Shown here one piece after another: positions 1 to 64,000 of a stretch of 64,000 bases of DNA (position 1 is its first letter; each line of letters begins with the position of its first letter). The translations under genes and the position numbers were made by a program. Source of the stretch: a virus. The notes below the pieces were generated by a model that worked only from the letters and a program-made list of their open reading frames with translations, was not told the DNA's origin and searched no databases. The DNA is taken from positions 32,001-96,000 of IMG/VR virus record IMGVR_UViG_3300042908_000680, one strand, 5' to 3'.

Positions 1-111
1 AGCATATACCCTACCCTTCGGGTCGATCACACTGGTATACTTACCAGCGATCATAGATGCGAAGATAGTGTTGAGGTTATTCTTACGGACAGCGTATGCA
101 GTGCCAAACAT
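1..111 (-). CDS. small early hypothetical protein (runs off the left edge)
   Basis: Hand translation MFGTAYAVRKNNLNTIFASMIAGKYTSVIDPKGRVYA, open to the edge; purine-rich leader and its own sigma70 promoter at 148-176. Confidence 0.7.
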   Translation of the reverse strand, partial: MFGTAYAVRKNNLNTIFASMIAGKYTSVIDPKGRVYA

Positions 112-147
112 TTTCTTTTTCTTTCTTAGGGTTGGATAACTGTGGAT

Positions 148-176
148 ATTATATCTATCGTCTATCTATTTGTCAA
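148..176 (-). promoter_or_regulatory. sigma70 consensus early promoter
   Basis: Minus strand TTGACA (171-176), 17 bp, TATAAT (148-153). Confidence 0.9.
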
Positions 177-301
177 GCGTTCATGAATCGTTCGGCCTCA
201 GTCGAACTATTGAAAGAGCCTAGAAGCCTACGCTTACCATTGCCCATATCCTTGTATACCTTGTATTTCTTTCCTACTACGATCAGCACAAGCGTTGTCA
301 T
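173..301 (-). CDS. small early hypothetical protein (42 aa, MTTLVLIVVGKK...)
   Basis: 3' part of track ORF 173..475; ATG at 301 follows leader AGAAGGAAAAGAAA and the promoter at 330-358. Confidence 0.7.
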   Translation of the reverse strand: MTTLVLIVVGKKYKVYKDMGNGKRRLLGSFNSSTEAERFMNA

Positions 302-329
302 TTTCTTTTCCTTCTCTTTCTTTTGCTCT

Positions 330-358
330 ATTATATACATCGGCTTTCGCCGTGTCAA
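330..358 (-). promoter_or_regulatory. sigma70 consensus early promoter
   Basis: TTGACA (353-358), 17 bp, TATAAT (330-335). Confidence 0.9.
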
Positions 359-377
359 GCCTATAGAAAATATTTTT

Positions 378-542
378 TCAGTTATTGGAAGCGGGAAGCC
401 TACGAACGATATAAACCCTGCAACCATCCTCACCATCCCATTTATCGAAAGCGGCAGTATTGGCCGCATCCTCACTAGTGAAAGGGCCGATGAAGTCTAG
501 TTCACAATCCCAAGCGTCTACGATTTGAGCGAAGTATGTCAT
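378..542 (-). CDS. small early hypothetical protein (54 aa, MTYFAQIVDAW...)
   Basis: 3' part of track ORF 378..599; ATG at 542 after a purine-rich leader and the promoter at 571-599. Confidence 0.7.
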   Translation of the reverse strand: MTYFAQIVDAWDCELDFIGPFTSEDAANTAAFDKWDGEDGCRVYIVRRLPASNN

Positions 543-570
543 TTTCTTTTCTCTTTCTTTCTTTCTCTCT

Positions 571-599
571 ATTATATCTATCGTCTTTTCCCGTGTCAA
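571..599 (-). promoter_or_regulatory. sigma70 consensus early promoter
   Basis: TTGACA (594-599), 17 bp, TATAAT (571-576). Confidence 0.9.
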
Positions 600-602
600 G
601 CC

Positions 603-797
603 TCAAGCAAAAAGATTTTCGGAAGTTTGAGTCATCATGTCAACGTACATGCTACGGTATCCAATACCTTCATTCCGCGAACTATCTTCAATCATGATTC
701 GGATCATTTCACGACCCTTGACCATTTTCTTTTCTACAATGAAGCCCGTATAAGTCTTGCCATTGTAGGTTGTCTTGATTTCAGTGTTGATTGTCAT
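603..797 (-). CDS. small early hypothetical protein (64 aa)
   Basis: Track ORF with the same leader and promoter layout as its neighbours. Confidence 0.75.
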   Translation of the reverse strand: MTINTEIKTTYNGKTYTGFIVEKKMVKGREMIRIMIEDSSRNEGIGYRSMYVDMMTQTSENLFA

Positions 798-828
798 TTT
801 TCTTTCTCTCTTTCTTTCTTATGCTCTT

Positions 829-856
829 ATTATACCATACTTATCGGCCATGTCAA
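829..856 (-). promoter_or_regulatory. sigma70 consensus early promoter
   Basis: TTGACA (851-856), 16 bp, TATAAT (829-834). Confidence 0.85.
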
Positions 857-915
857 GTGGCAATCTAAAATATTTTTGAATATAATCTTGTGCCAAAGCA
901 AGAAATATTCTCTAG

Positions 916-931
916 AGCAAATGCTGTGCCA
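916..931 (-). promoter_or_regulatory. sigma54 (-24/-12) type site
   Basis: Minus strand TGGCACAGCATTTGCT matches TGGCACRNNNNTTGCW; a second TGGCAC half-site lies at 890-895. Confidence 0.6.
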
Positions 932-977
932 AATATATTATTCTCTTAAACAGAACATCGTGTCGATCATATGATTA

Positions 978-1010
978 GTCGTAAGTCTATATATACCAAG
1001 GGTTTACGGC
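978..1010. repeat. imperfect inverted repeat in the divergent intergenic region
   Basis: GTCGTAAGTC-N13-GGTTTACGGC (10 bp, 3 G-T pairs); adjacent perfect palindrome ATCATATGAT at 966-975. Confidence 0.5.
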
Positions 1011-1208
1011 GAACGCGGCCCACCACATACCATCATGTTAAAATAGGGGATATAGGGGGGTTTTATCTTATAAGTAGTCTAGGCAAGATACGTCGAAAAA
1101 ACCGGGGGTGGTCCATTCACAATTGGAAATATATAAACTAATGTACTACCCAATCCTCCCCCATCGCCCCTATTTGATCCATTTAATCTGTCAATTTATC
1201 GCTATGCG

Positions 1209-1217
1209 GTGTATAAT
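1209..1217 (+). promoter_or_regulatory. putative late promoter motif GTGTATAAT
   Basis: Recurrent motif before structural operons; followed by AGGAGA and ATG 1237. Confidence 0.65.
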
Positions 1218-1236
1218 GTTGTATAGGAGACTTTTT

Positions 1237-1407
1237 ATGAAAAAGAAACAAACAATTGAAACGCAATTGGATTGTCGCGCTACCGCTTCTTTACAGCAAC
1301 AAATAGAATCTGACTTAAATCAGACGGATAAATCACTAGCATCGTTACTCTCCAATAAGGATAAGGATACTGAAGAGGATAACGATGAAACCAAGTCAAG
1401 CGATTGA
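1237..1407 (+). CDS. small acidic hypothetical protein (56 aa)
   Basis: 3' part of track ORF 1108..1407; RBS AGGAGA at 1225-1230. Confidence 0.7.
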   Translation: MKKKQTIETQLDCRATASLQQQIESDLNQTDKSLASLLSNKDKDTEEDNDETKSSD

Positions 1408-2164
1408 GACTGTAGTAAATCAAGACGGAACTAACGATCTTTTACTATGCGGCATTTCTAATCTATTTAAAGCTTCTTACGACTATTCAGCCGCCGTTTA
1501 TAACAAGCTTATTACTGAAGATAACTCAATATCTAATGTCGTTGGATATGGTGAAGACAATAAATTCTTCTATATTCTAGAAACATACGGCCCCAACAAT
1601 AAAGTTGTTAGATACGAGCATGGTCTTGGCTATGCTTACCAGCAAGACGATAAAGCTTATTTTAAAAGATTTCTTCAAATATATAGTGGTAGCCGAGTAG
1701 AAGAGAAATCAGTTTGTTTTAAACAGACCGACTATTTCCCCTGTGATAAAGACCTAGTAACAGTATTACGTTCAACTCTTCCCGAACATTATTTCATGTG
1801 CTTATATGAAGATAATTGTGTCTTATCTTCTACCGGCCCGTTTGTTGCTAGCTCAATCAAGATTAAAGAAAATTCTTTCTTAGCTCGCGTTAACGATAAC
1901 GATCTTTCTAGCGTATCGTTCGATAGTAAAACATTTAGCGATATTATTGCTGAAGCTTTAAATAAGTATGCTAAACAACTATTGCTTAAAACTTCAAGAC
2001 TTAGCGTTAACAAGCTATCGGTAAAGCAGTTGCAATTAGAGCCTTCTAGTGATACTAGCGTTAAAAAAGGTACTTTTATATACGACGAAACAACGGACAC
2101 CGTTAAGTTCTATAACGGTTCGAAATGGAGAACATTACTGTGGGCAGAAGACGAGTCGGAATGA
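1385..2164 (+). CDS. hypothetical, probable virion or fibre-related protein
   Basis: C-terminal KKGTFIYDETTDTVKFYNGSKW is a G-x-I-Y...Y-N-G-x-x-W motif common in phage fibre proteins. Confidence 0.55.
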   Translation: MKPSQAIETVVNQDGTNDLLLCGISNLFKASYDYSAAVYNKLITEDNSISNVVGYGEDNKFFYILETYGPNNKVVRYEHGLGYAYQQDDKAYFKRFLQIYSGSRVEEKSVCFKQTDYFPCDKDLVTVLRSTLPEHYFMCLYEDNCVLSSTGPFVASSIKIKENSFLARVNDNDLSSVSFDSKTFSDIIAEALNKYAKQLLLKTSRLSVNKLSVKQLQLEPSSDTSVKKGTFIYDETTDTVKFYNGSKWRTLLWAEDESE

Positions 2165-2649
2165 AGATACCTAAAAATATGACAGAACAACAAGTGATAG
2201 ATCAGATTAACATTGTCGTTAATAGGATATCATCACGATATACTTTTCATGGGTATGAGGTTGAGGATATAAAACAAGAAGCTTTTATTATTTGCATGGA
2301 TGCGCTAGAACGTTATGATCCAAGTCGCCCCTTGGAGAATTTCTTATCAGTACACTTATCTAATAGGCTCAAAAACTTCGTTCGTGATAATTTCTATACT
2401 AAAGATGAAGAAGAAAAGAAGAAGATCCTAAAACCCAGCAGTTTATCTTATGAAGATTATGTTCCTCATGAAGAAAAAGTTGAGGATGACAAAATAGACG
2501 CCCAAGCCCTACAAAAGACTATTGATATGAGATTACCAGCAGAATACCGATCTGATTACCTAAAAATAATTAATGACGTTTACGTTCCAAAGAAGAGAAG
2601 AGAAGAAATCATTGCGATAATCAAGGAGTTGATTGATGAAGAAGGGTAG
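2161..2649 (+). CDS. phage RNA polymerase sigma factor (sigma70 region 2), probable late sigma
   Basis: EDIKQEAFIICMDALERYDPSRPLENFLSVHLSNRLKNFVRD matches the region 2.2-2.4 pattern; ATG 2161 overlaps the upstream TGA. Confidence 0.8.
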   Translation: MKIPKNMTEQQVIDQINIVVNRISSRYTFHGYEVEDIKQEAFIICMDALERYDPSRPLENFLSVHLSNRLKNFVRDNFYTKDEEEKKKILKPSSLSYEDYVPHEEKVEDDKIDAQALQKTIDMRLPAEYRSDYLKIINDVYVPKKRREEIIAIIKELIDEEG

Positions 2650-3421
2650 AATTTCTAAAGACGAAGAGCGTACTATTGGTAGGCTAATTAATAGCTTAAC
2701 AGTAGAAGACATTGCCAAGCAACTCGACCGAGACGTTGAATCTGTTGACAACTTCGTTAAACGTAAGTTCAAGGTTGGATTGTCAAACGAAGAAGCCGCC
2801 GCATACTCTCTAGAAGATCGCCCCTACTGGATTGAATTAGAGAACCAGTTTACTCCTTCAGAACTAGAGCTTTTTAAGTATCACTGGTCGCGCATAATCT
2901 CACAGTTCAAGGATGATGTATTTCCAACAGAAGAACTACAGGTAGTAGATGTTATTAAGCTAGAAATACTTATGAACCGCTGCTTAAAGAGTAATAAAGA
3001 TAACCTTAACGAGATGACCACTTTAGAAAAAATGCTAGCAGATGAGCGCGCCGTCGATAAGGATCAGCGTGACCATGACTACGTTTTAAATCTAGAGCGT
3101 CAACTAGCTTCATTACGGGCTTCGCAAGAAGCCCTCAATAGGGACTATCGTGAACTCCAAAGCAAAAAAGCCAGTATGTTACGAGAGATGAAGGGAACCA
3201 GAGAGCAGAGAATCAAGCGACTTGAAGATAGTAAGCAAAGCTTTACATCTTGGGTTGCTCACCTTATGCAAGACCCAGAAACGCTAAAGCGATACGGTAT
3301 CGAAATGGAAAAGATGAGACTTGCTATGCTTAAAGAGAAAGAACGTTTAAGCCAGTTCCATCAATACGAGGACGGGCAGATTGATCAGCCCTTCTTAACG
3401 CCAGATACGGTAATAGACTAA
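2636..3421 (+). CDS. HTH plus coiled-coil protein, candidate terminase small subunit
   Basis: N-terminal HTH-like LTVEDIAKQLDRDVESVDNF; long coiled coil; lies at the head of the operon containing TerL; RBS AAGGAG. Confidence 0.45.
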   Translation: MKKGRISKDEERTIGRLINSLTVEDIAKQLDRDVESVDNFVKRKFKVGLSNEEAAAYSLEDRPYWIELENQFTPSELELFKYHWSRIISQFKDDVFPTEELQVVDVIKLEILMNRCLKSNKDNLNEMTTLEKMLADERAVDKDQRDHDYVLNLERQLASLRASQEALNRDYRELQSKKASMLREMKGTREQRIKRLEDSKQSFTSWVAHLMQDPETLKRYGIEMEKMRLAMLKEKERLSQFHQYEDGQIDQPFLTPDTVID

Positions 3422-3993
3422 TGAACAGACTAGATATAATCAAAATTCTTATTAAGAAATCGCAAGCTGAAAAATATCTAGAAATAGGTACAAAAGATGG
3501 CTATGTCATAAATAATATACAATGTAAATATAAAGTTGGGATTGATCCTGACCCAAACTCATCGGCTACATTTCATATAACTTCTGATGAGTTTTTTGCT
3601 TACCACAATAAAGATACATTTGATGTTATATTCATAGACGGTTTACACCATTATTATCAAGTTCTTAGAGATATAAAAAACTCACTTAAAGTATTAAATC
3701 CAAATGGATATATAATATGTCACGATATAAATCCAACTGAAGAGTACTTACAGACAGTTCCTAGGAAGCACGAATCTTGGATGGGTGACTGCTGGAAAGC
3801 GTGGGTAATAATCAGATCACAAATGCCAAATTTAACAATGAAAGTTTTAGATGTAGATTGTGGATGTGGAGTTATCAAGTTTGGATCTCAAGAACTTATA
3901 CAGTTAGATGAAGAGCTTAACTGGGACAATTTAGTTAAAAATAGAAAAACTTGGCTCAATCTCGTATCCATGGGGGAGATATACTCTTTATGA
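3421..3993 (+). CDS. class I SAM-dependent methyltransferase (Methyltransf_24-like)
   Basis: YLEIGTKDG motif I; FDVIFIDGLHHY...LNPNGYIICHD. Confidence 0.85.
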   Translation: MNRLDIIKILIKKSQAEKYLEIGTKDGYVINNIQCKYKVGIDPDPNSSATFHITSDEFFAYHNKDTFDVIFIDGLHHYYQVLRDIKNSLKVLNPNGYIICHDINPTEEYLQTVPRKHESWMGDCWKAWVIIRSQMPNLTMKVLDVDCGCGVIKFGSQELIQLDEELNWDNLVKNRKTWLNLVSMGEIYSL

Positions 3994-4874
3994 AGATAAT
4001 TAAAGCAACATATGGTGGGGTTGACGTATCTGAAAAATTACAAAGCTGTGTCAAAAATAATAAATTATTTGTTCGCGCAGATAATAACTTATTTGGCGAT
4101 ACAAATGCTGGTGTTCTTAAATATCTAGATGTTGAACTTGAATATAATGGCGAAATACATAAATTAAGTACAGAAGAAAATAAAATGTTGATATTTCCAA
4201 AGAATGATATAAAAAAACTTGGAATTTTTTACTCAGATAATTTTGATACAAACATAAGATCATGTATTTTAGCATCACTTCAATCTATAGAAAAAGCAGC
4301 TTTAAATAAAGCAGATATAATAACAAATATGTGGTGGCCAGAGCCAGAGAATCCATTTTTGGAAATAATATCAACATCTCAGTCTAGATCCCATTTAAAT
4401 CAAGTATTGCAGATACTACAATTATTATTTACCGCTCAAACAATTAAAAACTACGAATACGTTAGTTTCTTAGAACACGATGTTTTATATGCAGAGGGAT
4501 ATTTTGATTATAATCATTTTGATGAAGATTATATAATAAACACAAATTATATAGGTATGAGAAAAGAAGGTTTTCAGTCTGTTAGACAAAACGACAAACC
4601 AACTAGTCAGATCACAATGAAATTTGATTTTGCTTTGAATCATTTCTTGAAGATATTACCAAATGCATTAATGCGAAACGCTGGCTCCCTAGAGCCACAT
4701 TGGTCAGATAGCATAAAGTATAGTTTTAAAGTATATAAAGCACTAAATCCAAATATCCATATTAATCATGGAAGACATTTTACATCTCATTTCGATTGTT
4801 TTTATCATGACTATCAACAAAATAATGATTACTGGGGTAATATTACAAAATATAACGATTTATTTTTTAGATAG
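3990..4874 (+). CDS. DUF3395/lectin-like N-terminal domain plus GT-A glycosyltransferase-like domain
   Basis: IIKATYG...DV...NNLFGD...GVLKYL N-terminal pattern; YVSFLEHDVLY DxD-equivalent; ATGA overlap start at 3990. Confidence 0.5.
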   Translation: MKIIKATYGGVDVSEKLQSCVKNNKLFVRADNNLFGDTNAGVLKYLDVELEYNGEIHKLSTEENKMLIFPKNDIKKLGIFYSDNFDTNIRSCILASLQSIEKAALNKADIITNMWWPEPENPFLEIISTSQSRSHLNQVLQILQLLFTAQTIKNYEYVSFLEHDVLYAEGYFDYNHFDEDYIINTNYIGMRKEGFQSVRQNDKPTSQITMKFDFALNHFLKILPNALMRNAGSLEPHWSDSIKYSFKVYKALNPNIHINHGRHFTSHFDCFYHDYQQNNDYWGNITKYNDLFFR

Positions 4875-4882
4875 GAAATAGT

Positions 4883-5536
4883 ATGAAAAAATATAAATAC
4901 AATATTGATGATTATAATTTAGTTGACATCATTAGATGCGCATTTAATATAAATCAATTAGACCAAATACATTCTATTTTAGATACAGATTTGGGTATAC
5001 CGACCGATCCAAGTCAAGATCAAACTACTATTTTTCACAAAATATTTTATCAGCTATACGAACAAGAAAATTCAGAATTTCTAAAAGTATACAATGACTT
5101 TGTTGCATATTTAATCTATAAGCATTTTGAAGATAAGAATATAGTTTATCAGTCTACACCAACATTTAGAGTACAAATTCCTAACAATATAGCTGTTGCA
5201 AAGTGGCATAAAGATAAAGCTTATAACCACTCACCTAAAGAAATCAATATATATCTCCCACTAACTAAAGCATTTGACTCTAATACAGTATGGGCTGAAA
5301 GCGAAGAAGACAAGGGCGATTATTCTCCAATGAATGCTGAGGTTGGAGAGTATTATATATGGGATGGGGCGAATTTAAATCATGGCAACAAAGAAAACAA
5401 AACGGGATTTAGTCGGGTTAGCCTAGACTTTAGACTTATTGATAAAAAGGATTTCGACTATGCTGGAACCAGTGTAACAACTAAGGTTCCCATGAAACTT
5501 GGACATTACTGGAAGGAATATAAGGGAAAAGCATGA
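4883..5536 (+). CDS. 2OG-Fe(II) oxygenase (StrG/PhyH-like)
   Basis: WHKD (HxD), distal HGN, and RVSLDFR (RxS). Confidence 0.75.
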   Translation: MKKYKYNIDDYNLVDIIRCAFNINQLDQIHSILDTDLGIPTDPSQDQTTIFHKIFYQLYEQENSEFLKVYNDFVAYLIYKHFEDKNIVYQSTPTFRVQIPNNIAVAKWHKDKAYNHSPKEINIYLPLTKAFDSNTVWAESEEDKGDYSPMNAEVGEYYIWDGANLNHGNKENKTGFSRVSLDFRLIDKKDFDYAGTSVTTKVPMKLGHYWKEYKGKA

Positions 5537-6621
5537 AAGCTATAATATTCGGAATAACAGGACAAGATGGTAGCCACCTAGCAGATCTACTTCTAGATAA
5601 GGGGTACGATGTAATCGGGGTTACTCGACGCTCTAGTGTAGATAATACCCAAAGAATAAAGCATATATTGAATCATTCTAGGTTCCATCTAGTCGAGGGG
5701 GACATAACCGATTCTAGTAGTGTTTTGAATATTCTTCGTAATAACGAACATGTAGATGAAGTCTACAACCTCGCCGCTCAGTCTCATGTTGGAACCTCAT
5801 TCACTCAGCCTTCCCTAACTTGGGATATAACGGGCAAAGGGTGCTTAAATATATTGCAGACTATGGTAGATTTAGAGATGTTTGGCAGTAGGTTTTATCA
5901 AGCCTCCTCCAGCGAGATGTTTGGCAGAGCTTACGATACTGACAGGTATGGTACGAAATACCAAGATGAAAATACTAGGTTTTTACCTCAATCCCCTTAC
6001 GCTGTAGCAAAGTGTGCTTCCCATTACGCTGTTGGCTTATATCGTCAGGCTTATGGGATACATGGAAGTTGCGGCATACTATTTAACCACGAAGGCCCAA
6101 GGCGTGGAGATAACTTCGTTACCAAAAAAGTAGTAAATTGGGTAGTTTCTTTCATAGATTGGATACATGACACTAATATTACCAGTACTGAATATATTCA
6201 ATCTTTAGACAATAATATTGTATATAATGATGTGACCTTTCCTAAGTTGATGTTAGGTAATTTGGACGCTTATAGAGATTGGGGATATGCTGGAGATTAC
6301 GTAGAAGCTATGTGGCTAATGTTACAGCAAGATGAACCAGATGATTACGTTATATGTACAGAAAATACCTATTCTATTCGTGACTTATTAGATGCCGCTT
6401 TTGGCTATTTTGGTATTTATGATTGGAGTAATTATGTTGGAATAGATCCTAAATTCTACAGACCGGCAGAGGTAGATTACTTAAGAGGCAGATCAACAAA
6501 GGCTAAAGCTAAACTGGGATGGACACCAAAATATGACTTGAACAGTCTTATTAAGCTTATGATAGAAGAGAAAATTAATGAAAACCTACAGAATAATGCT
6601 CGACATATCAAATGTGTTTAG
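5533..6621 (+). CDS. gmd: GDP-mannose 4,6-dehydratase
   Basis: GITGQDG, YNLAAQSHV, FYQASSSEMFG, SPYAVAK, ILFNHE, RDWGYAGDY, RPAEVD. Confidence 0.95.
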   Translation: MKAIIFGITGQDGSHLADLLLDKGYDVIGVTRRSSVDNTQRIKHILNHSRFHLVEGDITDSSSVLNILRNNEHVDEVYNLAAQSHVGTSFTQPSLTWDITGKGCLNILQTMVDLEMFGSRFYQASSSEMFGRAYDTDRYGTKYQDENTRFLPQSPYAVAKCASHYAVGLYRQAYGIHGSCGILFNHEGPRRGDNFVTKKVVNWVVSFIDWIHDTNITSTEYIQSLDNNIVYNDVTFPKLMLGNLDAYRDWGYAGDYVEAMWLMLQQDEPDDYVICTENTYSIRDLLDAAFGYFGIYDWSNYVGIDPKFYRPAEVDYLRGRSTKAKAKLGWTPKYDLNSLIKLMIEEKINENLQNNARHIKCV

Positions 6622-6826
6622 CAGAATAAGACATTTATTTCTTAAATCATATAATAGCCCATTTCCTACTATATTCGTAAACGCAGATGACCCAGATGAT
6701 GCATGTTTTGTAGTGTTAAACGATCTTATTAAAATTATTATGAAGCAAAATCCATCAATAGACATGAGAATAGCCTGCATAGAAATTAGAAGAAAATCCA
6801 GAATAGATAAAATATACGAATTATGA
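6578..6826 (+). CDS. hypothetical protein
   Basis: 82-aa ORF overlapping both neighbours in the operon. Confidence 0.6.
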   Translation: MKTYRIMLDISNVFSRIRHLFLKSYNSPFPTIFVNADDPDDACFVVLNDLIKIIMKQNPSIDMRIACIEIRRKSRIDKIYEL

Positions 6827-7083
6827 AAAGAAATTACGATGACCCCGCATACGAGAGCTTTAGGAAAGCCGTGTTAAATCGGGACAAAAGAAAGTGTATG
6901 ATGCCGGGATGTGGGAAAAAGCTATCCTTACAAGTACACCATATTAAAAAGTGGTCTAGAGCCAGCGCATTAAGATATGACGTTTCAAATGGTATAACAT
7001 TATGTAGGAAGTGCCATGACTCAATAAAGGGTTATGAACACCAATACGAATCATTATTTAGGATTATAGTCGATGACGTATAA
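6823..7083 (+). CDS. HNH endonuclease (packaging-associated type)
   Basis: RD..KC..PGC, LQVHHI, NGITLCRKCH. Confidence 0.9.
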   Translation: MKRNYDDPAYESFRKAVLNRDKRKCMMPGCGKKLSLQVHHIKKWSRASALRYDVSNGITLCRKCHDSIKGYEHQYESLFRIIVDDV

Positions 7084-7573
7084 AGTTGCTCCACCATTCA
7101 CTGTTATAAAAGACACCAGAGAGCAGGACGGCTATTTTTTTAGCGAGTTCAATACTTGCGCTGGAATGATAGATCAAAAGCTGGATACTGGTGATTATTC
7201 CATACTTGGAATGGAAGACAAAATATGTATAGAAAGAAAGGGTTGCGTTGAGGAACTAGCAGTTAATCTAGGACAAAAGAAACATGCATTCTTAGCTGAA
7301 GTAGAGCGAATGACACCATTCCCTCATAAATTTATTGTCTTAGAATTTTCTTTAGAAGACCTCATCAAGTTCCCTGACGAAACAAGAATACCAGTTAAGA
7401 ACAAGGGAGCTTTGAAGATTACTGGTAAATATATGTTAAAATGTTTGTTTGAATTTCAGCTATATAACAACGTTCAAATATTATTTTGTGGTAATAAATA
7501 TAATGCTTTTCTTGCAGTCAGTAGTATACTAAAAAGAGTAAATGAAATGTACACAATAGGGAGGAAGAAATGA
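7073..7573 (+). CDS. ERCC4/XPF-family nuclease
   Basis: DTREQ, LDTGDYS, IERK. Confidence 0.85.
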   Translation: MTYKVAPPFTVIKDTREQDGYFFSEFNTCAGMIDQKLDTGDYSILGMEDKICIERKGCVEELAVNLGQKKHAFLAEVERMTPFPHKFIVLEFSLEDLIKFPDETRIPVKNKGALKITGKYMLKCLFEFQLYNNVQILFCGNKYNAFLAVSSILKRVNEMYTIGRKK

Positions 7574-8211
7574 TGGAACCAGAACTATTGAAAGATTTTC
7601 ATGACTATGGAGCTAATATTGCCACAAGGGAAATATTTCTTCACAATCATTACCATTCTGAAGATAATCAAAATCCCGGCGTTGAATATAGGATGTCTAA
7701 TACCTTCATTAAGAACTTAAGGGCATTAGATATGAGAAGCAATGCAAATATAACTATTCATTGCCATAGCATTGGTGGCGAATGGGCTGATGGTATGGCG
7801 ATATATGATGCTATACAGATGTGTAGATCATATGTTACTATTATCATATATGGTCAAGCTGAATCTATGAGTAGTATTTTTATGCAAGCCGCAGATTACA
7901 GATATATGACTCCCAATTCTCATTTTATGTCTCATTATGGCTCTGTTGATATTAATACTGATTATTTAAGTGCTATAAGCGAGTCTGACTATCATAGAAC
8001 TACTGCTGATACTATGTTTAATGTATATGCTGGTAGATGCGTAGAGGGCAAATTCTTCTATGAAAAGTTTGGTAAGAAGCCAAGCGTCAAGCAGGTTCGT
8101 CAGTACTTAATAAGAAAGCTAAAGTCTGGAGATTGGTATTTAAACGCAGAACAAGCTGTTTATTATGGTTTTGCTGATTCTATATTACGGAACTGGCATT
8201 TCACAGAATGA
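7570..8211 (+). CDS. ClpP-like serine protease
   Basis: HSIGGEWADGMAIYDAI, GQAESMSS (Ser), FMSH (His), DWYLNAEQAVYYGFAD. Confidence 0.9.
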   Translation: MMEPELLKDFHDYGANIATREIFLHNHYHSEDNQNPGVEYRMSNTFIKNLRALDMRSNANITIHCHSIGGEWADGMAIYDAIQMCRSYVTIIIYGQAESMSSIFMQAADYRYMTPNSHFMSHYGSVDINTDYLSAISESDYHRTTADTMFNVYAGRCVEGKFFYEKFGKKPSVKQVRQYLIRKLKSGDWYLNAEQAVYYGFADSILRNWHFTE

Positions 8212-10196
8212 AAAAAGATAATCTTAAAACAATAGATGAGGCATGGTTAGGATTAGATGTCATAGAAGCTGACATTTTTAATCCTATGTCTATTATTAAC
8301 CCATCAGATGATGACTTTCATCTTAAGTTGTCTTGGTTAATGAGTAGACCCGAATATCTACCATTTTTATGTCATCAAGTACTTAATATACAGCTTTTAC
8401 CATCTCAGTCATTAATTATGCATGAGTTGTGGAATAGAAAGTTCCCCATGTTAATTGGTAGTCGAGGTCTTGGTAAGTCGTTCCAGTTAGCCCTTTATTC
8501 TATATTAAGAGCTATGTTAATGCCCAAACGAAAGATTGTTATTGTTGGTGCTGCATTTAGACAGTCCAAGGTTTTATTTGAATACATGGAAACTATCTGG
8601 CGTAATGCCCCAATGTTAAGAGATATGTGTGATGGCAATAGCGGCCCCACTAGAGATGTTGACAGATGTACTATGAGGATTAATGAGAGTGTTATAACCT
8701 GTTTGCCACTAGGTGACGGTCAAAAGATTAGAGGTCAACGCGCTAACGATATCGTTGCAGACGAATTTGCTTCTATTCCTAGAGATATATTCGAAAATGT
8801 AGTCGCGGGCTTTGCTGCTGTTAGTGCTGATCCTGTGCAAAATGTTAAGAGAATATCCGCAAGAAAGAAGGCGGCAGAGCTTGGAATAGAAATAGAAACT
8901 GAAGAAGAGAATACAGAGATAAAAGATAATCAAATTATTCTTTCTGGTACTGCTTATTATGATTTTAATCATTTTGCTACCTACTGGAAAAAGTGGAAAG
9001 CTATTATAAAAAGTCGTGGAAATAGAGCCAAGTTAACCGAAGTATTTAGTGGAGAACAACCCCCAGATACATTTGATTGGCGACAATATTCTATAATAAG
9101 AATACCATATGAACTATTACCAGTTGGCTTTATGGATGCTGATCAAGTGGCAAGATCAAAAGCCACAGTACATGCTGGTATTTATCAGATGGAATATGGG
9201 GCTTGTTTTACTAGGGATAGTCAGGGCTTCTTTAAAAGATCATTAATAGAGTCTTGCGTTGTTGGTAGTAATGAGAATCCCGTTATGGACTCTAAGGGCG
9301 ACATTATAAAATTTGAGGCATGTCTTATTGGTGAGACAAATAAAAGATATGTTTTTGGTGTTGACCCCGCATCTGAAGTAGATAATTTTAGTATTGTAGT
9401 CTTAGAGATTGGCGGAGATTATCGTAAGATAGTTCATTGCTGGACAACAACAAGACAAGAGCATAAAGAGAAAGTAAAGAAGGGATATGCTAAAGAATCA
9501 GATTTCTATGCATATTGTGCGAGAAAAATTAGGGACTTAATGAGACTCTTCCCATGCGTTCATATTTCTATGGATGCTCAAGGTGGTGGTGTTGCAATTA
9601 TGGAATCGTTACACGACAAAGATAAAATTAAAGATGATGAAATGCCAATTTGGCCTACTATTGATGATGATAAGCCCAAAGATACAGACGGAGAAAGAGG
9701 GTTACACATATTAGAAATGTGTCAATTTGCCAGATATGATTGGCTAGCAGAAGCTAATCACGGAATGAGAAAAGATTTTGAAGATAAAGTTTTGTTATTT
9801 CCATTTTTTGATTCTATAACACTTGGATTATCAAGCTCTGAAGATGGTTTAAAAAGCAGAATGTTTGACACTTTAGAAGAGTGCGTCATGGATATAGAAG
9901 AACTTAAGGATGAATTATCTATGATCCAGATGACCCAAACATCTAATGGTAGAGACAGATGGGACACTCCAGAGGTTATAGTTGGAACTGGTAGAAAAAG
10001 TAAAATGAGAAAAGATAGATATTCTGCACTCTTAATGGCTAATATGGCTGGCAGAATAATACACAGGACTCCAACCCCAGAAACCTATCAGTTTTATGGC
10101 GGTTTTGCTACTGGTGGTCATGTTCCAGCAAAAGAAGACGAAAAGCTATATATTGGCCCCAGTTGGTTCTCTGATAACATGAAAGATGTGTATTAA
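8208..10196 (+). CDS. terL: terminase large subunit
   Basis: Walker A GSRGLGKS, IRGQRA, Walker B IVADEF, YQMEY, RNase H-like FGVDPA and KDRYSAL. Confidence 0.92.
   Translation: MKKDNLKTIDEAWLGLDVIEADIFNPMSIINPSDDDFHLKLSWLMSRPEYLPFLCHQVLNIQLLPSQSLIMHELWNRKFPMLIGSRGLGKSFQLALYSILRAMLMPKRKIVIVGAAFRQSKVLFEYMETIWRNAPMLRDMCDGNSGPTRDVDRCTMRINESVITCLPLGDGQKIRGQRANDIVADEFASIPRDIFENVVAGFAAVSADPVQNVKRISARKKAAELGIEIETEEENTEIKDNQIILSGTAYYDFNHFATYWKKWKAIIKSRGNRAKLTEVFSGEQPPDTFDWRQYSIIRIPYELLPVGFMDADQVARSKATVHAGIYQMEYGACFTRDSQGFFKRSLIESCVVGSNENPVMDSKGDIIKFEACLIGETNKRYVFGVDPASEVDNFSIVVLEIGGDYRKIVHCWTTTRQEHKEKVKKGYAKESDFYAYCARKIRDLMRLFPCVHISMDAQGGGVAIMESLHDKDKIKDDEMPIWPTIDDDKPKDTDGERGLHILEMCQFARYDWLAEANHGMRKDFEDKVLLFPFFDSITLGLSSSEDGLKSRMFDTLEECVMDIEELKDELSMIQMTQTSNGRDRWDTPEVIVGTGRKSKMRKDRYSALLMANMAGRIIHRTPTPETYQFYGGFATGGHVPAKEDEKLYIGPSWFSDNMKDVY
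10188..10196 (+). promoter_or_regulatory. putative late promoter variant GTGTATTAA
   Basis: At the terL stop, 40 bp before the portal ATG. Confidence 0.4.
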
Positions 10197-10235
10197 AAAG
10201 TAGCATTCCGATTACATTCCAATTAAGGAAAAATT

Positions 10236-12329
10236 ATGAGTGAAGAAGACATGATAACTTGGTCAGATGACAATTTTTCTAGCAAATCTAATGCTATGGA
10301 GAGGTTGTCCGACAATATCAACTCTTATTCTGGCTTGAATAAATCTACTGGTAGCGATGCTTATAGAACCTTTATAGACATTGAGCCAAATAGGTCAGTA
10401 AGACCCGGTTTTAATAAACTTGATTATTACGCATTTAGACAAACCGAGTCTGTACCCACGCAACAACGACGCATTATTAAGATGTGCATGGATGCTTATG
10501 ATAAAGTTGGCATTATACGAAATATTATTGACTTAATGGGCGATTTCGGAAGTCAAGGGATAAGTATTGTTCACCCCAATAAAACAGTTGAAAAATTCTA
10601 CCAACAATGGTTTAAGAGTGTAAATGGGAAAGAAAGATCAGAAAGATTCTTAAATAATCTTTACAAAACTGGCAATGTGATTATGTATCGCAGTTATGCC
10701 AATGTGACTCCAGAGCTTGAAAAGTACATGAAGTCTCTAGCAAAGGATATTAAGGTTGAAACTCCAAACATTAAGCAGAATCAGATTCCTTGGAGATATA
10801 ACTTCTTTAGTCCTCTTAGTGTAGAGTTAAAAGATGGTAAGTTAGCACTGTTCATGGGTATCTCAAATTATACCTTGAGTGCTGGAACATTCTTAGATAC
10901 TTTTCAGTCAGGCTCACTTCCCAACGATGTTCTTGATAGCTTGCCAACTGATATTAAGAAGGCATTGCTAAACAAAGAAAAAAGAATCCCACTTGATTCA
11001 GAAAGACTTTGCGTTTTTCATTATAAGAAAGATGATTGGCAGATGTGGGCAAATCCCATGATCTATGCTATCCTAGATGATATTATTATGTTAGAAAAAA
11101 TGAGATTAGCAGATATGTCCGCTTTGGATGGTGCTATATCTAATATTCGTCTATGGACACTTGGCAATCTTGAGCATAAAATTTTACCCAACAAAACAGC
11201 TATTAATAAATTACGAGATATTCTATCCAGTAATGTTGGTGGTGGCACGATGGAATTAGTTTGGGGGCCAGAACTATCCTTCAAAGAATCTAGCAGTGAA
11301 GTATACAAATTCCTTGGTTCTGAAAAATATACTTCGGTACTCAATAGTATATATGCTGGGTTGGGTGTTCCTCCAACATTAACTGGTATGGCTACTGGCG
11401 GTGGCGGCTTTACTAATAACTTCATTTCGCTCAAAACTCTAGTAGAAAGACTTCAGTATGGTAGAGATCAGTTAACTAGATTTTGGGAAAAAGAAATTGA
11501 AATGGTTAGACAGGCTATGGGTTTTAGATACAAAGCCTATATTCAGTTTGATCAAATGACTTTATCAGACGAAGCCGCAGAGAAAGCTCTTCTATTACAA
11601 CTTGTGGATAGAGATATCATCAGTCAAGAGACTGTTCTTGAAAGATTTAAGGAGATTCCTCAGATCGAAAAGATTAGACTACAAAGAGAATTTGACGAGA
11701 GGCAGGGCGAAGATACTCCAGATAAAGCTGGACCATTCCATAATGCTAATCATAAAATGGATCTTGAAAAGATTGCTTTACAAGGAGGAAAAGTTAATCC
11801 ACAGGATGTTGGTTTAAAGACCAGTGTTCCAAAAGATATCTTGATGCCAAAACCAGTAGCACCCGGTGGAGGTCTTCCTAATGCGCCTAAACCTAGCAAT
11901 CCAAACGGCAGACCACAATTTAAAAAAGATAATGGACCAAGAAAGCAAAGAGTAGCAACGCCAAAAAAGAAACCGGGAGTAGCTGAATTTGTATATTGGG
12001 CAGAAGAAAGTTGGAAAGAAATCTCAGACGTTCTTACTGACGCATATCTAAATTCTAAATCTAAAAAGAACTTAAGGCAGCTAACAAAGTCAGAAGTAAA
12101 AGAGCTTGAAAAATTAAAAGTAGATGTTCTAACTAATGTAGATATAATGTCTGAAGTAAATGCTACTTCAATAAGAGATATACTTAGTGAGAATAGAAAA
12201 ACCCCTATGGTATTTGCTAGCGTTCTACAAGAAGAAAGTATTAATCCAGAGTTCATGAATATTGACAAGTATAGAATGCGTGTCATAAGTTTATATATCC
12301 AATCACAATTAGCAGAAATGGAAGAATAA
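10236..12329 (+). CDS. portal protein
   Basis: Directly after terL; 697 aa, helical; IIRNIIDLMGDF and IYAGLGVPPTL portal-like segments; Pro/Lys-rich C-terminal region. Confidence 0.8.
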   Translation: MSEEDMITWSDDNFSSKSNAMERLSDNINSYSGLNKSTGSDAYRTFIDIEPNRSVRPGFNKLDYYAFRQTESVPTQQRRIIKMCMDAYDKVGIIRNIIDLMGDFGSQGISIVHPNKTVEKFYQQWFKSVNGKERSERFLNNLYKTGNVIMYRSYANVTPELEKYMKSLAKDIKVETPNIKQNQIPWRYNFFSPLSVELKDGKLALFMGISNYTLSAGTFLDTFQSGSLPNDVLDSLPTDIKKALLNKEKRIPLDSERLCVFHYKKDDWQMWANPMIYAILDDIIMLEKMRLADMSALDGAISNIRLWTLGNLEHKILPNKTAINKLRDILSSNVGGGTMELVWGPELSFKESSSEVYKFLGSEKYTSVLNSIYAGLGVPPTLTGMATGGGGFTNNFISLKTLVERLQYGRDQLTRFWEKEIEMVRQAMGFRYKAYIQFDQMTLSDEAAEKALLLQLVDRDIISQETVLERFKEIPQIEKIRLQREFDERQGEDTPDKAGPFHNANHKMDLEKIALQGGKVNPQDVGLKTSVPKDILMPKPVAPGGGLPNAPKPSNPNGRPQFKKDNGPRKQRVATPKKKPGVAEFVYWAEESWKEISDVLTDAYLNSKSKKNLRQLTKSEVKELEKLKVDVLTNVDIMSEVNATSIRDILSENRKTPMVFASVLQEESINPEFMNIDKYRMRVISLYIQSQLAEMEE

Positions 12330-12330
12330 G

Positions 12331-12726
12331 ATGGCAGCTGCAAAATATGATTTTGATGTTGAACAGGGTTCTTCTTACAACCTAACATTCATTTATAAAA
12401 ATAATGCAGGCACACCAATTGATATTACTAACTGGTGCGCCAGAATGCTAATTACGACCAGCGATAATCAAACAATAACTTATACCTCTGGAAACTCTAA
12501 TTCAGACTATAAAATGTCTATAGATGGAGTCAATGGTAAGATCACTCTTATGTTACCAGCTTCTACCACCAATAATTTTACATTCAAAACAGCAAAATAT
12601 GATTTTGAGTTAGAATCAAATGATATCTTCTATACTAACGGCGGTCAGTATACTACCAGAGTTTTATTTGGTCTTATAACAATTATCAAAAGAAATAGCA
12701 AAAATTCTACCCAAATGGAGTGCTAA
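12331..12726 (+). CDS. Ig-like virion protein (BppU/LtfC-like fibre collar or adaptor)
   Basis: QGSSYNLTFIY..GTPIDIT...GKITL..YDFEL pattern; precedes the long fibre gene. Confidence 0.55.
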   Translation: MAAAKYDFDVEQGSSYNLTFIYKNNAGTPIDITNWCARMLITTSDNQTITYTSGNSNSDYKMSIDGVNGKITLMLPASTTNNFTFKTAKYDFELESNDIFYTNGGQYTTRVLFGLITIIKRNSKNSTQMEC

Positions 12727-15700
12727 ATGAGCAACTACACTATAGAAGTCACTGAAAATGTAGTTAATCTTGATGTTCTCAAAGATCATGATGTTATTAT
12801 AGAGATAAAATCCTCTGATAACTTTATTACATTTGATACCCCCAGCGGCTATCCTATATTATTTACTAGCGGAACTCTTCCCGTTAGTAGAGTTGGTAGT
12901 GGATACTTAATTGAAAATTTAACTAGCGGTAATACTATAGTTAGAACATTTGGTGATCAAGTAGTAAGTGGCTCTAAAATATTCAATGGAGATATTATAT
13001 CTTCTGGAAATTCATCTTTCAAATTTCAGCCAACTTCACTAGCTCCATCTTATTTTCCAGTACTAATATCTGACCCATCGACTTTTTCTCGTCAAGTCTA
13101 CACAAGAACTTCTTCTCAAGTTAAGTCTGATTTTGGACTTAACAATGTACAAAATATTGCGTTATCTGGCTTAAATTTTTCTGCTGGTAGCGGCTTAGTT
13201 GGTGGTGGTGATTTATCGGCTAGCAGAAGTTTTGATATTGGTGCTGGCGACGGCATTTCTGTTGGTGCTGATAGTATTTCGGTTGATTCTACCGTTGTCA
13301 GAGCTAATAACATAGATCAAAGTATTAGTGGAATAAAAAGTTTTATTAATACCTCTGGCACAAGATTTACTACTGGTGGATCATCAAGTAAAGATATTAT
13401 ACTTAGACCAGTTAGCGGTGTAACATCTAACAATTCTATTACTATTTCTCCGCACACTAATATAGTTTCTAATAGAACTTACCATCTTCCAGAAGCCGGT
13501 GCTGATGCGGACTTCGTTATGACCGCTGGTAGTCAAATTATTACCGGATCAAAAGCTTTTACTAGCTCCATAATATTTAACAGCGGCACATTTAATTCTC
13601 TTAGAGTTGGAGCTACACCCGTTGCACTTAGCGGACACACTCATACTAGTTTTGCATATCTTAATATAGGATCTCCTAATATAACCAATTATTTAACCAT
13701 ACAAGTTCCCGGCGGTTATGCTGCTGGCGTTTATCAAGATAATGCATTTTTTCAAATAATTAATAATGATTCTGGAGATACTGTTTTTGGTGTTGATGGA
13801 TATGGCAGAATAATTTTTGGCACAATTGACGCTTATAATGTCAATGGTTTAAATGATGCTATATCTTTACAAATCCCAACAAGCATAGTTTATACTTCTG
13901 GCAATCAAAGTATTAGTGGCGTAAAAACTTTTACCAATAATATAAACGTTAGCGGATTAATAACAGCTAATAGTGGAAACTTTACAAATAGTCTCAACGT
14001 TAATGGCACTAGTGTCAGTATTAGTGGCCATACCCACACCTCCTCAAACATAACAGATTTCAATAGTAGTGTTAGCGGATTATTACCAATAACATTATTA
14101 ACCGCTGGTAGTGGTATTGGTATATCTGGCGTTGGTTCTAATTATACAATATCTACTACTGGAACATTTGGTTTAACTCAAACTCAAGTAGATTCTAGAG
14201 TAAATACTTTAACTAGTGGAATTTATGCTCCTCTCACTGGAGCTGTTTTTACTGGTATCATTAGTGGACCAAGTGGTAGTTTTACATCTTTAAAAGTATC
14301 TAATGTCGATGTTTCTGTTAGTGGACATACTCACAATATATCTGATATTACATCGCTACAAACAACTCTTGACAACAAACAGCCATCTGGAAATTATGCC
14401 CTTAGCTCTCATAATCATATATCCAGCAATATAACAGATTTTAATACTAGTGTAAGTGGATTAGTGAATGGTATATATGCCCCATTAAGTAGTCCATCAC
14501 TTACAGGAACTCCATTAACTCCAACAGCAAATGCTGGAACTAATAATACTCAAATTGCTAGTACAGCATTTGTTCGCACAGAAATAAGTAATTTAGTGGC
14601 TTCTGCTCCAACTGCACTAGATACTCTCAACGAATTAGCAACTGCTTTAGGTAATGATGCTAATTTCTCTACCACCGTCACAAATAATCTTGCTGGAAAA
14701 GCTAATCTAAGTGGTGCAACATTTACTGGAAGTATTAGTGGCCCCAGCGGAAACTTTACTTCACTAAAAGTTAACAATGTTGATGTTAGTGCTAATGGTC
14801 ATACTCACACATCTTCTGACATTACTAATTTTAACTCAGCCGTCAGCGGTTTGCTTCCAACTATAGCCAATAGTGGTGACAATAGATTACTAACCAGCAC
14901 CGGATCAACTGTTGGGATTAATGCTGAAAGTAATTTAACATTTAATGGGTCTTTGTTAGCAGTTAGTGGTAATCTGGTCGCTAATACTGGTACTATTAAT
15001 AGTTTAAACTTTAATAATATTGGAGATCCCGACCTTTCAATAAGACAATTAGCTTGGAATAATAGCGAGGGAAGTTTGGCTGTAGGCTTAAGTGATACTT
15101 ATGAAATGTTTCTTGGTGGAGAATTACATTACAGAGTAAGAAACAATACTGGTTCCTCAATATTAGCCGGTACAGCAGTTTACGCAACAGGATTAACTCC
15201 GGGAGGAAATAATAGAATAGAAATTGCTCCCAAAGCTGCTGACGGATCAATAAGAGAAGTTCGATTTATGGGTCTGGTCACAGAAAATATTGATAACGGA
15301 GTTAATGGATTTACAACTCACTTTGGATATATCAGAAATATTGACACTAGGGGTGATTATGCTGCTAACGGAGCAACTAATAAAGTATGGGCCTCTGGTG
15401 AGCCTGTCTGGGCAGAAGGAGATATTCTTTATATTCATCCCACGGCAGAAGGTAAATTAACTAAAATAGAGCCAAAGCATAGTATTAGTGTTGCTATAAT
15501 TCTTAATCGTCATCAAAATCAAGGCAAGCTTTTTGTTAGACCAACTAGTTATGGTCATTTGGGTGATAATCACGATGTTGACGTAAGCGGAGCAACAAAC
15601 GGTCAGTTTCTACAATACAACTCTACTACAGATTATTGGGTTCCTAGTAGTAGCGGAAACTTTACTTCTTTAAGTGTAAATAGCACCGGGGTAAGCATTA

Positions 15701-16935
15701 GTGGCCATACTCACTCATCATCAAATATTACCGATTTCAATAGTAGCGTAAGTGGACTACTACCAGTAGGAACTGCTAATTATTTAAGCAAGTTTGGAAC
15801 TGGTGGTAGTGGACTAAGTAATAGTTTAATTTATGATAATGGAACTAATGTTGGCATAGGAACAACATCGCCGTCTTATCAATTAGATGTTACTGGATCT
15901 GGAAGATTCCTTTCTGGATCAAACTCAATAATAATAGATCCATCCGGTAGGAGCATTAATGCATCTACCACTGATATATTCTTAAAAGCAAATAACAAAA
16001 CTATATTCAGAGGCTTAGATGCTAACGCTTGGAGCGACAATGTAAATACTACATATTTTCAAGTTGGAACATTTAATGCCAATTGCGCTTTTGCTTCCCA
16101 GAGTGCTAATCCATTCACAAGATTAGGATTTTCTGCTAGTAATTTTCATTTTACTCCTAATTATATTAATACTGTAGCTGCCCCAACGGCTATGTTCCAA
16201 ATTGATGGAGCATCTACAACGGGAAATTTGGTTGTCACTTCTGCCGGTAGCGTTGGCGTGGGAACAACAACTCCGTCTAAAAAACTAGATGTCATTGGAG
16301 ATGCTAGAGTTAGCGGAGTACTAAATCTAGTCAATGCATCAGATTCAACGGATAGATCAATAGCTGTTACTTCTAATAATATGACATTCGCTGGGGTTCA
16401 TGGTATATTCGAATATAGCGTTGGTCTTAGAGGTAGTAGAGGTTCGGCCTGTGGTCTAGAAAGCAATGCTACAAATGGATATCTAGCATTAGCGGCTGGT
16501 GGTTCAGAAAAAGTACGTATTGCTACTGATGGAAAAGTAGGAATTGGAACCACTACTCCAAGTGGACAATTACACGTTGTTGGAACTGGTTTATTTACTA
16601 ATATTGACATCAACGGATCAGTACTTGTTGGGTCTGCATCATTAACAGTAAATGGTGGGATTTTGACTCAAGGAGCATTTGTACGAACATCTATATTTAG
16701 TCTTTATGGTGACAACAATACAAAAATATATAAGCCAGATGGTTCTACTTTGGGCTATAGTGTGAGTAGTTCTAGCTATAAACATTCTTTTGGATATGAT
16801 CTTACTGGAAATCATAATTCATGGGCTACTATTAGCTCTAGCGGCTTGACTATTGGGAGTAGTACACTGTCAAGCTCCAATCTACCTAGTATAATAAATA
16901 ACACAAATCTATATTTATGGTCAAATTTTAACTAA
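12727..16935 (+). CDS. long tail fibre protein
   Basis: Six HxH repeats (SGHTHxSSNITDFNxSVSG type); PSLTGTPLTPT..TQIASTAFV and APTALDTLNELATALGND fibre motifs; VGIGTTxP repeats. Confidence 0.8.
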   Translation: MSNYTIEVTENVVNLDVLKDHDVIIEIKSSDNFITFDTPSGYPILFTSGTLPVSRVGSGYLIENLTSGNTIVRTFGDQVVSGSKIFNGDIISSGNSSFKFQPTSLAPSYFPVLISDPSTFSRQVYTRTSSQVKSDFGLNNVQNIALSGLNFSAGSGLVGGGDLSASRSFDIGAGDGISVGADSISVDSTVVRANNIDQSISGIKSFINTSGTRFTTGGSSSKDIILRPVSGVTSNNSITISPHTNIVSNRTYHLPEAGADADFVMTAGSQIITGSKAFTSSIIFNSGTFNSLRVGATPVALSGHTHTSFAYLNIGSPNITNYLTIQVPGGYAAGVYQDNAFFQIINNDSGDTVFGVDGYGRIIFGTIDAYNVNGLNDAISLQIPTSIVYTSGNQSISGVKTFTNNINVSGLITANSGNFTNSLNVNGTSVSISGHTHTSSNITDFNSSVSGLLPITLLTAGSGIGISGVGSNYTISTTGTFGLTQTQVDSRVNTLTSGIYAPLTGAVFTGIISGPSGSFTSLKVSNVDVSVSGHTHNISDITSLQTTLDNKQPSGNYALSSHNHISSNITDFNTSVSGLVNGIYAPLSSPSLTGTPLTPTANAGTNNTQIASTAFVRTEISNLVASAPTALDTLNELATALGNDANFSTTVTNNLAGKANLSGATFTGSISGPSGNFTSLKVNNVDVSANGHTHTSSDITNFNSAVSGLLPTIANSGDNRLLTSTGSTVGINAESNLTFNGSLLAVSGNLVANTGTINSLNFNNIGDPDLSIRQLAWNNSEGSLAVGLSDTYEMFLGGELHYRVRNNTGSSILAGTAVYATGLTPGGNNRIEIAPKAADGSIREVRFMGLVTENIDNGVNGFTTHFGYIRNIDTRGDYAANGATNKVWASGEPVWAEGDILYIHPTAEGKLTKIEPKHSISVAIILNRHQNQGKLFVRPTSYGHLGDNHDVDVSGATNGQFLQYNSTTDYWVPSSSGNFTSLSVNSTGVSISGHTHSSSNITDFNSSVSGLLPVGTANYLSKFGTGGSGLSNSLIYDNGTNVGIGTTSPSYQLDVTGSGRFLSGSNSIIIDPSGRSINASTTDIFLKANNKTIFRGLDANAWSDNVNTTYFQVGTFNANCAFASQSANPFTRLGFSASNFHFTPNYINTVAAPTAMFQIDGASTTGNLVVTSAGSVGVGTTTPSKKLDVIGDARVSGVLNLVNASDSTDRSIAVTSNNMTFAGVHGIFEYSVGLRGSRGSACGLESNATNGYLALAAGGSEKVRIATDGKVGIGTTTPSGQLHVVGTGLFTNIDINGSVLVGSASLTVNGGILTQGAFVRTSIFSLYGDNNTKIYKPDGSTLGYSVSSSSYKHSFGYDLTGNHNSWATISSSGLTIGSSTLSSSNLPSIINNTNLYLWSNFN

Positions 16936-16945
16936 GAGGTGAAAT

Positions 16946-17326
16946 ATGGCAGTGTCCCCACAATTCGCAGTAATTCCAAGATTATCAATAGTTCAAGCCT
17001 CTGGTGCTAATACCGCCACTGACGGCACAGGAACTTTAGCAACATTGATAACAGCCGGTTTTAGTGGAACAAAAATATATGAAGTTGTAGTAGATGCAGC
17101 ATCAACAACAACCGCCGGAATGGTCAGATTGTTCGTTAATGATGGTACTAATAATAGACTATTTGATGAGTTTAACGTTTCTGCAACAACAGCATCTTCA
17201 ACAGTGCCAACATTCAGAACATCTAAGAGTTATTCTAATTTAGTACTACCAAGCGGCTATGGATTAAGAGCATCAACACACAATGCTGAAACATTTAACG
17301 TATATGCATTTGGAGCAGACTTATGA
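16946..17326 (+). CDS. small beta-sandwich virion protein, fibre-associated
   Basis: 126 aa, RBS GAGGTG, lies between fibre genes. Confidence 0.55.
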   Translation: MAVSPQFAVIPRLSIVQASGANTATDGTGTLATLITAGFSGTKIYEVVVDAASTTTAGMVRLFVNDGTNNRLFDEFNVSATTASSTVPTFRTSKSYSNLVLPSGYGLRASTHNAETFNVYAFGADL

Positions 17327-18564
17327 ATGATGGTATCCTAGGACAGAAGAAACAAAACCTTTTTAGCTTTAGTAGTTACCCAACTCTTACTAAAGATGAA
17401 AATAACTTTTCATTATCTAATGATGCTAATGTTATACGCTTGAGTTCAGATGCTACAAGAAGCATAACGGGCTTTGGTGCTTTACAAAGTTCGTCAGTTA
17501 CTATTTATAATGTTGGCTCTTATGATATTAGAATAGTTCATCAGTCTGCAAATAGCTTTGAGACAAATAGAGTTATTAGTGCTACCGGAAGTGATCTTGT
17601 TATCGGGCCTAATGATAGTCTAACGTTAGTATATGATAACGTGTCGTTAAGATGGAGAAGTGGTGGTGCTGTAAAGGTAGACTCTATATCTGGTCAGGCT
17701 GGTGTTTATAGTTTTTACAGAAATTCTGGTCCTAGTGATGCTACTTTTGTTAGTGCCGGAAGCTGGACTTGGAATATTCCTTCTGGCGCAAAATTGATTA
17801 CTATTGACGCTATTGGTGCTGGTCAAGGTGGAGGTAGTGGTAGAAGAGGTGCTGCTGGAACTGCTAGAGGTGGTGGCGGTGGTGGTGCTGGTGGTGGTCG
17901 AAGTATGTTTACTATTCCAGTTGTTGAACTTGGTGGAAATACTAATCTAACTATCGTAGTAGCTGCTGGTGGTGCTGGTGCTGCTGCCGTTGCTGTTAAT
18001 GATACTAATGGTAATACTCCTGCTGCTACTTTTGCTACTGTTGTTAGAATCACAGCAACATCCAAAGTTTTAATTTATATCTGGAGAACTAACGGTGCTG
18101 GTGGTGGAACAACCACTGGTGGAGCGGCTGGCTATTCAGATTGGACTAATATGTGGATCGGTAGTCAGGGCGGTGCTGGAAGTAATAGTTCTACTGCTGC
18201 TGGAGGTTCTTTTTCAATTGCTGCGGCGTGTGGTGGTGGTGGTGGTGGTGGTATTGGAGCAGATAATGTTGCTGGTGCTGGAGGCGGAACAGTAAGCGAA
18301 GAAATTGCTAGAGGAGCCGCAGCTGTAGCTTTCGGAACTGCTGGCGGCGGTGCTGGTGTTTCTGCCCCAACATATATTCCCGGCGGTGCTGGAGGTGGAG
18401 GTTCTGGTGGTGGTGGTAATGCTAGCGGTGTTGGTGGAAATGGTGGTAATGGGGCTTTTCCCGGCGGTGGTGGTGGCGGTGGTGGTGCTAGCTTAAACGG
18501 TTTTGCTAGCGGTGCTGGAGGCAATGGTGCTGACGGCTTTGTTAAAATCTACGTGTGGTACTAA
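17323..18564 (+). CDS. glycine-rich tail fibre/spike protein
   Basis: SWTWNIPSGAKLITIDAIGAGQGGGSG...GGNGADGFVKI Gly-rich domain. Confidence 0.75.
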   Translation: MNDGILGQKKQNLFSFSSYPTLTKDENNFSLSNDANVIRLSSDATRSITGFGALQSSSVTIYNVGSYDIRIVHQSANSFETNRVISATGSDLVIGPNDSLTLVYDNVSLRWRSGGAVKVDSISGQAGVYSFYRNSGPSDATFVSAGSWTWNIPSGAKLITIDAIGAGQGGGSGRRGAAGTARGGGGGGAGGGRSMFTIPVVELGGNTNLTIVVAAGGAGAAAVAVNDTNGNTPAATFATVVRITATSKVLIYIWRTNGAGGGTTTGGAAGYSDWTNMWIGSQGGAGSNSSTAAGGSFSIAAACGGGGGGGIGADNVAGAGGGTVSEEIARGAAAVAFGTAGGGAGVSAPTYIPGGAGGGGSGGGGNASGVGGNGGNGAFPGGGGGGGGASLNGFASGAGGNGADGFVKIYVWY

Positions 18565-18566
18565 TT

Positions 18567-18992
18567 ATGATACAAACAACAGAAAATACAACATCGATTG
18601 CTATTGTTAGACAAGAAGACAATAAAGTGCTAACCTTTATAAGAATGGACTATCCAGAAGGGTGGGAACCAGAAGAAGGTTATTATGCTATTGGAGATGA
18701 TCTACTTCCAGAAGGTTGGGAGCGTATTCCTCCAGAGCCAGAAAAAGTTCCAGATAGTGTAACCGCTACACAAATAAGATTGTGGTTAGTAACTCACGGA
18801 ATTAGTTTACAAGCTATTGACTTGACAATAGATAGTATAGAAGATACTCAAACTAGAGATATTGTTAGAGTTCAGTGGGAATATGCTCCATATGTTGAAA
18901 GAAAACACTTTATGATTAATACATTAGGTGCTGCTCTTGGATTTTCATCAGAACAAATAGATAATGCATTCATAGAAGCTAGTAAATTATAG
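18567..18992 (+). CDS. tail fibre-associated chaperone-like protein
   Basis: VTATQIRLWL...WEYA...LGFSSEQIDNAFIEA motif, commonly found downstream of fibre genes; ATG at 18567. Confidence 0.6.
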   Translation: MIQTTENTTSIAIVRQEDNKVLTFIRMDYPEGWEPEEGYYAIGDDLLPEGWERIPPEPEKVPDSVTATQIRLWLVTHGISLQAIDLTIDSIEDTQTRDIVRVQWEYAPYVERKHFMINTLGAALGFSSEQIDNAFIEASKL

Positions 18993-18999
18993 AGGACTT

Positions 19000-21900
19000 A
19001 TGGCCGGAATAATAACTTCATCGTCGGTTGGATTTAATCCTTTAACAGCTTTTACAACTAATTGCTCATTTTGGTTAGACGCTGATGATCTAACCACAAT
19101 GACGCTTAGTGGATCTAGTGTTACTGAATGGAGAGATAAGGCTAGAAATCTAAGCTTTACTATTGGAACTGGCTCTAATGATGGCAATCGTTCTCCTCCT
19201 ATTTTAAGTAGTAGAAATGGAAGGGGTGCTGTTCAGTTTAATGGTACTAATACTATTTTACGAAATGCGACCGGTGATCTTACCCCTTTGAATAGGACAA
19301 TATTTGTTGTCATTGAAAAGGGGAGCGGATCTGATACTAACGGAGAAGCCGCAATATCTTTATGCCAAAAAGACTCTACTTTATATGGATATTTCACAAC
19401 ATTTGGCTTTGTTACTGGATATCCTTATAATAGTAAAAGAGTAGATTTGGCCGGTGCTACTGCTAGATGGTATGAATATACCTTTAATACTGGCGATTTA
19501 GTTTTAATGAGAAGTCAAAATAGAGATGATACTTATTTAAGTGGAACGTTTGTTGATTCTCAATTATATGTTAATAAGACTATAGTTACTAGAACCACCA
19601 ATATAATAGGTGGTTTTATGACATCATTCACTAGGGGTATAATTCTTGGTGGAACCGATGGTAGATTAGCAAGTGGTTTTTATGGAAATTACTTTTCTGG
19701 AAAAATTTGTGAAGTAATATGTTTTGATAATATTCTTTCATCACAAGAATCTGAGATTGTAGAAAATTACTTGAGTAGAAAGTGGGGGTTGGGATTGTCT
19801 GGTAGCGATGATCCAGCACAAGATATAGCCTCTATTTCTATTCCACAATACTCTATTGATACTTATCCAGTAAATATTGATCAATTTATTCAAGATATAG
19901 CGTCACCGAATAATATTTCTGGTTGTCAACTATGGTTAGACGGAAGTGATCTCTCTAGCATTTCTTTATCTGGTGTTTATGCAACTCAATGGAATGATAA
20001 GAGCGGATATAATAGACATATGGTTGAACAATCTACTAGTGCGCCCACATTGCAAGCTAGTGGCCTCAGTAATAAAAATGTTATTAATTTTTCTGCTACA
20101 GCTAAAATGTCTATTCCAAATAGTAGTGGATCATTTAACTTTCTACACAATACAACTGGTGGCACAATTATATATGTGGTAAAGCCATTTGCTATTGATA
20201 ACAATGCACAGTATGGCAGGTTTTTGCATAATGATGATAATGCAAGTAATAATATTGGTTTTAATATCTTTTTTGATGATAGACCGGCTACTTTAGGTGC
20301 TAGCAATAGTTTAAGATGTGGTATAACTAGAGGAGTTGGTGGTACTAGTACGGCAGACTATTTGGTAAATAATGTAATACCAGAAATGAATAAATTTGTT
20401 TTACAGTCTGTCATGTTTAATAGCAATGAAGCAGTTGCTAGAAATCGAATAAAGACATTTACTAATAGCAAACAAAATGCTGGTTCAAATTCATCTACCA
20501 ACGCTCCATCGTCTTCCCTAACCTCAACTATTAACCTTACTTTAGGATCGGCAAATTCTGATAGTTTTACAGGACAACTTGCAGAGTTAATAATATATTC
20601 TGGTTCTTTATCTTCTTATGACTTGTTAAGAGTAGAAAGATATTTAGCAAAAAAGTGGGCAACTCAAACAAACTCTTCTTGTAAGTTGTGGGCTGATTGT
20701 AGTGATCTATCTACTTTAAAACAAAATAGTGATGGCACAGGAGCAGTAATATCATCTGGAGATCCGGTTGGTTATATTTTAGACAAGAGTGGTAATGGAA
20801 ATCATCTTATTCAGCCAACAGCTTCCTCAAAACCATTTCTTGATACTACTACATTTAATGGCTTACCTTCTGCTAATTTTGAAGCCCCTCAATTTATGTA
20901 TAGTGACTCACTGACTATTTTAAATGGCAGCGATAAGCCCGCTACTGTTATCATGGTTTGCAAGCCCAAACGATTTGTTGTGAATGGGAGTATATTTGCT
21001 TTTACTAGATATGATAGTAATATTCCTTATTTTACCCTTTGGGGGCAAGTGGGTGGCGGTAGGGGAGAAACTGGATACGTGGACATAAGAACAAGAGCAG
21101 ATGATTTAACTAATAAATCAGCAGTCTCAGCTTATACTTCTCAGCTTACTACAGAGCCAGTTATCTTTACAATTAAAATCGATGGATTAAAAGTTCATGC
21201 CAGACAAAATGGTTTAATTGTTCTCAATAATTCTGACATAGATGTTAATAGTAAAACTCAAAATAGATTTAGTATTAATGTTAATGCTAACTCTGCGATA
21301 GGTTTTCATCAAAATATTACTCTTGGAGAAGTATTAGTATTTGACAGCGCACTAACAGATACTCAAATTTCTTCGTTAGAAAAATATCTTAGTAAAAAAT
21401 GGGGCATTGGAATAGAAAGGCCAACATCAAGTCATAAAGAAGTAAAAAACTATATTAATAGAGTATATGCTAACGGCGGATTGATTAGTCAAGAAACTAT
21501 AAATAAGGTAACTGATTTTTGTTACGATATAGATAATGCTGGATTGCGAAACAAAATGTGGAGAACAAACTTATTTTGTGGAAACAATCTTAATGCCGCA
21601 CTTGTTCCACTATACAGAGGTCCAACTCCTGTTGATCAATTCTATGGTAATCCCGTTGATGTTAATTCTGGACCATTTACTGGACCAGACTATAACGAAA
21701 GGGGCCAGCAAGGCGGATTAAGAAGTGACAGACGAAGTAAATATTTAAATACCGGATTTAGATGTGATACTATTCCATATACTGATACCCACTTGTCATT
21801 TCATGCTAGACCGCCAAATACCACAGCGATGATAGCTTCTCCAACTGGTATTACTGGATGCTCATTATGGTTAGATGCTAGTGACGCAACATCAGTTTTA

Positions 21901-23436
21901 CTTAATGGTAGTGCAGTTTCTGGATGGAATGATAAAAGCGGTAACTCCAGACACTTCATTCAAAATTCTGGAGTTTGCCAACCCACTTATGTTACATCTA
22001 GTATTAACTCTAAAAATATAATTAGATTTGATGGTACTAATGATTTTATGATTGGTAGTTCTGGCTGTAATAGTTTGCTACAAAATTTAGGAAACTATAC
22101 TATATTAACAGTATATAAACCAACTAATTTGACTAGTCAGAATCGCACAATAATAGCGGACACATATGGACTAGGCAGTGAACTATGGAGTGTTGTAACC
22201 CCCACCATACAAAATACTGCGGGTTCTAATGGCGTTTGGAATAGTGGCACTTTGACAATGAGCAATACTGCTATTGGGACAAATGCTGGATATCCAAGAT
22301 TTGACTTTGGTTTTCCAAGTATGGTTGCTGGAAGAATCTATACAGTGTCTGGCACATTAACTGGTGATATTACTGGATTACAAGCCGGATCACCAATTAG
22401 ATTATCAACAGCTGGGAATAATAACTATATAACATATGAACCATCTACTGGAAAGTTTTTTGGTACAGTAGCAGCAGCAGCAACCGTTGGCATAGAAATT
22501 ATATTGGATGGTACAAAATTATCCAGTGTTAGTATATCTGGAATCTCTATCAAAGAAACATCATTACGAAACAGATTATATACTAATATTAATAGCTCTT
22601 TTTCACAGGGCGTTAAGCGTACCACATCAGATGTACTTGGTGTTCTTTCTACTAACAATACTATGGTCGTTGGCACTACTTACTTATTTAGTTCTTGGTT
22701 TTCTCCAAATAGCCAAAAATCATCTATTTATTTTGCTGGCGAGTTAGATAATATTGGTACAGGATATCACGGTCTTGGAAATACTGATAACACAGCTTCT
22801 TATGAAGTTGTTATAGGATCTATAGGTTCACTATATAATAGCCCCGGTTGTGAAATGCTTCAAGGCGATCTTGCAGAATTAGTGATATATAATAAAAAAC
22901 TTAGTGATGATGAAATGACTAGCCTTACCAAATATTTTGCTAATAAGTGGGGGCTTACTGGTATGGGAGTTATGTGTGGACCAACTATGGGAAGTTTTAT
23001 GGGTGGTACTCCAGACGCTTCAGTATGGTATGCTAACCAATATAGGCTTAGTTTAGATTATAATAGTGTAACAACTAATACTTTAGTCGGGGGAATTTTA
23101 GCTGGTAATTCTCAAGCTTCTCAATCTTCACGATCAGTAAATAATGGTGGACACTTTGTTGTTAGTAGAAGTGGCAATTCAGATATTAGATCGTATGACG
23201 ATGGTACTCAAATAGGATTTAGCTCCACCGTTCCAACTTCTGGATTTTTTCAAACCAGCGTTCCCATCTTCGTATTTGCAGTTTCTAATTTTGCATCAAC
23301 ACTACAGAGTGGTCCACCAAACACATTCATTGGATATGGTGGAGGATATAGTATAGGAAATTATTTATCACCAACAGAAGTTAGTACATTTAGTAGAATT
23401 ATGAATAAATTTCAAGCTTCACTAGGGAGAATATGA
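19000..23436 (+). CDS. multi-LamG/concanavalin-A-like virion adhesin
   Basis: Four W(L/A)Dx.D...DK...G.(I/L)xE..(F/Y)...L...(E/K)xY..KW modules. Confidence 0.75.
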   Translation: MAGIITSSSVGFNPLTAFTTNCSFWLDADDLTTMTLSGSSVTEWRDKARNLSFTIGTGSNDGNRSPPILSSRNGRGAVQFNGTNTILRNATGDLTPLNRTIFVVIEKGSGSDTNGEAAISLCQKDSTLYGYFTTFGFVTGYPYNSKRVDLAGATARWYEYTFNTGDLVLMRSQNRDDTYLSGTFVDSQLYVNKTIVTRTTNIIGGFMTSFTRGIILGGTDGRLASGFYGNYFSGKICEVICFDNILSSQESEIVENYLSRKWGLGLSGSDDPAQDIASISIPQYSIDTYPVNIDQFIQDIASPNNISGCQLWLDGSDLSSISLSGVYATQWNDKSGYNRHMVEQSTSAPTLQASGLSNKNVINFSATAKMSIPNSSGSFNFLHNTTGGTIIYVVKPFAIDNNAQYGRFLHNDDNASNNIGFNIFFDDRPATLGASNSLRCGITRGVGGTSTADYLVNNVIPEMNKFVLQSVMFNSNEAVARNRIKTFTNSKQNAGSNSSTNAPSSSLTSTINLTLGSANSDSFTGQLAELIIYSGSLSSYDLLRVERYLAKKWATQTNSSCKLWADCSDLSTLKQNSDGTGAVISSGDPVGYILDKSGNGNHLIQPTASSKPFLDTTTFNGLPSANFEAPQFMYSDSLTILNGSDKPATVIMVCKPKRFVVNGSIFAFTRYDSNIPYFTLWGQVGGGRGETGYVDIRTRADDLTNKSAVSAYTSQLTTEPVIFTIKIDGLKVHARQNGLIVLNNSDIDVNSKTQNRFSINVNANSAIGFHQNITLGEVLVFDSALTDTQISSLEKYLSKKWGIGIERPTSSHKEVKNYINRVYANGGLISQETINKVTDFCYDIDNAGLRNKMWRTNLFCGNNLNAALVPLYRGPTPVDQFYGNPVDVNSGPFTGPDYNERGQQGGLRSDRRSKYLNTGFRCDTIPYTDTHLSFHARPPNTTAMIASPTGITGCSLWLDASDATSVLLNGSAVSGWNDKSGNSRHFIQNSGVCQPTYVTSSINSKNIIRFDGTNDFMIGSSGCNSLLQNLGNYTILTVYKPTNLTSQNRTIIADTYGLGSELWSVVTPTIQNTAGSNGVWNSGTLTMSNTAIGTNAGYPRFDFGFPSMVAGRIYTVSGTLTGDITGLQAGSPIRLSTAGNNNYITYEPSTGKFFGTVAAAATVGIEIILDGTKLSSVSISGISIKETSLRNRLYTNINSSFSQGVKRTTSDVLGVLSTNNTMVVGTTYLFSSWFSPNSQKSSIYFAGELDNIGTGYHGLGNTDNTASYEVVIGSIGSLYNSPGCEMLQGDLAELVIYNKKLSDDEMTSLTKYFANKWGLTGMGVMCGPTMGSFMGGTPDASVWYANQYRLSLDYNSVTTNTLVGGILAGNSQASQSSRSVNNGGHFVVSRSGNSDIRSYDDGTQIGFSSTVPTSGFFQTSVPIFVFAVSNFASTLQSGPPNTFIGYGGGYSIGNYLSPTEVSTFSRIMNKFQASLGRI

Positions 23437-23437
23437 T

Positions 23438-23818
23438 ATGAGTATTTTAGATGGTAATGTTCAACCAAACTTAGCAGAACAATCTGCCAAGCAAATAATC
23501 AATCAAGCTCGTCAGACATTTCATCAAATAACTGACTCTTTTAATGATGGTACGGTCTTATTTTGGAGCAATCCTTATGGATTAAAACCATCAGAAATTG
23601 CTGAAGCCCTTGGACCAAACGCGGTGGAAGTATTTAAATTACACTATGCTTTAGGCCAATTTATTGCTAGTATAAAGCCCGAAGCAATATATAATTCATT
23701 ATCTTTAGTTGGTCAATTTACTATGAATGAAGATGGAACTGTAACAGTTATCGATAATGATAACCTCCCGCCGGTTACTCCTCAAGATTTTAATGCCTCA
23801 CTAACTGGTGATCGTTAA
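23438..23818 (+). CDS. hypothetical protein
   Basis: 126-aa ORF, translationally coupled to the upstream gene. Confidence 0.65.
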   Translation: MSILDGNVQPNLAEQSAKQIINQARQTFHQITDSFNDGTVLFWSNPYGLKPSEIAEALGPNAVEVFKLHYALGQFIASIKPEAIYNSLSLVGQFTMNEDGTVTVIDNDNLPPVTPQDFNASLTGDR

Positions 23819-23849
23819 GTAATCAATTTAATATGTTTATACGATTTTT

Positions 23850-23859
23850 GTGTATATTA
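23850..23859 (+). promoter_or_regulatory. putative late promoter GTGTATATTA
   Basis: Intergenic, before the head operon. Confidence 0.65.
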
Positions 23860-23884
23860 TCTTGAGAGACACCAAGGAAAAAAT

Positions 23885-25294
23885 ATGAAGATATATGCAC
23901 AAGAAATAGCTGACGGAGTATCAGAACGTATCAAAAGTGATACGACTGTAGCTTATTGTTCGCAAGCTGTGTTAACAACCGAAACAAATTCAATTAAGAG
24001 ATTGATTGATAAAGTAAAGGCTTCTAGCAATCCTAATCAAATTGATCTTTACTATATCAAATCAATTCTTGTTTCTACTGGGTGGAATAAAAACGACGAT
24101 GTTTTCGATCCGCAGCAAACTTGGGCGGCTCGTAGTACCCCAGAAGATAAACAATTCAACTTAATGCATAATGAAAATGACATCATAGGACATATCACTG
24201 GAAGTTATGTTGTTGATCAAGATGGCAATAAAATCGGCGCAACTGAAAATGATGACGCCCCATCTCAGTTCGATATCGTAACCGAAGCTGTAATTTATAA
24301 CAGCTGGACTAATCCAGAGAACAGAGAGAGGATGAGTAAGATTATATCAGAGATAGAGCAAGGCAAGTGGTTCGTTTCGATGGAATGTTTATTCGCCGGT
24401 TTTGATTACTCCGTTAAAGACACCTCTGGTCAAACCAAGGTTATAGCACGAAGTGAAGACTCGGCATTTTTAACAAAACATCTTAGAGCATACGGTGGAA
24501 CCGGAGAATACGAAGGCTATCAAATTGGTAGATTATTGAGAGATATTTCTTTTTCTGGTAAGGGTTTAGTATCCAGACCAGCAAATCCTAGAAGTATAAT
24601 TCTTGATTCTAGCAAGGCTTTCTCTGTTAATGAAGAACAAACTATTTCCAATGTTTCAGAAGGAGAAGTTAATATGTCAGAAAACATCGAAGAGAAGCAG
24701 CTAGATACTGCCCCAGTGGTAGAAGAAGCTGTACAAGTTGTAGCCGAAGAAGTCAAGGTTGAAAATAATACTTCAGAATTAGAGGCCGCTTTAGCTGCTA
24801 AAGATACTGAAATTCAAGCTTATGCTTCAAAGGTAACAACATTAGAAGAGACTATTGCTAACTTACAAAAAGATTTAGCAGCAGTGAACAAGGATATGGA
24901 AGAAATGAAGAAAAAGGAAAAAGATCGTAGCCGTAAAGAAAAATTAGTTATGGCCGGTTTTGAAGATGCAGAAGCCGACGAATCGCTCTCGCTATATGAC
25001 GCATTAAGTGACGAAGCTTTTGAAGCTGTTGTTGCTGCAATGAAGAAGAAGTGGGGAGCAATGAAGGACAAGATGATGAAAGAAGATAAAGAAGAAAAGA
25101 AGGAAATGGCTTCAGAAGTCGCTGCTACAGAAGAAAAGACTGAAGTAGCAGAAGAGTCAACTGCTCAACTTTTTGAAGAAGTTAAATCAACAGAAGCCAC
25201 TCTCGTAGATGCTTCTGATGAAGGTGAAGAAATAGAGGCCACAAGAGCTAGTGTGGCAGAGTGGCTAACAAACAACGTTTTACGTAATAAGTGA
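23885..25294 (+). CDS. prohead protease with C-terminal scaffold
   Basis: NKNDDVF, FNLMH..IIGH, VSMEC, FSGKGLVSRPANPRSII; acidic coiled-coil C-half; lies upstream of the MCP. Confidence 0.8.
   Translation: MKIYAQEIADGVSERIKSDTTVAYCSQAVLTTETNSIKRLIDKVKASSNPNQIDLYYIKSILVSTGWNKNDDVFDPQQTWAARSTPEDKQFNLMHNENDIIGHITGSYVVDQDGNKIGATENDDAPSQFDIVTEAVIYNSWTNPENRERMSKIISEIEQGKWFVSMECLFAGFDYSVKDTSGQTKVIARSEDSAFLTKHLRAYGGTGEYEGYQIGRLLRDISFSGKGLVSRPANPRSIILDSSKAFSVNEEQTISNVSEGEVNMSENIEEKQLDTAPVVEEAVQVVAEEVKVENNTSELEAALAAKDTEIQAYASKVTTLEETIANLQKDLAAVNKDMEEMKKKEKDRSRKEKLVMAGFEDAEADESLSLYDALSDEAFEAVVAAMKKKWGAMKDKMMKEDKEEKKEMASEVAATEEKTEVAEESTAQLFEEVKSTEATLVDASDEGEEIEATRASVAEWLTNNVLRNK
24674..25294 (+). CDS. 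scaffold protein from an internal in-frame start
   Basis: AAGGAGA (24660-24666) followed by in-frame ATG (MSENIEEK) at the domain boundary. Confidence 0.6.
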   Translation: MSENIEEKQLDTAPVVEEAVQVVAEEVKVENNTSELEAALAAKDTEIQAYASKVTTLEETIANLQKDLAAVNKDMEEMKKKEKDRSRKEKLVMAGFEDAEADESLSLYDALSDEAFEAVVAAMKKKWGAMKDKMMKEDKEEKKEMASEVAATEEKTEVAEESTAQLFEEVKSTEATLVDASDEGEEIEATRASVAEWLTNNVLRNK

Positions 25295-25310
25295 TAAAAG
25301 GAGAAAAACT

Positions 25311-25757
25311 ATGGCCCTAAAAGCAGATAGATATGAGCTTCAAACTGATATCAGTTTCTTCTACAATGCCGGGACAGCAAATCGCGGCGGTGTAGTATGT
25401 CATGATACAGCTGGTTCGGGTGCAGCTATGGATCAAGGTGTTAACCTTGTTAAGTATGCTACATCAGGCGTTCCAGTTGGCGTTTTATTAAATGATGTAG
25501 TAAATAAGGATCTAACCCGTACTCATCTTAATCAGTATAAGGATGAAGTTCAGAAGGGTGGTAAGGTTACAGTACTCCGCAAGGGTTATGTTGTAACTAA
25601 CAGCGTCACTGGAACACCTAGTGCCGGTGCAACAGCTTATCGCTGCACAGTAACTGCTGGAAATTTCAGCACAGTTGCTAGCGGCAATGCTGTTGGTGGA
25701 TTCATGACCAGCAAAGATGCTGACGGTTATGCCAAAGTCGAAGTAAACCTTCCCTGA
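25311..25757 (+). CDS. capsid decoration/cement protein
   Basis: 148 aa between scaffold and MCP, beta-tulip-like PVGVLLNDV...VTVLRKG; strong RBS. Confidence 0.7.
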   Translation: MALKADRYELQTDISFFYNAGTANRGGVVCHDTAGSGAAMDQGVNLVKYATSGVPVGVLLNDVVNKDLTRTHLNQYKDEVQKGGKVTVLRKGYVVTNSVTGTPSAGATAYRCTVTAGNFSTVASGNAVGGFMTSKDADGYAKVEVNLP

Positions 25758-25782
25758 CTAATATAAACAAGGAGAATTAAAC

Positions 25783-26793
25783 ATGCCAATAACTGAAAGA
25801 CCCAGCGATGATTTTATCGCTCTCCTACGTAAGTCAGGGGATGCCGATATCAATGTGGCTATGGCCGCTCAACGTGAGTTTGCCAAAGCACTAGAACTCC
25901 CACTCCGTAAGGGCGTTTTAGTCGGTAATGTACTCGGTAATATTTTCGAAACCATCAATGTAGAAGCCGGTTCAACAACCGAATTCCCTCTTGATCTTAT
26001 CTCCCCCGGCCTTGAAGGTGAGCATGTTGCTTACACCAATCCCGGTCACGGTAGAATCCCAGAGCGTTCGGTCGAAGGCGACTACGTGATGATCCCCACC
26101 TACACAATCGCATCATCGGTTGATTATCTTCTTCGCTTTGCCCGCGAAGCCAGATGGGACATCGTTGGTCGCGCAATGCAGGTGATGGAAGCCGGTTTCA
26201 CCAAGAAGATGAACGATGACGGCTGGCACACTCTTCTCGCCGCTGGCGTTGATCGTAACATCCTAGTCTATGATGCTGATGCAACAGCTGGTCTATTCTC
26301 AAAGAGATTAGTATCACTTATGCAGACAGTCATGCGTAGAAACTCGGGTGGTAATTCGGCATCAGTTGGTCGTGGCCGTCTAACCGATATCTATCTATCG
26401 CCAGAAGCTTTAGAAGATATTCGTAACTGGGGTCTAGATCAAGTTGATGATGTGACCCGTCGTGAAATCTACAATGCCGATCCAGCTTCAGCTGTTGTGA
26501 CCAGAATCTTTGGTGTTAACCTCCATGACCTAGACGAACTAGGTGAAGGTCAGCAATACCAGAACTTCTTCACATCTGATCTTGGTGGTGCATTAGCATC
26601 TGGCGGCGACGTTGAACTCGTAGTTGGCCTTGATCAGTCGATGAACGATAGCTTCGTGATGCCTGTTAAGCAGCAGCTACAGGTATTCGAAGATCCAGCC
26701 CTACATCGTCAGCAGCGCGCTGGCTACTATGGTTGGGCTGAACTCGGCTTTGGTGTTCTAGATAATCGTAGAGTCATCCTTGGCTCATTCTGA
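25783..26793 (+). CDS. major capsid protein (HK97 fold)
   Basis: Position, 336 aa, strong RBS AAGGAG, higher-GC codon use, C-terminal GYYGWAELGFGVLDNRRV, terminator downstream. Confidence 0.88.
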   Translation: MPITERPSDDFIALLRKSGDADINVAMAAQREFAKALELPLRKGVLVGNVLGNIFETINVEAGSTTEFPLDLISPGLEGEHVAYTNPGHGRIPERSVEGDYVMIPTYTIASSVDYLLRFAREARWDIVGRAMQVMEAGFTKKMNDDGWHTLLAAGVDRNILVYDADATAGLFSKRLVSLMQTVMRRNSGGNSASVGRGRLTDIYLSPEALEDIRNWGLDQVDDVTRREIYNADPASAVVTRIFGVNLHDLDELGEGQQYQNFFTSDLGGALASGGDVELVVGLDQSMNDSFVMPVKQQLQVFEDPALHRQQRAGYYGWAELGFGVLDNRRVILGSF

Positions 26794-26823
26794 TCTAGAT
26801 ATTTAAAGAAGATAGTCACAATT

Positions 26824-26858
26824 AAAGCCATCTTCAAGCGATTGGGGGTGGCTTTTTT
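26824..26858 (+). terminator. rho-independent terminator after the MCP gene
   Basis: AAAGCCATCTTCAA-GCGA-TTGGGGGTGGCTTT stem with GNRA loop and T6 tract. Confidence 0.85.
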
Positions 26859-26868
26859 GTGTATAATA
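26859..26868 (+). promoter_or_regulatory. putative late promoter GTGTATAATA
   Basis: Abuts the terminator T tract; upstream of the RBS and ATG 26910. Confidence 0.65.
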
Positions 26869-26909
26869 AGTTAGATAAAGTTATCCAAGGATACGAATAG
26901 GAGAAAAAT

Positions 26910-27653
26910 ATGGCCGCACTATCGGATTATCTTGAGTCTGGATTATTGAGCCACATATTTAGAAATACAGCTTTCCCCAGACCTTCTACAATAGCAATTG
27001 CATTAACAAGCGGTGTTCCACTTGATTCTGACACGGGTTCCACTATCCCAGAATTAGCTTCTGGAGTAAGAAGTGGTCTTGATTTTGTAACAACAAATTA
27101 TAAAAGAATTGTTTTGGGGCCACCAGCTACTAGCGGAGATAATACTTGGAATTCAGTTGGAATTGATGCTACTACAGCCTATAGCGTATCTGGAGTAAAA
27201 TCAAGCGGTACTGTTGTTGGAAATACAACTACTTTTTCAACACAGCCAGAGTATGGATATTTCTATCCAATGTTTATAAACGAGCAGGCCGCAAAAGATT
27301 ATAGTACATCAAAAGGCGGCAATGGATCAGCAATAGTATATACATTTGCTAAAGAATTTCCATCTGTAACTTTTTATGCTCCGTCAGGCAATAATATTTT
27401 TCAGTCTGGAGTTACTCTTAAATCTAACTACCCAGATTATGAAGGCAATGGATTTATCAGAAATAAAAACCAGATGGTATTTAACTCCGCATTTACTGAA
27501 TGGGGCTGGGTTTCTGGTATAGCTATTTTAGATCATGAAACCGTAGGTTCTGGTAACTTGCTAATGTACGCTAAGTTAACTAACCCACGATATGTTTACC
27601 TTGGAGACAACATAAGGTTTGATGCGAATTCGTTAGAAATTAGTCTAAAATAG
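26910..27653 (+). CDS. virion structural protein (fibre or head-associated)
   Basis: LSDYLE..LL.HIFR...WGWVSGIAILD...GNLL...GDNIRF..NSLEI pattern, with a central insertion. Confidence 0.6.
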   Translation: MAALSDYLESGLLSHIFRNTAFPRPSTIAIALTSGVPLDSDTGSTIPELASGVRSGLDFVTTNYKRIVLGPPATSGDNTWNSVGIDATTAYSVSGVKSSGTVVGNTTTFSTQPEYGYFYPMFINEQAAKDYSTSKGGNGSAIVYTFAKEFPSVTFYAPSGNNIFQSGVTLKSNYPDYEGNGFIRNKNQMVFNSAFTEWGWVSGIAILDHETVGSGNLLMYAKLTNPRYVYLGDNIRFDANSLEISLK

Positions 27654-27668
27654 TTACTGGAGCTTAAT

Positions 27669-30600
27669 ATGATATTAAGCAAGTCTCAACTTGTAAATAA
27701 TATTAACAGTGAGATATCTGATCAATCATATGGTCAAATATCCCCCTACGACATTAGACATAATTTATTAGACATAATAGATTCTGTTCATAATCTCACC
27801 TCTTCTCAAGATTTAACATCTCTTAATCTTGCAACTTTTGCGGATGGAAATACTAAAGTTGGTCAGTTAACTTTAGAAAACATTGCGTTAGCTGGATATT
27901 CTAGTCAAGATAATACTGCTATTGGCTACTCTGCCTTGAAGTCCAATTACCAGAGCATTAAAAATACAGCTGTTGGATCATATTCTTTATCTTGCAATAT
28001 CTATGGTCAAAGTAATGTTGCGATAGGATATAATGCCCTTGCTGGCAATACTGTTGGTAATTTAAACGTTGGGCTTGGCAGTTATACTTTACATAATAAT
28101 AAATCTGGTAATGGCAACATTGCTATTGGTCATGGTGCTGGATACTATGTTGATAAAAATACTAACAATAAGCTATTCATTGCTTACCATCCTATTGATG
28201 GAAGTTATATTTGTAGTAACCCAAATGGTTCTGGATTAACTCCATTAGTATATGGCGACCTATCAACAATACAATTAGGTATTGGTGTTAAGCTTTTACA
28301 CCCATACGGTAAATTGCAAATTGGTGGAGATGTAACACCATCTGGCGACACTGTATTAAATCTAGGTCATCCATTATATAATTGGAAAAATTTATATTTA
28401 TCAAATTCACTTATATTCTCTAATACTGCATCTATAGGTCAAGATAGTTCATATGGATTATCTGTTAAGGGAATCTTATCACCAACAGTAGATAATTTTT
28501 TTACTTTAGGACAATCTGAAAAGAGATGGAGTGCTGGATATTTTAGAAATTTGGTTGTTGATGGTACTGCTAATATAAATAATTTAGTAACTATCAATAC
28601 TCAAAACTATAGCGGAATATATTTATATCTAGGAACTAATTCTGTACTTAATCCAATATATTCAGATGCTGGATTAATAGGTGGCGGCTTAATATTGAAA
28701 TCTACAAATAGTAGAGAGTATGCCCTATCTTACTATCCACCAAGTTCTGGTATGCCATGCTTTGTTGGTGAATACGAAAAATCTACCTTCAGAACCAATA
28801 CTAGTTTTCAAGTCCCAAGTACAGCCTATATCCAAGCCAATAGTTTTATTTCTTATAATGCTAGCGGAGTTAGTAACAACGATTGCTATGGACTATTCTT
28901 TAATAGTGGTATAACCTACATATCTAGAAAGAATATTTTAGGATCAAATCCCGGTGCATCTGATGGAGTTCTAGCTGGTATTGGTAATGTAAACTTCTTA
29001 TCTAACTCTGGTGAGTTGACAAATTATGTTATGTCGGTATCTTCTATTGAATCTGGCGTTAGTGTTAGCCAAAGATTTTTGACGGGAACAAAAATCAGAC
29101 AAAAAGATTCATCAAATAATAACAAAGATAAGTTAAGTGGATTTGAAATTAAATATATTGATGATTCTAATCTAGGCATAATAGGCCCGCTTACAGATAG
29201 GCTAGTAGTAGGATCATATGATCGTACCTCTAAGTTTGTAAATGGTTTGGTCGTTATGAAAAACGATCAAGATGGGTCTGTAATGGGAGTTACGAATATA
29301 GCTTCTATTACAGAAAATGTAATACCAAAAACTATTTTTAATGTTAGATCATCAAATAATTGCATTGGTAGATTTACTAGTGAAAATAATGGTAATTACA
29401 AAGCTGCTATTCAACTACTAGCAAGAGAAAACTGTGAAGCTAGTGGTGTAGAAATTGCATATCTAAATAATAGTGGCATTGCTGATGTAATTATATATAA
29501 GAATTCTAATGCTACTAATTTCATTAGAATGAAAGACATCAACGAAATTGGTATACTTTCTAGTGGAATTACAAACGCTACAATCACAATTGGACATAGC
29601 GGTATTGCTAAACTACCAGTTATAAGCTTAAAAGATAGCCTAGGGGTTGGTGATTTAACTGTTAATCCATCTGGAGGTTATGGCAAACTATATAATCTTA
29701 GAGCAGAAAAGGGATTTGCTAACCAGTGCAATTCACTATACTTCATGGATGGATCTGGCAACTCTACTGATTTAGTTGTTAATAAGCTTGACAATGTAGA
29801 TGGTAGGGCTGTTTATGTAGATGGTAGTGGAAATACTTTTGCTGGATATTTATCACCATCTGGAAGAAAGGCTATAACTAGAGCAATTAACAATAATATT
29901 TCTTATGGTTATCAAGCTCTTTATAGTATTTTATCTGGCTCTGGTAATTTGGCTATCGGTTATGACTCTCTTTATAATCTATCATCTGGAAATAATAATA
30001 TTGTAATTGGTGAATCTTCTGCTAGTGGATTAAGGAATACATCTAATAACATTATTATTGGTAACAAATCATTTAATAAAACTGCTGATTTATCCAATAC
30101 TAGTGGTAATATAATAATTGGTCATAATATTGGTGCTAGTCAAAGTGGATCTTATCAATTTTTACTTGGAAATAGACCAAATGTTGTTTTATTGGAGGGT
30201 AGGCTTGGTCCAAACAATACTGATAAATTTTTAAGCTTACCAAGTAGTGGTAGATTATATATTAATAATCATGATAATACCGAAGGATTATGTGTAAAAT
30301 CTAATCTGATAGAGGTTATTGATAGTGGTGGAAGCGACTATCCACAAAATGATCTAAGATTTAGATTTATTGGTAACAATTCATCAGATCTTTTAATATT
30401 AAATCATGATGCAGAACCATTATATAATACTCCCAGATATGCGGAGCATATAGTAGATGGAGACATGGCTATAGCAACTCCATACGCAGAGCTAAACGGT
30501 GATTTGCGTTTAAGGGGTTATCTTCTATTTAGTGATAGAACTACTTTAACTAGTGCCAGCGGTATTACACATGCCACGTTATTAGCAGATAGTGGAGTAC

Positions 30601-30902
30601 ATCTGGGAAATAGTGGAATAGCCATAGCTAATAGTGGAATAAATCTTACTAACTCTATGTTTATTGAAGGGTACATGCCTAATGGAATGTCTGCTGCTCC
30701 CAACCTATCTACCAAAACTAGCGGTATTTTAATTCCAAAAGATATCAATTGGGCAAATTCTGGCACTATATTTATTATGAACAGAGATACAACATCTGTT
30801 ATTCATTCTGGTGCTTATGTAATAGCCGCTAGAGTCAACGATGAATATAAACCAATATGGGTGAGTGCTAGCGATACGGCTTGCGTCTGCTGCAATCATT
30901 AA
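27669..30902 (+). CDS. large beta-solenoid fibre protein
   Basis: Two blocks of about 14-aa NTAIGYxAL repeats (YadA-head-like); ends in CVCCNH. Confidence 0.7.
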   Translation: MILSKSQLVNNINSEISDQSYGQISPYDIRHNLLDIIDSVHNLTSSQDLTSLNLATFADGNTKVGQLTLENIALAGYSSQDNTAIGYSALKSNYQSIKNTAVGSYSLSCNIYGQSNVAIGYNALAGNTVGNLNVGLGSYTLHNNKSGNGNIAIGHGAGYYVDKNTNNKLFIAYHPIDGSYICSNPNGSGLTPLVYGDLSTIQLGIGVKLLHPYGKLQIGGDVTPSGDTVLNLGHPLYNWKNLYLSNSLIFSNTASIGQDSSYGLSVKGILSPTVDNFFTLGQSEKRWSAGYFRNLVVDGTANINNLVTINTQNYSGIYLYLGTNSVLNPIYSDAGLIGGGLILKSTNSREYALSYYPPSSGMPCFVGEYEKSTFRTNTSFQVPSTAYIQANSFISYNASGVSNNDCYGLFFNSGITYISRKNILGSNPGASDGVLAGIGNVNFLSNSGELTNYVMSVSSIESGVSVSQRFLTGTKIRQKDSSNNNKDKLSGFEIKYIDDSNLGIIGPLTDRLVVGSYDRTSKFVNGLVVMKNDQDGSVMGVTNIASITENVIPKTIFNVRSSNNCIGRFTSENNGNYKAAIQLLARENCEASGVEIAYLNNSGIADVIIYKNSNATNFIRMKDINEIGILSSGITNATITIGHSGIAKLPVISLKDSLGVGDLTVNPSGGYGKLYNLRAEKGFANQCNSLYFMDGSGNSTDLVVNKLDNVDGRAVYVDGSGNTFAGYLSPSGRKAITRAINNNISYGYQALYSILSGSGNLAIGYDSLYNLSSGNNNIVIGESSASGLRNTSNNIIIGNKSFNKTADLSNTSGNIIIGHNIGASQSGSYQFLLGNRPNVVLLEGRLGPNNTDKFLSLPSSGRLYINNHDNTEGLCVKSNLIEVIDSGGSDYPQNDLRFRFIGNNSSDLLILNHDAEPLYNTPRYAEHIVDGDMAIATPYAELNGDLRLRGYLLFSDRTTLTSASGITHATLLADSGVHLGNSGIAIANSGINLTNSMFIEGYMPNGMSAAPNLSTKTSGILIPKDINWANSGTIFIMNRDTTSVIHSGAYVIAARVNDEYKPIWVSASDTACVCCNH

Positions 30903-30913
30903 AGGATATAGCT

Positions 30914-31984
30914 ATGGGCAGACCAAATGACCCGTGTTTCAAAAAGCCAGCACCATATTTAACTTATGCAGAACCGGTAACTACTACTACATTATCTCCA
31001 GAAGATATTGATTTTTTTGTTTTGCCGCAGAATGATGTTCCATGTCCAGAAAAAGATAGTCTTTACCAGTTTACTCCTAAATATAAGAGATTGAGTAATC
31101 TTTTTACACAAGTATCTACGGTGAGAGTCAATATTGCTGGATGTGAGCCATATTCATTAAACTTAATCGGAAATGATAAAGATTTTTTTGAATTAAGTGG
31201 TAGTGGATTATATTTTAATTATACAAATGCTGTCGCTAGAAGTTATAGCGTTACTGTAACTGCTAATAATTTGATAGGATCAGTGCTTAGTAGTGCTAAT
31301 TTTTCTTTGGGAGTGAATGTTTTAGCTTGTAGTACTACTACTACAAGTAGCACTTCCACAAGTACTAGCACAAGTACTTCTCAGCCCCCACCACCACCAC
31401 CACCAAGCACCAGTACTAGCACTTCCACAAGTACTAGCACTAGCACTAGCACTTCAACCAGCACAAGTACCTCTACTAGTACAAGTACTAGCACTCCGAC
31501 TACTAGTACAAGCACTACTAGCACAAGCACCACTAGTACAAGCACAACCGGTACAAGCACTACTGGAACCAGCACAACTGGAACCAGCACCACTGGCACA
31601 AGCACTACTGGAACCAGCACCACTGGAACCAGCACCACTGGAACCAGCACAACCGGTACAAGCACCACTGGAACTACACAAAGTCCTCCTGACCCACCGG
31701 TTGGAACAACTACTACACCACCAACAACCACTACAACTACTTCATCTCCAACTCCACCACCACCCGCTTGTCCACCGCCATCCGTTGATAATGGTAAAGG
31801 GGCTTGTTGTGATGGAGATGTCTGCGAATGCCCCGGTGAAACTTATCAGTGTGGATCAACTACTGGGTTTGATATGGTATGTTGTCCCAGTATAGCTGGA
31901 TGGATATGCGCTGACGGGATTTGCTTACTCGTTCCTATAACATCACCACCCGCGTTTTCTAATATAGGGGTATTTAAATTTTAA
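30914..31984 (+). CDS. Ser/Thr-rich mucin-like protein with Cys-rich C-terminus
   Basis: ATG 30914 after AAAGGA; Ig/cadherin-like segment, (ST)n and (GTSTT)8 stalk, Cys-rich tip. Confidence 0.75.
   Translation: MGRPNDPCFKKPAPYLTYAEPVTTTTLSPEDIDFFVLPQNDVPCPEKDSLYQFTPKYKRLSNLFTQVSTVRVNIAGCEPYSLNLIGNDKDFFELSGSGLYFNYTNAVARSYSVTVTANNLIGSVLSSANFSLGVNVLACSTTTTSSTSTSTSTSTSQPPPPPPPSTSTSTSTSTSTSTSTSTSTSTSTSTSTSTPTTSTSTTSTSTTSTSTTGTSTTGTSTTGTSTTGTSTTGTSTTGTSTTGTSTTGTSTTGTTQSPPDPPVGTTTTPPTTTTTTSSPTPPPPACPPPSVDNGKGACCDGDVCECPGETYQCGSTTGFDMVCCPSIAGWICADGICLLVPITSPPAFSNIGVFKF
31330..31760 (+). repeat. low-complexity Thr/Ser/Pro coding repeats
   Basis: Eight 15-bp GTSTT units at 31550-31669 plus (ST)n and poly-Pro. 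Confidence 0.9.
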
Positions 31985-32487
31985 TGTCATCACAAGTCTA
32001 TAAAAATAAAGTTAAATTAATTCCATCCATAGAAGAAGTAATATCATCATTACGTTCTTTTGATATTAATTTTATTCTTATCGGAAGTGAAGTGGGAAAA
32101 ATATATAATTTGTGTGAATTTACTAAGGACATAGATTTATTAATAGATCCATCTACAAAAAATTTCAAAAAACTATATAGATATTTAAAACAACACTTTA
32201 ATATTAATTTTAAATCTTTATGCGCATTAGATAGAATAGTTTTAGTTGTAAAAGAAAAAACAATTGAAATATTTATTCGTGATGCATTATTTGTAGATTA
32301 TGATTTCAACAAAAAAAACCATATAACAGAAAAATTCTTTAATAATATAGTTACTATTCTCCCAGAGGAAGAATATATAAATTCTGTCAAAAAATGTATA
32401 ATTTATCATATATCAAAACAAAATTTGGAATCAGCATCAAAATATATAAATATTTTAAACAAATATAATAAGAAGTACTCAATATGA
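31984..32487 (+). CDS. Pol-beta-superfamily nucleotidyltransferase-like protein
   Basis: FILIGS...TKDIDLLI (GS plus DxD); very AT-rich. Confidence 0.6.
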   Translation: MSSQVYKNKVKLIPSIEEVISSLRSFDINFILIGSEVGKIYNLCEFTKDIDLLIDPSTKNFKKLYRYLKQHFNINFKSLCALDRIVLVVKEKTIEIFIRDALFVDYDFNKKNHITEKFFNNIVTILPEEEYINSVKKCIIYHISKQNLESASKYINILNKYNKKYSI

Positions 32488-35417
32488 ATTGCCCATGTGG
32501 ATCAATATTAATACCTAAAGGAACCAAGTATTCAGAATATGGACTTGGCTTAAAGGTGCTACATACTCAGGGCGAGATTATTCTTAAACTCGTTCATGAT
32601 CAAGATAGCACACTAAATAACGAGCAGGAATTCATAACAACCTCTGAAAAATGTACACTTAATAGTGATATTGTAATTACTGGATTTGAAGTATTTTGGG
32701 ACAAAAGGTTTCCATCCACTGTAAGTTTAACAAATTCTATACAGGTGTCCATAAAACAATATCTATCTGATACAGTACTTGGATTTGAAAGTATAAGCTT
32801 ACTACAAGATGAAAAGATAACTATAAATGATTGTCGTTCTATTTCTACTAATCTATTCAATAAAAAACTTTTGGTATCAATCAAAAGTATTTGTTCTTAT
32901 GATATAAGCTGTTGCGGAAAATCTCCAAGCATTAGTTTATCTCCATCATCAAAAAATATTGATGTTCCATGCCTACAGGATAGAAAGTTAGATCTAGTAA
33001 CTGGAATAAAGATTGAACATATCGACATAAATGATGTTTTAGTTACTTGGGATGTTTTTGATTCTAGTGGCGATGTTTCTTATAGAGTAGATATATCTAA
33101 CAATAACGGTCAGACTTGGACTAATGTATCTACAACTGTATTAAATAGTCAACTTGTAAAAGATCTTCCCGATGGAACATACATAGTCAGAATTACTGGA
33201 ATAGTATCTGGCATCGACGGTAGTAGTGGATATAGTAATAGTTTTACTATTAATACTGTTCAAATTGGTCCAGTTGTTAATGTGATAGTAACACCAGCTA
33301 GTCCTAATAGTGGAACTATTACGTGGGAATTACCAACTGGTGGTGGCACAACTGGTGGTGGAACCCCAGTATACATAATAGAAATATCTAACGATGGTGG
33401 ATTAACTTGGAGCAGTCCGGTTGTAACAACAGACCCCTCATATACTTTTACTAATTTGCCAGATGGCACTTATATAATTAGAATAACTACAGATTATCAA
33501 GATAATATTGGATGTTTAGTTGTAACTCAAGATTCTAATGGTAATACAACATCTCAAATTGTGTCATCTAACGCTTTAGATTATTTTATATCTCATCTTC
33601 CAGCCGGTACTATTGTAGTTGGAAATACTCAAATATCTTTAGATACTTTATCGACTACAATAACTTTTACTATTCCACTTACAACAACGTCAACGACAAC
33701 AATTGCTCCAACGACCACTAGCACAAGTACTTCCACTAGCACAAGTACTTCCACAACTGGCACTAGTACAAGTACATCAACTAGTACTTCTACTTCTACT
33801 TCTACTTCTACTTCTACAAGTACTAGCACTTCAACCAGTATAAGCCCCTCTACTACTACGTGTTCACCATTATTATTTGCTACTTGCGCACAAGAAAGCG
33901 ACTGTGGCTATTTAGTTAGAGAGTATGTTCTTGATTGTAATAAATACTGTGAATATAGTGACGGTTGCCCTCCCCTGCTGCCACCCCTGCTTCCACCCGA
34001 TACTTCTACAACAAGTACTAGCACATCCACAAGCACCAGTACTAGCACATCCACAAGCACCAGTACTAGCACCAGTACTAGCACTAGTACCAGTACCACT
34101 ACTAATGGTCCACCTCAACCACCACCCTCGACCACAACTACTACTACTACATGTAATCCAAATAATGTTCAAGGTACATGTCCACCATCAAATGACTGTG
34201 TAGAATGGAAAGATTTAGGCGTTAATCCTTATACTTGCACTAAAGTATGTAGTTCAAAAGAGAAAACTGGACTATGCTGCTATGTTGCTGGGGGTATATC
34301 AATGTTTAGCATCACTACATGTAATGAATGTTTTGTAGCGGGTAGACTAGATGTTTCATTTATATCTGGAGCAGAATGCGGAGATGATTGCGCTAGTATA
34401 TGTAACACATATGGATGTACTTCACAAGATGGTTGTGAAAAAGGTAATGGAGATATGTCTTATGAAGATTGCCATGATGTATGTATAAAACCGTGGTATT
34501 GTACTGTGCCGGGAGTTACCCCTTGTGCGCAAAGTGTTTATTGGCACGATATAAGTCTAGAGCCAGACGCTTTTGATAATAAGTATGATTGTAATAAAGC
34601 TTGTACCACCACAGCTACTACTAGTACAACGGGTACTACCAGTACAACAAGTCAACCCACTAGCACCACAACTGGCCAACCTACTAGTACTACAACAGGT
34701 CAGCCAACTAGCACCACTGAGCAAGCAACTACTACCCCCATTGTTACAACTCCACAAGCTACAACTACTCCAAATGTTACTATTCCACCAGTTATAGATA
34801 ATACAACTACGCTTCAAGCTACAACAACATCGTCAGGAACAACTTCTGGCCCTTCCGATGGTGGCGGCGGTGGCGGCGGTGGCGGCGGTGGAGGTGGTGG
34901 AGGTGGTGGAGGTGGTGGAGGTGGTGGAGGTGGTGGTGGCGGCGGCGGGGGTAATGTTGGTGTACCATGCCAATATGAGTTCTCGTTAATAGGACCAACA
35001 CCAATAACTCAAGAGCAAGCAAATGCTTGTAATAATAGCACTGGTGATTACGCTGGACCATATAATAGGGGTAGTGTAGTTGTGTCAAACGGTCAAGCTT
35101 ATTGTTGTTATGGTCCATGCACTCAAGATGGTGATTGTGATGGGGAGTATAATAAGTGTTGTTATGGGGGGTGTATTAATACAAATGACCCAACCCTAAA
35201 TGATCGCATAGAATTTCCAACGCAACAACAGATACAAGACGCAAATTGTTTTCCCGGCGATGTTATATGCCCAGCTGGCTGTTGTCCAGAACCATTCAAA
35301 ACATGTTGCACACATGGAGCGCGAGATCCTGATGGTGGTTATATCTATATTGCTCATGCTTATTGTGGAATATCTGACTGCGACTGCGCTCCACCGCCTT
35401 GGAATCCACAGGCGTGA
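32484..35417 (+). CDS. modular protein with FN3 domains, Ser/Thr linkers, Cys-rich modules and poly-Gly
   Basis: Two FN3-like units (VTW..Y..IS..G.TW..LPDGTYI.RI), (ST)n linkers, several Cys-rich modules, Gly31. Confidence 0.8.
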   Translation: MNCPCGSILIPKGTKYSEYGLGLKVLHTQGEIILKLVHDQDSTLNNEQEFITTSEKCTLNSDIVITGFEVFWDKRFPSTVSLTNSIQVSIKQYLSDTVLGFESISLLQDEKITINDCRSISTNLFNKKLLVSIKSICSYDISCCGKSPSISLSPSSKNIDVPCLQDRKLDLVTGIKIEHIDINDVLVTWDVFDSSGDVSYRVDISNNNGQTWTNVSTTVLNSQLVKDLPDGTYIVRITGIVSGIDGSSGYSNSFTINTVQIGPVVNVIVTPASPNSGTITWELPTGGGTTGGGTPVYIIEISNDGGLTWSSPVVTTDPSYTFTNLPDGTYIIRITTDYQDNIGCLVVTQDSNGNTTSQIVSSNALDYFISHLPAGTIVVGNTQISLDTLSTTITFTIPLTTTSTTTIAPTTTSTSTSTSTSTSTTGTSTSTSTSTSTSTSTSTSTSTSTSTSISPSTTTCSPLLFATCAQESDCGYLVREYVLDCNKYCEYSDGCPPLLPPLLPPDTSTTSTSTSTSTSTSTSTSTSTSTSTSTSTSTTTNGPPQPPPSTTTTTTTCNPNNVQGTCPPSNDCVEWKDLGVNPYTCTKVCSSKEKTGLCCYVAGGISMFSITTCNECFVAGRLDVSFISGAECGDDCASICNTYGCTSQDGCEKGNGDMSYEDCHDVCIKPWYCTVPGVTPCAQSVYWHDISLEPDAFDNKYDCNKACTTTATTSTTGTTSTTSQPTSTTTGQPTSTTTGQPTSTTEQATTTPIVTTPQATTTPNVTIPPVIDNTTTLQATTTSSGTTSGPSDGGGGGGGGGGGGGGGGGGGGGGGGGGGGGGGNVGVPCQYEFSLIGPTPITQEQANACNNSTGDYAGPYNRGSVVVSNGQAYCCYGPCTQDGDCDGEYNKCCYGGCINTNDPTLNDRIEFPTQQQIQDANCFPGDVICPAGCCPEPFKTCCTHGARDPDGGYIYIAHAYCGISDCDCAPPPWNPQA
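34860..34952 (+). repeat. GGN trinucleotide tract coding 31 Gly
   Basis: 93 bp of GGT/GGC/GGA/GGG codons. Confidence 0.95.
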
Positions 35418-35496
35418 TAAATTAGTGACTATTAATTTGCAATACAGTCAATTCAATAAATTTTGACTATAACATTTCATAGAAAGAGAGGACATT

Positions 35497-36096
35497 ATGA
35501 ATATTTCAAAAACTATTACTATTCAACCACCGCCATATTCTGATAATTCTGGAAAGATTTTTAATCCACCAGAGATTAAATTAGAAGAACTAAATTTAAT
35601 ATTTATAGACAATCCAAAAGCTAAAACTTTATCTGTTCAAATACCACAATTACCAATAAATATCACGATATGGGGTGGCTCAGATTATGATCTAATTGGC
35701 GATTGGACAAAATCTCAAGCTGAAAAAAAATTAGAGACTATTCTTGGTGATAACCCTTCTGCATATCTTAGGTCTTTGTATCCCAAAACTCTAGAAGAAC
35801 ACCCAAATCATCCCGGCACTATTCTTTCTAAAATGATTAAAAGTGTTGGAATTCAAATGACAGATAGTTGCTCATGTAAACGCCATGCTCTAGAAATGAA
35901 TGAACATGGAAATGATTGGTGTGAGCAAAATATTGATACCGTTGTTGGGTGGCTTCGTGAAGAAGCTAGTAGAAGAGGACTTCCATTTATGGACGCTTTA
36001 GGCAAGCTATTAGTGGGTCGAGCAATTAAAAAATCCCGCAAATTGCTGGCAAATGAGCCGGTTCCAGAAAACGACGAAGATCTAGATACTATCTAG
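35497..36096 (+). CDS. two-domain hypothetical protein with C-terminal CxC...WC helical domain
   Basis: PGTILSKMI..GI...CSC..A.EMN..G.DWC..N..VVGWL.EEA..RGLPF. Confidence 0.7.
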   Translation: MNISKTITIQPPPYSDNSGKIFNPPEIKLEELNLIFIDNPKAKTLSVQIPQLPINITIWGGSDYDLIGDWTKSQAEKKLETILGDNPSAYLRSLYPKTLEEHPNHPGTILSKMIKSVGIQMTDSCSCKRHALEMNEHGNDWCEQNIDTVVGWLREEASRRGLPFMDALGKLLVGRAIKKSRKLLANEPVPENDEDLDTI

Positions 36097-36101
36097 TTTT
36101 G

Positions 36102-36111
36102 GTGTATATTA
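36102..36111 (+). promoter_or_regulatory. putative late promoter GTGTATATTA
   Basis: Intergenic, before the neck genes. Confidence 0.65.
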
Positions 36112-36148
36112 CATAGAGAAGCCAAAAAACAAAAAACGGGGACTTTTT

Positions 36149-36670
36149 ATGTCTTGGAGAAGCCAGATACCGTTAATGGTCAGGCATTTAATAAATGACC
36201 TAGAACCATCTAATTACAAATATTCTGATGATAGGATAGAAACATCTGTTCTAGTTAGCGCACAAATGCTAACTATAGAAACGGATTTTCCTAATTCCTA
36301 TTCTATAGATATTGCTAATGGTCAGCTATCTCCAGACCCTACCAGCGTTGATACAAAAGATAATGCATTTATGAACTTAACTGCATTAAAAACCGCTTGT
36401 ATCATAGTTGGTAGCGAACTAAAGACCGAAGCTTCAAATGCAATCTCTATCAAAGATGGACCCTCTGCTATAGACTTAAGGGGAGTAGCCTCTACCCTAT
36501 CAGTTCTATACAAAGACCTCTCTGATAAATACGCTAAACTACTACTAGATTACCGTGCTGGTGGTAGCATAGTTGGACACGCTATTCTTGGCCCATATAG
36601 TCCAGCTAGTGACTACGTTGTTAGAACCCACGGTGATTACGATTCCAGAGGCGGCTATTTTAGATATTAA
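36149..36670 (+). CDS. head-tail adaptor/neck protein
   Basis: VRHLINDL...YSDDRI and ISIKDG.SAID adaptor-like motifs; gene position. Confidence 0.6.
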   Translation: MSWRSQIPLMVRHLINDLEPSNYKYSDDRIETSVLVSAQMLTIETDFPNSYSIDIANGQLSPDPTSVDTKDNAFMNLTALKTACIIVGSELKTEASNAISIKDGPSAIDLRGVASTLSVLYKDLSDKYAKLLLDYRAGGSIVGHAILGPYSPASDYVVRTHGDYDSRGGYFRY

Positions 36671-36682
36671 TGGAGGATCAAG

Positions 36683-37627
36683 ATGACCGTTCGCTCAAAA
36701 GATGATTTAAAAACATACATAGCTGGCGTTTTACCAGACAACAATGCTGGTCAAATTTCTGCCGCTGATGTTAGAAATAGTATTATTGACACTGTTGATT
36801 CTATAAATCAAATTGTGGCTAGTGGCTTTTTTGACTCTTCAACGCCATTTGTGAACAATGTAAGACTTCAAAAAGACGGAAACACTGGCGGCATATTGCG
36901 CGTTGGTTCTGGTATTGATTTTATTAGTGGTGGCGGTATGCAATATGTTCCATACCCCGGCCCCGGTGGAATATCTCATAGCGGTTTAGCCGATTTGAGT
37001 GCCGGTGATCCACATACACAATATTTAATATCAAATGGTAGCAGATCCATGACCGGCAGTTTGGGTATGAGAAATAATTGGATTAACTCTAGCGGTTCTG
37101 CTGATATAACAAATAATAATGGCTATAGAGGTTTGCAGTTTAGCTATGTAAATCCAACTGGCGAAAATATTAATGTTGGTAGTGGCACATCTTTCGTTTA
37201 TTTAAAAGACGCCTCAAGAATGAATTCTGCCCGAGGTGTAGCAAAAGCTTGGATTAGGTTTGACTCGACCAGTGGAGTTGCTGCTGGTAAATCATTATAT
37301 GTTTTAGATTCATATAATATTTCTGCTATTAAGCACGAAGATGCTGGTAAATTTACAATTACTTTTAGTTCTGGCGTTTTTAAGGACAATAACTATATTG
37401 CAATTGGTCATAGCAATGCTAGATCTAGTGCTAGTGGCATAACTGATTTTAGCCAATGCACAGTAAGTACTCCATATAGAACTGGAAATGATGCCAATTC
37501 TCTAAGGAAAATTAGTTTTGCTGTTTTAGACGATAGTAACACATATGTAAATGCCAAAATAAATGAATTAGTAGTATTTGGTACAGAACCGAATGGTTCG
37601 GGAAATCCTAGCGTCACTATAGAATAA
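36683..37627 (+). CDS. virion fibre-like protein
   Basis: N-terminus homologous to ORF 27669; DPHTQYL motif; C-terminal AKAWIRF..SYNIS..G.FTITF domain. Confidence 0.6.
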   Translation: MTVRSKDDLKTYIAGVLPDNNAGQISAADVRNSIIDTVDSINQIVASGFFDSSTPFVNNVRLQKDGNTGGILRVGSGIDFISGGGMQYVPYPGPGGISHSGLADLSAGDPHTQYLISNGSRSMTGSLGMRNNWINSSGSADITNNNGYRGLQFSYVNPTGENINVGSGTSFVYLKDASRMNSARGVAKAWIRFDSTSGVAAGKSLYVLDSYNISAIKHEDAGKFTITFSSGVFKDNNYIAIGHSNARSSASGITDFSQCTVSTPYRTGNDANSLRKISFAVLDDSNTYVNAKINELVVFGTEPNGSGNPSVTIE

Positions 37628-39429
37628 TGATTAATATATACGATAGAATAAAAGAAAGAACCTACACTATTGGTACTGGCAACTTCGCTCTTAGTGGAGT
37701 TGTACAGGGATTTTCTTCATTCTCATCTGTATATTCAAATAGCGGCGAGTTGTTCTATGCTGTTACTGACGGCACTAACTACGAAATCGGTTCTGGATTA
37801 TACTTATCTTCCAACAATCAGATCAAAAGATTTCCTGTCAGAAGTACTAATAGTAACAACTTAGTAAGCTTTACCGAGGGCTTAAAAGAGATATATGTTA
37901 CTTATCCAGCTAATAATGCTGTATTTAGTACATCTGGCCTTTTTCCAGTTCCACAAAATAGTGGATTAGCATTTTGGAATTCTTCCAACTCTCTATCTTA
38001 CAGCAATAAGTTTACAGTAGATTCTGGCAATGGTCGCATTGGTATCAACAAAAGCAATCCTACCGTATCGATAGATGTTGGCGGATCAAGCTCATCGTCT
38101 AACGTGAAAGCTTCTGGATTTATAGTTGGTAACTCTGGAGTATATTTCCCATCTGGTAATAATGGATTATCATCTTATCTTGGCGGAACTCAGCTAACTC
38201 ATTTTGAAATGAATAAAACAGATGCTTATTCTGCATCCGTCATAGAACTTAGTGGAAATGTTAATCAGCATATATTACTCAAAAAACAAAATGCCGGAAT
38301 GTTTTTCGCTGGACCACCAAGTGGATGTTTGCCACCATGCGATCCACAATATCCAAATTTTAGACCATTAACTCTAGAAGATGTGCCAGAATTATCTAAT
38401 ATATCTGGAATTTTAAATGCAAGAATTATTTCTACTTCTGGCTCTTTAAATAATAGCATAGTTTCAGCATCTGGCTCTTTAAATAATAAGATAGTTTCGG
38501 TTTCTGGATATTTAGATAATAAAATAAATTTTATTGCTAGTACTAATATATTATCTCAGTTTAGAATATCAACATCCACAACTGACCCACTCGCTGAAGG
38601 AGTTTCTACAACTATATATTTACATCCATATCTTGGCAATATAATCTCTCTTTTCAATGGATCTACTTGGGAAGAAAAACAATTCTCTAGTACATTGGCG
38701 TTGAATGCGACCTCTGTTAATGCTAACACAAACTATGATATTTTTGCTTATCTAAATGGAAGCACACTTTCATTTGAAAGCGTTGCGTGGAGTAATGATA
38801 CATCTAGAGGTACTGAAATATCATTACAAGATGGAGTATATTGTAAAATCAATGATAAGACTAGAAGGTATCTAGGAAGTGTGCGCAAGACTTCTGGAAA
38901 CTTTTCTAATAATTACAGTAGTAGACTAGTATTTAACGCTTATAATAGAGTTAAAAGATTTAGTGTAGTAAATGCATTTAATAATACTTGGTCACTTACT
39001 ACTACAGCAACTTATAGTATCGTTAACACTAATATAGTGCCTACTATAGAATTTTTATACGGATTGCCAGAAATGATTGATGCCAACATTAATTTATTTG
39101 TGGAAATGCCGGGAGATACTTCAATATATCAATTAATTTTATTGGATAAGCCTTATTCGGAATCTGCTAGAGCAAACAGCAACATTCTTAGTATTAATGA
39201 AATATTTTATGATTTTAATGCTAAAATTAATGCCATTGGTCAAGGATTTTTGTTATATGGTGAATTTACAGATTTTAATAAAATGTTAGCTCACGCTAGT
39301 ATGACAACAGAATTAATTGGCTACTTAGAATTATTAGCAGCAGAAAGAGTTATACTTGGCAATTCTCCAAGTATAAGTATAAATACAAGTTTTGGAGCAA
39401 ATGGTTATAATGCCACTTCCTATCAGTAG
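37627..39429 (+). CDS. tail fibre-like protein
   Basis: DRIKE..TIGTGNFAL.G..GF.SF...YEIG.G N-terminal domain; GRIGINKSNP; SGSLNN repeats. Confidence 0.65.
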   Translation: MINIYDRIKERTYTIGTGNFALSGVVQGFSSFSSVYSNSGELFYAVTDGTNYEIGSGLYLSSNNQIKRFPVRSTNSNNLVSFTEGLKEIYVTYPANNAVFSTSGLFPVPQNSGLAFWNSSNSLSYSNKFTVDSGNGRIGINKSNPTVSIDVGGSSSSSNVKASGFIVGNSGVYFPSGNNGLSSYLGGTQLTHFEMNKTDAYSASVIELSGNVNQHILLKKQNAGMFFAGPPSGCLPPCDPQYPNFRPLTLEDVPELSNISGILNARIISTSGSLNNSIVSASGSLNNKIVSVSGYLDNKINFIASTNILSQFRISTSTTDPLAEGVSTTIYLHPYLGNIISLFNGSTWEEKQFSSTLALNATSVNANTNYDIFAYLNGSTLSFESVAWSNDTSRGTEISLQDGVYCKINDKTRRYLGSVRKTSGNFSNNYSSRLVFNAYNRVKRFSVVNAFNNTWSLTTTATYSIVNTNIVPTIEFLYGLPEMIDANINLFVEMPGDTSIYQLILLDKPYSESARANSNILSINEIFYDFNAKINAIGQGFLLYGEFTDFNKMLAHASMTTELIGYLELLAAERVILGNSPSISINTSFGANGYNATSYQ

Positions 39430-39437
39430 GTTAAAAT

Positions 39438-39944
39438 ATGTTATATAAATTAGTTCAAGAAATAAATAATATACTTCCAATAGTGGGAGTCTCAGAATCA
39501 AACGATGCAATTTCTGTTATGTATATTAATCAGCCAACTGAATCACAATTAGAAGCTATAAATGAGATATTGAACAATTGGCCTTTAAAAAAACTTAAAT
39601 CAGAAAAACTTAAACAATTAGATATAGTTTGGGCCGAAATTGTAAAAACTGGCTGGACAACCCAAGCTGGATATAAACTTGGAATAGATATTCAAGACAT
39701 TACATTATTAACCGGCGCATTCACATTAGCTAAAGAAGCCAACAATATTGGACTTACTGATCCATCATATATAGTTGACACCGAAGGAAATTCTCATGGA
39801 TTATCATTACCAGAATTTACTCAATTGATGTTACAATATGGTCAAGCCAGAGCAACCTTAAGCAATTCATACGCCGCACTAAAACAATCTATTAATGAGT
39901 CTACAAGTATAGAAGAATTAAACGCTATCAACTTAACAATATAG
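39438..39944 (+). CDS. DUF4376-like fibre-associated protein
   Basis: LK.EKL.QL...I..G...D.EG..H.L...INESTSIEELNAI pattern. Confidence 0.55.
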   Translation: MLYKLVQEINNILPIVGVSESNDAISVMYINQPTESQLEAINEILNNWPLKKLKSEKLKQLDIVWAEIVKTGWTTQAGYKLGIDIQDITLLTGAFTLAKEANNIGLTDPSYIVDTEGNSHGLSLPEFTQLMLQYGQARATLSNSYAALKQSINESTSIEELNAINLTI

Positions 39945-39951
39945 GTGACTT

Positions 39952-40434
39952 ATGCCAGTAAATGTGCCAGAGAGCGTTTTTGCCAAATACTATGACGTAA
40001 TAGATTCTACCTTCGATATTTTTGGCGTAATGTGTAAACTTGTATCTACCAATAGAATAGAAGAAACTGTATATAGTCCAAGTAATAATATTCCAGAAAA
40101 AAATTCTATAAATGTTCATCGTCTAAATAACACAAACTATGAGCGTAGTAATAAAATTATAAGAGAAGTAGAAGTATTTACAGAAATTAAATTAAAAGTA
40201 TACTGGAATCCAAAAGAGTGGATTAATGTGGCTGGCGATATACAAGTCCCAAATAATGTTATACAGACTATTGGCTTTATGAAAGACTTACCACAAATAC
40301 TAAAAGCCAAAGCACTCATAGTACATAAGGACATACAGGACTATAAAGAAATGAGATTTGAGAGAATGGGAGAACATATACCAATGGGTCTTAGGCAAAA
40401 TAGATATTTTTCATGCCTTTGGAATAGAACATGA
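39952..40434 (+). CDS. head closure / head-tail joining protein
   Basis: Position and size; beta-rich. Confidence 0.5.
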   Translation: MPVNVPESVFAKYYDVIDSTFDIFGVMCKLVSTNRIEETVYSPSNNIPEKNSINVHRLNNTNYERSNKIIREVEVFTEIKLKVYWNPKEWINVAGDIQVPNNVIQTIGFMKDLPQILKAKALIVHKDIQDYKEMRFERMGEHIPMGLRQNRYFSCLWNRT

Positions 40435-41069
40435 CCATAACATTGAAATTACTTGAGTCAGTTGATCAGATAGAGAATAACATACTATCTGCTATAGCTA
40501 CTCAATTTAATTCTTCAATGAAATCAAATAAATCAAAGATATTAGATAATGTTAAATTATTAATTCCACCTTGGATATCAAGCCAACCAGAAATAGAATC
40601 TTTATCTTCTGGAGGCACTTCATCTTTGATTGGTCAGTTCGGAATAACTATTAGTGCAGTTTCTATAATTAATGCCATTATATCTTCGGTAGTAAGTTCA
40701 ACAAGTATATCGGTAGTTCCATATAATAATAAACTAAAGGGTGGTGGTATTGAAGTTAATATTCAACCAGATAATTTTGCCAATTTATTAAATCTTCCCC
40801 AAGGTCACTCTGTCTATAAAGATGGAGACTTGCATTGGCTAGATTGGTTATTAAATAGGGGAGATGAAATTATAGTAGTTGGATATGAATATAACCCACA
40901 AACCGGCTTGGGACGATCTAGATTAGGTAACATGAAAGAAGGAGGTTCTTTTAGAGTACCTCCACAATTTTCTGGAACAGACAAAGATAATTTCATAACT
41001 CGCGCTTTAACCGGCGGTGAACAAGAAAAACAAATAGCTAAAATCTTTGAAAATATATTAGGTGCATAA
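40431..41069 (+). CDS. neck / tail-completion protein
   Basis: Position; WL.WLL..G and PPQFSGT..DNFITRA motifs. Confidence 0.5.
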   Translation: MTITLKLLESVDQIENNILSAIATQFNSSMKSNKSKILDNVKLLIPPWISSQPEIESLSSGGTSSLIGQFGITISAVSIINAIISSVVSSTSISVVPYNNKLKGGGIEVNIQPDNFANLLNLPQGHSVYKDGDLHWLDWLLNRGDEIIVVGYEYNPQTGLGRSRLGNMKEGGSFRVPPQFSGTDKDNFITRALTGGEQEKQIAKIFENILGA

Positions 41070-42040
41070 TGAATTATCTAAATCTTAAAGGATTTAATAG
41101 CGTATTTGATAGTACGTTAAATAATGAACTACAAGATAATATAGTTGAATTTTTGGAATGGTCGCTATTGGAAAAAGGGAACTACATGAATGTATCTCTT
41201 GGCGAACTTTCTCCAGAGGGTGTAGATTATAGTAAACTTAGAATATCCTCCAATTCCTCTTTTCCTAGCGGCAAGGCTTGGGAAAGTTTTAGACAAAACT
41301 GGGTCTGGCAAAGCGGGATTTCTTACACTCCATCGCCAGTTGTTGGAAATAATAACTCAATTCCCGGTATTTCTGGAGTTTATGTAAATAATACATTTTA
41401 CCCATCCAACACAAGTGGCACATATGCCCATAAAGTAGACTATTTTAATGGTAGAATTATCTTTAATAATCCCATTCCTACATCTAGTACCGTAAAAGCC
41501 GAGTATAGTTATAGATACATCAATATAGTGTATGCTAATAGCCTTCCTTGGCTGGCTGAAGTTCAGTACTCATCATTAGATATAGACACTGATTTTAATA
41601 CCTTAAATAAAGGTAAATATGACCTTCCAACAGAAGCTAGAATCCAATTACCAGCAATAGCCATAGAAATAGTTCCCCGGCGTACAATGAAAGGATATCA
41701 GCTTGGCGGTGGTCAATTTGTTGAAACAGACGTACTTTTCCACTGTTTAGCAGAGGACGAATACACTAGAAATAAATTAGTAGATATTATTTCTCTACAA
41801 AATGAGAAGACTATATACATGTTCAATAGTAATGATATAGCTAGAAGTGGTGCATTTCCCCTAGATTATCGTGGATTTCCTGTTTCTGGAGCTTTGAGAT
41901 ATCCAGAATTAGTAGATCAATACTATCGTGGAAGCTTGAGGTTAAAAAATTCTAATGTTCAAAATATGAAGCTAGTAAATAGCAATTTCTATGCTGGTAT
42001 TGTAAGGATGACCCTTGAGACAATTGAAACTTCGATATAA
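41069..42040 (+). CDS. tail terminator-like protein with inserted beta domain
   Basis: QLPAIAIE...GYQLGGG...FHCLAEDEYTRNKLVDII; VDYFNGRIIF insert; precedes the tail tube. Confidence 0.55.
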   Translation: MNYLNLKGFNSVFDSTLNNELQDNIVEFLEWSLLEKGNYMNVSLGELSPEGVDYSKLRISSNSSFPSGKAWESFRQNWVWQSGISYTPSPVVGNNNSIPGISGVYVNNTFYPSNTSGTYAHKVDYFNGRIIFNNPIPTSSTVKAEYSYRYINIVYANSLPWLAEVQYSSLDIDTDFNTLNKGKYDLPTEARIQLPAIAIEIVPRRTMKGYQLGGGQFVETDVLFHCLAEDEYTRNKLVDIISLQNEKTIYMFNSNDIARSGAFPLDYRGFPVSGALRYPELVDQYYRGSLRLKNSNVQNMKLVNSNFYAGIVRMTLETIETSI

Positions 42041-42045
42041 ATTTA

Positions 42046-42055
42046 GTGTATAAGT
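42046..42055 (+). promoter_or_regulatory. putative late promoter GTGTATAAGT
   Basis: Intergenic, before the tail tube gene. Confidence 0.6.
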
Positions 42056-42090
42056 AACTAGAGCTTACCATCTTAAAATAGGAGAGAATT

Positions 42091-43263
42091 ATGCCCAACA
42101 ACAGAATCTTCTACGCTTGCCAAGCAGTCGCCATTGAGCCATTACAAGCTAACCAGAGTACCGGAGCATTAGAAGTCACATCAAACGGTGTACAGGTTTT
42201 GCATGGCGTTCAAAGCGTTGGCTTAAATACAACATTCAATCTAGAACAAGTTTTCGAACTAGGTCAAATCCACATTTATGAAAATATTGAAGGTGTACCA
42301 GATGTTGAAGTTACATTGGAAAAAGTCCTTGATGGATTTCCATTAATGTATCACCTTGCTACATGTGGTGTAGAAAATGAAACTGGCAGTGCCAGTAAGC
42401 AATCCTTAGTAGCAAGATCAAAGCAAAGATGTAATGTATATTTAGGTATTTTCCCAGATACTGTTGAGCATATTGCTGACGCTGCTGCTAACGCAACCGC
42501 AGAAGTTCAGATGAGTGGTATGTATGTTAGTAGCTTAAGCTATACTCTTCCAACTGACGGTAACTGCACAGAATCTCTTACACTAGTTGGAAATCACAAG
42601 GCTTGGAATACTAGCAAATTTACAAGCGCGGTTGCTGCTCAGTTAGATTGGACCGGAGCGGTTGGAAATCTTGACAAACCAAAGAATTTACAAGCTGGAA
42701 CTACTTATGGTGGTATTCAAAGAAGAGAGAATGTAGATATTAAAAATTCAATTTTTCCAAAAGGTATCTATGGTGTTGCTAATAATGCAAACGCACAAAA
42801 TGCTTGGAATTCTTCTCAATCAAAACCAAATGTCCACTTTCAAAATATATCAATTAGCACAGATTTAAGTAGAGAAGATATCCAAGAATTAGGTAGAAAA
42901 GCTCCATACTATAGGTTTGCTAGTTTTCCAGTAGAAGTAACCTGTGAATTCGAAGTTATTGCTATTTCTGGAGATTTCGTTAATGCTTATGAAGAAGGTG
43001 CATTTGGAGTAAATAATGAGAATTATGGGAATAATACTTCAGAAGAAACCATCATGATCAAATTGCACGATGGAACAGTATTCGACTTAGGTACAAAGAG
43101 TAGATTAGCCTCTGTTAATTATACCGGTGGTGACGCTGGCGGTGGTAATGGAACTATAACTTATAGTTATTCAACTTACAATAGTCTTACCGTTACTCAT
43201 CCTTCAGATTTAATATCTAGTAAGAATAATCCAACTTATGCGCCATCTTATAATGGTACTTGA
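42091..43263 (+). CDS. major tail tube protein
   Basis: Position, strong RBS, two tube-like Q(S/N)...ELG segments. Confidence 0.75.
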   Translation: MPNNRIFYACQAVAIEPLQANQSTGALEVTSNGVQVLHGVQSVGLNTTFNLEQVFELGQIHIYENIEGVPDVEVTLEKVLDGFPLMYHLATCGVENETGSASKQSLVARSKQRCNVYLGIFPDTVEHIADAAANATAEVQMSGMYVSSLSYTLPTDGNCTESLTLVGNHKAWNTSKFTSAVAAQLDWTGAVGNLDKPKNLQAGTTYGGIQRRENVDIKNSIFPKGIYGVANNANAQNAWNSSQSKPNVHFQNISISTDLSREDIQELGRKAPYYRFASFPVEVTCEFEVIAISGDFVNAYEEGAFGVNNENYGNNTSEETIMIKLHDGTVFDLGTKSRLASVNYTGGDAGGGNGTITYSYSTYNSLTVTHPSDLISSKNNPTYAPSYNGT

Positions 43264-43310
43264 TACATAAATTAGCTGATTATTAGGACTCAAAAGGAAA
43301 CAAAATAAAT

Positions 43311-43360
43311 GCTCCCGCTTGTGAGATGTCTATATGAAGCATCATGAGCGGGAGTTTTTT
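43311..43360 (+). terminator. terminator-like hairpin overlapping the start of the next gene
   Basis: GCTCCCGCTTGTGA pairs with TCATGAGCGGGAGT, followed by a T tract. Confidence 0.65.
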
Positions 43361-44377
43361 ATTTCTATGATAAGATCTGGAAAAGTATTTGTAAACCACA
43401 AGGACATAGAATTAGAAATATGCCCGTTAACACTTGATCAATCTTTTAAATCTTGTTTAATATATAAAGAGGCTTATGATAAGGCTTATTCTGAAGAAAT
43501 AATGACAGAAGAGGATATGGATCAATGGATGATGGAAAATGAACTATGGACTATGCATGATAATAAAAGGGAGGAAGGATTTAAAAAAGATATTGAGAGA
43601 TTAAAAGTAGAAATCTATAATGCTAGAGATAATGAAGCATTAGCTAATAGTATAAGAAAATATATACGTGCTGGTGAGTCACAATTAACAGCGCACTTAA
43701 ATAAAAAGTATATATATCATCAAAATACATGCGAGGGTGTTGCTTCTGCCGAAAGGCTAGCTTGGATAGTAAAAAACACGACATACTTCAATGGTAAGCT
43801 CTATGATTTTGAAGAATTGTCGTTGCAATACGTTGTAGATGAATGGCAATCTCACTTTATACCAGAAAATAAATCTAGAGAATTAGCCAGAAATGATCCT
43901 TGGAAATCTTTATGGATAACTAGAGAAAATTCTGGATCTTCTCTATTTGCTAATCCCCAAAATACAGAATTAACATATAATCAAAAAAATCTCTTAGTTT
44001 GGTCACAAATGTATGATAATATTCAAGAATCTATGGAGTGTCCAAATAAAGAAGTTATAGAAGATGATGACATGCTAGACGGATGGTTCATAGTTCAACA
44101 TGAAAAACGAGAAAAAGATAGAATAGCAAAAGAATTTGAGAATGATACTCAAAATGAAAAGATAAAAAATGCATCAGAAGTATTTATAGTTTCTAATGAC
44201 AACAAAAAAATAAATAAAATTCACGATATGAATGATCAATTTGGTAAGGCAATTAAAAAACAAAGAGATACAGTAATTCAGAAAAAAGGATATGTAAACG
44301 ATCATGACTTACCAGATCAAAGACGTAATATAGAAATGATGGCTACTAATCAAATGAGAGGAAAAATGGGAGGATAA
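43334..44377 (+). CDS. tail assembly chaperone (paralog 1)
   Basis: Between tube and TMP; similar to ORF 44729; start may instead be ATG 43367. Confidence 0.6.
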   Translation: MKHHEREFFISMIRSGKVFVNHKDIELEICPLTLDQSFKSCLIYKEAYDKAYSEEIMTEEDMDQWMMENELWTMHDNKREEGFKKDIERLKVEIYNARDNEALANSIRKYIRAGESQLTAHLNKKYIYHQNTCEGVASAERLAWIVKNTTYFNGKLYDFEELSLQYVVDEWQSHFIPENKSRELARNDPWKSLWITRENSGSSLFANPQNTELTYNQKNLLVWSQMYDNIQESMECPNKEVIEDDDMLDGWFIVQHEKREKDRIAKEFENDTQNEKIKNASEVFIVSNDNKKINKIHDMNDQFGKAIKKQRDTVIQKKGYVNDHDLPDQRRNIEMMATNQMRGKMGG

Positions 44378-44380
44378 AAT

Positions 44381-44713
44381 ATGGAACCAGACTATAAGAA
44401 GACAAGAGAATCAAAATATAAAGCTGATTCAAGAGATAGGTTATCTAAGATTCTCAAAAAGAAAATACAAACTACTATGATTGGTGCTTTAAGCACACTA
44501 GAAGAAAACTTTAGTTTTTTGTGGACTAACGAATCTGGAAGCCCGTTGACAAAAGACCAAGAAGTAATGAAAAGTCTATATAATAAAGTTAGGTCGGAAA
44601 TACTTGACCGAGGAAACAATCAAGCACGAAATATTGATGCAGAATTAGCTCAATATGAAATTGAGTGGACAAGATATCAGATGAAGATACCCGTAATTAA
44701 CCCTAATAACTAA
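44381..44713 (+). CDS. hypothetical helical protein
   Basis: 110 aa, RBS GGAGG. Confidence 0.7.
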   Translation: MEPDYKKTRESKYKADSRDRLSKILKKKIQTTMIGALSTLEENFSFLWTNESGSPLTKDQEVMKSLYNKVRSEILDRGNNQARNIDAELAQYEIEWTRYQMKIPVINPNN

Positions 44714-44728
44714 TAATTGGAGGAAACC

Positions 44729-45607
44729 ATGTCGCAGGATAAGGAAAAGATCGTTGATGTAAAGATTACTAAGGACGGAAAAGAAGAAACTGTAAAGATT
44801 GTAGTCAAACGCCCCAGTAGTTCATTAATTTCTTCGGCTCAAAGAGTCGGAGCAAAGGCTTGGACCGATTGTGTTCGTGATGGGATTATGACAAAAAAGG
44901 AACTTGAAAAGTTCATGAAAGAGCAAGGTATTTGGGATGAAGGTAGAGATGAAGAGCAGAAAAAAGTGATTCAAGAGATTTCAAATCTTGAAAGAAAGCT
45001 CTATGTTAGTGGTAGTGGTGGCAAAAAGCTCAAGGCTTCTGAGGGCAAGAATATTGCTATTCAGATGAGAATTAAGAGAAATGAGCTTAGAGACTTGATT
45101 GCCGAGAAAATGAGTCTTGAGCAAAACACCGCAGAATCCATCTCTGATAACGTAAGATTTGACTATCTTGTGGCTCATTCTGCTTTTTATCAAAATGGAC
45201 AGAAAGTGTATAATGATCTAGATGACTATAAGGAAAGATCAGACGATCAGATCGCTTTTAGTGCAGCTTCTAGTCTAGCTTCTATGATGTATTCTGTAGA
45301 TAAGGATTTTGAGGCCAAACTACCAGAAAATAAATTCCTTAAAATGTTCCACTTTGTGGATGATAATCTAAGTTTGGTGAATGATAAGGGCGAAACCGTA
45401 GATACAGATGGGCGAAAAATAGATAATCAAGGATATTGGCTCAATGATCAAGGTCAAAGAGTAGATAAAGATGGCAATGTTCTTGACGAAAATGGCAACT
45501 ATATTCCCACCGTCACATACGTGGACGATGAGGACAAAGAAGTAAAAGCCGAAGAAACAGAAAAACCCACTAAGAAAAAGAAGTCAACAGCAACGGATAG
45601 TGAATGA
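44729..45607 (+). CDS. tail assembly chaperone (paralog 2)
   Basis: GGAGG then ATG 44729; immediately upstream of TMP; DxxG 7-aa repeats near the C-terminus. Confidence 0.6.
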   Translation: MSQDKEKIVDVKITKDGKEETVKIVVKRPSSSLISSAQRVGAKAWTDCVRDGIMTKKELEKFMKEQGIWDEGRDEEQKKVIQEISNLERKLYVSGSGGKKLKASEGKNIAIQMRIKRNELRDLIAEKMSLEQNTAESISDNVRFDYLVAHSAFYQNGQKVYNDLDDYKERSDDQIAFSAASSLASMMYSVDKDFEAKLPENKFLKMFHFVDDNLSLVNDKGETVDTDGRKIDNQGYWLNDQGQRVDKDGNVLDENGNYIPTVTYVDDEDKEVKAEETEKPTKKKKSTATDSE

Positions 45608-45640
45608 GATAGAGTTGTGTGGCATCAGTAAAGGAGAATC

Positions 45641-48600
45641 ATGTCCAAATTCGTACTGACCGCACAATTACAGCTACAAGCCCCGAATAATGTTAAGCAA
45701 GTTGTACAACAAATACAAAGCCAGTTAAATGGCGTTAGTGTTAACATACAAGTCCAGAATGCTGGACAAGCCCAAAAACAAATTCAGCAAGTAGCTCAAG
45801 CAACTAATCAAGCAACGTCAGCAGCAGAACGCATGGGTAAAGCATTTGCTCTATCCATTAGGCGTTTTGCTGCCTTTTCTATTGCCACAAGAGCGGTCGG
45901 TTTATTCACTAGTACTCTTAGTGATGCTGTTCAAACATCCATTGACTTTGAGAGACAATTAATCAAAGTCTCTCAGGTCACTGGAAAAAGTTTGACTCAG
46001 CTTCGTGGACTAACTAAGCAGATTACTGATTTGTCTACCGGTTTTGGTGTTGCGTCTTCTGATTTACTTAATGTTTCTACCATCTTAGCCCAAGCCGGTT
46101 TAAGTGCTGAAGATACAGCCATAGCTTTAAGGACTTTAGCAAAGTCTGCACTAGCTCCAAACTTTGATAGTATAACAGAAACAGCCGAAGGTGCTATTGC
46201 TGTTCTAGCTCAATTTCAAGAAGGAGTTGGATCATTAGAAAAGCAATTAGGTTCTATTAATGCTGTTGCTGGCGCATTCGCCGTTGAAGCCGGTGACTTA
46301 ATCGACGTTATTCGTAGAACGGGCGGTGTGTTCAAAGCATCTGGTGGTGATCTTAATGAACTTCTTGCATTATTTACTAGCGTAAGAGCCACAACCCGAG
46401 AAAGTGCTGAAAGTATTGGTACTGGCTTACGTACTATTTTCACACGTATTCAGCGACCCAAGACTATTGAGTTCTTAAAACAATTTGGTGTTGAACTTGT
46501 AGACTTAGATGGTAAGTTCGTTGGCCCATACGAAGCTGTTAAGAGACTAAGCGAAGCGTTAGCTGGACTTGGTGAAGGTGATACTACTTTCATTAGAATT
46601 GCAGAAGAGCTTGGTGGATTCAGACAGATTGGTAAAGTTCTTCCACTTTTACAGCAATTTTCTACTGCTCAATCCGCGCTTAATGTTGCAATGAAAGCGG
46701 GCGATTCTTTAACTCAAGATGCTGCATCTTCACAAGCAGCACTTGCGATTAGAATTATGAAAGTTAAAGAAGAATTCCTTGCGTTAATTCGTAGCATAAC
46801 TGAAACTTCTACTTTCCAAGTAATGGCAAATACAGCATTGTCATTAGCTTCAGCGTTAATCAAAATCGGAGATTCTATCAAGCCCCTATTACCAATGCTT
46901 GCTGCTTTAACAGCATTTAAACTAGTAAAGGGTATGGGTAGTTTCTTTGGTGGTATGATGAGCGGTGCTGCTTCTGGACGAACTTATAATAAGGGTGGTA
47001 AAGTTCTTGGGTTTGCTAGAGGTGGTTTAGTTCCCGGTACTGGGAACGGAGATACTGTTCCTGCGATGTTAGCTCCCGGTGAATTTGTTATACGCAAAAG
47101 TAGCGTCAACAAGATGGGTGCTGGAAGACTAGCAGCAATGAATGAAAATCGATATGCATATGGCGGTAAGGCTAGAACATTTGGTATAGCAGCACTAGAT
47201 GGAACACAAGATAGTAAATCTGCTAACCTTCCCATTTCAGCTATACGCGAAAAACTTGGAATTAATACTGACAAAGCTGGTAACAAAAATCTTGATATGG
47301 TTATACGCGGAGTTTTGGGATCCAAAGGATCAGATTTAAATGTTACAGCTAAATCAGATACTGTGACATTAAATGATCCCGGCATCAAAGACGATATATA
47401 TAATAATATTAAAAGTCAAATGTATGGATTAATAACTAGTTCAGCTACAGCTTTAAGTAATGGGACCGGAATCCCTATGAGAAAGCGACCAATTAATCCT
47501 AACAAAGTTCTTGCTAAAGTTGGAACGGATTCTACTATCGGTAGTGTTTTTGAGGGAGCATTAGGGCTATTAGGAGGACCATTTTCTGCTGGAAAATCTA
47601 CTGCTGCCATTGATTATCCAAGAGGTCTTGGGAAAATGGCTTCCGCATTTTCATCATTAGCTAATATGCCGGTAGATGCTAAAAAAACAGCAGACTCTAA
47701 AAAAACTAGTGAGATGTTAAATAAAAAAATTCCTAACTTTTTTGCAGAGTTTGTTAAACGTTCTCCACAATATGCAAGTTTTAAAAGTCAACTAAGCCAA
47801 GGTAAATTAGATAAGCTGAAGGGTAGAGAATTTGATTTAACGGAATACCAAAGGGTAACTGGAAACTCAAAAGCTACACTGTCTGATCTTAGCGGGGTTG
47901 CTAGCCTTTCTCGCAAGTCTGGACAAAGACAACTTTTTAGACTTGCTGAAAAGTTTGCAGAAGGCGGTGAAGTATTAGAAAGAGGAACACAAAAATATTT
48001 AATCTCCGACGTTGTTAAGGGGATGAGAGAATTACAGGGCAATTCAGCATTAAGCGAGAAAGACGCTATTGCTTTATTTAACTCCAAAGATGCCCGTGGT
48101 GATTTTATTTATACTAATTTTGGTGGCAAGGGAAGTATAAAACTTCCTAAGTGGATGGGAACTTATAGGCCACAATCCGCAGCTTATGGGGCATTTCAAG
48201 TAGCCCAAGCTAATAAGCAAAATAGAATAGCTGGTGCTATGAGTAGACAGGGCAAAACTATGCGAGATTATGAATCTCGCCGTGAATTTGCAACTGGTGG
48301 TGGAGTTGGTACTGATACCGTTCCCGCATTATTAACTCCTGGCGAGTTTGTTGTTAATCGTAAGTCTGCACAGCGTATTGGTTACGGTGCGTTAGGTAGA
48401 ATGAACAAGGTGGGCAAATATGCCAAGGGTGGAGTGGTTGGTCCACAAAGATTATTTGTTGGTGGAGTTGCTGAAAAACAAGTTAGTAGAGATGTTGGAT
48501 TTAGAGAAATTGACAGTATAAATGATGCAGCAAAAGTGATGGCTGAAACACTGGAGGGACTTGGCCCAGAGATCAAAAAAGCTATATTAGATAAATTTAA

Positions 48601-51600
48601 AGGTATAGAAGCAGTCACTGGTGGCGGTAAAACTTCTCTTGGTACAAAATTTAAGGATACAACCAGAGGCCAAGCTATAGTTTCATCTAGTGGTGCTAGT
48701 GCTATGGGGTTGCAGATCAAGGGTAAAAACGTTGCCGCTAATACTAACACCGTAGCCCATGAAACTGGACATTTAGCCGATTCAGCATTAGCTGATAAAA
48801 AGGGTTTTGCCAGTACGAATAAAGGTACTTTTCAATTTGATCTTGTTGAAAAGGTTAAACCTCAAATGGAAGCAGCATTTAAAGCTGCTGGGATGAGTGC
48901 AAAACAAATAGAAACATACTTAGCAAGTAATCAAGAGTTATTTGCAGAGTTTTTTGCTAAAGCATCTCCAGAAGTAAGAGCTATTATTACATCTACAACT
49001 GATTCTAAAGTTGGAATGCAAAAACTAGCAGATCATCTAGAAAAAGCTGGTCATACTTATGCTGGATTAGAAGCTTCTGATATAACTGGCATAAAACCAG
49101 TTCCAACACCGACTCCAGTTACACCTCCTAAAAAACCAACTGGACCATCAAGCCCGCCATCCGGTGGACCACCAAGCAAACCTCCATCTGGCGGTGGCAC
49201 TCCATCAAAAACATCATCATCGACTGTAGCAACATCTAGCTCAAGCGGTGGTGGTGGCGGCGGCATGTTTAATGACGTTGGCGCAAATATTGCTATGGTC
49301 AGTGCTGCACTATCAACCATGTTACCCCCACTTGATGAAAACGCTGGAGCTTTAACAAAAGTTGGGCATTCATTACTCACATTAGGAACTACTGTTGGTG
49401 GGGTGATTTTTACATTAGGGCAATTTGGAATACAACTCAAAGCTGCTAACATTGCATCTTTCGCAAAGTCATTGACAACAATGGGTAAAGGTGGATTGGG
49501 TGAAATGATAGGTGGATTTACTAGACAGGGTGGCAAAACTAGTAGAGCCGCTGGTGAAAGTGTTACACAAGCTTTTGGAATTGGTAAACAAAGAGATGCA
49601 GTTGCTCAAGCTAGGTCAGAAAGAGCATCGCAATTATTAGAACTACGAGGTCAACGTAATTCACTAAGAGGACAAACTGGCTTCAAGGCATTTAGCGAAA
49701 GGGCAGATGTAACTCAAAAAATAAAAGGGCTTGCTCAAGCTCCAAGTAAACTACCCGGCTTACCCAATTCTTTGACCGGAAAATTAGGAAACTTCCTTGG
49801 ACAAAAAGCAGCTGGTGGTGGTCTAGGCGGAAGATTAGCTGGCATGGCTGGAAATGCTATTACCAAAGTAGGTGGCCTTGGAACTGGTGCTGTTGGGGGT
49901 GCTGTGGGCGGTGCTATGGGTACTGCTGCTGCTATGGCTGGTCCAGCTTTAGCAGTGGTAGGAGCAGTTGCTGCTATTAATAGTGTAATTGGTAGCTTTA
50001 GAGACTTAGATGACAAACTAAAAAGCTCTATCGAAGCCGGTAAAGTAGAAGAAGCTTCTAGACTAGCAGTAGCACAAAAAGCATCAGAATTTCCTCTTAT
50101 TGGTAATATTGTTAGTTCTATCTTTGGAGAGAGCGGTGATGCATTTCTACTAGGTATTGGCGAACTTTTTGGTGGTCCAAGTCTAGATAGCGTTAAACAA
50201 TTAGCTGCTGCTCAAGCCGGTGCTGCCAAAACAACTAAATCATTAGAAGAAGCTCAAAAAGTTGCTTCTGATGCTATGAATGATTTCAAGAATGGTAGTA
50301 TAAGTGCTGCTGACGCTCTTGCCAAAATAAGAGCTAAAACTGGTGAAGCCTCCAATCAACAAAAGCGAGCATCTAGTTTTGTTGCCACCAATTTAGAGCA
50401 AAGGGGAGGTATTTCAAGAGATATCTTTACTCTTGGTGGATTACTTGGTGAAACATCTACGGCTAGGAATAAAAGATTAGGCGCACAAAATGTTGAACAA
50501 ATTAATCAATCGTCTAAATTCATGGCCGATGCGTTCAATACAGAATCAGAAGCTCGTCAGGCCACTATTAGATCTGGAGTAGCTAGAGGTAAAAATTCTG
50601 AAGAAATTCGTACAACAGCTATGGGAAATCTAAGAAGTCAAAGAGAAGAAGCCCTTAAGACAGCAAAAGCTGCCGCTAAATCTGGAGATACTGCAACATA
50701 CGATGCTGCAATTGCACAAGCAGAACAATTGCGTCAAAGTATGGAACAGGTTGATAAAGAAATTGCAAACATTGAAAAAGAAGTTAAGCGTCAAAAAGAA
50801 TTGTATGACGCTATGAATCTTGGTTTACGTTCTGCAACCGCAACCGCTACGGCACTATCAGCCAGCATGGATAAGTTTTCATCTGGATTAGAGGTGGGTG
50901 GATCTTCATTCGTAAATGATGTTGAATTTTTACAATCAGCAATGAGTAGTGCTGCACAAGCTATGGATTCTGGTGAAATTCAGAGTGCTATAAAGGGAGT
51001 GTCTGATAATCTTAGAGAGTTTGGATCTTCTGAAAAATATATTCAAAAATTTGAAGGAAATGTTGCCGCGTTTACTCAAGCTCAGTCTAATTATACTCAA
51101 GCGTTTGCTAATATCAAGAAGTCAATGAAAGATGCAGACTTTAAGAATTTGAACGCTGACGAACTAAAGAAAAGGTTTGCCGATGAATTAACTAAGGGTA
51201 TGGGTGACGGTGAAGCAAAAGACAGCTTAAAGAAAGTCATCAATGGATTAGAATTAGAACCGGGTGATGTAGATAAAATACTTGCTGGAGATTTAAGCGT
51301 CTTTGGAGACAAGCTTACTGAATCTCAACAAAAAATGCTTGAACCCATAATGAAAATTTCTCAAGAAAGGGCAAAAGCAGAACAAGTATTAATTGACTTT
51401 ACTAAGAAGAGAATTGATTCTGAGAGAAATCTTGTAGCAGCACAGCAAGAAGCCCTTGATCTTGTGATGGAAGGTAGAGAACTTCAAGGTAAGTATGGTG
51501 GTCAAGCTGTTACGGGTAGGGAAAGAAAAGATAACTTGTTAGCCAAGTCTAATGTAGAAAGCAGTAGACTAGGATTAACAAATATGAAGAGTGGTGATGT

Positions 51601-52834
51601 TGGAGATTTAAGAAGAAGAAATGCTGAGATTATGGCAGGATTCTCCAATATAGAAGCTAGAAGAAGTCAACAGGGTGGTATGAAGGGTAGATCTGGAGTT
51701 GAAGCAGATGAAGCTCAGAAGGATCTACAGAAAGCATATAAAACACAGATTGATACCATTAGAGGTTTAATCAAACTAGAAGAAGAACAACTCAAGATCA
51801 CCCAAGAAAAGAATAAGCTTGAGAAGGATTCTATGGAATCTCTTGTTAAGGGAGATATAGAAGACTTTTTCAAGAAGCAATCTGCTGTTGGTGCTACCGC
51901 TGCTATAGCAAGTGGCGATACTAGATTACAGAACCTTTACGGCGGTGACGCTCTTGGGGCAGCACTCCAAGATATTCAACGTCAACAAGAAGCCGGGGTT
52001 CAAAGTTTATATGGTCAGCAATTAGCTGGTTCTGGCGGTTTGACAGAAGCTGCCGCTAATGCCGCTTTATCATCTAGGGGCGTAACAGATATGAGAGCCG
52101 CCCAAGTCATGGCAGGAACTACAGCAGAAGAAGAAGCCAGCAAAGCCAGACTTCGTGAACTAGGCGGAATGCTAGGTGAAACTGGCAATATGGGAACTCA
52201 AATGGCTGAAATGCAAGTTGAAACAGCAACTATTAATGTAAATAGTGCTGATTTGAAGTTTAAGGAAGTTATGGCCAAGGGTAATAAAGCTGCGGCTGAA
52301 GCCCAAGCAGTAGAAGACCAAAGAGCAATGGCAAGGGGTGGCATGGTATATGCAAGTCGTGGTATTTTTGTACCTCGCGGAACTGACACTATCCCAGCAA
52401 TGTTAACTCCCGGTGAATTCGTAGTAAATAGGGGTGCAGTCCAGCGTGGTAACAATTTACAAATATTAAAAGCGATGAATAGTGGGCTTGGAAGTGTATC
52501 TAGTAGTGGTGGCACAGCCCTCATGGCAAGTGGTGGCGTGGTTAGATATAGAGATCGCGGTAGTTATGGTCCAGAACAGCAAAGTCAAGGAATGTCAAAC
52601 TTTGCTACCGCCCTTGAGAATTTCAATAGAGAACTATCTAGAAATGTTGAGTCTTTAAAGGACAGCAAGATAACTATTAAGTTAGATTCTACTAATGTAA
52701 ATATTAATCTAAACGATGGTGGTTTACTAAAGTCTTTGAAAGCTCAAGTGGCACAAGAGATTTTCAACCTTGTTAAAACTAGACTAGTTGTTGGTGATGG
52801 CGGAAGACTAAGGGAAAATTCGGGAGTAGTATGA
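45641..52834 (+). CDS. tape measure protein with embedded enzyme-like domains
   Basis: TP901-type N-terminus (FERQLIKVSQVTG, ESAESIGTGLRTIFTRI); long helical region; three DT(V/I)PA(M/L)LxPGEFV motifs; HETGH. Confidence 0.92.
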   Translation: MSKFVLTAQLQLQAPNNVKQVVQQIQSQLNGVSVNIQVQNAGQAQKQIQQVAQATNQATSAAERMGKAFALSIRRFAAFSIATRAVGLFTSTLSDAVQTSIDFERQLIKVSQVTGKSLTQLRGLTKQITDLSTGFGVASSDLLNVSTILAQAGLSAEDTAIALRTLAKSALAPNFDSITETAEGAIAVLAQFQEGVGSLEKQLGSINAVAGAFAVEAGDLIDVIRRTGGVFKASGGDLNELLALFTSVRATTRESAESIGTGLRTIFTRIQRPKTIEFLKQFGVELVDLDGKFVGPYEAVKRLSEALAGLGEGDTTFIRIAEELGGFRQIGKVLPLLQQFSTAQSALNVAMKAGDSLTQDAASSQAALAIRIMKVKEEFLALIRSITETSTFQVMANTALSLASALIKIGDSIKPLLPMLAALTAFKLVKGMGSFFGGMMSGAASGRTYNKGGKVLGFARGGLVPGTGNGDTVPAMLAPGEFVIRKSSVNKMGAGRLAAMNENRYAYGGKARTFGIAALDGTQDSKSANLPISAIREKLGINTDKAGNKNLDMVIRGVLGSKGSDLNVTAKSDTVTLNDPGIKDDIYNNIKSQMYGLITSSATALSNGTGIPMRKRPINPNKVLAKVGTDSTIGSVFEGALGLLGGPFSAGKSTAAIDYPRGLGKMASAFSSLANMPVDAKKTADSKKTSEMLNKKIPNFFAEFVKRSPQYASFKSQLSQGKLDKLKGREFDLTEYQRVTGNSKATLSDLSGVASLSRKSGQRQLFRLAEKFAEGGEVLERGTQKYLISDVVKGMRELQGNSALSEKDAIALFNSKDARGDFIYTNFGGKGSIKLPKWMGTYRPQSAAYGAFQVAQANKQNRIAGAMSRQGKTMRDYESRREFATGGGVGTDTVPALLTPGEFVVNRKSAQRIGYGALGRMNKVGKYAKGGVVGPQRLFVGGVAEKQVSRDVGFREIDSINDAAKVMAETLEGLGPEIKKAILDKFKGIEAVTGGGKTSLGTKFKDTTRGQAIVSSSGASAMGLQIKGKNVAANTNTVAHETGHLADSALADKKGFASTNKGTFQFDLVEKVKPQMEAAFKAAGMSAKQIETYLASNQELFAEFFAKASPEVRAIITSTTDSKVGMQKLADHLEKAGHTYAGLEASDITGIKPVPTPTPVTPPKKPTGPSSPPSGGPPSKPPSGGGTPSKTSSSTVATSSSSGGGGGGMFNDVGANIAMVSAALSTMLPPLDENAGALTKVGHSLLTLGTTVGGVIFTLGQFGIQLKAANIASFAKSLTTMGKGGLGEMIGGFTRQGGKTSRAAGESVTQAFGIGKQRDAVAQARSERASQLLELRGQRNSLRGQTGFKAFSERADVTQKIKGLAQAPSKLPGLPNSLTGKLGNFLGQKAAGGGLGGRLAGMAGNAITKVGGLGTGAVGGAVGGAMGTAAAMAGPALAVVGAVAAINSVIGSFRDLDDKLKSSIEAGKVEEASRLAVAQKASEFPLIGNIVSSIFGESGDAFLLGIGELFGGPSLDSVKQLAAAQAGAAKTTKSLEEAQKVASDAMNDFKNGSISAADALAKIRAKTGEASNQQKRASSFVATNLEQRGGISRDIFTLGGLLGETSTARNKRLGAQNVEQINQSSKFMADAFNTESEARQATIRSGVARGKNSEEIRTTAMGNLRSQREEALKTAKAAAKSGDTATYDAAIAQAEQLRQSMEQVDKEIANIEKEVKRQKELYDAMNLGLRSATATATALSASMDKFSSGLEVGGSSFVNDVEFLQSAMSSAAQAMDSGEIQSAIKGVSDNLREFGSSEKYIQKFEGNVAAFTQAQSNYTQAFANIKKSMKDADFKNLNADELKKRFADELTKGMGDGEAKDSLKKVINGLELEPGDVDKILAGDLSVFGDKLTESQQKMLEPIMKISQERAKAEQVLIDFTKKRIDSERNLVAAQQEALDLVMEGRELQGKYGGQAVTGRERKDNLLAKSNVESSRLGLTNMKSGDVGDLRRRNAEIMAGFSNIEARRSQQGGMKGRSGVEADEAQKDLQKAYKTQIDTIRGLIKLEEEQLKITQEKNKLEKDSMESLVKGDIEDFFKKQSAVGATAAIASGDTRLQNLYGGDALGAALQDIQRQQEAGVQSLYGQQLAGSGGLTEAAANAALSSRGVTDMRAAQVMAGTTAEEEASKARLRELGGMLGETGNMGTQMAEMQVETATINVNSADLKFKEVMAKGNKAAAEAQAVEDQRAMARGGMVYASRGIFVPRGTDTIPAMLTPGEFVVNRGAVQRGNNLQILKAMNSGLGSVSSSGGTALMASGGVVRYRDRGSYGPEQQSQGMSNFATALENFNRELSRNVESLKDSKITIKLDSTNVNINLNDGGLLKSLKAQVAQEIFNLVKTRLVVGDGGRLRENSGVV

Positions 52835-55800
52835 GTTCTTTACTTTGCAATACAAACGATAAAACTAGACTAGGTGCTAATAGTCGCCTCTTAGCAACTT
52901 TATCTTTTAACCATGGTCTTTCTTCTAGACCCTCTTCTATTGCAACTATAAGATTGCAAGAAGGTGTTTATAGAAATCTAAAGACTTCCTTTATTGGCAT
53001 TTCTAAGTTGCTAGCTAATGAAAATGTAAACTGCTCACCCAAAGAAGATTTTTCTGAATGTGGTGCTGGTAATATTAGGGGATATACAACCGCAAACCTT
53101 GGTATTAATTCAAGAATATCTTCTTCTGGAAAATTTAAAAGTTCTTATACAGATAAGTTTGCTGGATATAAGCCCAGCTTTAGAGCTTATGAAAAGCTAT
53201 ACCCAATTCAAGATTTATCTTTCAAAAGTAAAATTACTAATACTAACATAAATGTCTACAAAGTTGAAAATAATGCACCTAGCCCCACCAATATATATAC
53301 TAGTATTGACGAGGGTGTTTTTACTGGTGATTATGTGCAGGATGGAAAAACCGGATCGATTATATCAGATGAATCAAAATCATTTGCTCTTACTTTTAGA
53401 ATTTTTGCTTCTGGTGATATTCAGTATAAGTTTCGCGTTGCAAAGCCAGTATCAGTTGCTAAACTAAGCTATCTCGCTATTAGGGCATCAGCACCATTTG
53501 ATAATTATATACAAAAAAAACCACAACAGTATAAAATATATGATATAAAGTTTGAAGATCCTAGTGGTAATTTAATAATTCAATATGAAGATATGTTCAT
53601 CCGTGGCGATACTTACTATACTACCTATTTATCTAAACCGTTAGTTAATAATCTATTGCTACCAACTTGGGATAGCAAATATCCATTAATGGATGCTGCC
53701 GGTTCTTATAGTATTACTTTAAATATATCATACGATTGTAATACTTATCCATTTACCAGCAATTTTGATCCCGGTTACGAGCAAACATGTATAATTAATT
53801 CAACTAATCTAAGCCCCAATCCGTTCATTAGTTTGAATATGTCCGCTCTTGAGATTGGAAATAGCGGTGGAGTTGGCATCCTTCGTGATAGTTATCTAAA
53901 CTTTTATTCTAAAGTAAGAGATAAGTCTGAGCGAGAAAAGAGAACACTACTTCCAACTGAGTTATTGACATATAGTTTTAATAATGGAATTTACCCACAA
54001 GCCAGTAGCGTTTGGCGTTCAACTACAAATAATATAAACTATGATAACACTGCATCTTCTGGTGCTTCTCATTTACTAAATAAAATTAGAAATGATTTAA
54101 CTGGAGACTATATTACTGTAATAAACTCTTCACCAGTTTCAGACAGTGGAAGAATAGTATTAAAGTTCAACACAAAGCCCGATAAAGAAGCATATGACAA
54201 TTATATAGATGGGGCATTTGCTTTTGGTGGCAGTAAAGAGTTTAATGATGCCAAACTAGTAAATTACTTAGATAATGATAATTTCTTTGACATAGAGAGC
54301 TTAGAACTAAAAGTAATTGCTAAAAAAGCTACTGGCACTCCAGACTATACAATAGATGTTGTTGGATATAGTGATGACAAATTATTGAATGTTACACCAG
54401 CAATTGGTGGATTCTTGCAAAATAGCGGGGCTTTAGTTTTTGATACTAATTCAGTGCCAGATATTTCTGGATATAACTATAAGACATTTGGTATTTCTGA
54501 TAGTAGCCTTTCAGATCAATCCGAGTACTTCCAGAAAGACGCTTCACCCAACGGTGATCACTATATACTTAATAACGCACCGTTAGTAAATAGTACATCA
54601 TTCCAAGAGTATATTATACCATTAGATATTTATCAAAATCCTTATGATCTTGGATATAAAAAATATTCTATTAGTTCTCTTTTTGAAAATCTATATTTAG
54701 ATATTTGCCCTATTCCTAGCGGAGCATCTATTTGTAGTGTTAAACTAGTTGTATATTATAAGCCAGCTAATGCTCTTGCAATGCATACCCTTGGTAGCCC
54801 AGTAGATAAGAGTGCTGTACGAAAAAGTATTACACTTTTACCATCATCCAACGAGAACGGAACGCAGGTAAATACTAACGTAAAACTTAGTGGCATATTG
54901 ACAGGATTGACAACCCCAGAATATATAAAATCTAATTATTCCAGAAGATGGAGAGGTAATGATGGTAGGATTTTATCTGGTGGAGATTTTATGCCAGAGG
55001 CTTTTGATTTTTCTTTCAATCATAAACAAGCAATAAATCCATTCCTAACATCATACATAGATTTTAAGAATGTGGATGGGGATAATATTCTATCATCAAG
55101 CGGTACTGTTGTAGGTCAAGCAGATCAATATTTTAATATTTTATCTAATTTTGGATGGAGATATTCTTCTAATCAGCTTTTTACTCTTACTCCAACTCCA
55201 TATAAATCCATATCTTGGAGAAATAATGTATTTGATGCATTTGATAGGGCGGCTAGAATTTCTTCAGATGATAGATTAATTATTAATACATTAAATAATG
55301 ATTCATTTACTAATTATGGAAATATATCTAAAAGTTTTGGTTTTGCTTTATTTATTAGATTTACTCCAGATCAATCATCTGATTCATTAATAAACAATAA
55401 TCTTATTTTTTCATATGAAAATTCTACTACTTGGTCAATGGTGTTCATATGCGAAAATGGCATTCTAAAACTAAAAATTAAAAATGCTGATAACAGTGTC
55501 ACTACACTCAGCGACACCAGAAGTATACTGGAGTATCAATTCCCTTTTTCTGTATTAATTACTTATAATGATGATAATACATATAAATTTAAATTATACA
55601 CAGATAACGAATTATTCAGTTTATTTAATAACTTAAGGGCGGTTTCACCCCCACAAACCTCTTTGAAACTATTGAGCAACCCATCTTTATATATTGGTTA
55701 TTCATCTACTTACTCGGGACTTTCATCTCTACCAATGTTTTTACATGAAGTGGGGATATCTAATGGTAGATGTAATATAGCAGAATATATTAATGAAAAT

Positions 55801-58800
55801 ATACTATCAAATCAAACAACAGCATCAAATGTCTTTTCTTCTCATAGAATGCATTTTAATAGCCTATCTTCCAAAAATATAAGATCAAATCAATACACTT
55901 ATGTTGATGATGACATTTCGCTATGGCATCTTGGAGATTTCAAAGTATGTCAATTTTCTCCAGACTTTGATTTTTTTACTCAAAGGCATGGAATAGATTT
56001 TTTAAGTTTTGACTTAAAACATCATGGTTCTGGATATAGTCAAGCTACTAATTTACCATTACCATCTAATATTAATATTTCTGGTGTAGCATATCACACT
56101 CAACTAGAAAATGATTTTTTAAGATTCAATCTATCTAATATTCCCACCATTGATAAAGATAGATTTTATGCCGTTGCCCCTAGAATATCTAAAACATTAC
56201 CAAGGGGTTATAAATTTAATCAAGATGCCATTTATGTTGATACTATTGTAGAGCATGAAACAAATGATAGTATGATATGGTCAAACGGAAAGATCGGCCC
56301 CAAGCTAATTGTTAGTTTATACGCTAAGACTCAAGACAGTGCCGACAGACCAAGCAAATCATTTGGTTTAATAAATAGGTCAACTCATTATCTAGAACCA
56401 TCTGGATGTATACGAAAACTTACTAGTAAATTTTCTTTTGAAGATTTATTAGATGACTCAGAACCTTGGGCTTTATTTGATAAAGAATCATACCTCAAAG
56501 AATTTAAAGAAAAATATTTTTCTCAAGATATAGATGATATGTTCTTGCAATATGATTTAGTATATCCATCTGGAAGACCATTCTCCTCACTAATTAAATT
56601 GCATAGTTCAAATGTTCGACTAGATGATGCTATATATATTAGCGAAAAATCAAATAGTCAGCTAAATCTAATTACAAGTGGACAAAAATATCAACTTGCA
56701 AATCTAAACTTATTTGCTCCAGAAAATGGTCCAATAATTAATTCTTATGCTAATCTTTTTGTAAGTGGAGTTGGTCCATCTAGACAACAGGTAAGTTTTT
56801 ATATTAATAGCAGTGGTTATCCATGCGATAGCCCATATTTAAATATGTATACTTTTACTGTTGGCTCTGCTACTACAGAAGATCAAGTTTTTGGTGGTAT
56901 GTTTGGCTCATCTCCAGTAAAGGGGTTAGGATTATCTGTTAGTGGTCAATTTATGACAGAAACTAGTATGCCCTTATTTACATATGGATCTGGATACTAT
57001 TCTGAATCATATGTTAATTTAAGTACTCTAGTAGAAGATGATATCGTTAAAAATGAATATATAAACTTGGCTATTCGTGGAATATCTAAGTCTCAAGATT
57101 TTTACCCATATTCTAGTATGCCATTATATGTCTATGGACAAGAATTCTCAACTGAAATAAATAATTACGCCCCGTTATTCGTGTTGAGCGATGATCTTAG
57201 TAGAGTTGTAGATTCTGGATCTCTAAACTTACATACTTTAAATTATCCAATATCTGATTCTCTCGCCAATAGCAGTGCCTCTATTAGATGGACCAATAAC
57301 AATGTTGGTAAAAACATAACAGTTCAAGATAACAGCTATGCTTATGTTGATTCAGATGATAACATTCGCGGCGTTGATTTATTATGTTATGGAACTTGCT
57401 CATCTAATAATAGATGTTCAGAAGCAGTAGTAGATATTCACGGGGTTAAGTGGTATGAACCAGAAGTTTGTGTTGACGGAGGAATATTCCGAGCCAAGTC
57501 TACATATACAAATCTAACATATCCAAGCGGATCATTCAGACACACCATTAGCCAAAATGAAGCAACAAATATACTCACAGAAAATTTATTTGTACTTTCT
57601 ACTGAAAATAATGATTTCATGTCTACGGAGTCATCTCTAAATTCAGTTGTTTATGATATTATGCCATATAGTGGTCATTTCTATGGCATTAGAAAATATA
57701 CTGGATTGGCCCCCAATCTTCCATATGCCATTAATATAACTGGCAAGTCGGGATCAACAGATGCTATAGACATACCAACAGAAATTGTTGAAGTAGAATA
57801 TAATAAAAATGAAACTAATCTAACATCAACAGATTATAGTGGATTTAGGTTACTATCTAGTGGCACTAAAACTGCTGGAGATGAGTTTGGAAAATCTATT
57901 GCGTCTAAAGATAATTTATTAGCGATAGGATCACCAAAAAGATCAATAGTATATAATAGTGGCGTTGGGTCAAATCTAACACTACAAGAGGCTGGGACCG
58001 TATTCGTATATAGAAGACAAGAAAGACCTAGTGGATATAATTGGCCTTTAGATAATTATAAGTCTCCTTGGATACTGGAAACCGCCCTAACATTACCATC
58101 TGGTATGCTAAAGGATTACTATACTCAATCAGAACTAGATCTTGGTTTACCATATAACTTAAGACCAATCCAAACAAGCTGGTTTGTTGGTCAAGAAGGA
58201 AGACAATTTGGACACTCGCTAGACATTTCCGTAAATAAAAATGAAAAATCATTAGGTGAGAGTTCTCGTCAAATAATTGTTGTTGGTGGCCCAAGTGCTA
58301 AATGGACTCCTAGAGTATTTGATAATACTCCACCATCCGATGTCAATATTGGATTAATAGTTTTTACTGACGAGTTTACTCCTAGAATTCCAGCACCACT
58401 TCCTAATCAGCCCTTTAGAACTATAGGGTATGAAGAAGTTCTTGAATCTATAAAAGACAAAGACATAATATTTAATTATTTTGGTAATCCAAGAATCAAA
58501 TTTAATGTTAAACTAATGATTTGCCAGCCTATCGCAGATAGTCCAGATATTGTTTCGCCAAGTTTTCCAGATAAACCAGATTTTATGGTTTTAAATTCTA
58601 TAGGTAGAAATTCTGGATATAAACCAAATGCTGCAAAAACAGAGGCCATTGTCAGTGGTATTAAAGACGCTTTCTTTGAAGCGTTCCCATATGATAATAG
58701 TAAAATTCATAACAATATACCACCAATTATCGGTTTATATATAGATAACAGCAGTTCTTTGGGTAGAGAATCTTTAGAGCCAGCTATAGATGAATTTGTT

Positions 58801-61800
58801 AAGTTCTATAAAAAATATAGCTTTGACAATGGGCTTATAGATTTTAATAACGTAAGAGAGTCTGGACAAGTAATTGAATATATTCCAGACACTTACGATG
58901 CTGAAAATTGGGTTCAAATGTCAACGACAATACTTTCCGAAGTTTTAGATACTGGCAATCTAGTATCAAATAATCAAGTTAGATTTTTAACTGGTAGTGT
59001 TGGAACATTTAATACTAATCTTGGTCCTTTTAACATTCCTCCAGAGAGTGGTGGAAAAGCATATATTTTTGAAAAAGAAAGTGGTAATTGGAATCTTATA
59101 CAAGAAATCAAATCGCCCAATATCACCTATTCAAATCCAGACCGCTTTGGACATGCTGTTAGTATAAGCGATGACGGAGAATTGGTAGTAATTGGTTCTC
59201 CATACATAAATCAAGCTGTTACAATGTACGAGAGGAAAGAAGAAGAAAGAGATAGATTTTATTCTTCACTTTATAGTTGGGTAAAAACTAATCGTCCAGA
59301 TAAATACTCATCTGAAATATTAACATATGAAAACTCTTATGGTTTTTCTAAAGATCAGCAAGCTTTGTATTTATCTTTAGACAAAACTGACAAATTCAAA
59401 TCTAGGGTTGATCTTGGTATACAAGAGTATCAAAATATCTATACTTTTGATTATAGTAATATGCAATCAAATGGAAGTTGGTCATTCATTCCTAACGTTG
59501 TCGCACCAATCTCACGATTAGGTTATAGTATTGATGTTAACGAGGATGGCAGCGTTGTAGTCGCTAGCGCACCAACAGATAGTTTAAATTTGTATAATGA
59601 TGCTGATGTTTATTATGTAAATGGTAGTAGAGGAGGAAAAACATTCAGAACAGGATATATCGACCCATCTGGTGTTTTAACCGGCACAGTAAAACCAGCT
59701 TGGTCATCTAGTGTTAATGCTGGATCAATCCATGTATTTGAATCACGTAAGTATTATCCACATAATCAAGTAATAGAATATGGGCGGTTTGGAAACTTAC
59801 ATGAAATTGATAGCAATGATACTCCAGATTCTGGACATTTCCACTACTTAGCCGATATCTTTGAAGATAAAAACTTTATTAAGACAGAGTTTACTGATTC
59901 TAAGATTCCAAAAGAAGCCGGTTTGGCATTTATTATAACGCCTGCTGTTGATGCCTTAAGTACTAGTGACGAGGTTTATAACAATATTTATAACTGGTTA
60001 GCACTTGGAGATAGAAACTTAGTATTAGTAGCAAACGATCCAATTTGGGAAGGTAATGGGAAATATAAGAATTCAAATGATATTCTTAATAAATTACTTG
60101 AAAGACTTAATTCTCGCATGAGGGTTGTTCCAGCAAGAAGCAAATATGAATCACTACCAGAAGGATATTCAACATTTAATAATGTTATTCCATCTTTTAT
60201 ACCACAAGGTTCTACATCAACCTATGTTCAAAGAACTTCCCTGCGTGGTAGCGGTGTTGCTGATATTAAAGTTTATTATCCCGGTTATTACCAAGTTATG
60301 CCATGTCAAAAAGTTACAGATTGTAGTCCAGACCCCGTTAAAATACAAATACAATCACGCTGCGAAATGCCCTTAATGCATTACGGTGATTTAAGATCGC
60401 AGTGGAATGCGTTGTGCTGTACAAATGGTGGAACATTAATATATGGTATTAACTGGCCATTTACATTTGGATCATACAAACCCGCGTGTGGTGATACAGA
60501 ATTCCCAGACAATCCAATGGCTAATTTTGAGCCAATTCCATTATTAGCAGCAGCAGAAAAAGTAACTTATGATGTAAATTATCCAGCGGTTCCAGCAAGA
60601 TATCAAAACTTCCCTATTTACGAAACAGTATATACAAGTACACCATATTATGTATTTGGTAGCCCGGTTAGTCAGGCTACAAATTTTGTATGGGACTCTG
60701 GAAATACTCCATCTAATTTATCTCTAAATGCTAGTAGTAGCATAAGCGAAGGAAGATTCTATAAGCCCGAAGAAGGCTTATTACAAGCAAAGGGTATTTC
60801 TAAAATAAGTATAACACCATATACCACTAAAGAAATTGTATCGGACAAAAATTATTTCTGCGTTGAGCATTCATATGCAAAAACTACATCTAAAATTATA
60901 GTTCTTGCTGGCGTTGAAACAGAATCTAGAGCCGCATTGTACAGTGGCCAAGGTGATCAAAATGTTAAATTTTATACTAATTTAGTCTCTAAAAATCCAA
61001 CAATTAAGGGTTATTCTGATATTGCTCAACTTGGTGGCTGGACAGGACGAACAAGTTTCACTGATGGATATGCTAGTTCATTATTAAAAACTGTGTTTAG
61101 AAATGGAAATGAAGTAGTAGAAGACGTTGATACATCCTTCACATCAATAGATAGAATCTATCTTACCAATGTGTTTAATGTGGCTTGGGTTGCCAATATA
61201 ATTAGTCAGCCATCTCAATCCGAAATTAACGATATTAAAACTTGGCTATCTTATGGTGATAAAAAACTCATTATAACCTGTGGTAATGATATCAATAGTG
61301 TAAAGAATGCACAAGAATTATGTTCTAAGCTTGGAGTATATGTTGAGCCAGTTTTCCTACCATATTTGGATATGTACCCACAAATTAACTCTAGTTTTGA
61401 AATTAATGATATTCATCAAGCCGGTGGGAATTTTAGTAAAAATAAGATCGAATACTTCACTGCTGCAATACCTTTCTATCCACTCAAATTAACATCTAAT
61501 GGAATAGGAATAGCTTATTATTCTCAACCAATTTATGATGAAGTTCCAAAAACAAATACTAATATCTCTTGGGATATGAATGCTGGAGTGACCAAACTAT
61601 CTTTTCCAGTTATTCCTTGTTCTGGATACAAACTATTTATAACAACGTTATCTGAAACCTCAACAGAAATTGCGCCATTAGACATTGACATTGAAAATGC
61701 CACATATCTCCCTAATTTACCATGCCCCATCGATTATACTTCATCTCAGGTAAATGAGTTAAATGTTGATGGAGAACTAATTTCTTACAAGTTAATTGGA

Positions 61801-64000: not shown

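Follow-up and report, generated by a model that had tools for sequence, protein, structure and literature searches.

The question raised by this locus is why a single viral gene for a tail protein should carry enzyme-like domains set between copies of a short recurring motif, and what the phage gains from that arrangement. The window, that is, the whole stretch of 64,000 nucleotides analysed here, belongs to an uncultured phage with a genome of 149.5 kb (~150 kb); all positions below are window positions and all features lie on the plus strand. The gene occupies 45641..52834 as a single ORF of 2,397 amino acids (P0001), which a first-pass annotation had taken for a tape measure protein (TMP). 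Profile searches bore this out, with matches to PF10145 (PhageMin_Tail, E 2.7e-24), to TIGR01760 (tape_meas_TP901, E 5.8e-28) and to several TMP PHROGs, and on these matches P0001 is a giant TP901-family tape measure protein. The TIGR01760 match marks the TMP core (aa 89-382; 45905..46786), conserved in 115 of 119 relatives that were chosen by similarity to the cassette- and joint-bearing region itself. The C-terminal two thirds hold two hydrophobic Gly-rich segments (aa 1213-1264 and 1421-1456, within 49277..50008; Kyte-Doolittle 19-aa windows of at least 1.3), a candidate membrane-inserting part by analogy with T5 pb2 and lambda gpH (PMC10038345, PMC12617516), and a long ruler part, mostly helical judging from the translation (aa 1457-2214; 50009..52282), whose block C is kept in about 70 of the 119 relatives. 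The tail beyond the last motif-bearing module (aa 2306-2397; 52556..52831) is expected from its position to be the tip-plug part (PMC11445458, PMC12617516).

The motif is far too frequent for chance: [FYM]AxGG occurs seven times in P0001 against 0.30 +/- 0.56 expected, none of 2,000 shuffles reaching seven. Most occurrences belong to a joint module of about 70 aa, consisting of ΦAxGG, a DTVPAMLTPGEFV hairpin that carries D-T-V-P-A-x-L-x-P-G-E-F-V, two helices and a second ΦAxGG. A module HMM placed three copies in P0001, and no others turned up when the full 149.5-kb genome was searched with a profile. Module 1 (aa 442-511; 46964..47173; genome profile E 1.9e-26) contains YNKGG (46985), FARGG (47012), GDTVPAMLAPGEFV and YAYGG (47153); module 2 (aa 865-938; 48233..48454; E 4.6e-25) contains FATGG (48287), GTDTVPALLTPGEFV, YAKGGVV (YAKGG at 48419) and LFVGG (48452); and module 3 (aa 2215-2305; 52283..52555; E 1.7e-27) contains MARGG (52328), GTDTIPAMLTPGEFV and MASGG (52523). 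One further motif, FAEGG (aa 772-776; 47954..47968), stands alone between cassettes A2 and A3. The first-pass annotation had listed these motifs at the right coordinates, as well as G(T)DT(V/I)PA(M/L)L(A/T)PGEFV at 47048, 48308 and 52379; its grouping of them under [FY]AxGG was too generous, however, for YNKGG and LFVGG, which do not fit the pattern and delimit modules 1 and 2 at their outer ends. The N-terminal third of the protein thus contains a hypervariable region bounded by two of the joints and the lone motif. AlphaFold2 with alignments gave the joints pLDDT values of 30-54 against those of the better-folded cassettes, suggesting that they are disordered on their own and hence accessible.

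Between the fences, the same models support the earlier claim of three globular cassettes (A1, A3 and B), and its further claim of enzyme domains is upheld in so far as the cassettes are folded and enzyme-like. Cassette B (aa 945-1148; 48473..49084) is predicted with pLDDT above 90 over aa ~950-1150, and the model resembles the catalytic domain of anthrax lethal factor (LF; Z 7.9, 139 aa, 3.6 A), PPEP-2 (Z 7.6) and PPEP-3 (Z 7.0) in VIA-align, almost all of the remaining 47 listed matches being zinc metallopeptidases; Foldseek returned the Zmp1/PPEP/LF group as well (prob 0.90-0.97, E about 1e-2). Its catalytic residues (H1040-E-x-x-H1044, Y1093, E1099, with D1047) include the HExxH, Tyr and Glu, which all 29 relatives compared retain even at about 40% identity, and we regard B as a confidently folded, predicted anthrax-lethal-factor/PPEP-like zincin with an intact active-site signature. 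Cassette A1, together with A2 (aa 512-770; 47174..47950), reached pLDDT 66-92 over aa ~509-750, and its G634, E638, D658 and D679-A-K681 are invariant in all 35 aligned relatives, including those that lack BLAST similarity. This E..D..DAK arrangement is PD-(D/E)xK-like, a nuclease-type signature; A1 had no match in Pfam, and fold searches matched it to no known fold and to no nuclease. Its homologues fall into 55 clusters, nearly all of them within giant TMP-sized proteins. Cassette A3 (aa 777-864; 47969..48232) is a small alpha/beta domain (pLDDT 57-84 over aa ~776-870) that an HMM detected in 41 of 120 family members and that had neither a Pfam nor a fold match. The cassettes are followed by a Pro/Ser/Gly-rich linker (aa 1150-1207; 49088..49261), the least conserved part of the coverage profile, and here too the translation agrees with the Pro-rich linker described before.

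Comparison of near-identical phages at the nucleotide level revealed where the cassettes change. The DNA of the phage encoding P0007 is 95% identical to that of P0001 over aa 1-509, stops being so at 47166/47167, directly after the YA(Y/D)GG codons, shows no similarity over aa 510-769, picks up again at aa 770 (47949) with 91% identity over aa 770-933, and is 95% identical from aa 1021 onward. With the P0003 phage, identity is 93% over aa 1-933, after which an unrelated Lys-rich stretch of about 190 aa stands in place of B; it is 89.5% over aa 1702-2303 and ends at aa 2303 (52549), in module 3. In both phages identity is lost at 48439/48440, directly after KYAKGGVV, so that the breakpoints lie within 1-2 codons of ΦAxGG(VV), at its 3' edge. 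More widely, 27 block combinations occur among the 119 relatives, modules 1 and 2 stand 144 to 1,197 aa apart, 56 of 60 relatives have the start of B no more than about 20 aa from a module end, and BLAST block ends accumulate at aa 776-778, by the lone FAEGG. Overall, a motif lies no more than 8 aa from 52% of BLAST block ends (14% expected), a contrast that overstates the case because HSP ends naturally stop at conserved islands; the strong evidence for breakpoints at the joints is that of the two DNA comparisons. Because these breakpoints fall at the motifs and the blocks occur in 27 combinations, the earlier reading of the motifs as recombination junctions is supported: the joints are sites where related phages exchange cassettes. 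The word "swappable" in the first-pass annotation applies to B, replaced by unrelated sequence in some relatives, but less well to the A1 slot, which mostly holds very divergent alleles of a single domain family.

An insert that varies so much could in principle be filler that tunes the length or assembly of the ruler, its enzyme features being relics and the motif a mere conserved linker, and TMP length does differ among close relatives (2,013-2,694 aa). We consider this highly improbable, since relics would hardly keep the catalytic residues of B and the A1 signature throughout the aligned relatives, the latter even where the rest of the domain is beyond BLAST detection, and the folded predictions and nucleotide-resolution breakpoints also disfavour a passive spacer.

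The joint itself is not peculiar to this phage. Module profiles matched lambda gpH (aa 727-786 of 853; profile match aa 731-784, E 1.6e-3), JBD30 gp46 (aa 1017-1087 of 1158, E 1.6e-4) and Douge gp16 (two matches, E 5.6e-12), and the module is also found in TMPs of Mycobacterium, Gordonia, Streptomyces, Ralstonia, Nodularia and Synechococcus phages. Among the 117 relatives with a module match, those retaining the C-terminal module have it 89-134 aa from the C-terminus, and module 3 of P0001 with its tail has the layout of lambda gpH and JBD30 gp46; module 1 follows a hydrophobic Gly-rich stretch, as the module of lambda does. In JBD30, aa 1022-1066 of gp46, within the module match, are predicted to fold as two helices plus a beta-hairpin, a "hook" that secures the TMP in the baseplate (PMC11445458), and the same secondary structure is predicted for the joints of P0001. 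The joints might accordingly dock to the tail-tip hub or the tube after tip opening, with cassettes that degrade the envelope in the periplasm or cell wall instead of acting as cytoplasmic effectors, on the models of T5 pb2C and of mycobacteriophage TMPs with their Rpf and M23 motifs. The module does stand upstream of known wall hydrolase domains in an S-SCSM1 virion protein (module aa 594-649, glucosaminidase aa 697-816) and in GMA4 (modules aa 964-1029 and 1260-1344, SLT domain aa 1598-1679), and in Imvubu an Rpf-like domain (aa 1271-1344) lies between one clear and one weak module match. The cassettes of P0001, however, have no peptidoglycan hydrolase similarity, B being like protein-cleaving M34 peptidases and A1 bearing its nuclease-type signature, and the N-terminal third, last out of the tail, is an odd site for enzymes that open the wall first. 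The published structures lack the module, as that of lambda gpH leaves out ~690-817 (PMC12617516) and that of JBD30 gp46 covers no more than its final 33 residues (PMC11445458). Taken together, docking hooks with envelope enzymes seem to us unlikely.

The explanation we favour, and which as a whole we hold to be fairly probable, is that the joint is an ancient TMP element, triplicated in this giant TMP with one copy at the canonical site about 90 aa before the C-terminus, and that the two extra copies, with the lone motif, bound exchangeable cassettes delivered as enzymes. TMPs are ejected ahead of the DNA and form a channel (PMC12617516, PMC10038345). By this route P0001 would leave the tail C-terminus first, its C-terminal two thirds, with the hydrophobic Gly-rich segments and the long helical part, forming a trans-envelope conduit, and the cassettes would travel last, adjoining the leading DNA end. 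The joints would act as flexible links that can be threaded, so that one cassette could fold or unfold without the others. About 700 aa of globular protein in three copies would hardly fit folded into a tail lumen of ~4 nm, and storage would thus be unfolded, staggered or outside the tube. By analogy with gp96 of Thermus phage P23-45, whose N-terminal RNA polymerase is a TMP-fused enzyme experimentally shown to be active in the host (PMC10770324), the cassettes would enter the envelope or cytoplasm before phage gene expression, and it is probable that the tail brings finished enzymes into the host cell.

The joints may double as cleavage sites. In its full form, this would make P0001 a true polyprotein, cut at the ΦAxGG joints, either as the tail matures or once the TMP has been ejected, so that A1, A3 and B are freed. 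The protease would come from the host or the phage, or be the embedded zincin B itself. This reading is compatible with the delivery of exchangeable cassettes, and we give it as a possibility that falls short of probable. Lambda gpH matures to gpH* and gpHC, and T5 pb2 to pb2* and pb2C (PMC12617516, PMC10038345), both being cut beside a joint or joint-like region: T5 pb2 after R1127, immediately before AEGGMMYPG...GEH (PMC10038345), and lambda gpH, given a gpHC of ~14 kDa, near aa 710-725, in a Gly-rich stretch just upstream of its module (PMC12617516). The predicted disorder of the joints, the several Pro-Pro pairs of the linker after B, whose nearest folds include Pro-Pro endopeptidases, and the proposal that LF-like zincins autoprocess polyvalent phage proteins (PMC5512222) are consistent with cleavage. 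The T5 stretch, however, was not matched by the module HMM, not even with its filters switched off, and its post hoc resemblance is one of short pattern, not of statistical homology; T5 and lambda have a single known cut each, near the C-terminus; and the P23-45 polymerase is believed to function without being released from its TMP (PMC10770324). B, moreover, cannot be the general protease of the family, because 65 of 120 members lack it and retain joints.

Among known systems, lambda gpH is like P0001 in having a joint module between a hydrophobic Gly-rich stretch and a tip-binding C-terminal tail (~70 aa in lambda), but in lambda and T5 there is a single copy, with no cassettes fenced off, whereas P0001 has three copies, a lone motif and ~640 aa of folded cassettes in its N-terminal third. 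Another is gp96 of P23-45, a TMP of 5,002 aa (PMC10770324). Its virion RNA polymerase at aa 327-1124 accompanies the DNA into the host and works ahead of phage gene expression, and gp96 has metallopeptidase and transmembrane parts as well. The cassettes of P0001 (aa 512-1148) are at the corresponding relative position; nothing like the gp96 polymerase was listed in sequence searches of Pfam and PDB, the cargo being instead a putative zincin and a nuclease-like domain, fenced by joints, of which the consulted passages of that paper make no mention, and differing between near-identical phages. The polyvalent proteins (Iyer et al. 2017, PMC5512222) likewise combine unrelated enzyme domains, highly variable in content, in one big polypeptide travelling with the invading DNA, and an LF-like zincin is their commonest hub domain and proposed polypeptide processor; these are head-packaged or T4SS-delivered, whereas in P0001 it is the tail ruler that does the carrying. 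The term "tape measure" does not appear in that study, nor do its consulted passages mention a conserved flanking joint. Mycobacteriophage TMPs can contain Rpf-like or M23 motifs (Piuri and Hatfull 2006, PMC1796659). These and other lytic-domain TMPs share with P0001 small embedded enzyme domains together with the joint module (Imvubu, GMA4 and Douge gp16, the latter two with two clear copies each), but their cargo consists of peptidoglycan hydrolases, of which none was detected in P0001, and the enzyme lies near the joints without being directly fenced. Polymorphic toxin systems exchange variable functional domains by recombination at a short conserved peptide, such as VENN in CdiA, and P0001 resembles them in this. 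The toxin domains are C-terminal and paired with immunity genes, whereas the cassettes of P0001 are internal, flanked on both sides and part of a virion protein.

The gene located at window positions 45641-52834 (+) encodes a protein of 2,397 amino acids (aa) that, as judged by its profile matches, is a member of the TP901 family of tape measure proteins (TMPs). Its scores exceeded the curated cut-offs of both PF10145 PhageMin_Tail (E = 2.7e-24; 86.6 bits against a cut-off of 33.2) and TIGR01760 tape_meas_TP901 (E = 5.8e-28; 97.9 bits against a cut-off of 28.8), which bore out the first-pass annotation of the protein as a TMP, and several TMP PHROGs also matched it. That annotation had further listed repeated (F/Y)AxGG motifs along the protein, and the coordinates it gave for them were exact in all cases. 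The pattern [FYM]AxGG occurs seven times in the TMP against an expectation of 0.30, a count that none of 2,000 shuffles reached. Rather than being scattered, the motifs represent the two ends of one module of about 70 aa (called here the joint), the family consensus of which reads roughly K-G-G, F-A-x-G-G, G-T-D-T-V-P-A-M-L-T-P-G-E-F-V, some 25 residues and then Y-A-K-G-G-V-V. Copies of the joint are found at aa 442-511, 865-938 and 2215-2305, along with an isolated FAEGG motif (aa 772), and a profile search of the whole genome detected no copy beyond these three. The module cores share 76-82% DNA identity with one another over 38 nt within the TMP gene. A literature search for the string PGEFV retrieved no paper. 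The first joint is preceded by a hydrophobic Gly-rich stretch and is followed by cassette A1 (with A2; aa 512-770) and by the small cassette A3 (aa 777-864); cassette B (aa 945-1148) lies after the second joint, and is followed in turn by a Pro/Ser/Gly linker, two hydrophobic Gly-rich stretches and the long helical part of the protein.

A search with aa 440-1160 identified at least 936 metagenomic relatives of this TMP, and the best 119 of the 936 were compared. Among these 119, conservation was high over aa 1-509, was lost between the joints, reached a peak at the second module and fell after it, and the blocks N (the N-terminal part), A1, A2, A3, B and C (the helical ruler part) were assembled in 27 combinations. 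Block ends clustered at aa 509-513, 776-778, 881-883, 933 and 1148-1150, with 52% of block ends lying no more than 8 aa from a motif against 14% expected, an excess that is inflated by the conserved islands. Of 60 relatives, 56 had B starting at most about 20 aa away from a module end, regardless of which module this was. Modules 1 and 2 were separated by 144 to 1,197 aa, and some relatives presented up to seven modules. This was the case for relatives such as P0051, P0108, P0105, P0097, P0113 and P0117, in which five to seven modules fence several slots of 150-1,300 aa and which reach up to 4,100 aa, their cassette arrays being hence longer than that of the TMP studied here. Five relatives in which the slots are long or several in number (P0025, P0016, P0051, P0108 and P0105) were searched with Pfam, which returned PhageMin_Tail alone, and phmmer searches of P0016, P0108 and P0025 against PDB sequences gave no useful match. 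The label of ADP-ribosyltransferase exoenzyme (PF03496) that the database attaches to P0025, P0069, P0096, P0099 and P0102 was not reproduced for P0025 at E <= 0.01, and no cassettes of this type are claimed here. Single-linkage clustering of the cassettes, based on tiles or on coverage, merged all of them into a single cluster and was not used further. A search for related loci that used cassette B as the only query returned none.

The first-pass annotation had proposed to compare the cassette boundaries of relatives with the AxGG motifs, and both were found to coincide, the DNA of two relatives being decisive in this respect. The phage encoding P0007 is 95% identical to the phage studied here over the DNA of aa 1-509, shows no similarity over aa 510-769 and is again 91% identical over aa 770-933 and 95% identical from aa 1021. 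The phage encoding P0003 is 93% identical over aa 1-933 and 89.5% identical over aa 1702-2303, and in place of B it has about 190 aa of unrelated, Lys-rich sequence with no HExxH. In the comparison with P0007, DNA identity breaks down no more than one or two codons past YA(Y/D)GG (window 47166/47167); past KYAKGGVV (window 48439/48440), it does so over the same distance in the comparisons with both P0003 and P0007. The role of the joints as recombination junctions is therefore supported at nucleotide resolution. The motifs had originally been interpreted as processing and recombination junctions for exchangeable effectors delivered at infection; the recombination part of this interpretation is upheld by the sharp DNA junctions at ΦAxGG, and its remaining parts are discussed below as proposals made by analogy.

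The model of cassette B was of high confidence (pLDDT > 90). Its best match in VIA-align was the catalytic domain of anthrax lethal factor (LF; Z = 7.9, 139 aa, rmsd 3.6 Å), the Pro-Pro endopeptidases PPEP-2 (Z = 7.6) and PPEP-3 (Z = 7.0) were also retrieved, and almost all of the other 47 matches listed were zinc metallopeptidases; Foldseek concurred with this result (probability 0.90-0.97, but E of only ~1e-2). LF and PPEP-1 present an HExxH motif and a downstream Glu that acts as zinc ligand, with a Tyr located a few residues before this Glu. Residues H1040, E1041, H1044, Y1093 and E1099 of B are kept in all 29 aligned relatives. We consider the zincin fold predicted for B as secure, M34 being only the nearest subfamily to the model. 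No Pfam family was assigned to B, its sole match being to Peptidase_M90 and below threshold (E = 0.037; 14 bits against a cut-off of 26.2). Because sequence models place it in no Pfam family, we label B an LF/PPEP-like zincin and not a member of M34.

Homologues of cassette A1 (pLDDT 66-92) fall into 55 clusters in a set of 1.84 billion representatives, and nearly all lie within TMP-sized proteins. Positions G634, E638, D658 and D679-A-K681 are invariant in the 35 aligned relatives (35/35), with 21 aa from D to DxK, and at the level of primary structure these residues form the classic PD-(D/E)xK pattern. The Foldseek PDB, VIA-wide and BFVD lists contained no nuclease for A1, which was searched only within a 501-aa model of cassette A; this model matched single helices only (best Z = 5.7 over 47 aa). 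No Pfam domain was found in eight short A1 homologues. Cassette A3 likewise matched neither a Pfam family nor a fold in these searches. The A1 slot of P0007 is occupied by a very divergent allele that has retained the E..DF..DAK signature, which argues for A1 being a conserved function under strong diversification; B, by contrast, is genuinely gained and lost.

The TMP gene belongs to a virus record of 149.5 kb from IMG/VR that is 94% complete, and the gene order around it is also found in relatives. Directly 5' of the TMP, in the position of tail chaperones, there are two ORFs of 110 aa (window 44381-44713, +) and 296 aa (window 44717-45607, +), the latter having a sub-threshold match to DUF3659, and a pair of 110 and 292 aa is likewise found 5' of the TMP at both loci of related phages (L008 and L009). 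Downstream, the start of a giant ORF (3,723 aa or more; window 52831-63999, +) overlaps the TMP stop via ATGA; the sole Pfam match of this ORF, near aa 3399-3423, is to an FG-GAP repeat, and its homologue in the related phage L009 has 3,735 aa. This giant ORF sits where distal-tail and tip proteins normally are. None of the tested TMP neighbours was assigned by Pfam or PHROG as tail sheath, tube or chaperone. Eleven of the 12 putative structural proteins tested at window 32484-45607 (+) had no PHROG or Pfam match at family threshold, and one gave a weak match to a tail-fibre PHROG. Megablast of the TMP gene against 50,697 phage records yielded no match, tblastn matches of the TMP to known phages were confined to the TP901 core at the N-terminus and to the short module, and phmmer of the whole TMP against PDB sequences found none. 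With no megablast match in the 50,697 phage genomes and no family assignment for the neighbouring structural genes, the phage represents a new lineage, very distant from cultured phages.

The module was found by tblastn in the TMPs of Mycobacterium, Gordonia, Streptomyces, Ralstonia and Nodularia phages and also in the virion 'lysozyme' of T4-like cyanophages. GG..D..PA.L.PGEFV..A.GG was invariant in the alignment with three of these phage proteins, and the profile built from this alignment and run against PDB sequences identified three TMPs for which tail structures have been solved: Douge gp16, where it matched two copies (E = 5.6e-12), JBD30 gp46 (E = 1.6e-4; aa 1017-1087 out of 1158) and lambda gpH (E = 1.6e-3; aa 731-784 out of 853). 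The family HMM gave 23.9 bits against gpH alone. The module is an ancient TMP element of wide distribution. In the T4-like cyanomyovirus S-SCSM1 of Synechococcus, the 'lysozyme' (L003:2192-5041, +) carries one module at aa 594-649, about 50 aa upstream of the glucosaminidase (aa 697-816), and its presence in this virion protein indicates that the joint is not confined to siphovirus rulers. In Douge gp16, JBD30 gp46 and lambda gpH the module itself is in no map, the only parts built being residues 818-849 of gpH and the C-terminal 33 residues of gp46 (PMC12617516, PMC11445458). In the JBD30 study, aa 1022-1066 of gp46 were predicted to form a 'hook', composed of two helices plus a beta-hairpin (PMC11445458). 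AlphaFold2 predicts these same elements for the joints of our TMP, but at low confidence (pLDDT 30-54), which suggests that the joint is a segment ordered only inside a complex.

Two TMPs known to be cleaved are relevant to the possible processing of the protein. In T5, pb2 (L005:12122-15781, -) is cleaved after R1127 (PMC10038345), and the sequence right after this residue, AEGGMMYPG...GEH, is joint-like. What is annotated in pb2 as a motif of the zinc-carboxypeptidase type, PGVSYQMGEHGTEVV, begins seven residues after the cut, and this stretch is similar to the core of the joint, AxGG..PG..GE[FH]. The 'peptidase motif' might be a degenerate joint; the module HMM gave no match to pb2 with all filters off, and for this reason we claim no homology between the cut site and the joint. 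In lambda, the product of gene H (L006:143-2704, +) carries the module at aa 727-786 (FHFATGG ... RGEFVF ... GYATGGYV), directly after a Gly-rich hydrophobic stretch (aa ~691-725). The size of gpHC (~14 kDa) would place the cut near aa 710-725, within the Gly-rich stretch just before the module, in a protein whose cleavage site and protease are stated to have been unknown for 50 years (PMC12617516). These parallels, and the Gly-rich stretch that precedes module 1, make cleavage at or beside the joints of this TMP plausible. Zincin B is absent from 65 of 120 family members and cannot therefore be the general protease. In a broader scenario, which we regard as rather improbable, the ΦAxGG joint would be a general determinant of TMP maturation and cleavage (gpH to gpH* + gpHC; pb2 to pb2* + pb2C), and giant TMPs like this one would be polyproteins processed at each joint, perhaps by their own LF-like zincin, so that a changeable set of free effectors, nucleases and proteases, would enter the host before the DNA.

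TMPs are usually viewed as rulers and channel formers, sometimes with a wall hydrolase. In a large family, represented by at least 936 metagenomic proteins in one search, the ruler serves as a chassis for folded, enzyme-like cassettes, which are swapped between phages otherwise 93-95% identical. Exchange at a short conserved joint, resolved to the nucleotide, provides a rule for cassette boundaries in any TMP, and the same joint beside the cut region of lambda gpH makes FATGG and its surroundings a concrete target for the old cleavage question. If the cassettes are delivered, they would constitute a novel reservoir of anti-host or anti-defence enzymes acting in the first minute, and they would also be natural places at which to engineer cargo into phage tails.

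TMPs exit the tail ahead of the DNA and form its conduit (PMC12617516, PMC10038345). In phage P23-45, the N-terminal region of the TMP gp96 (aa 327-1124) is a virion RNA polymerase responsible for transcribing the pre-early genes inside the host (PMC10770324), and this polymerase occupies the same relative position as the cassettes described here. By this analogy, it is reasonable to propose that the cassettes are delivered to the host as effectors. The module is also found upstream of wall hydrolases in other virion proteins, and a periplasmic role for the cassettes is hence conceivable. In the polyvalent proteins described by Iyer et al. 2017, which accompany phage or plasmid DNA, no domain is more common than the LF-like zincin; the term 'tape measure' is absent from that paper (PMC5512222). 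The combination of zincin B and nuclease-like A1 in one polypeptide matches these polyvalent proteins by prediction, with entry together with the DNA being inferred from TMP biology alone. Enzyme-carrying TMPs and polyvalent proteins are kinds already known in the literature searched, and the TMP analyzed in this work is a variation on both.
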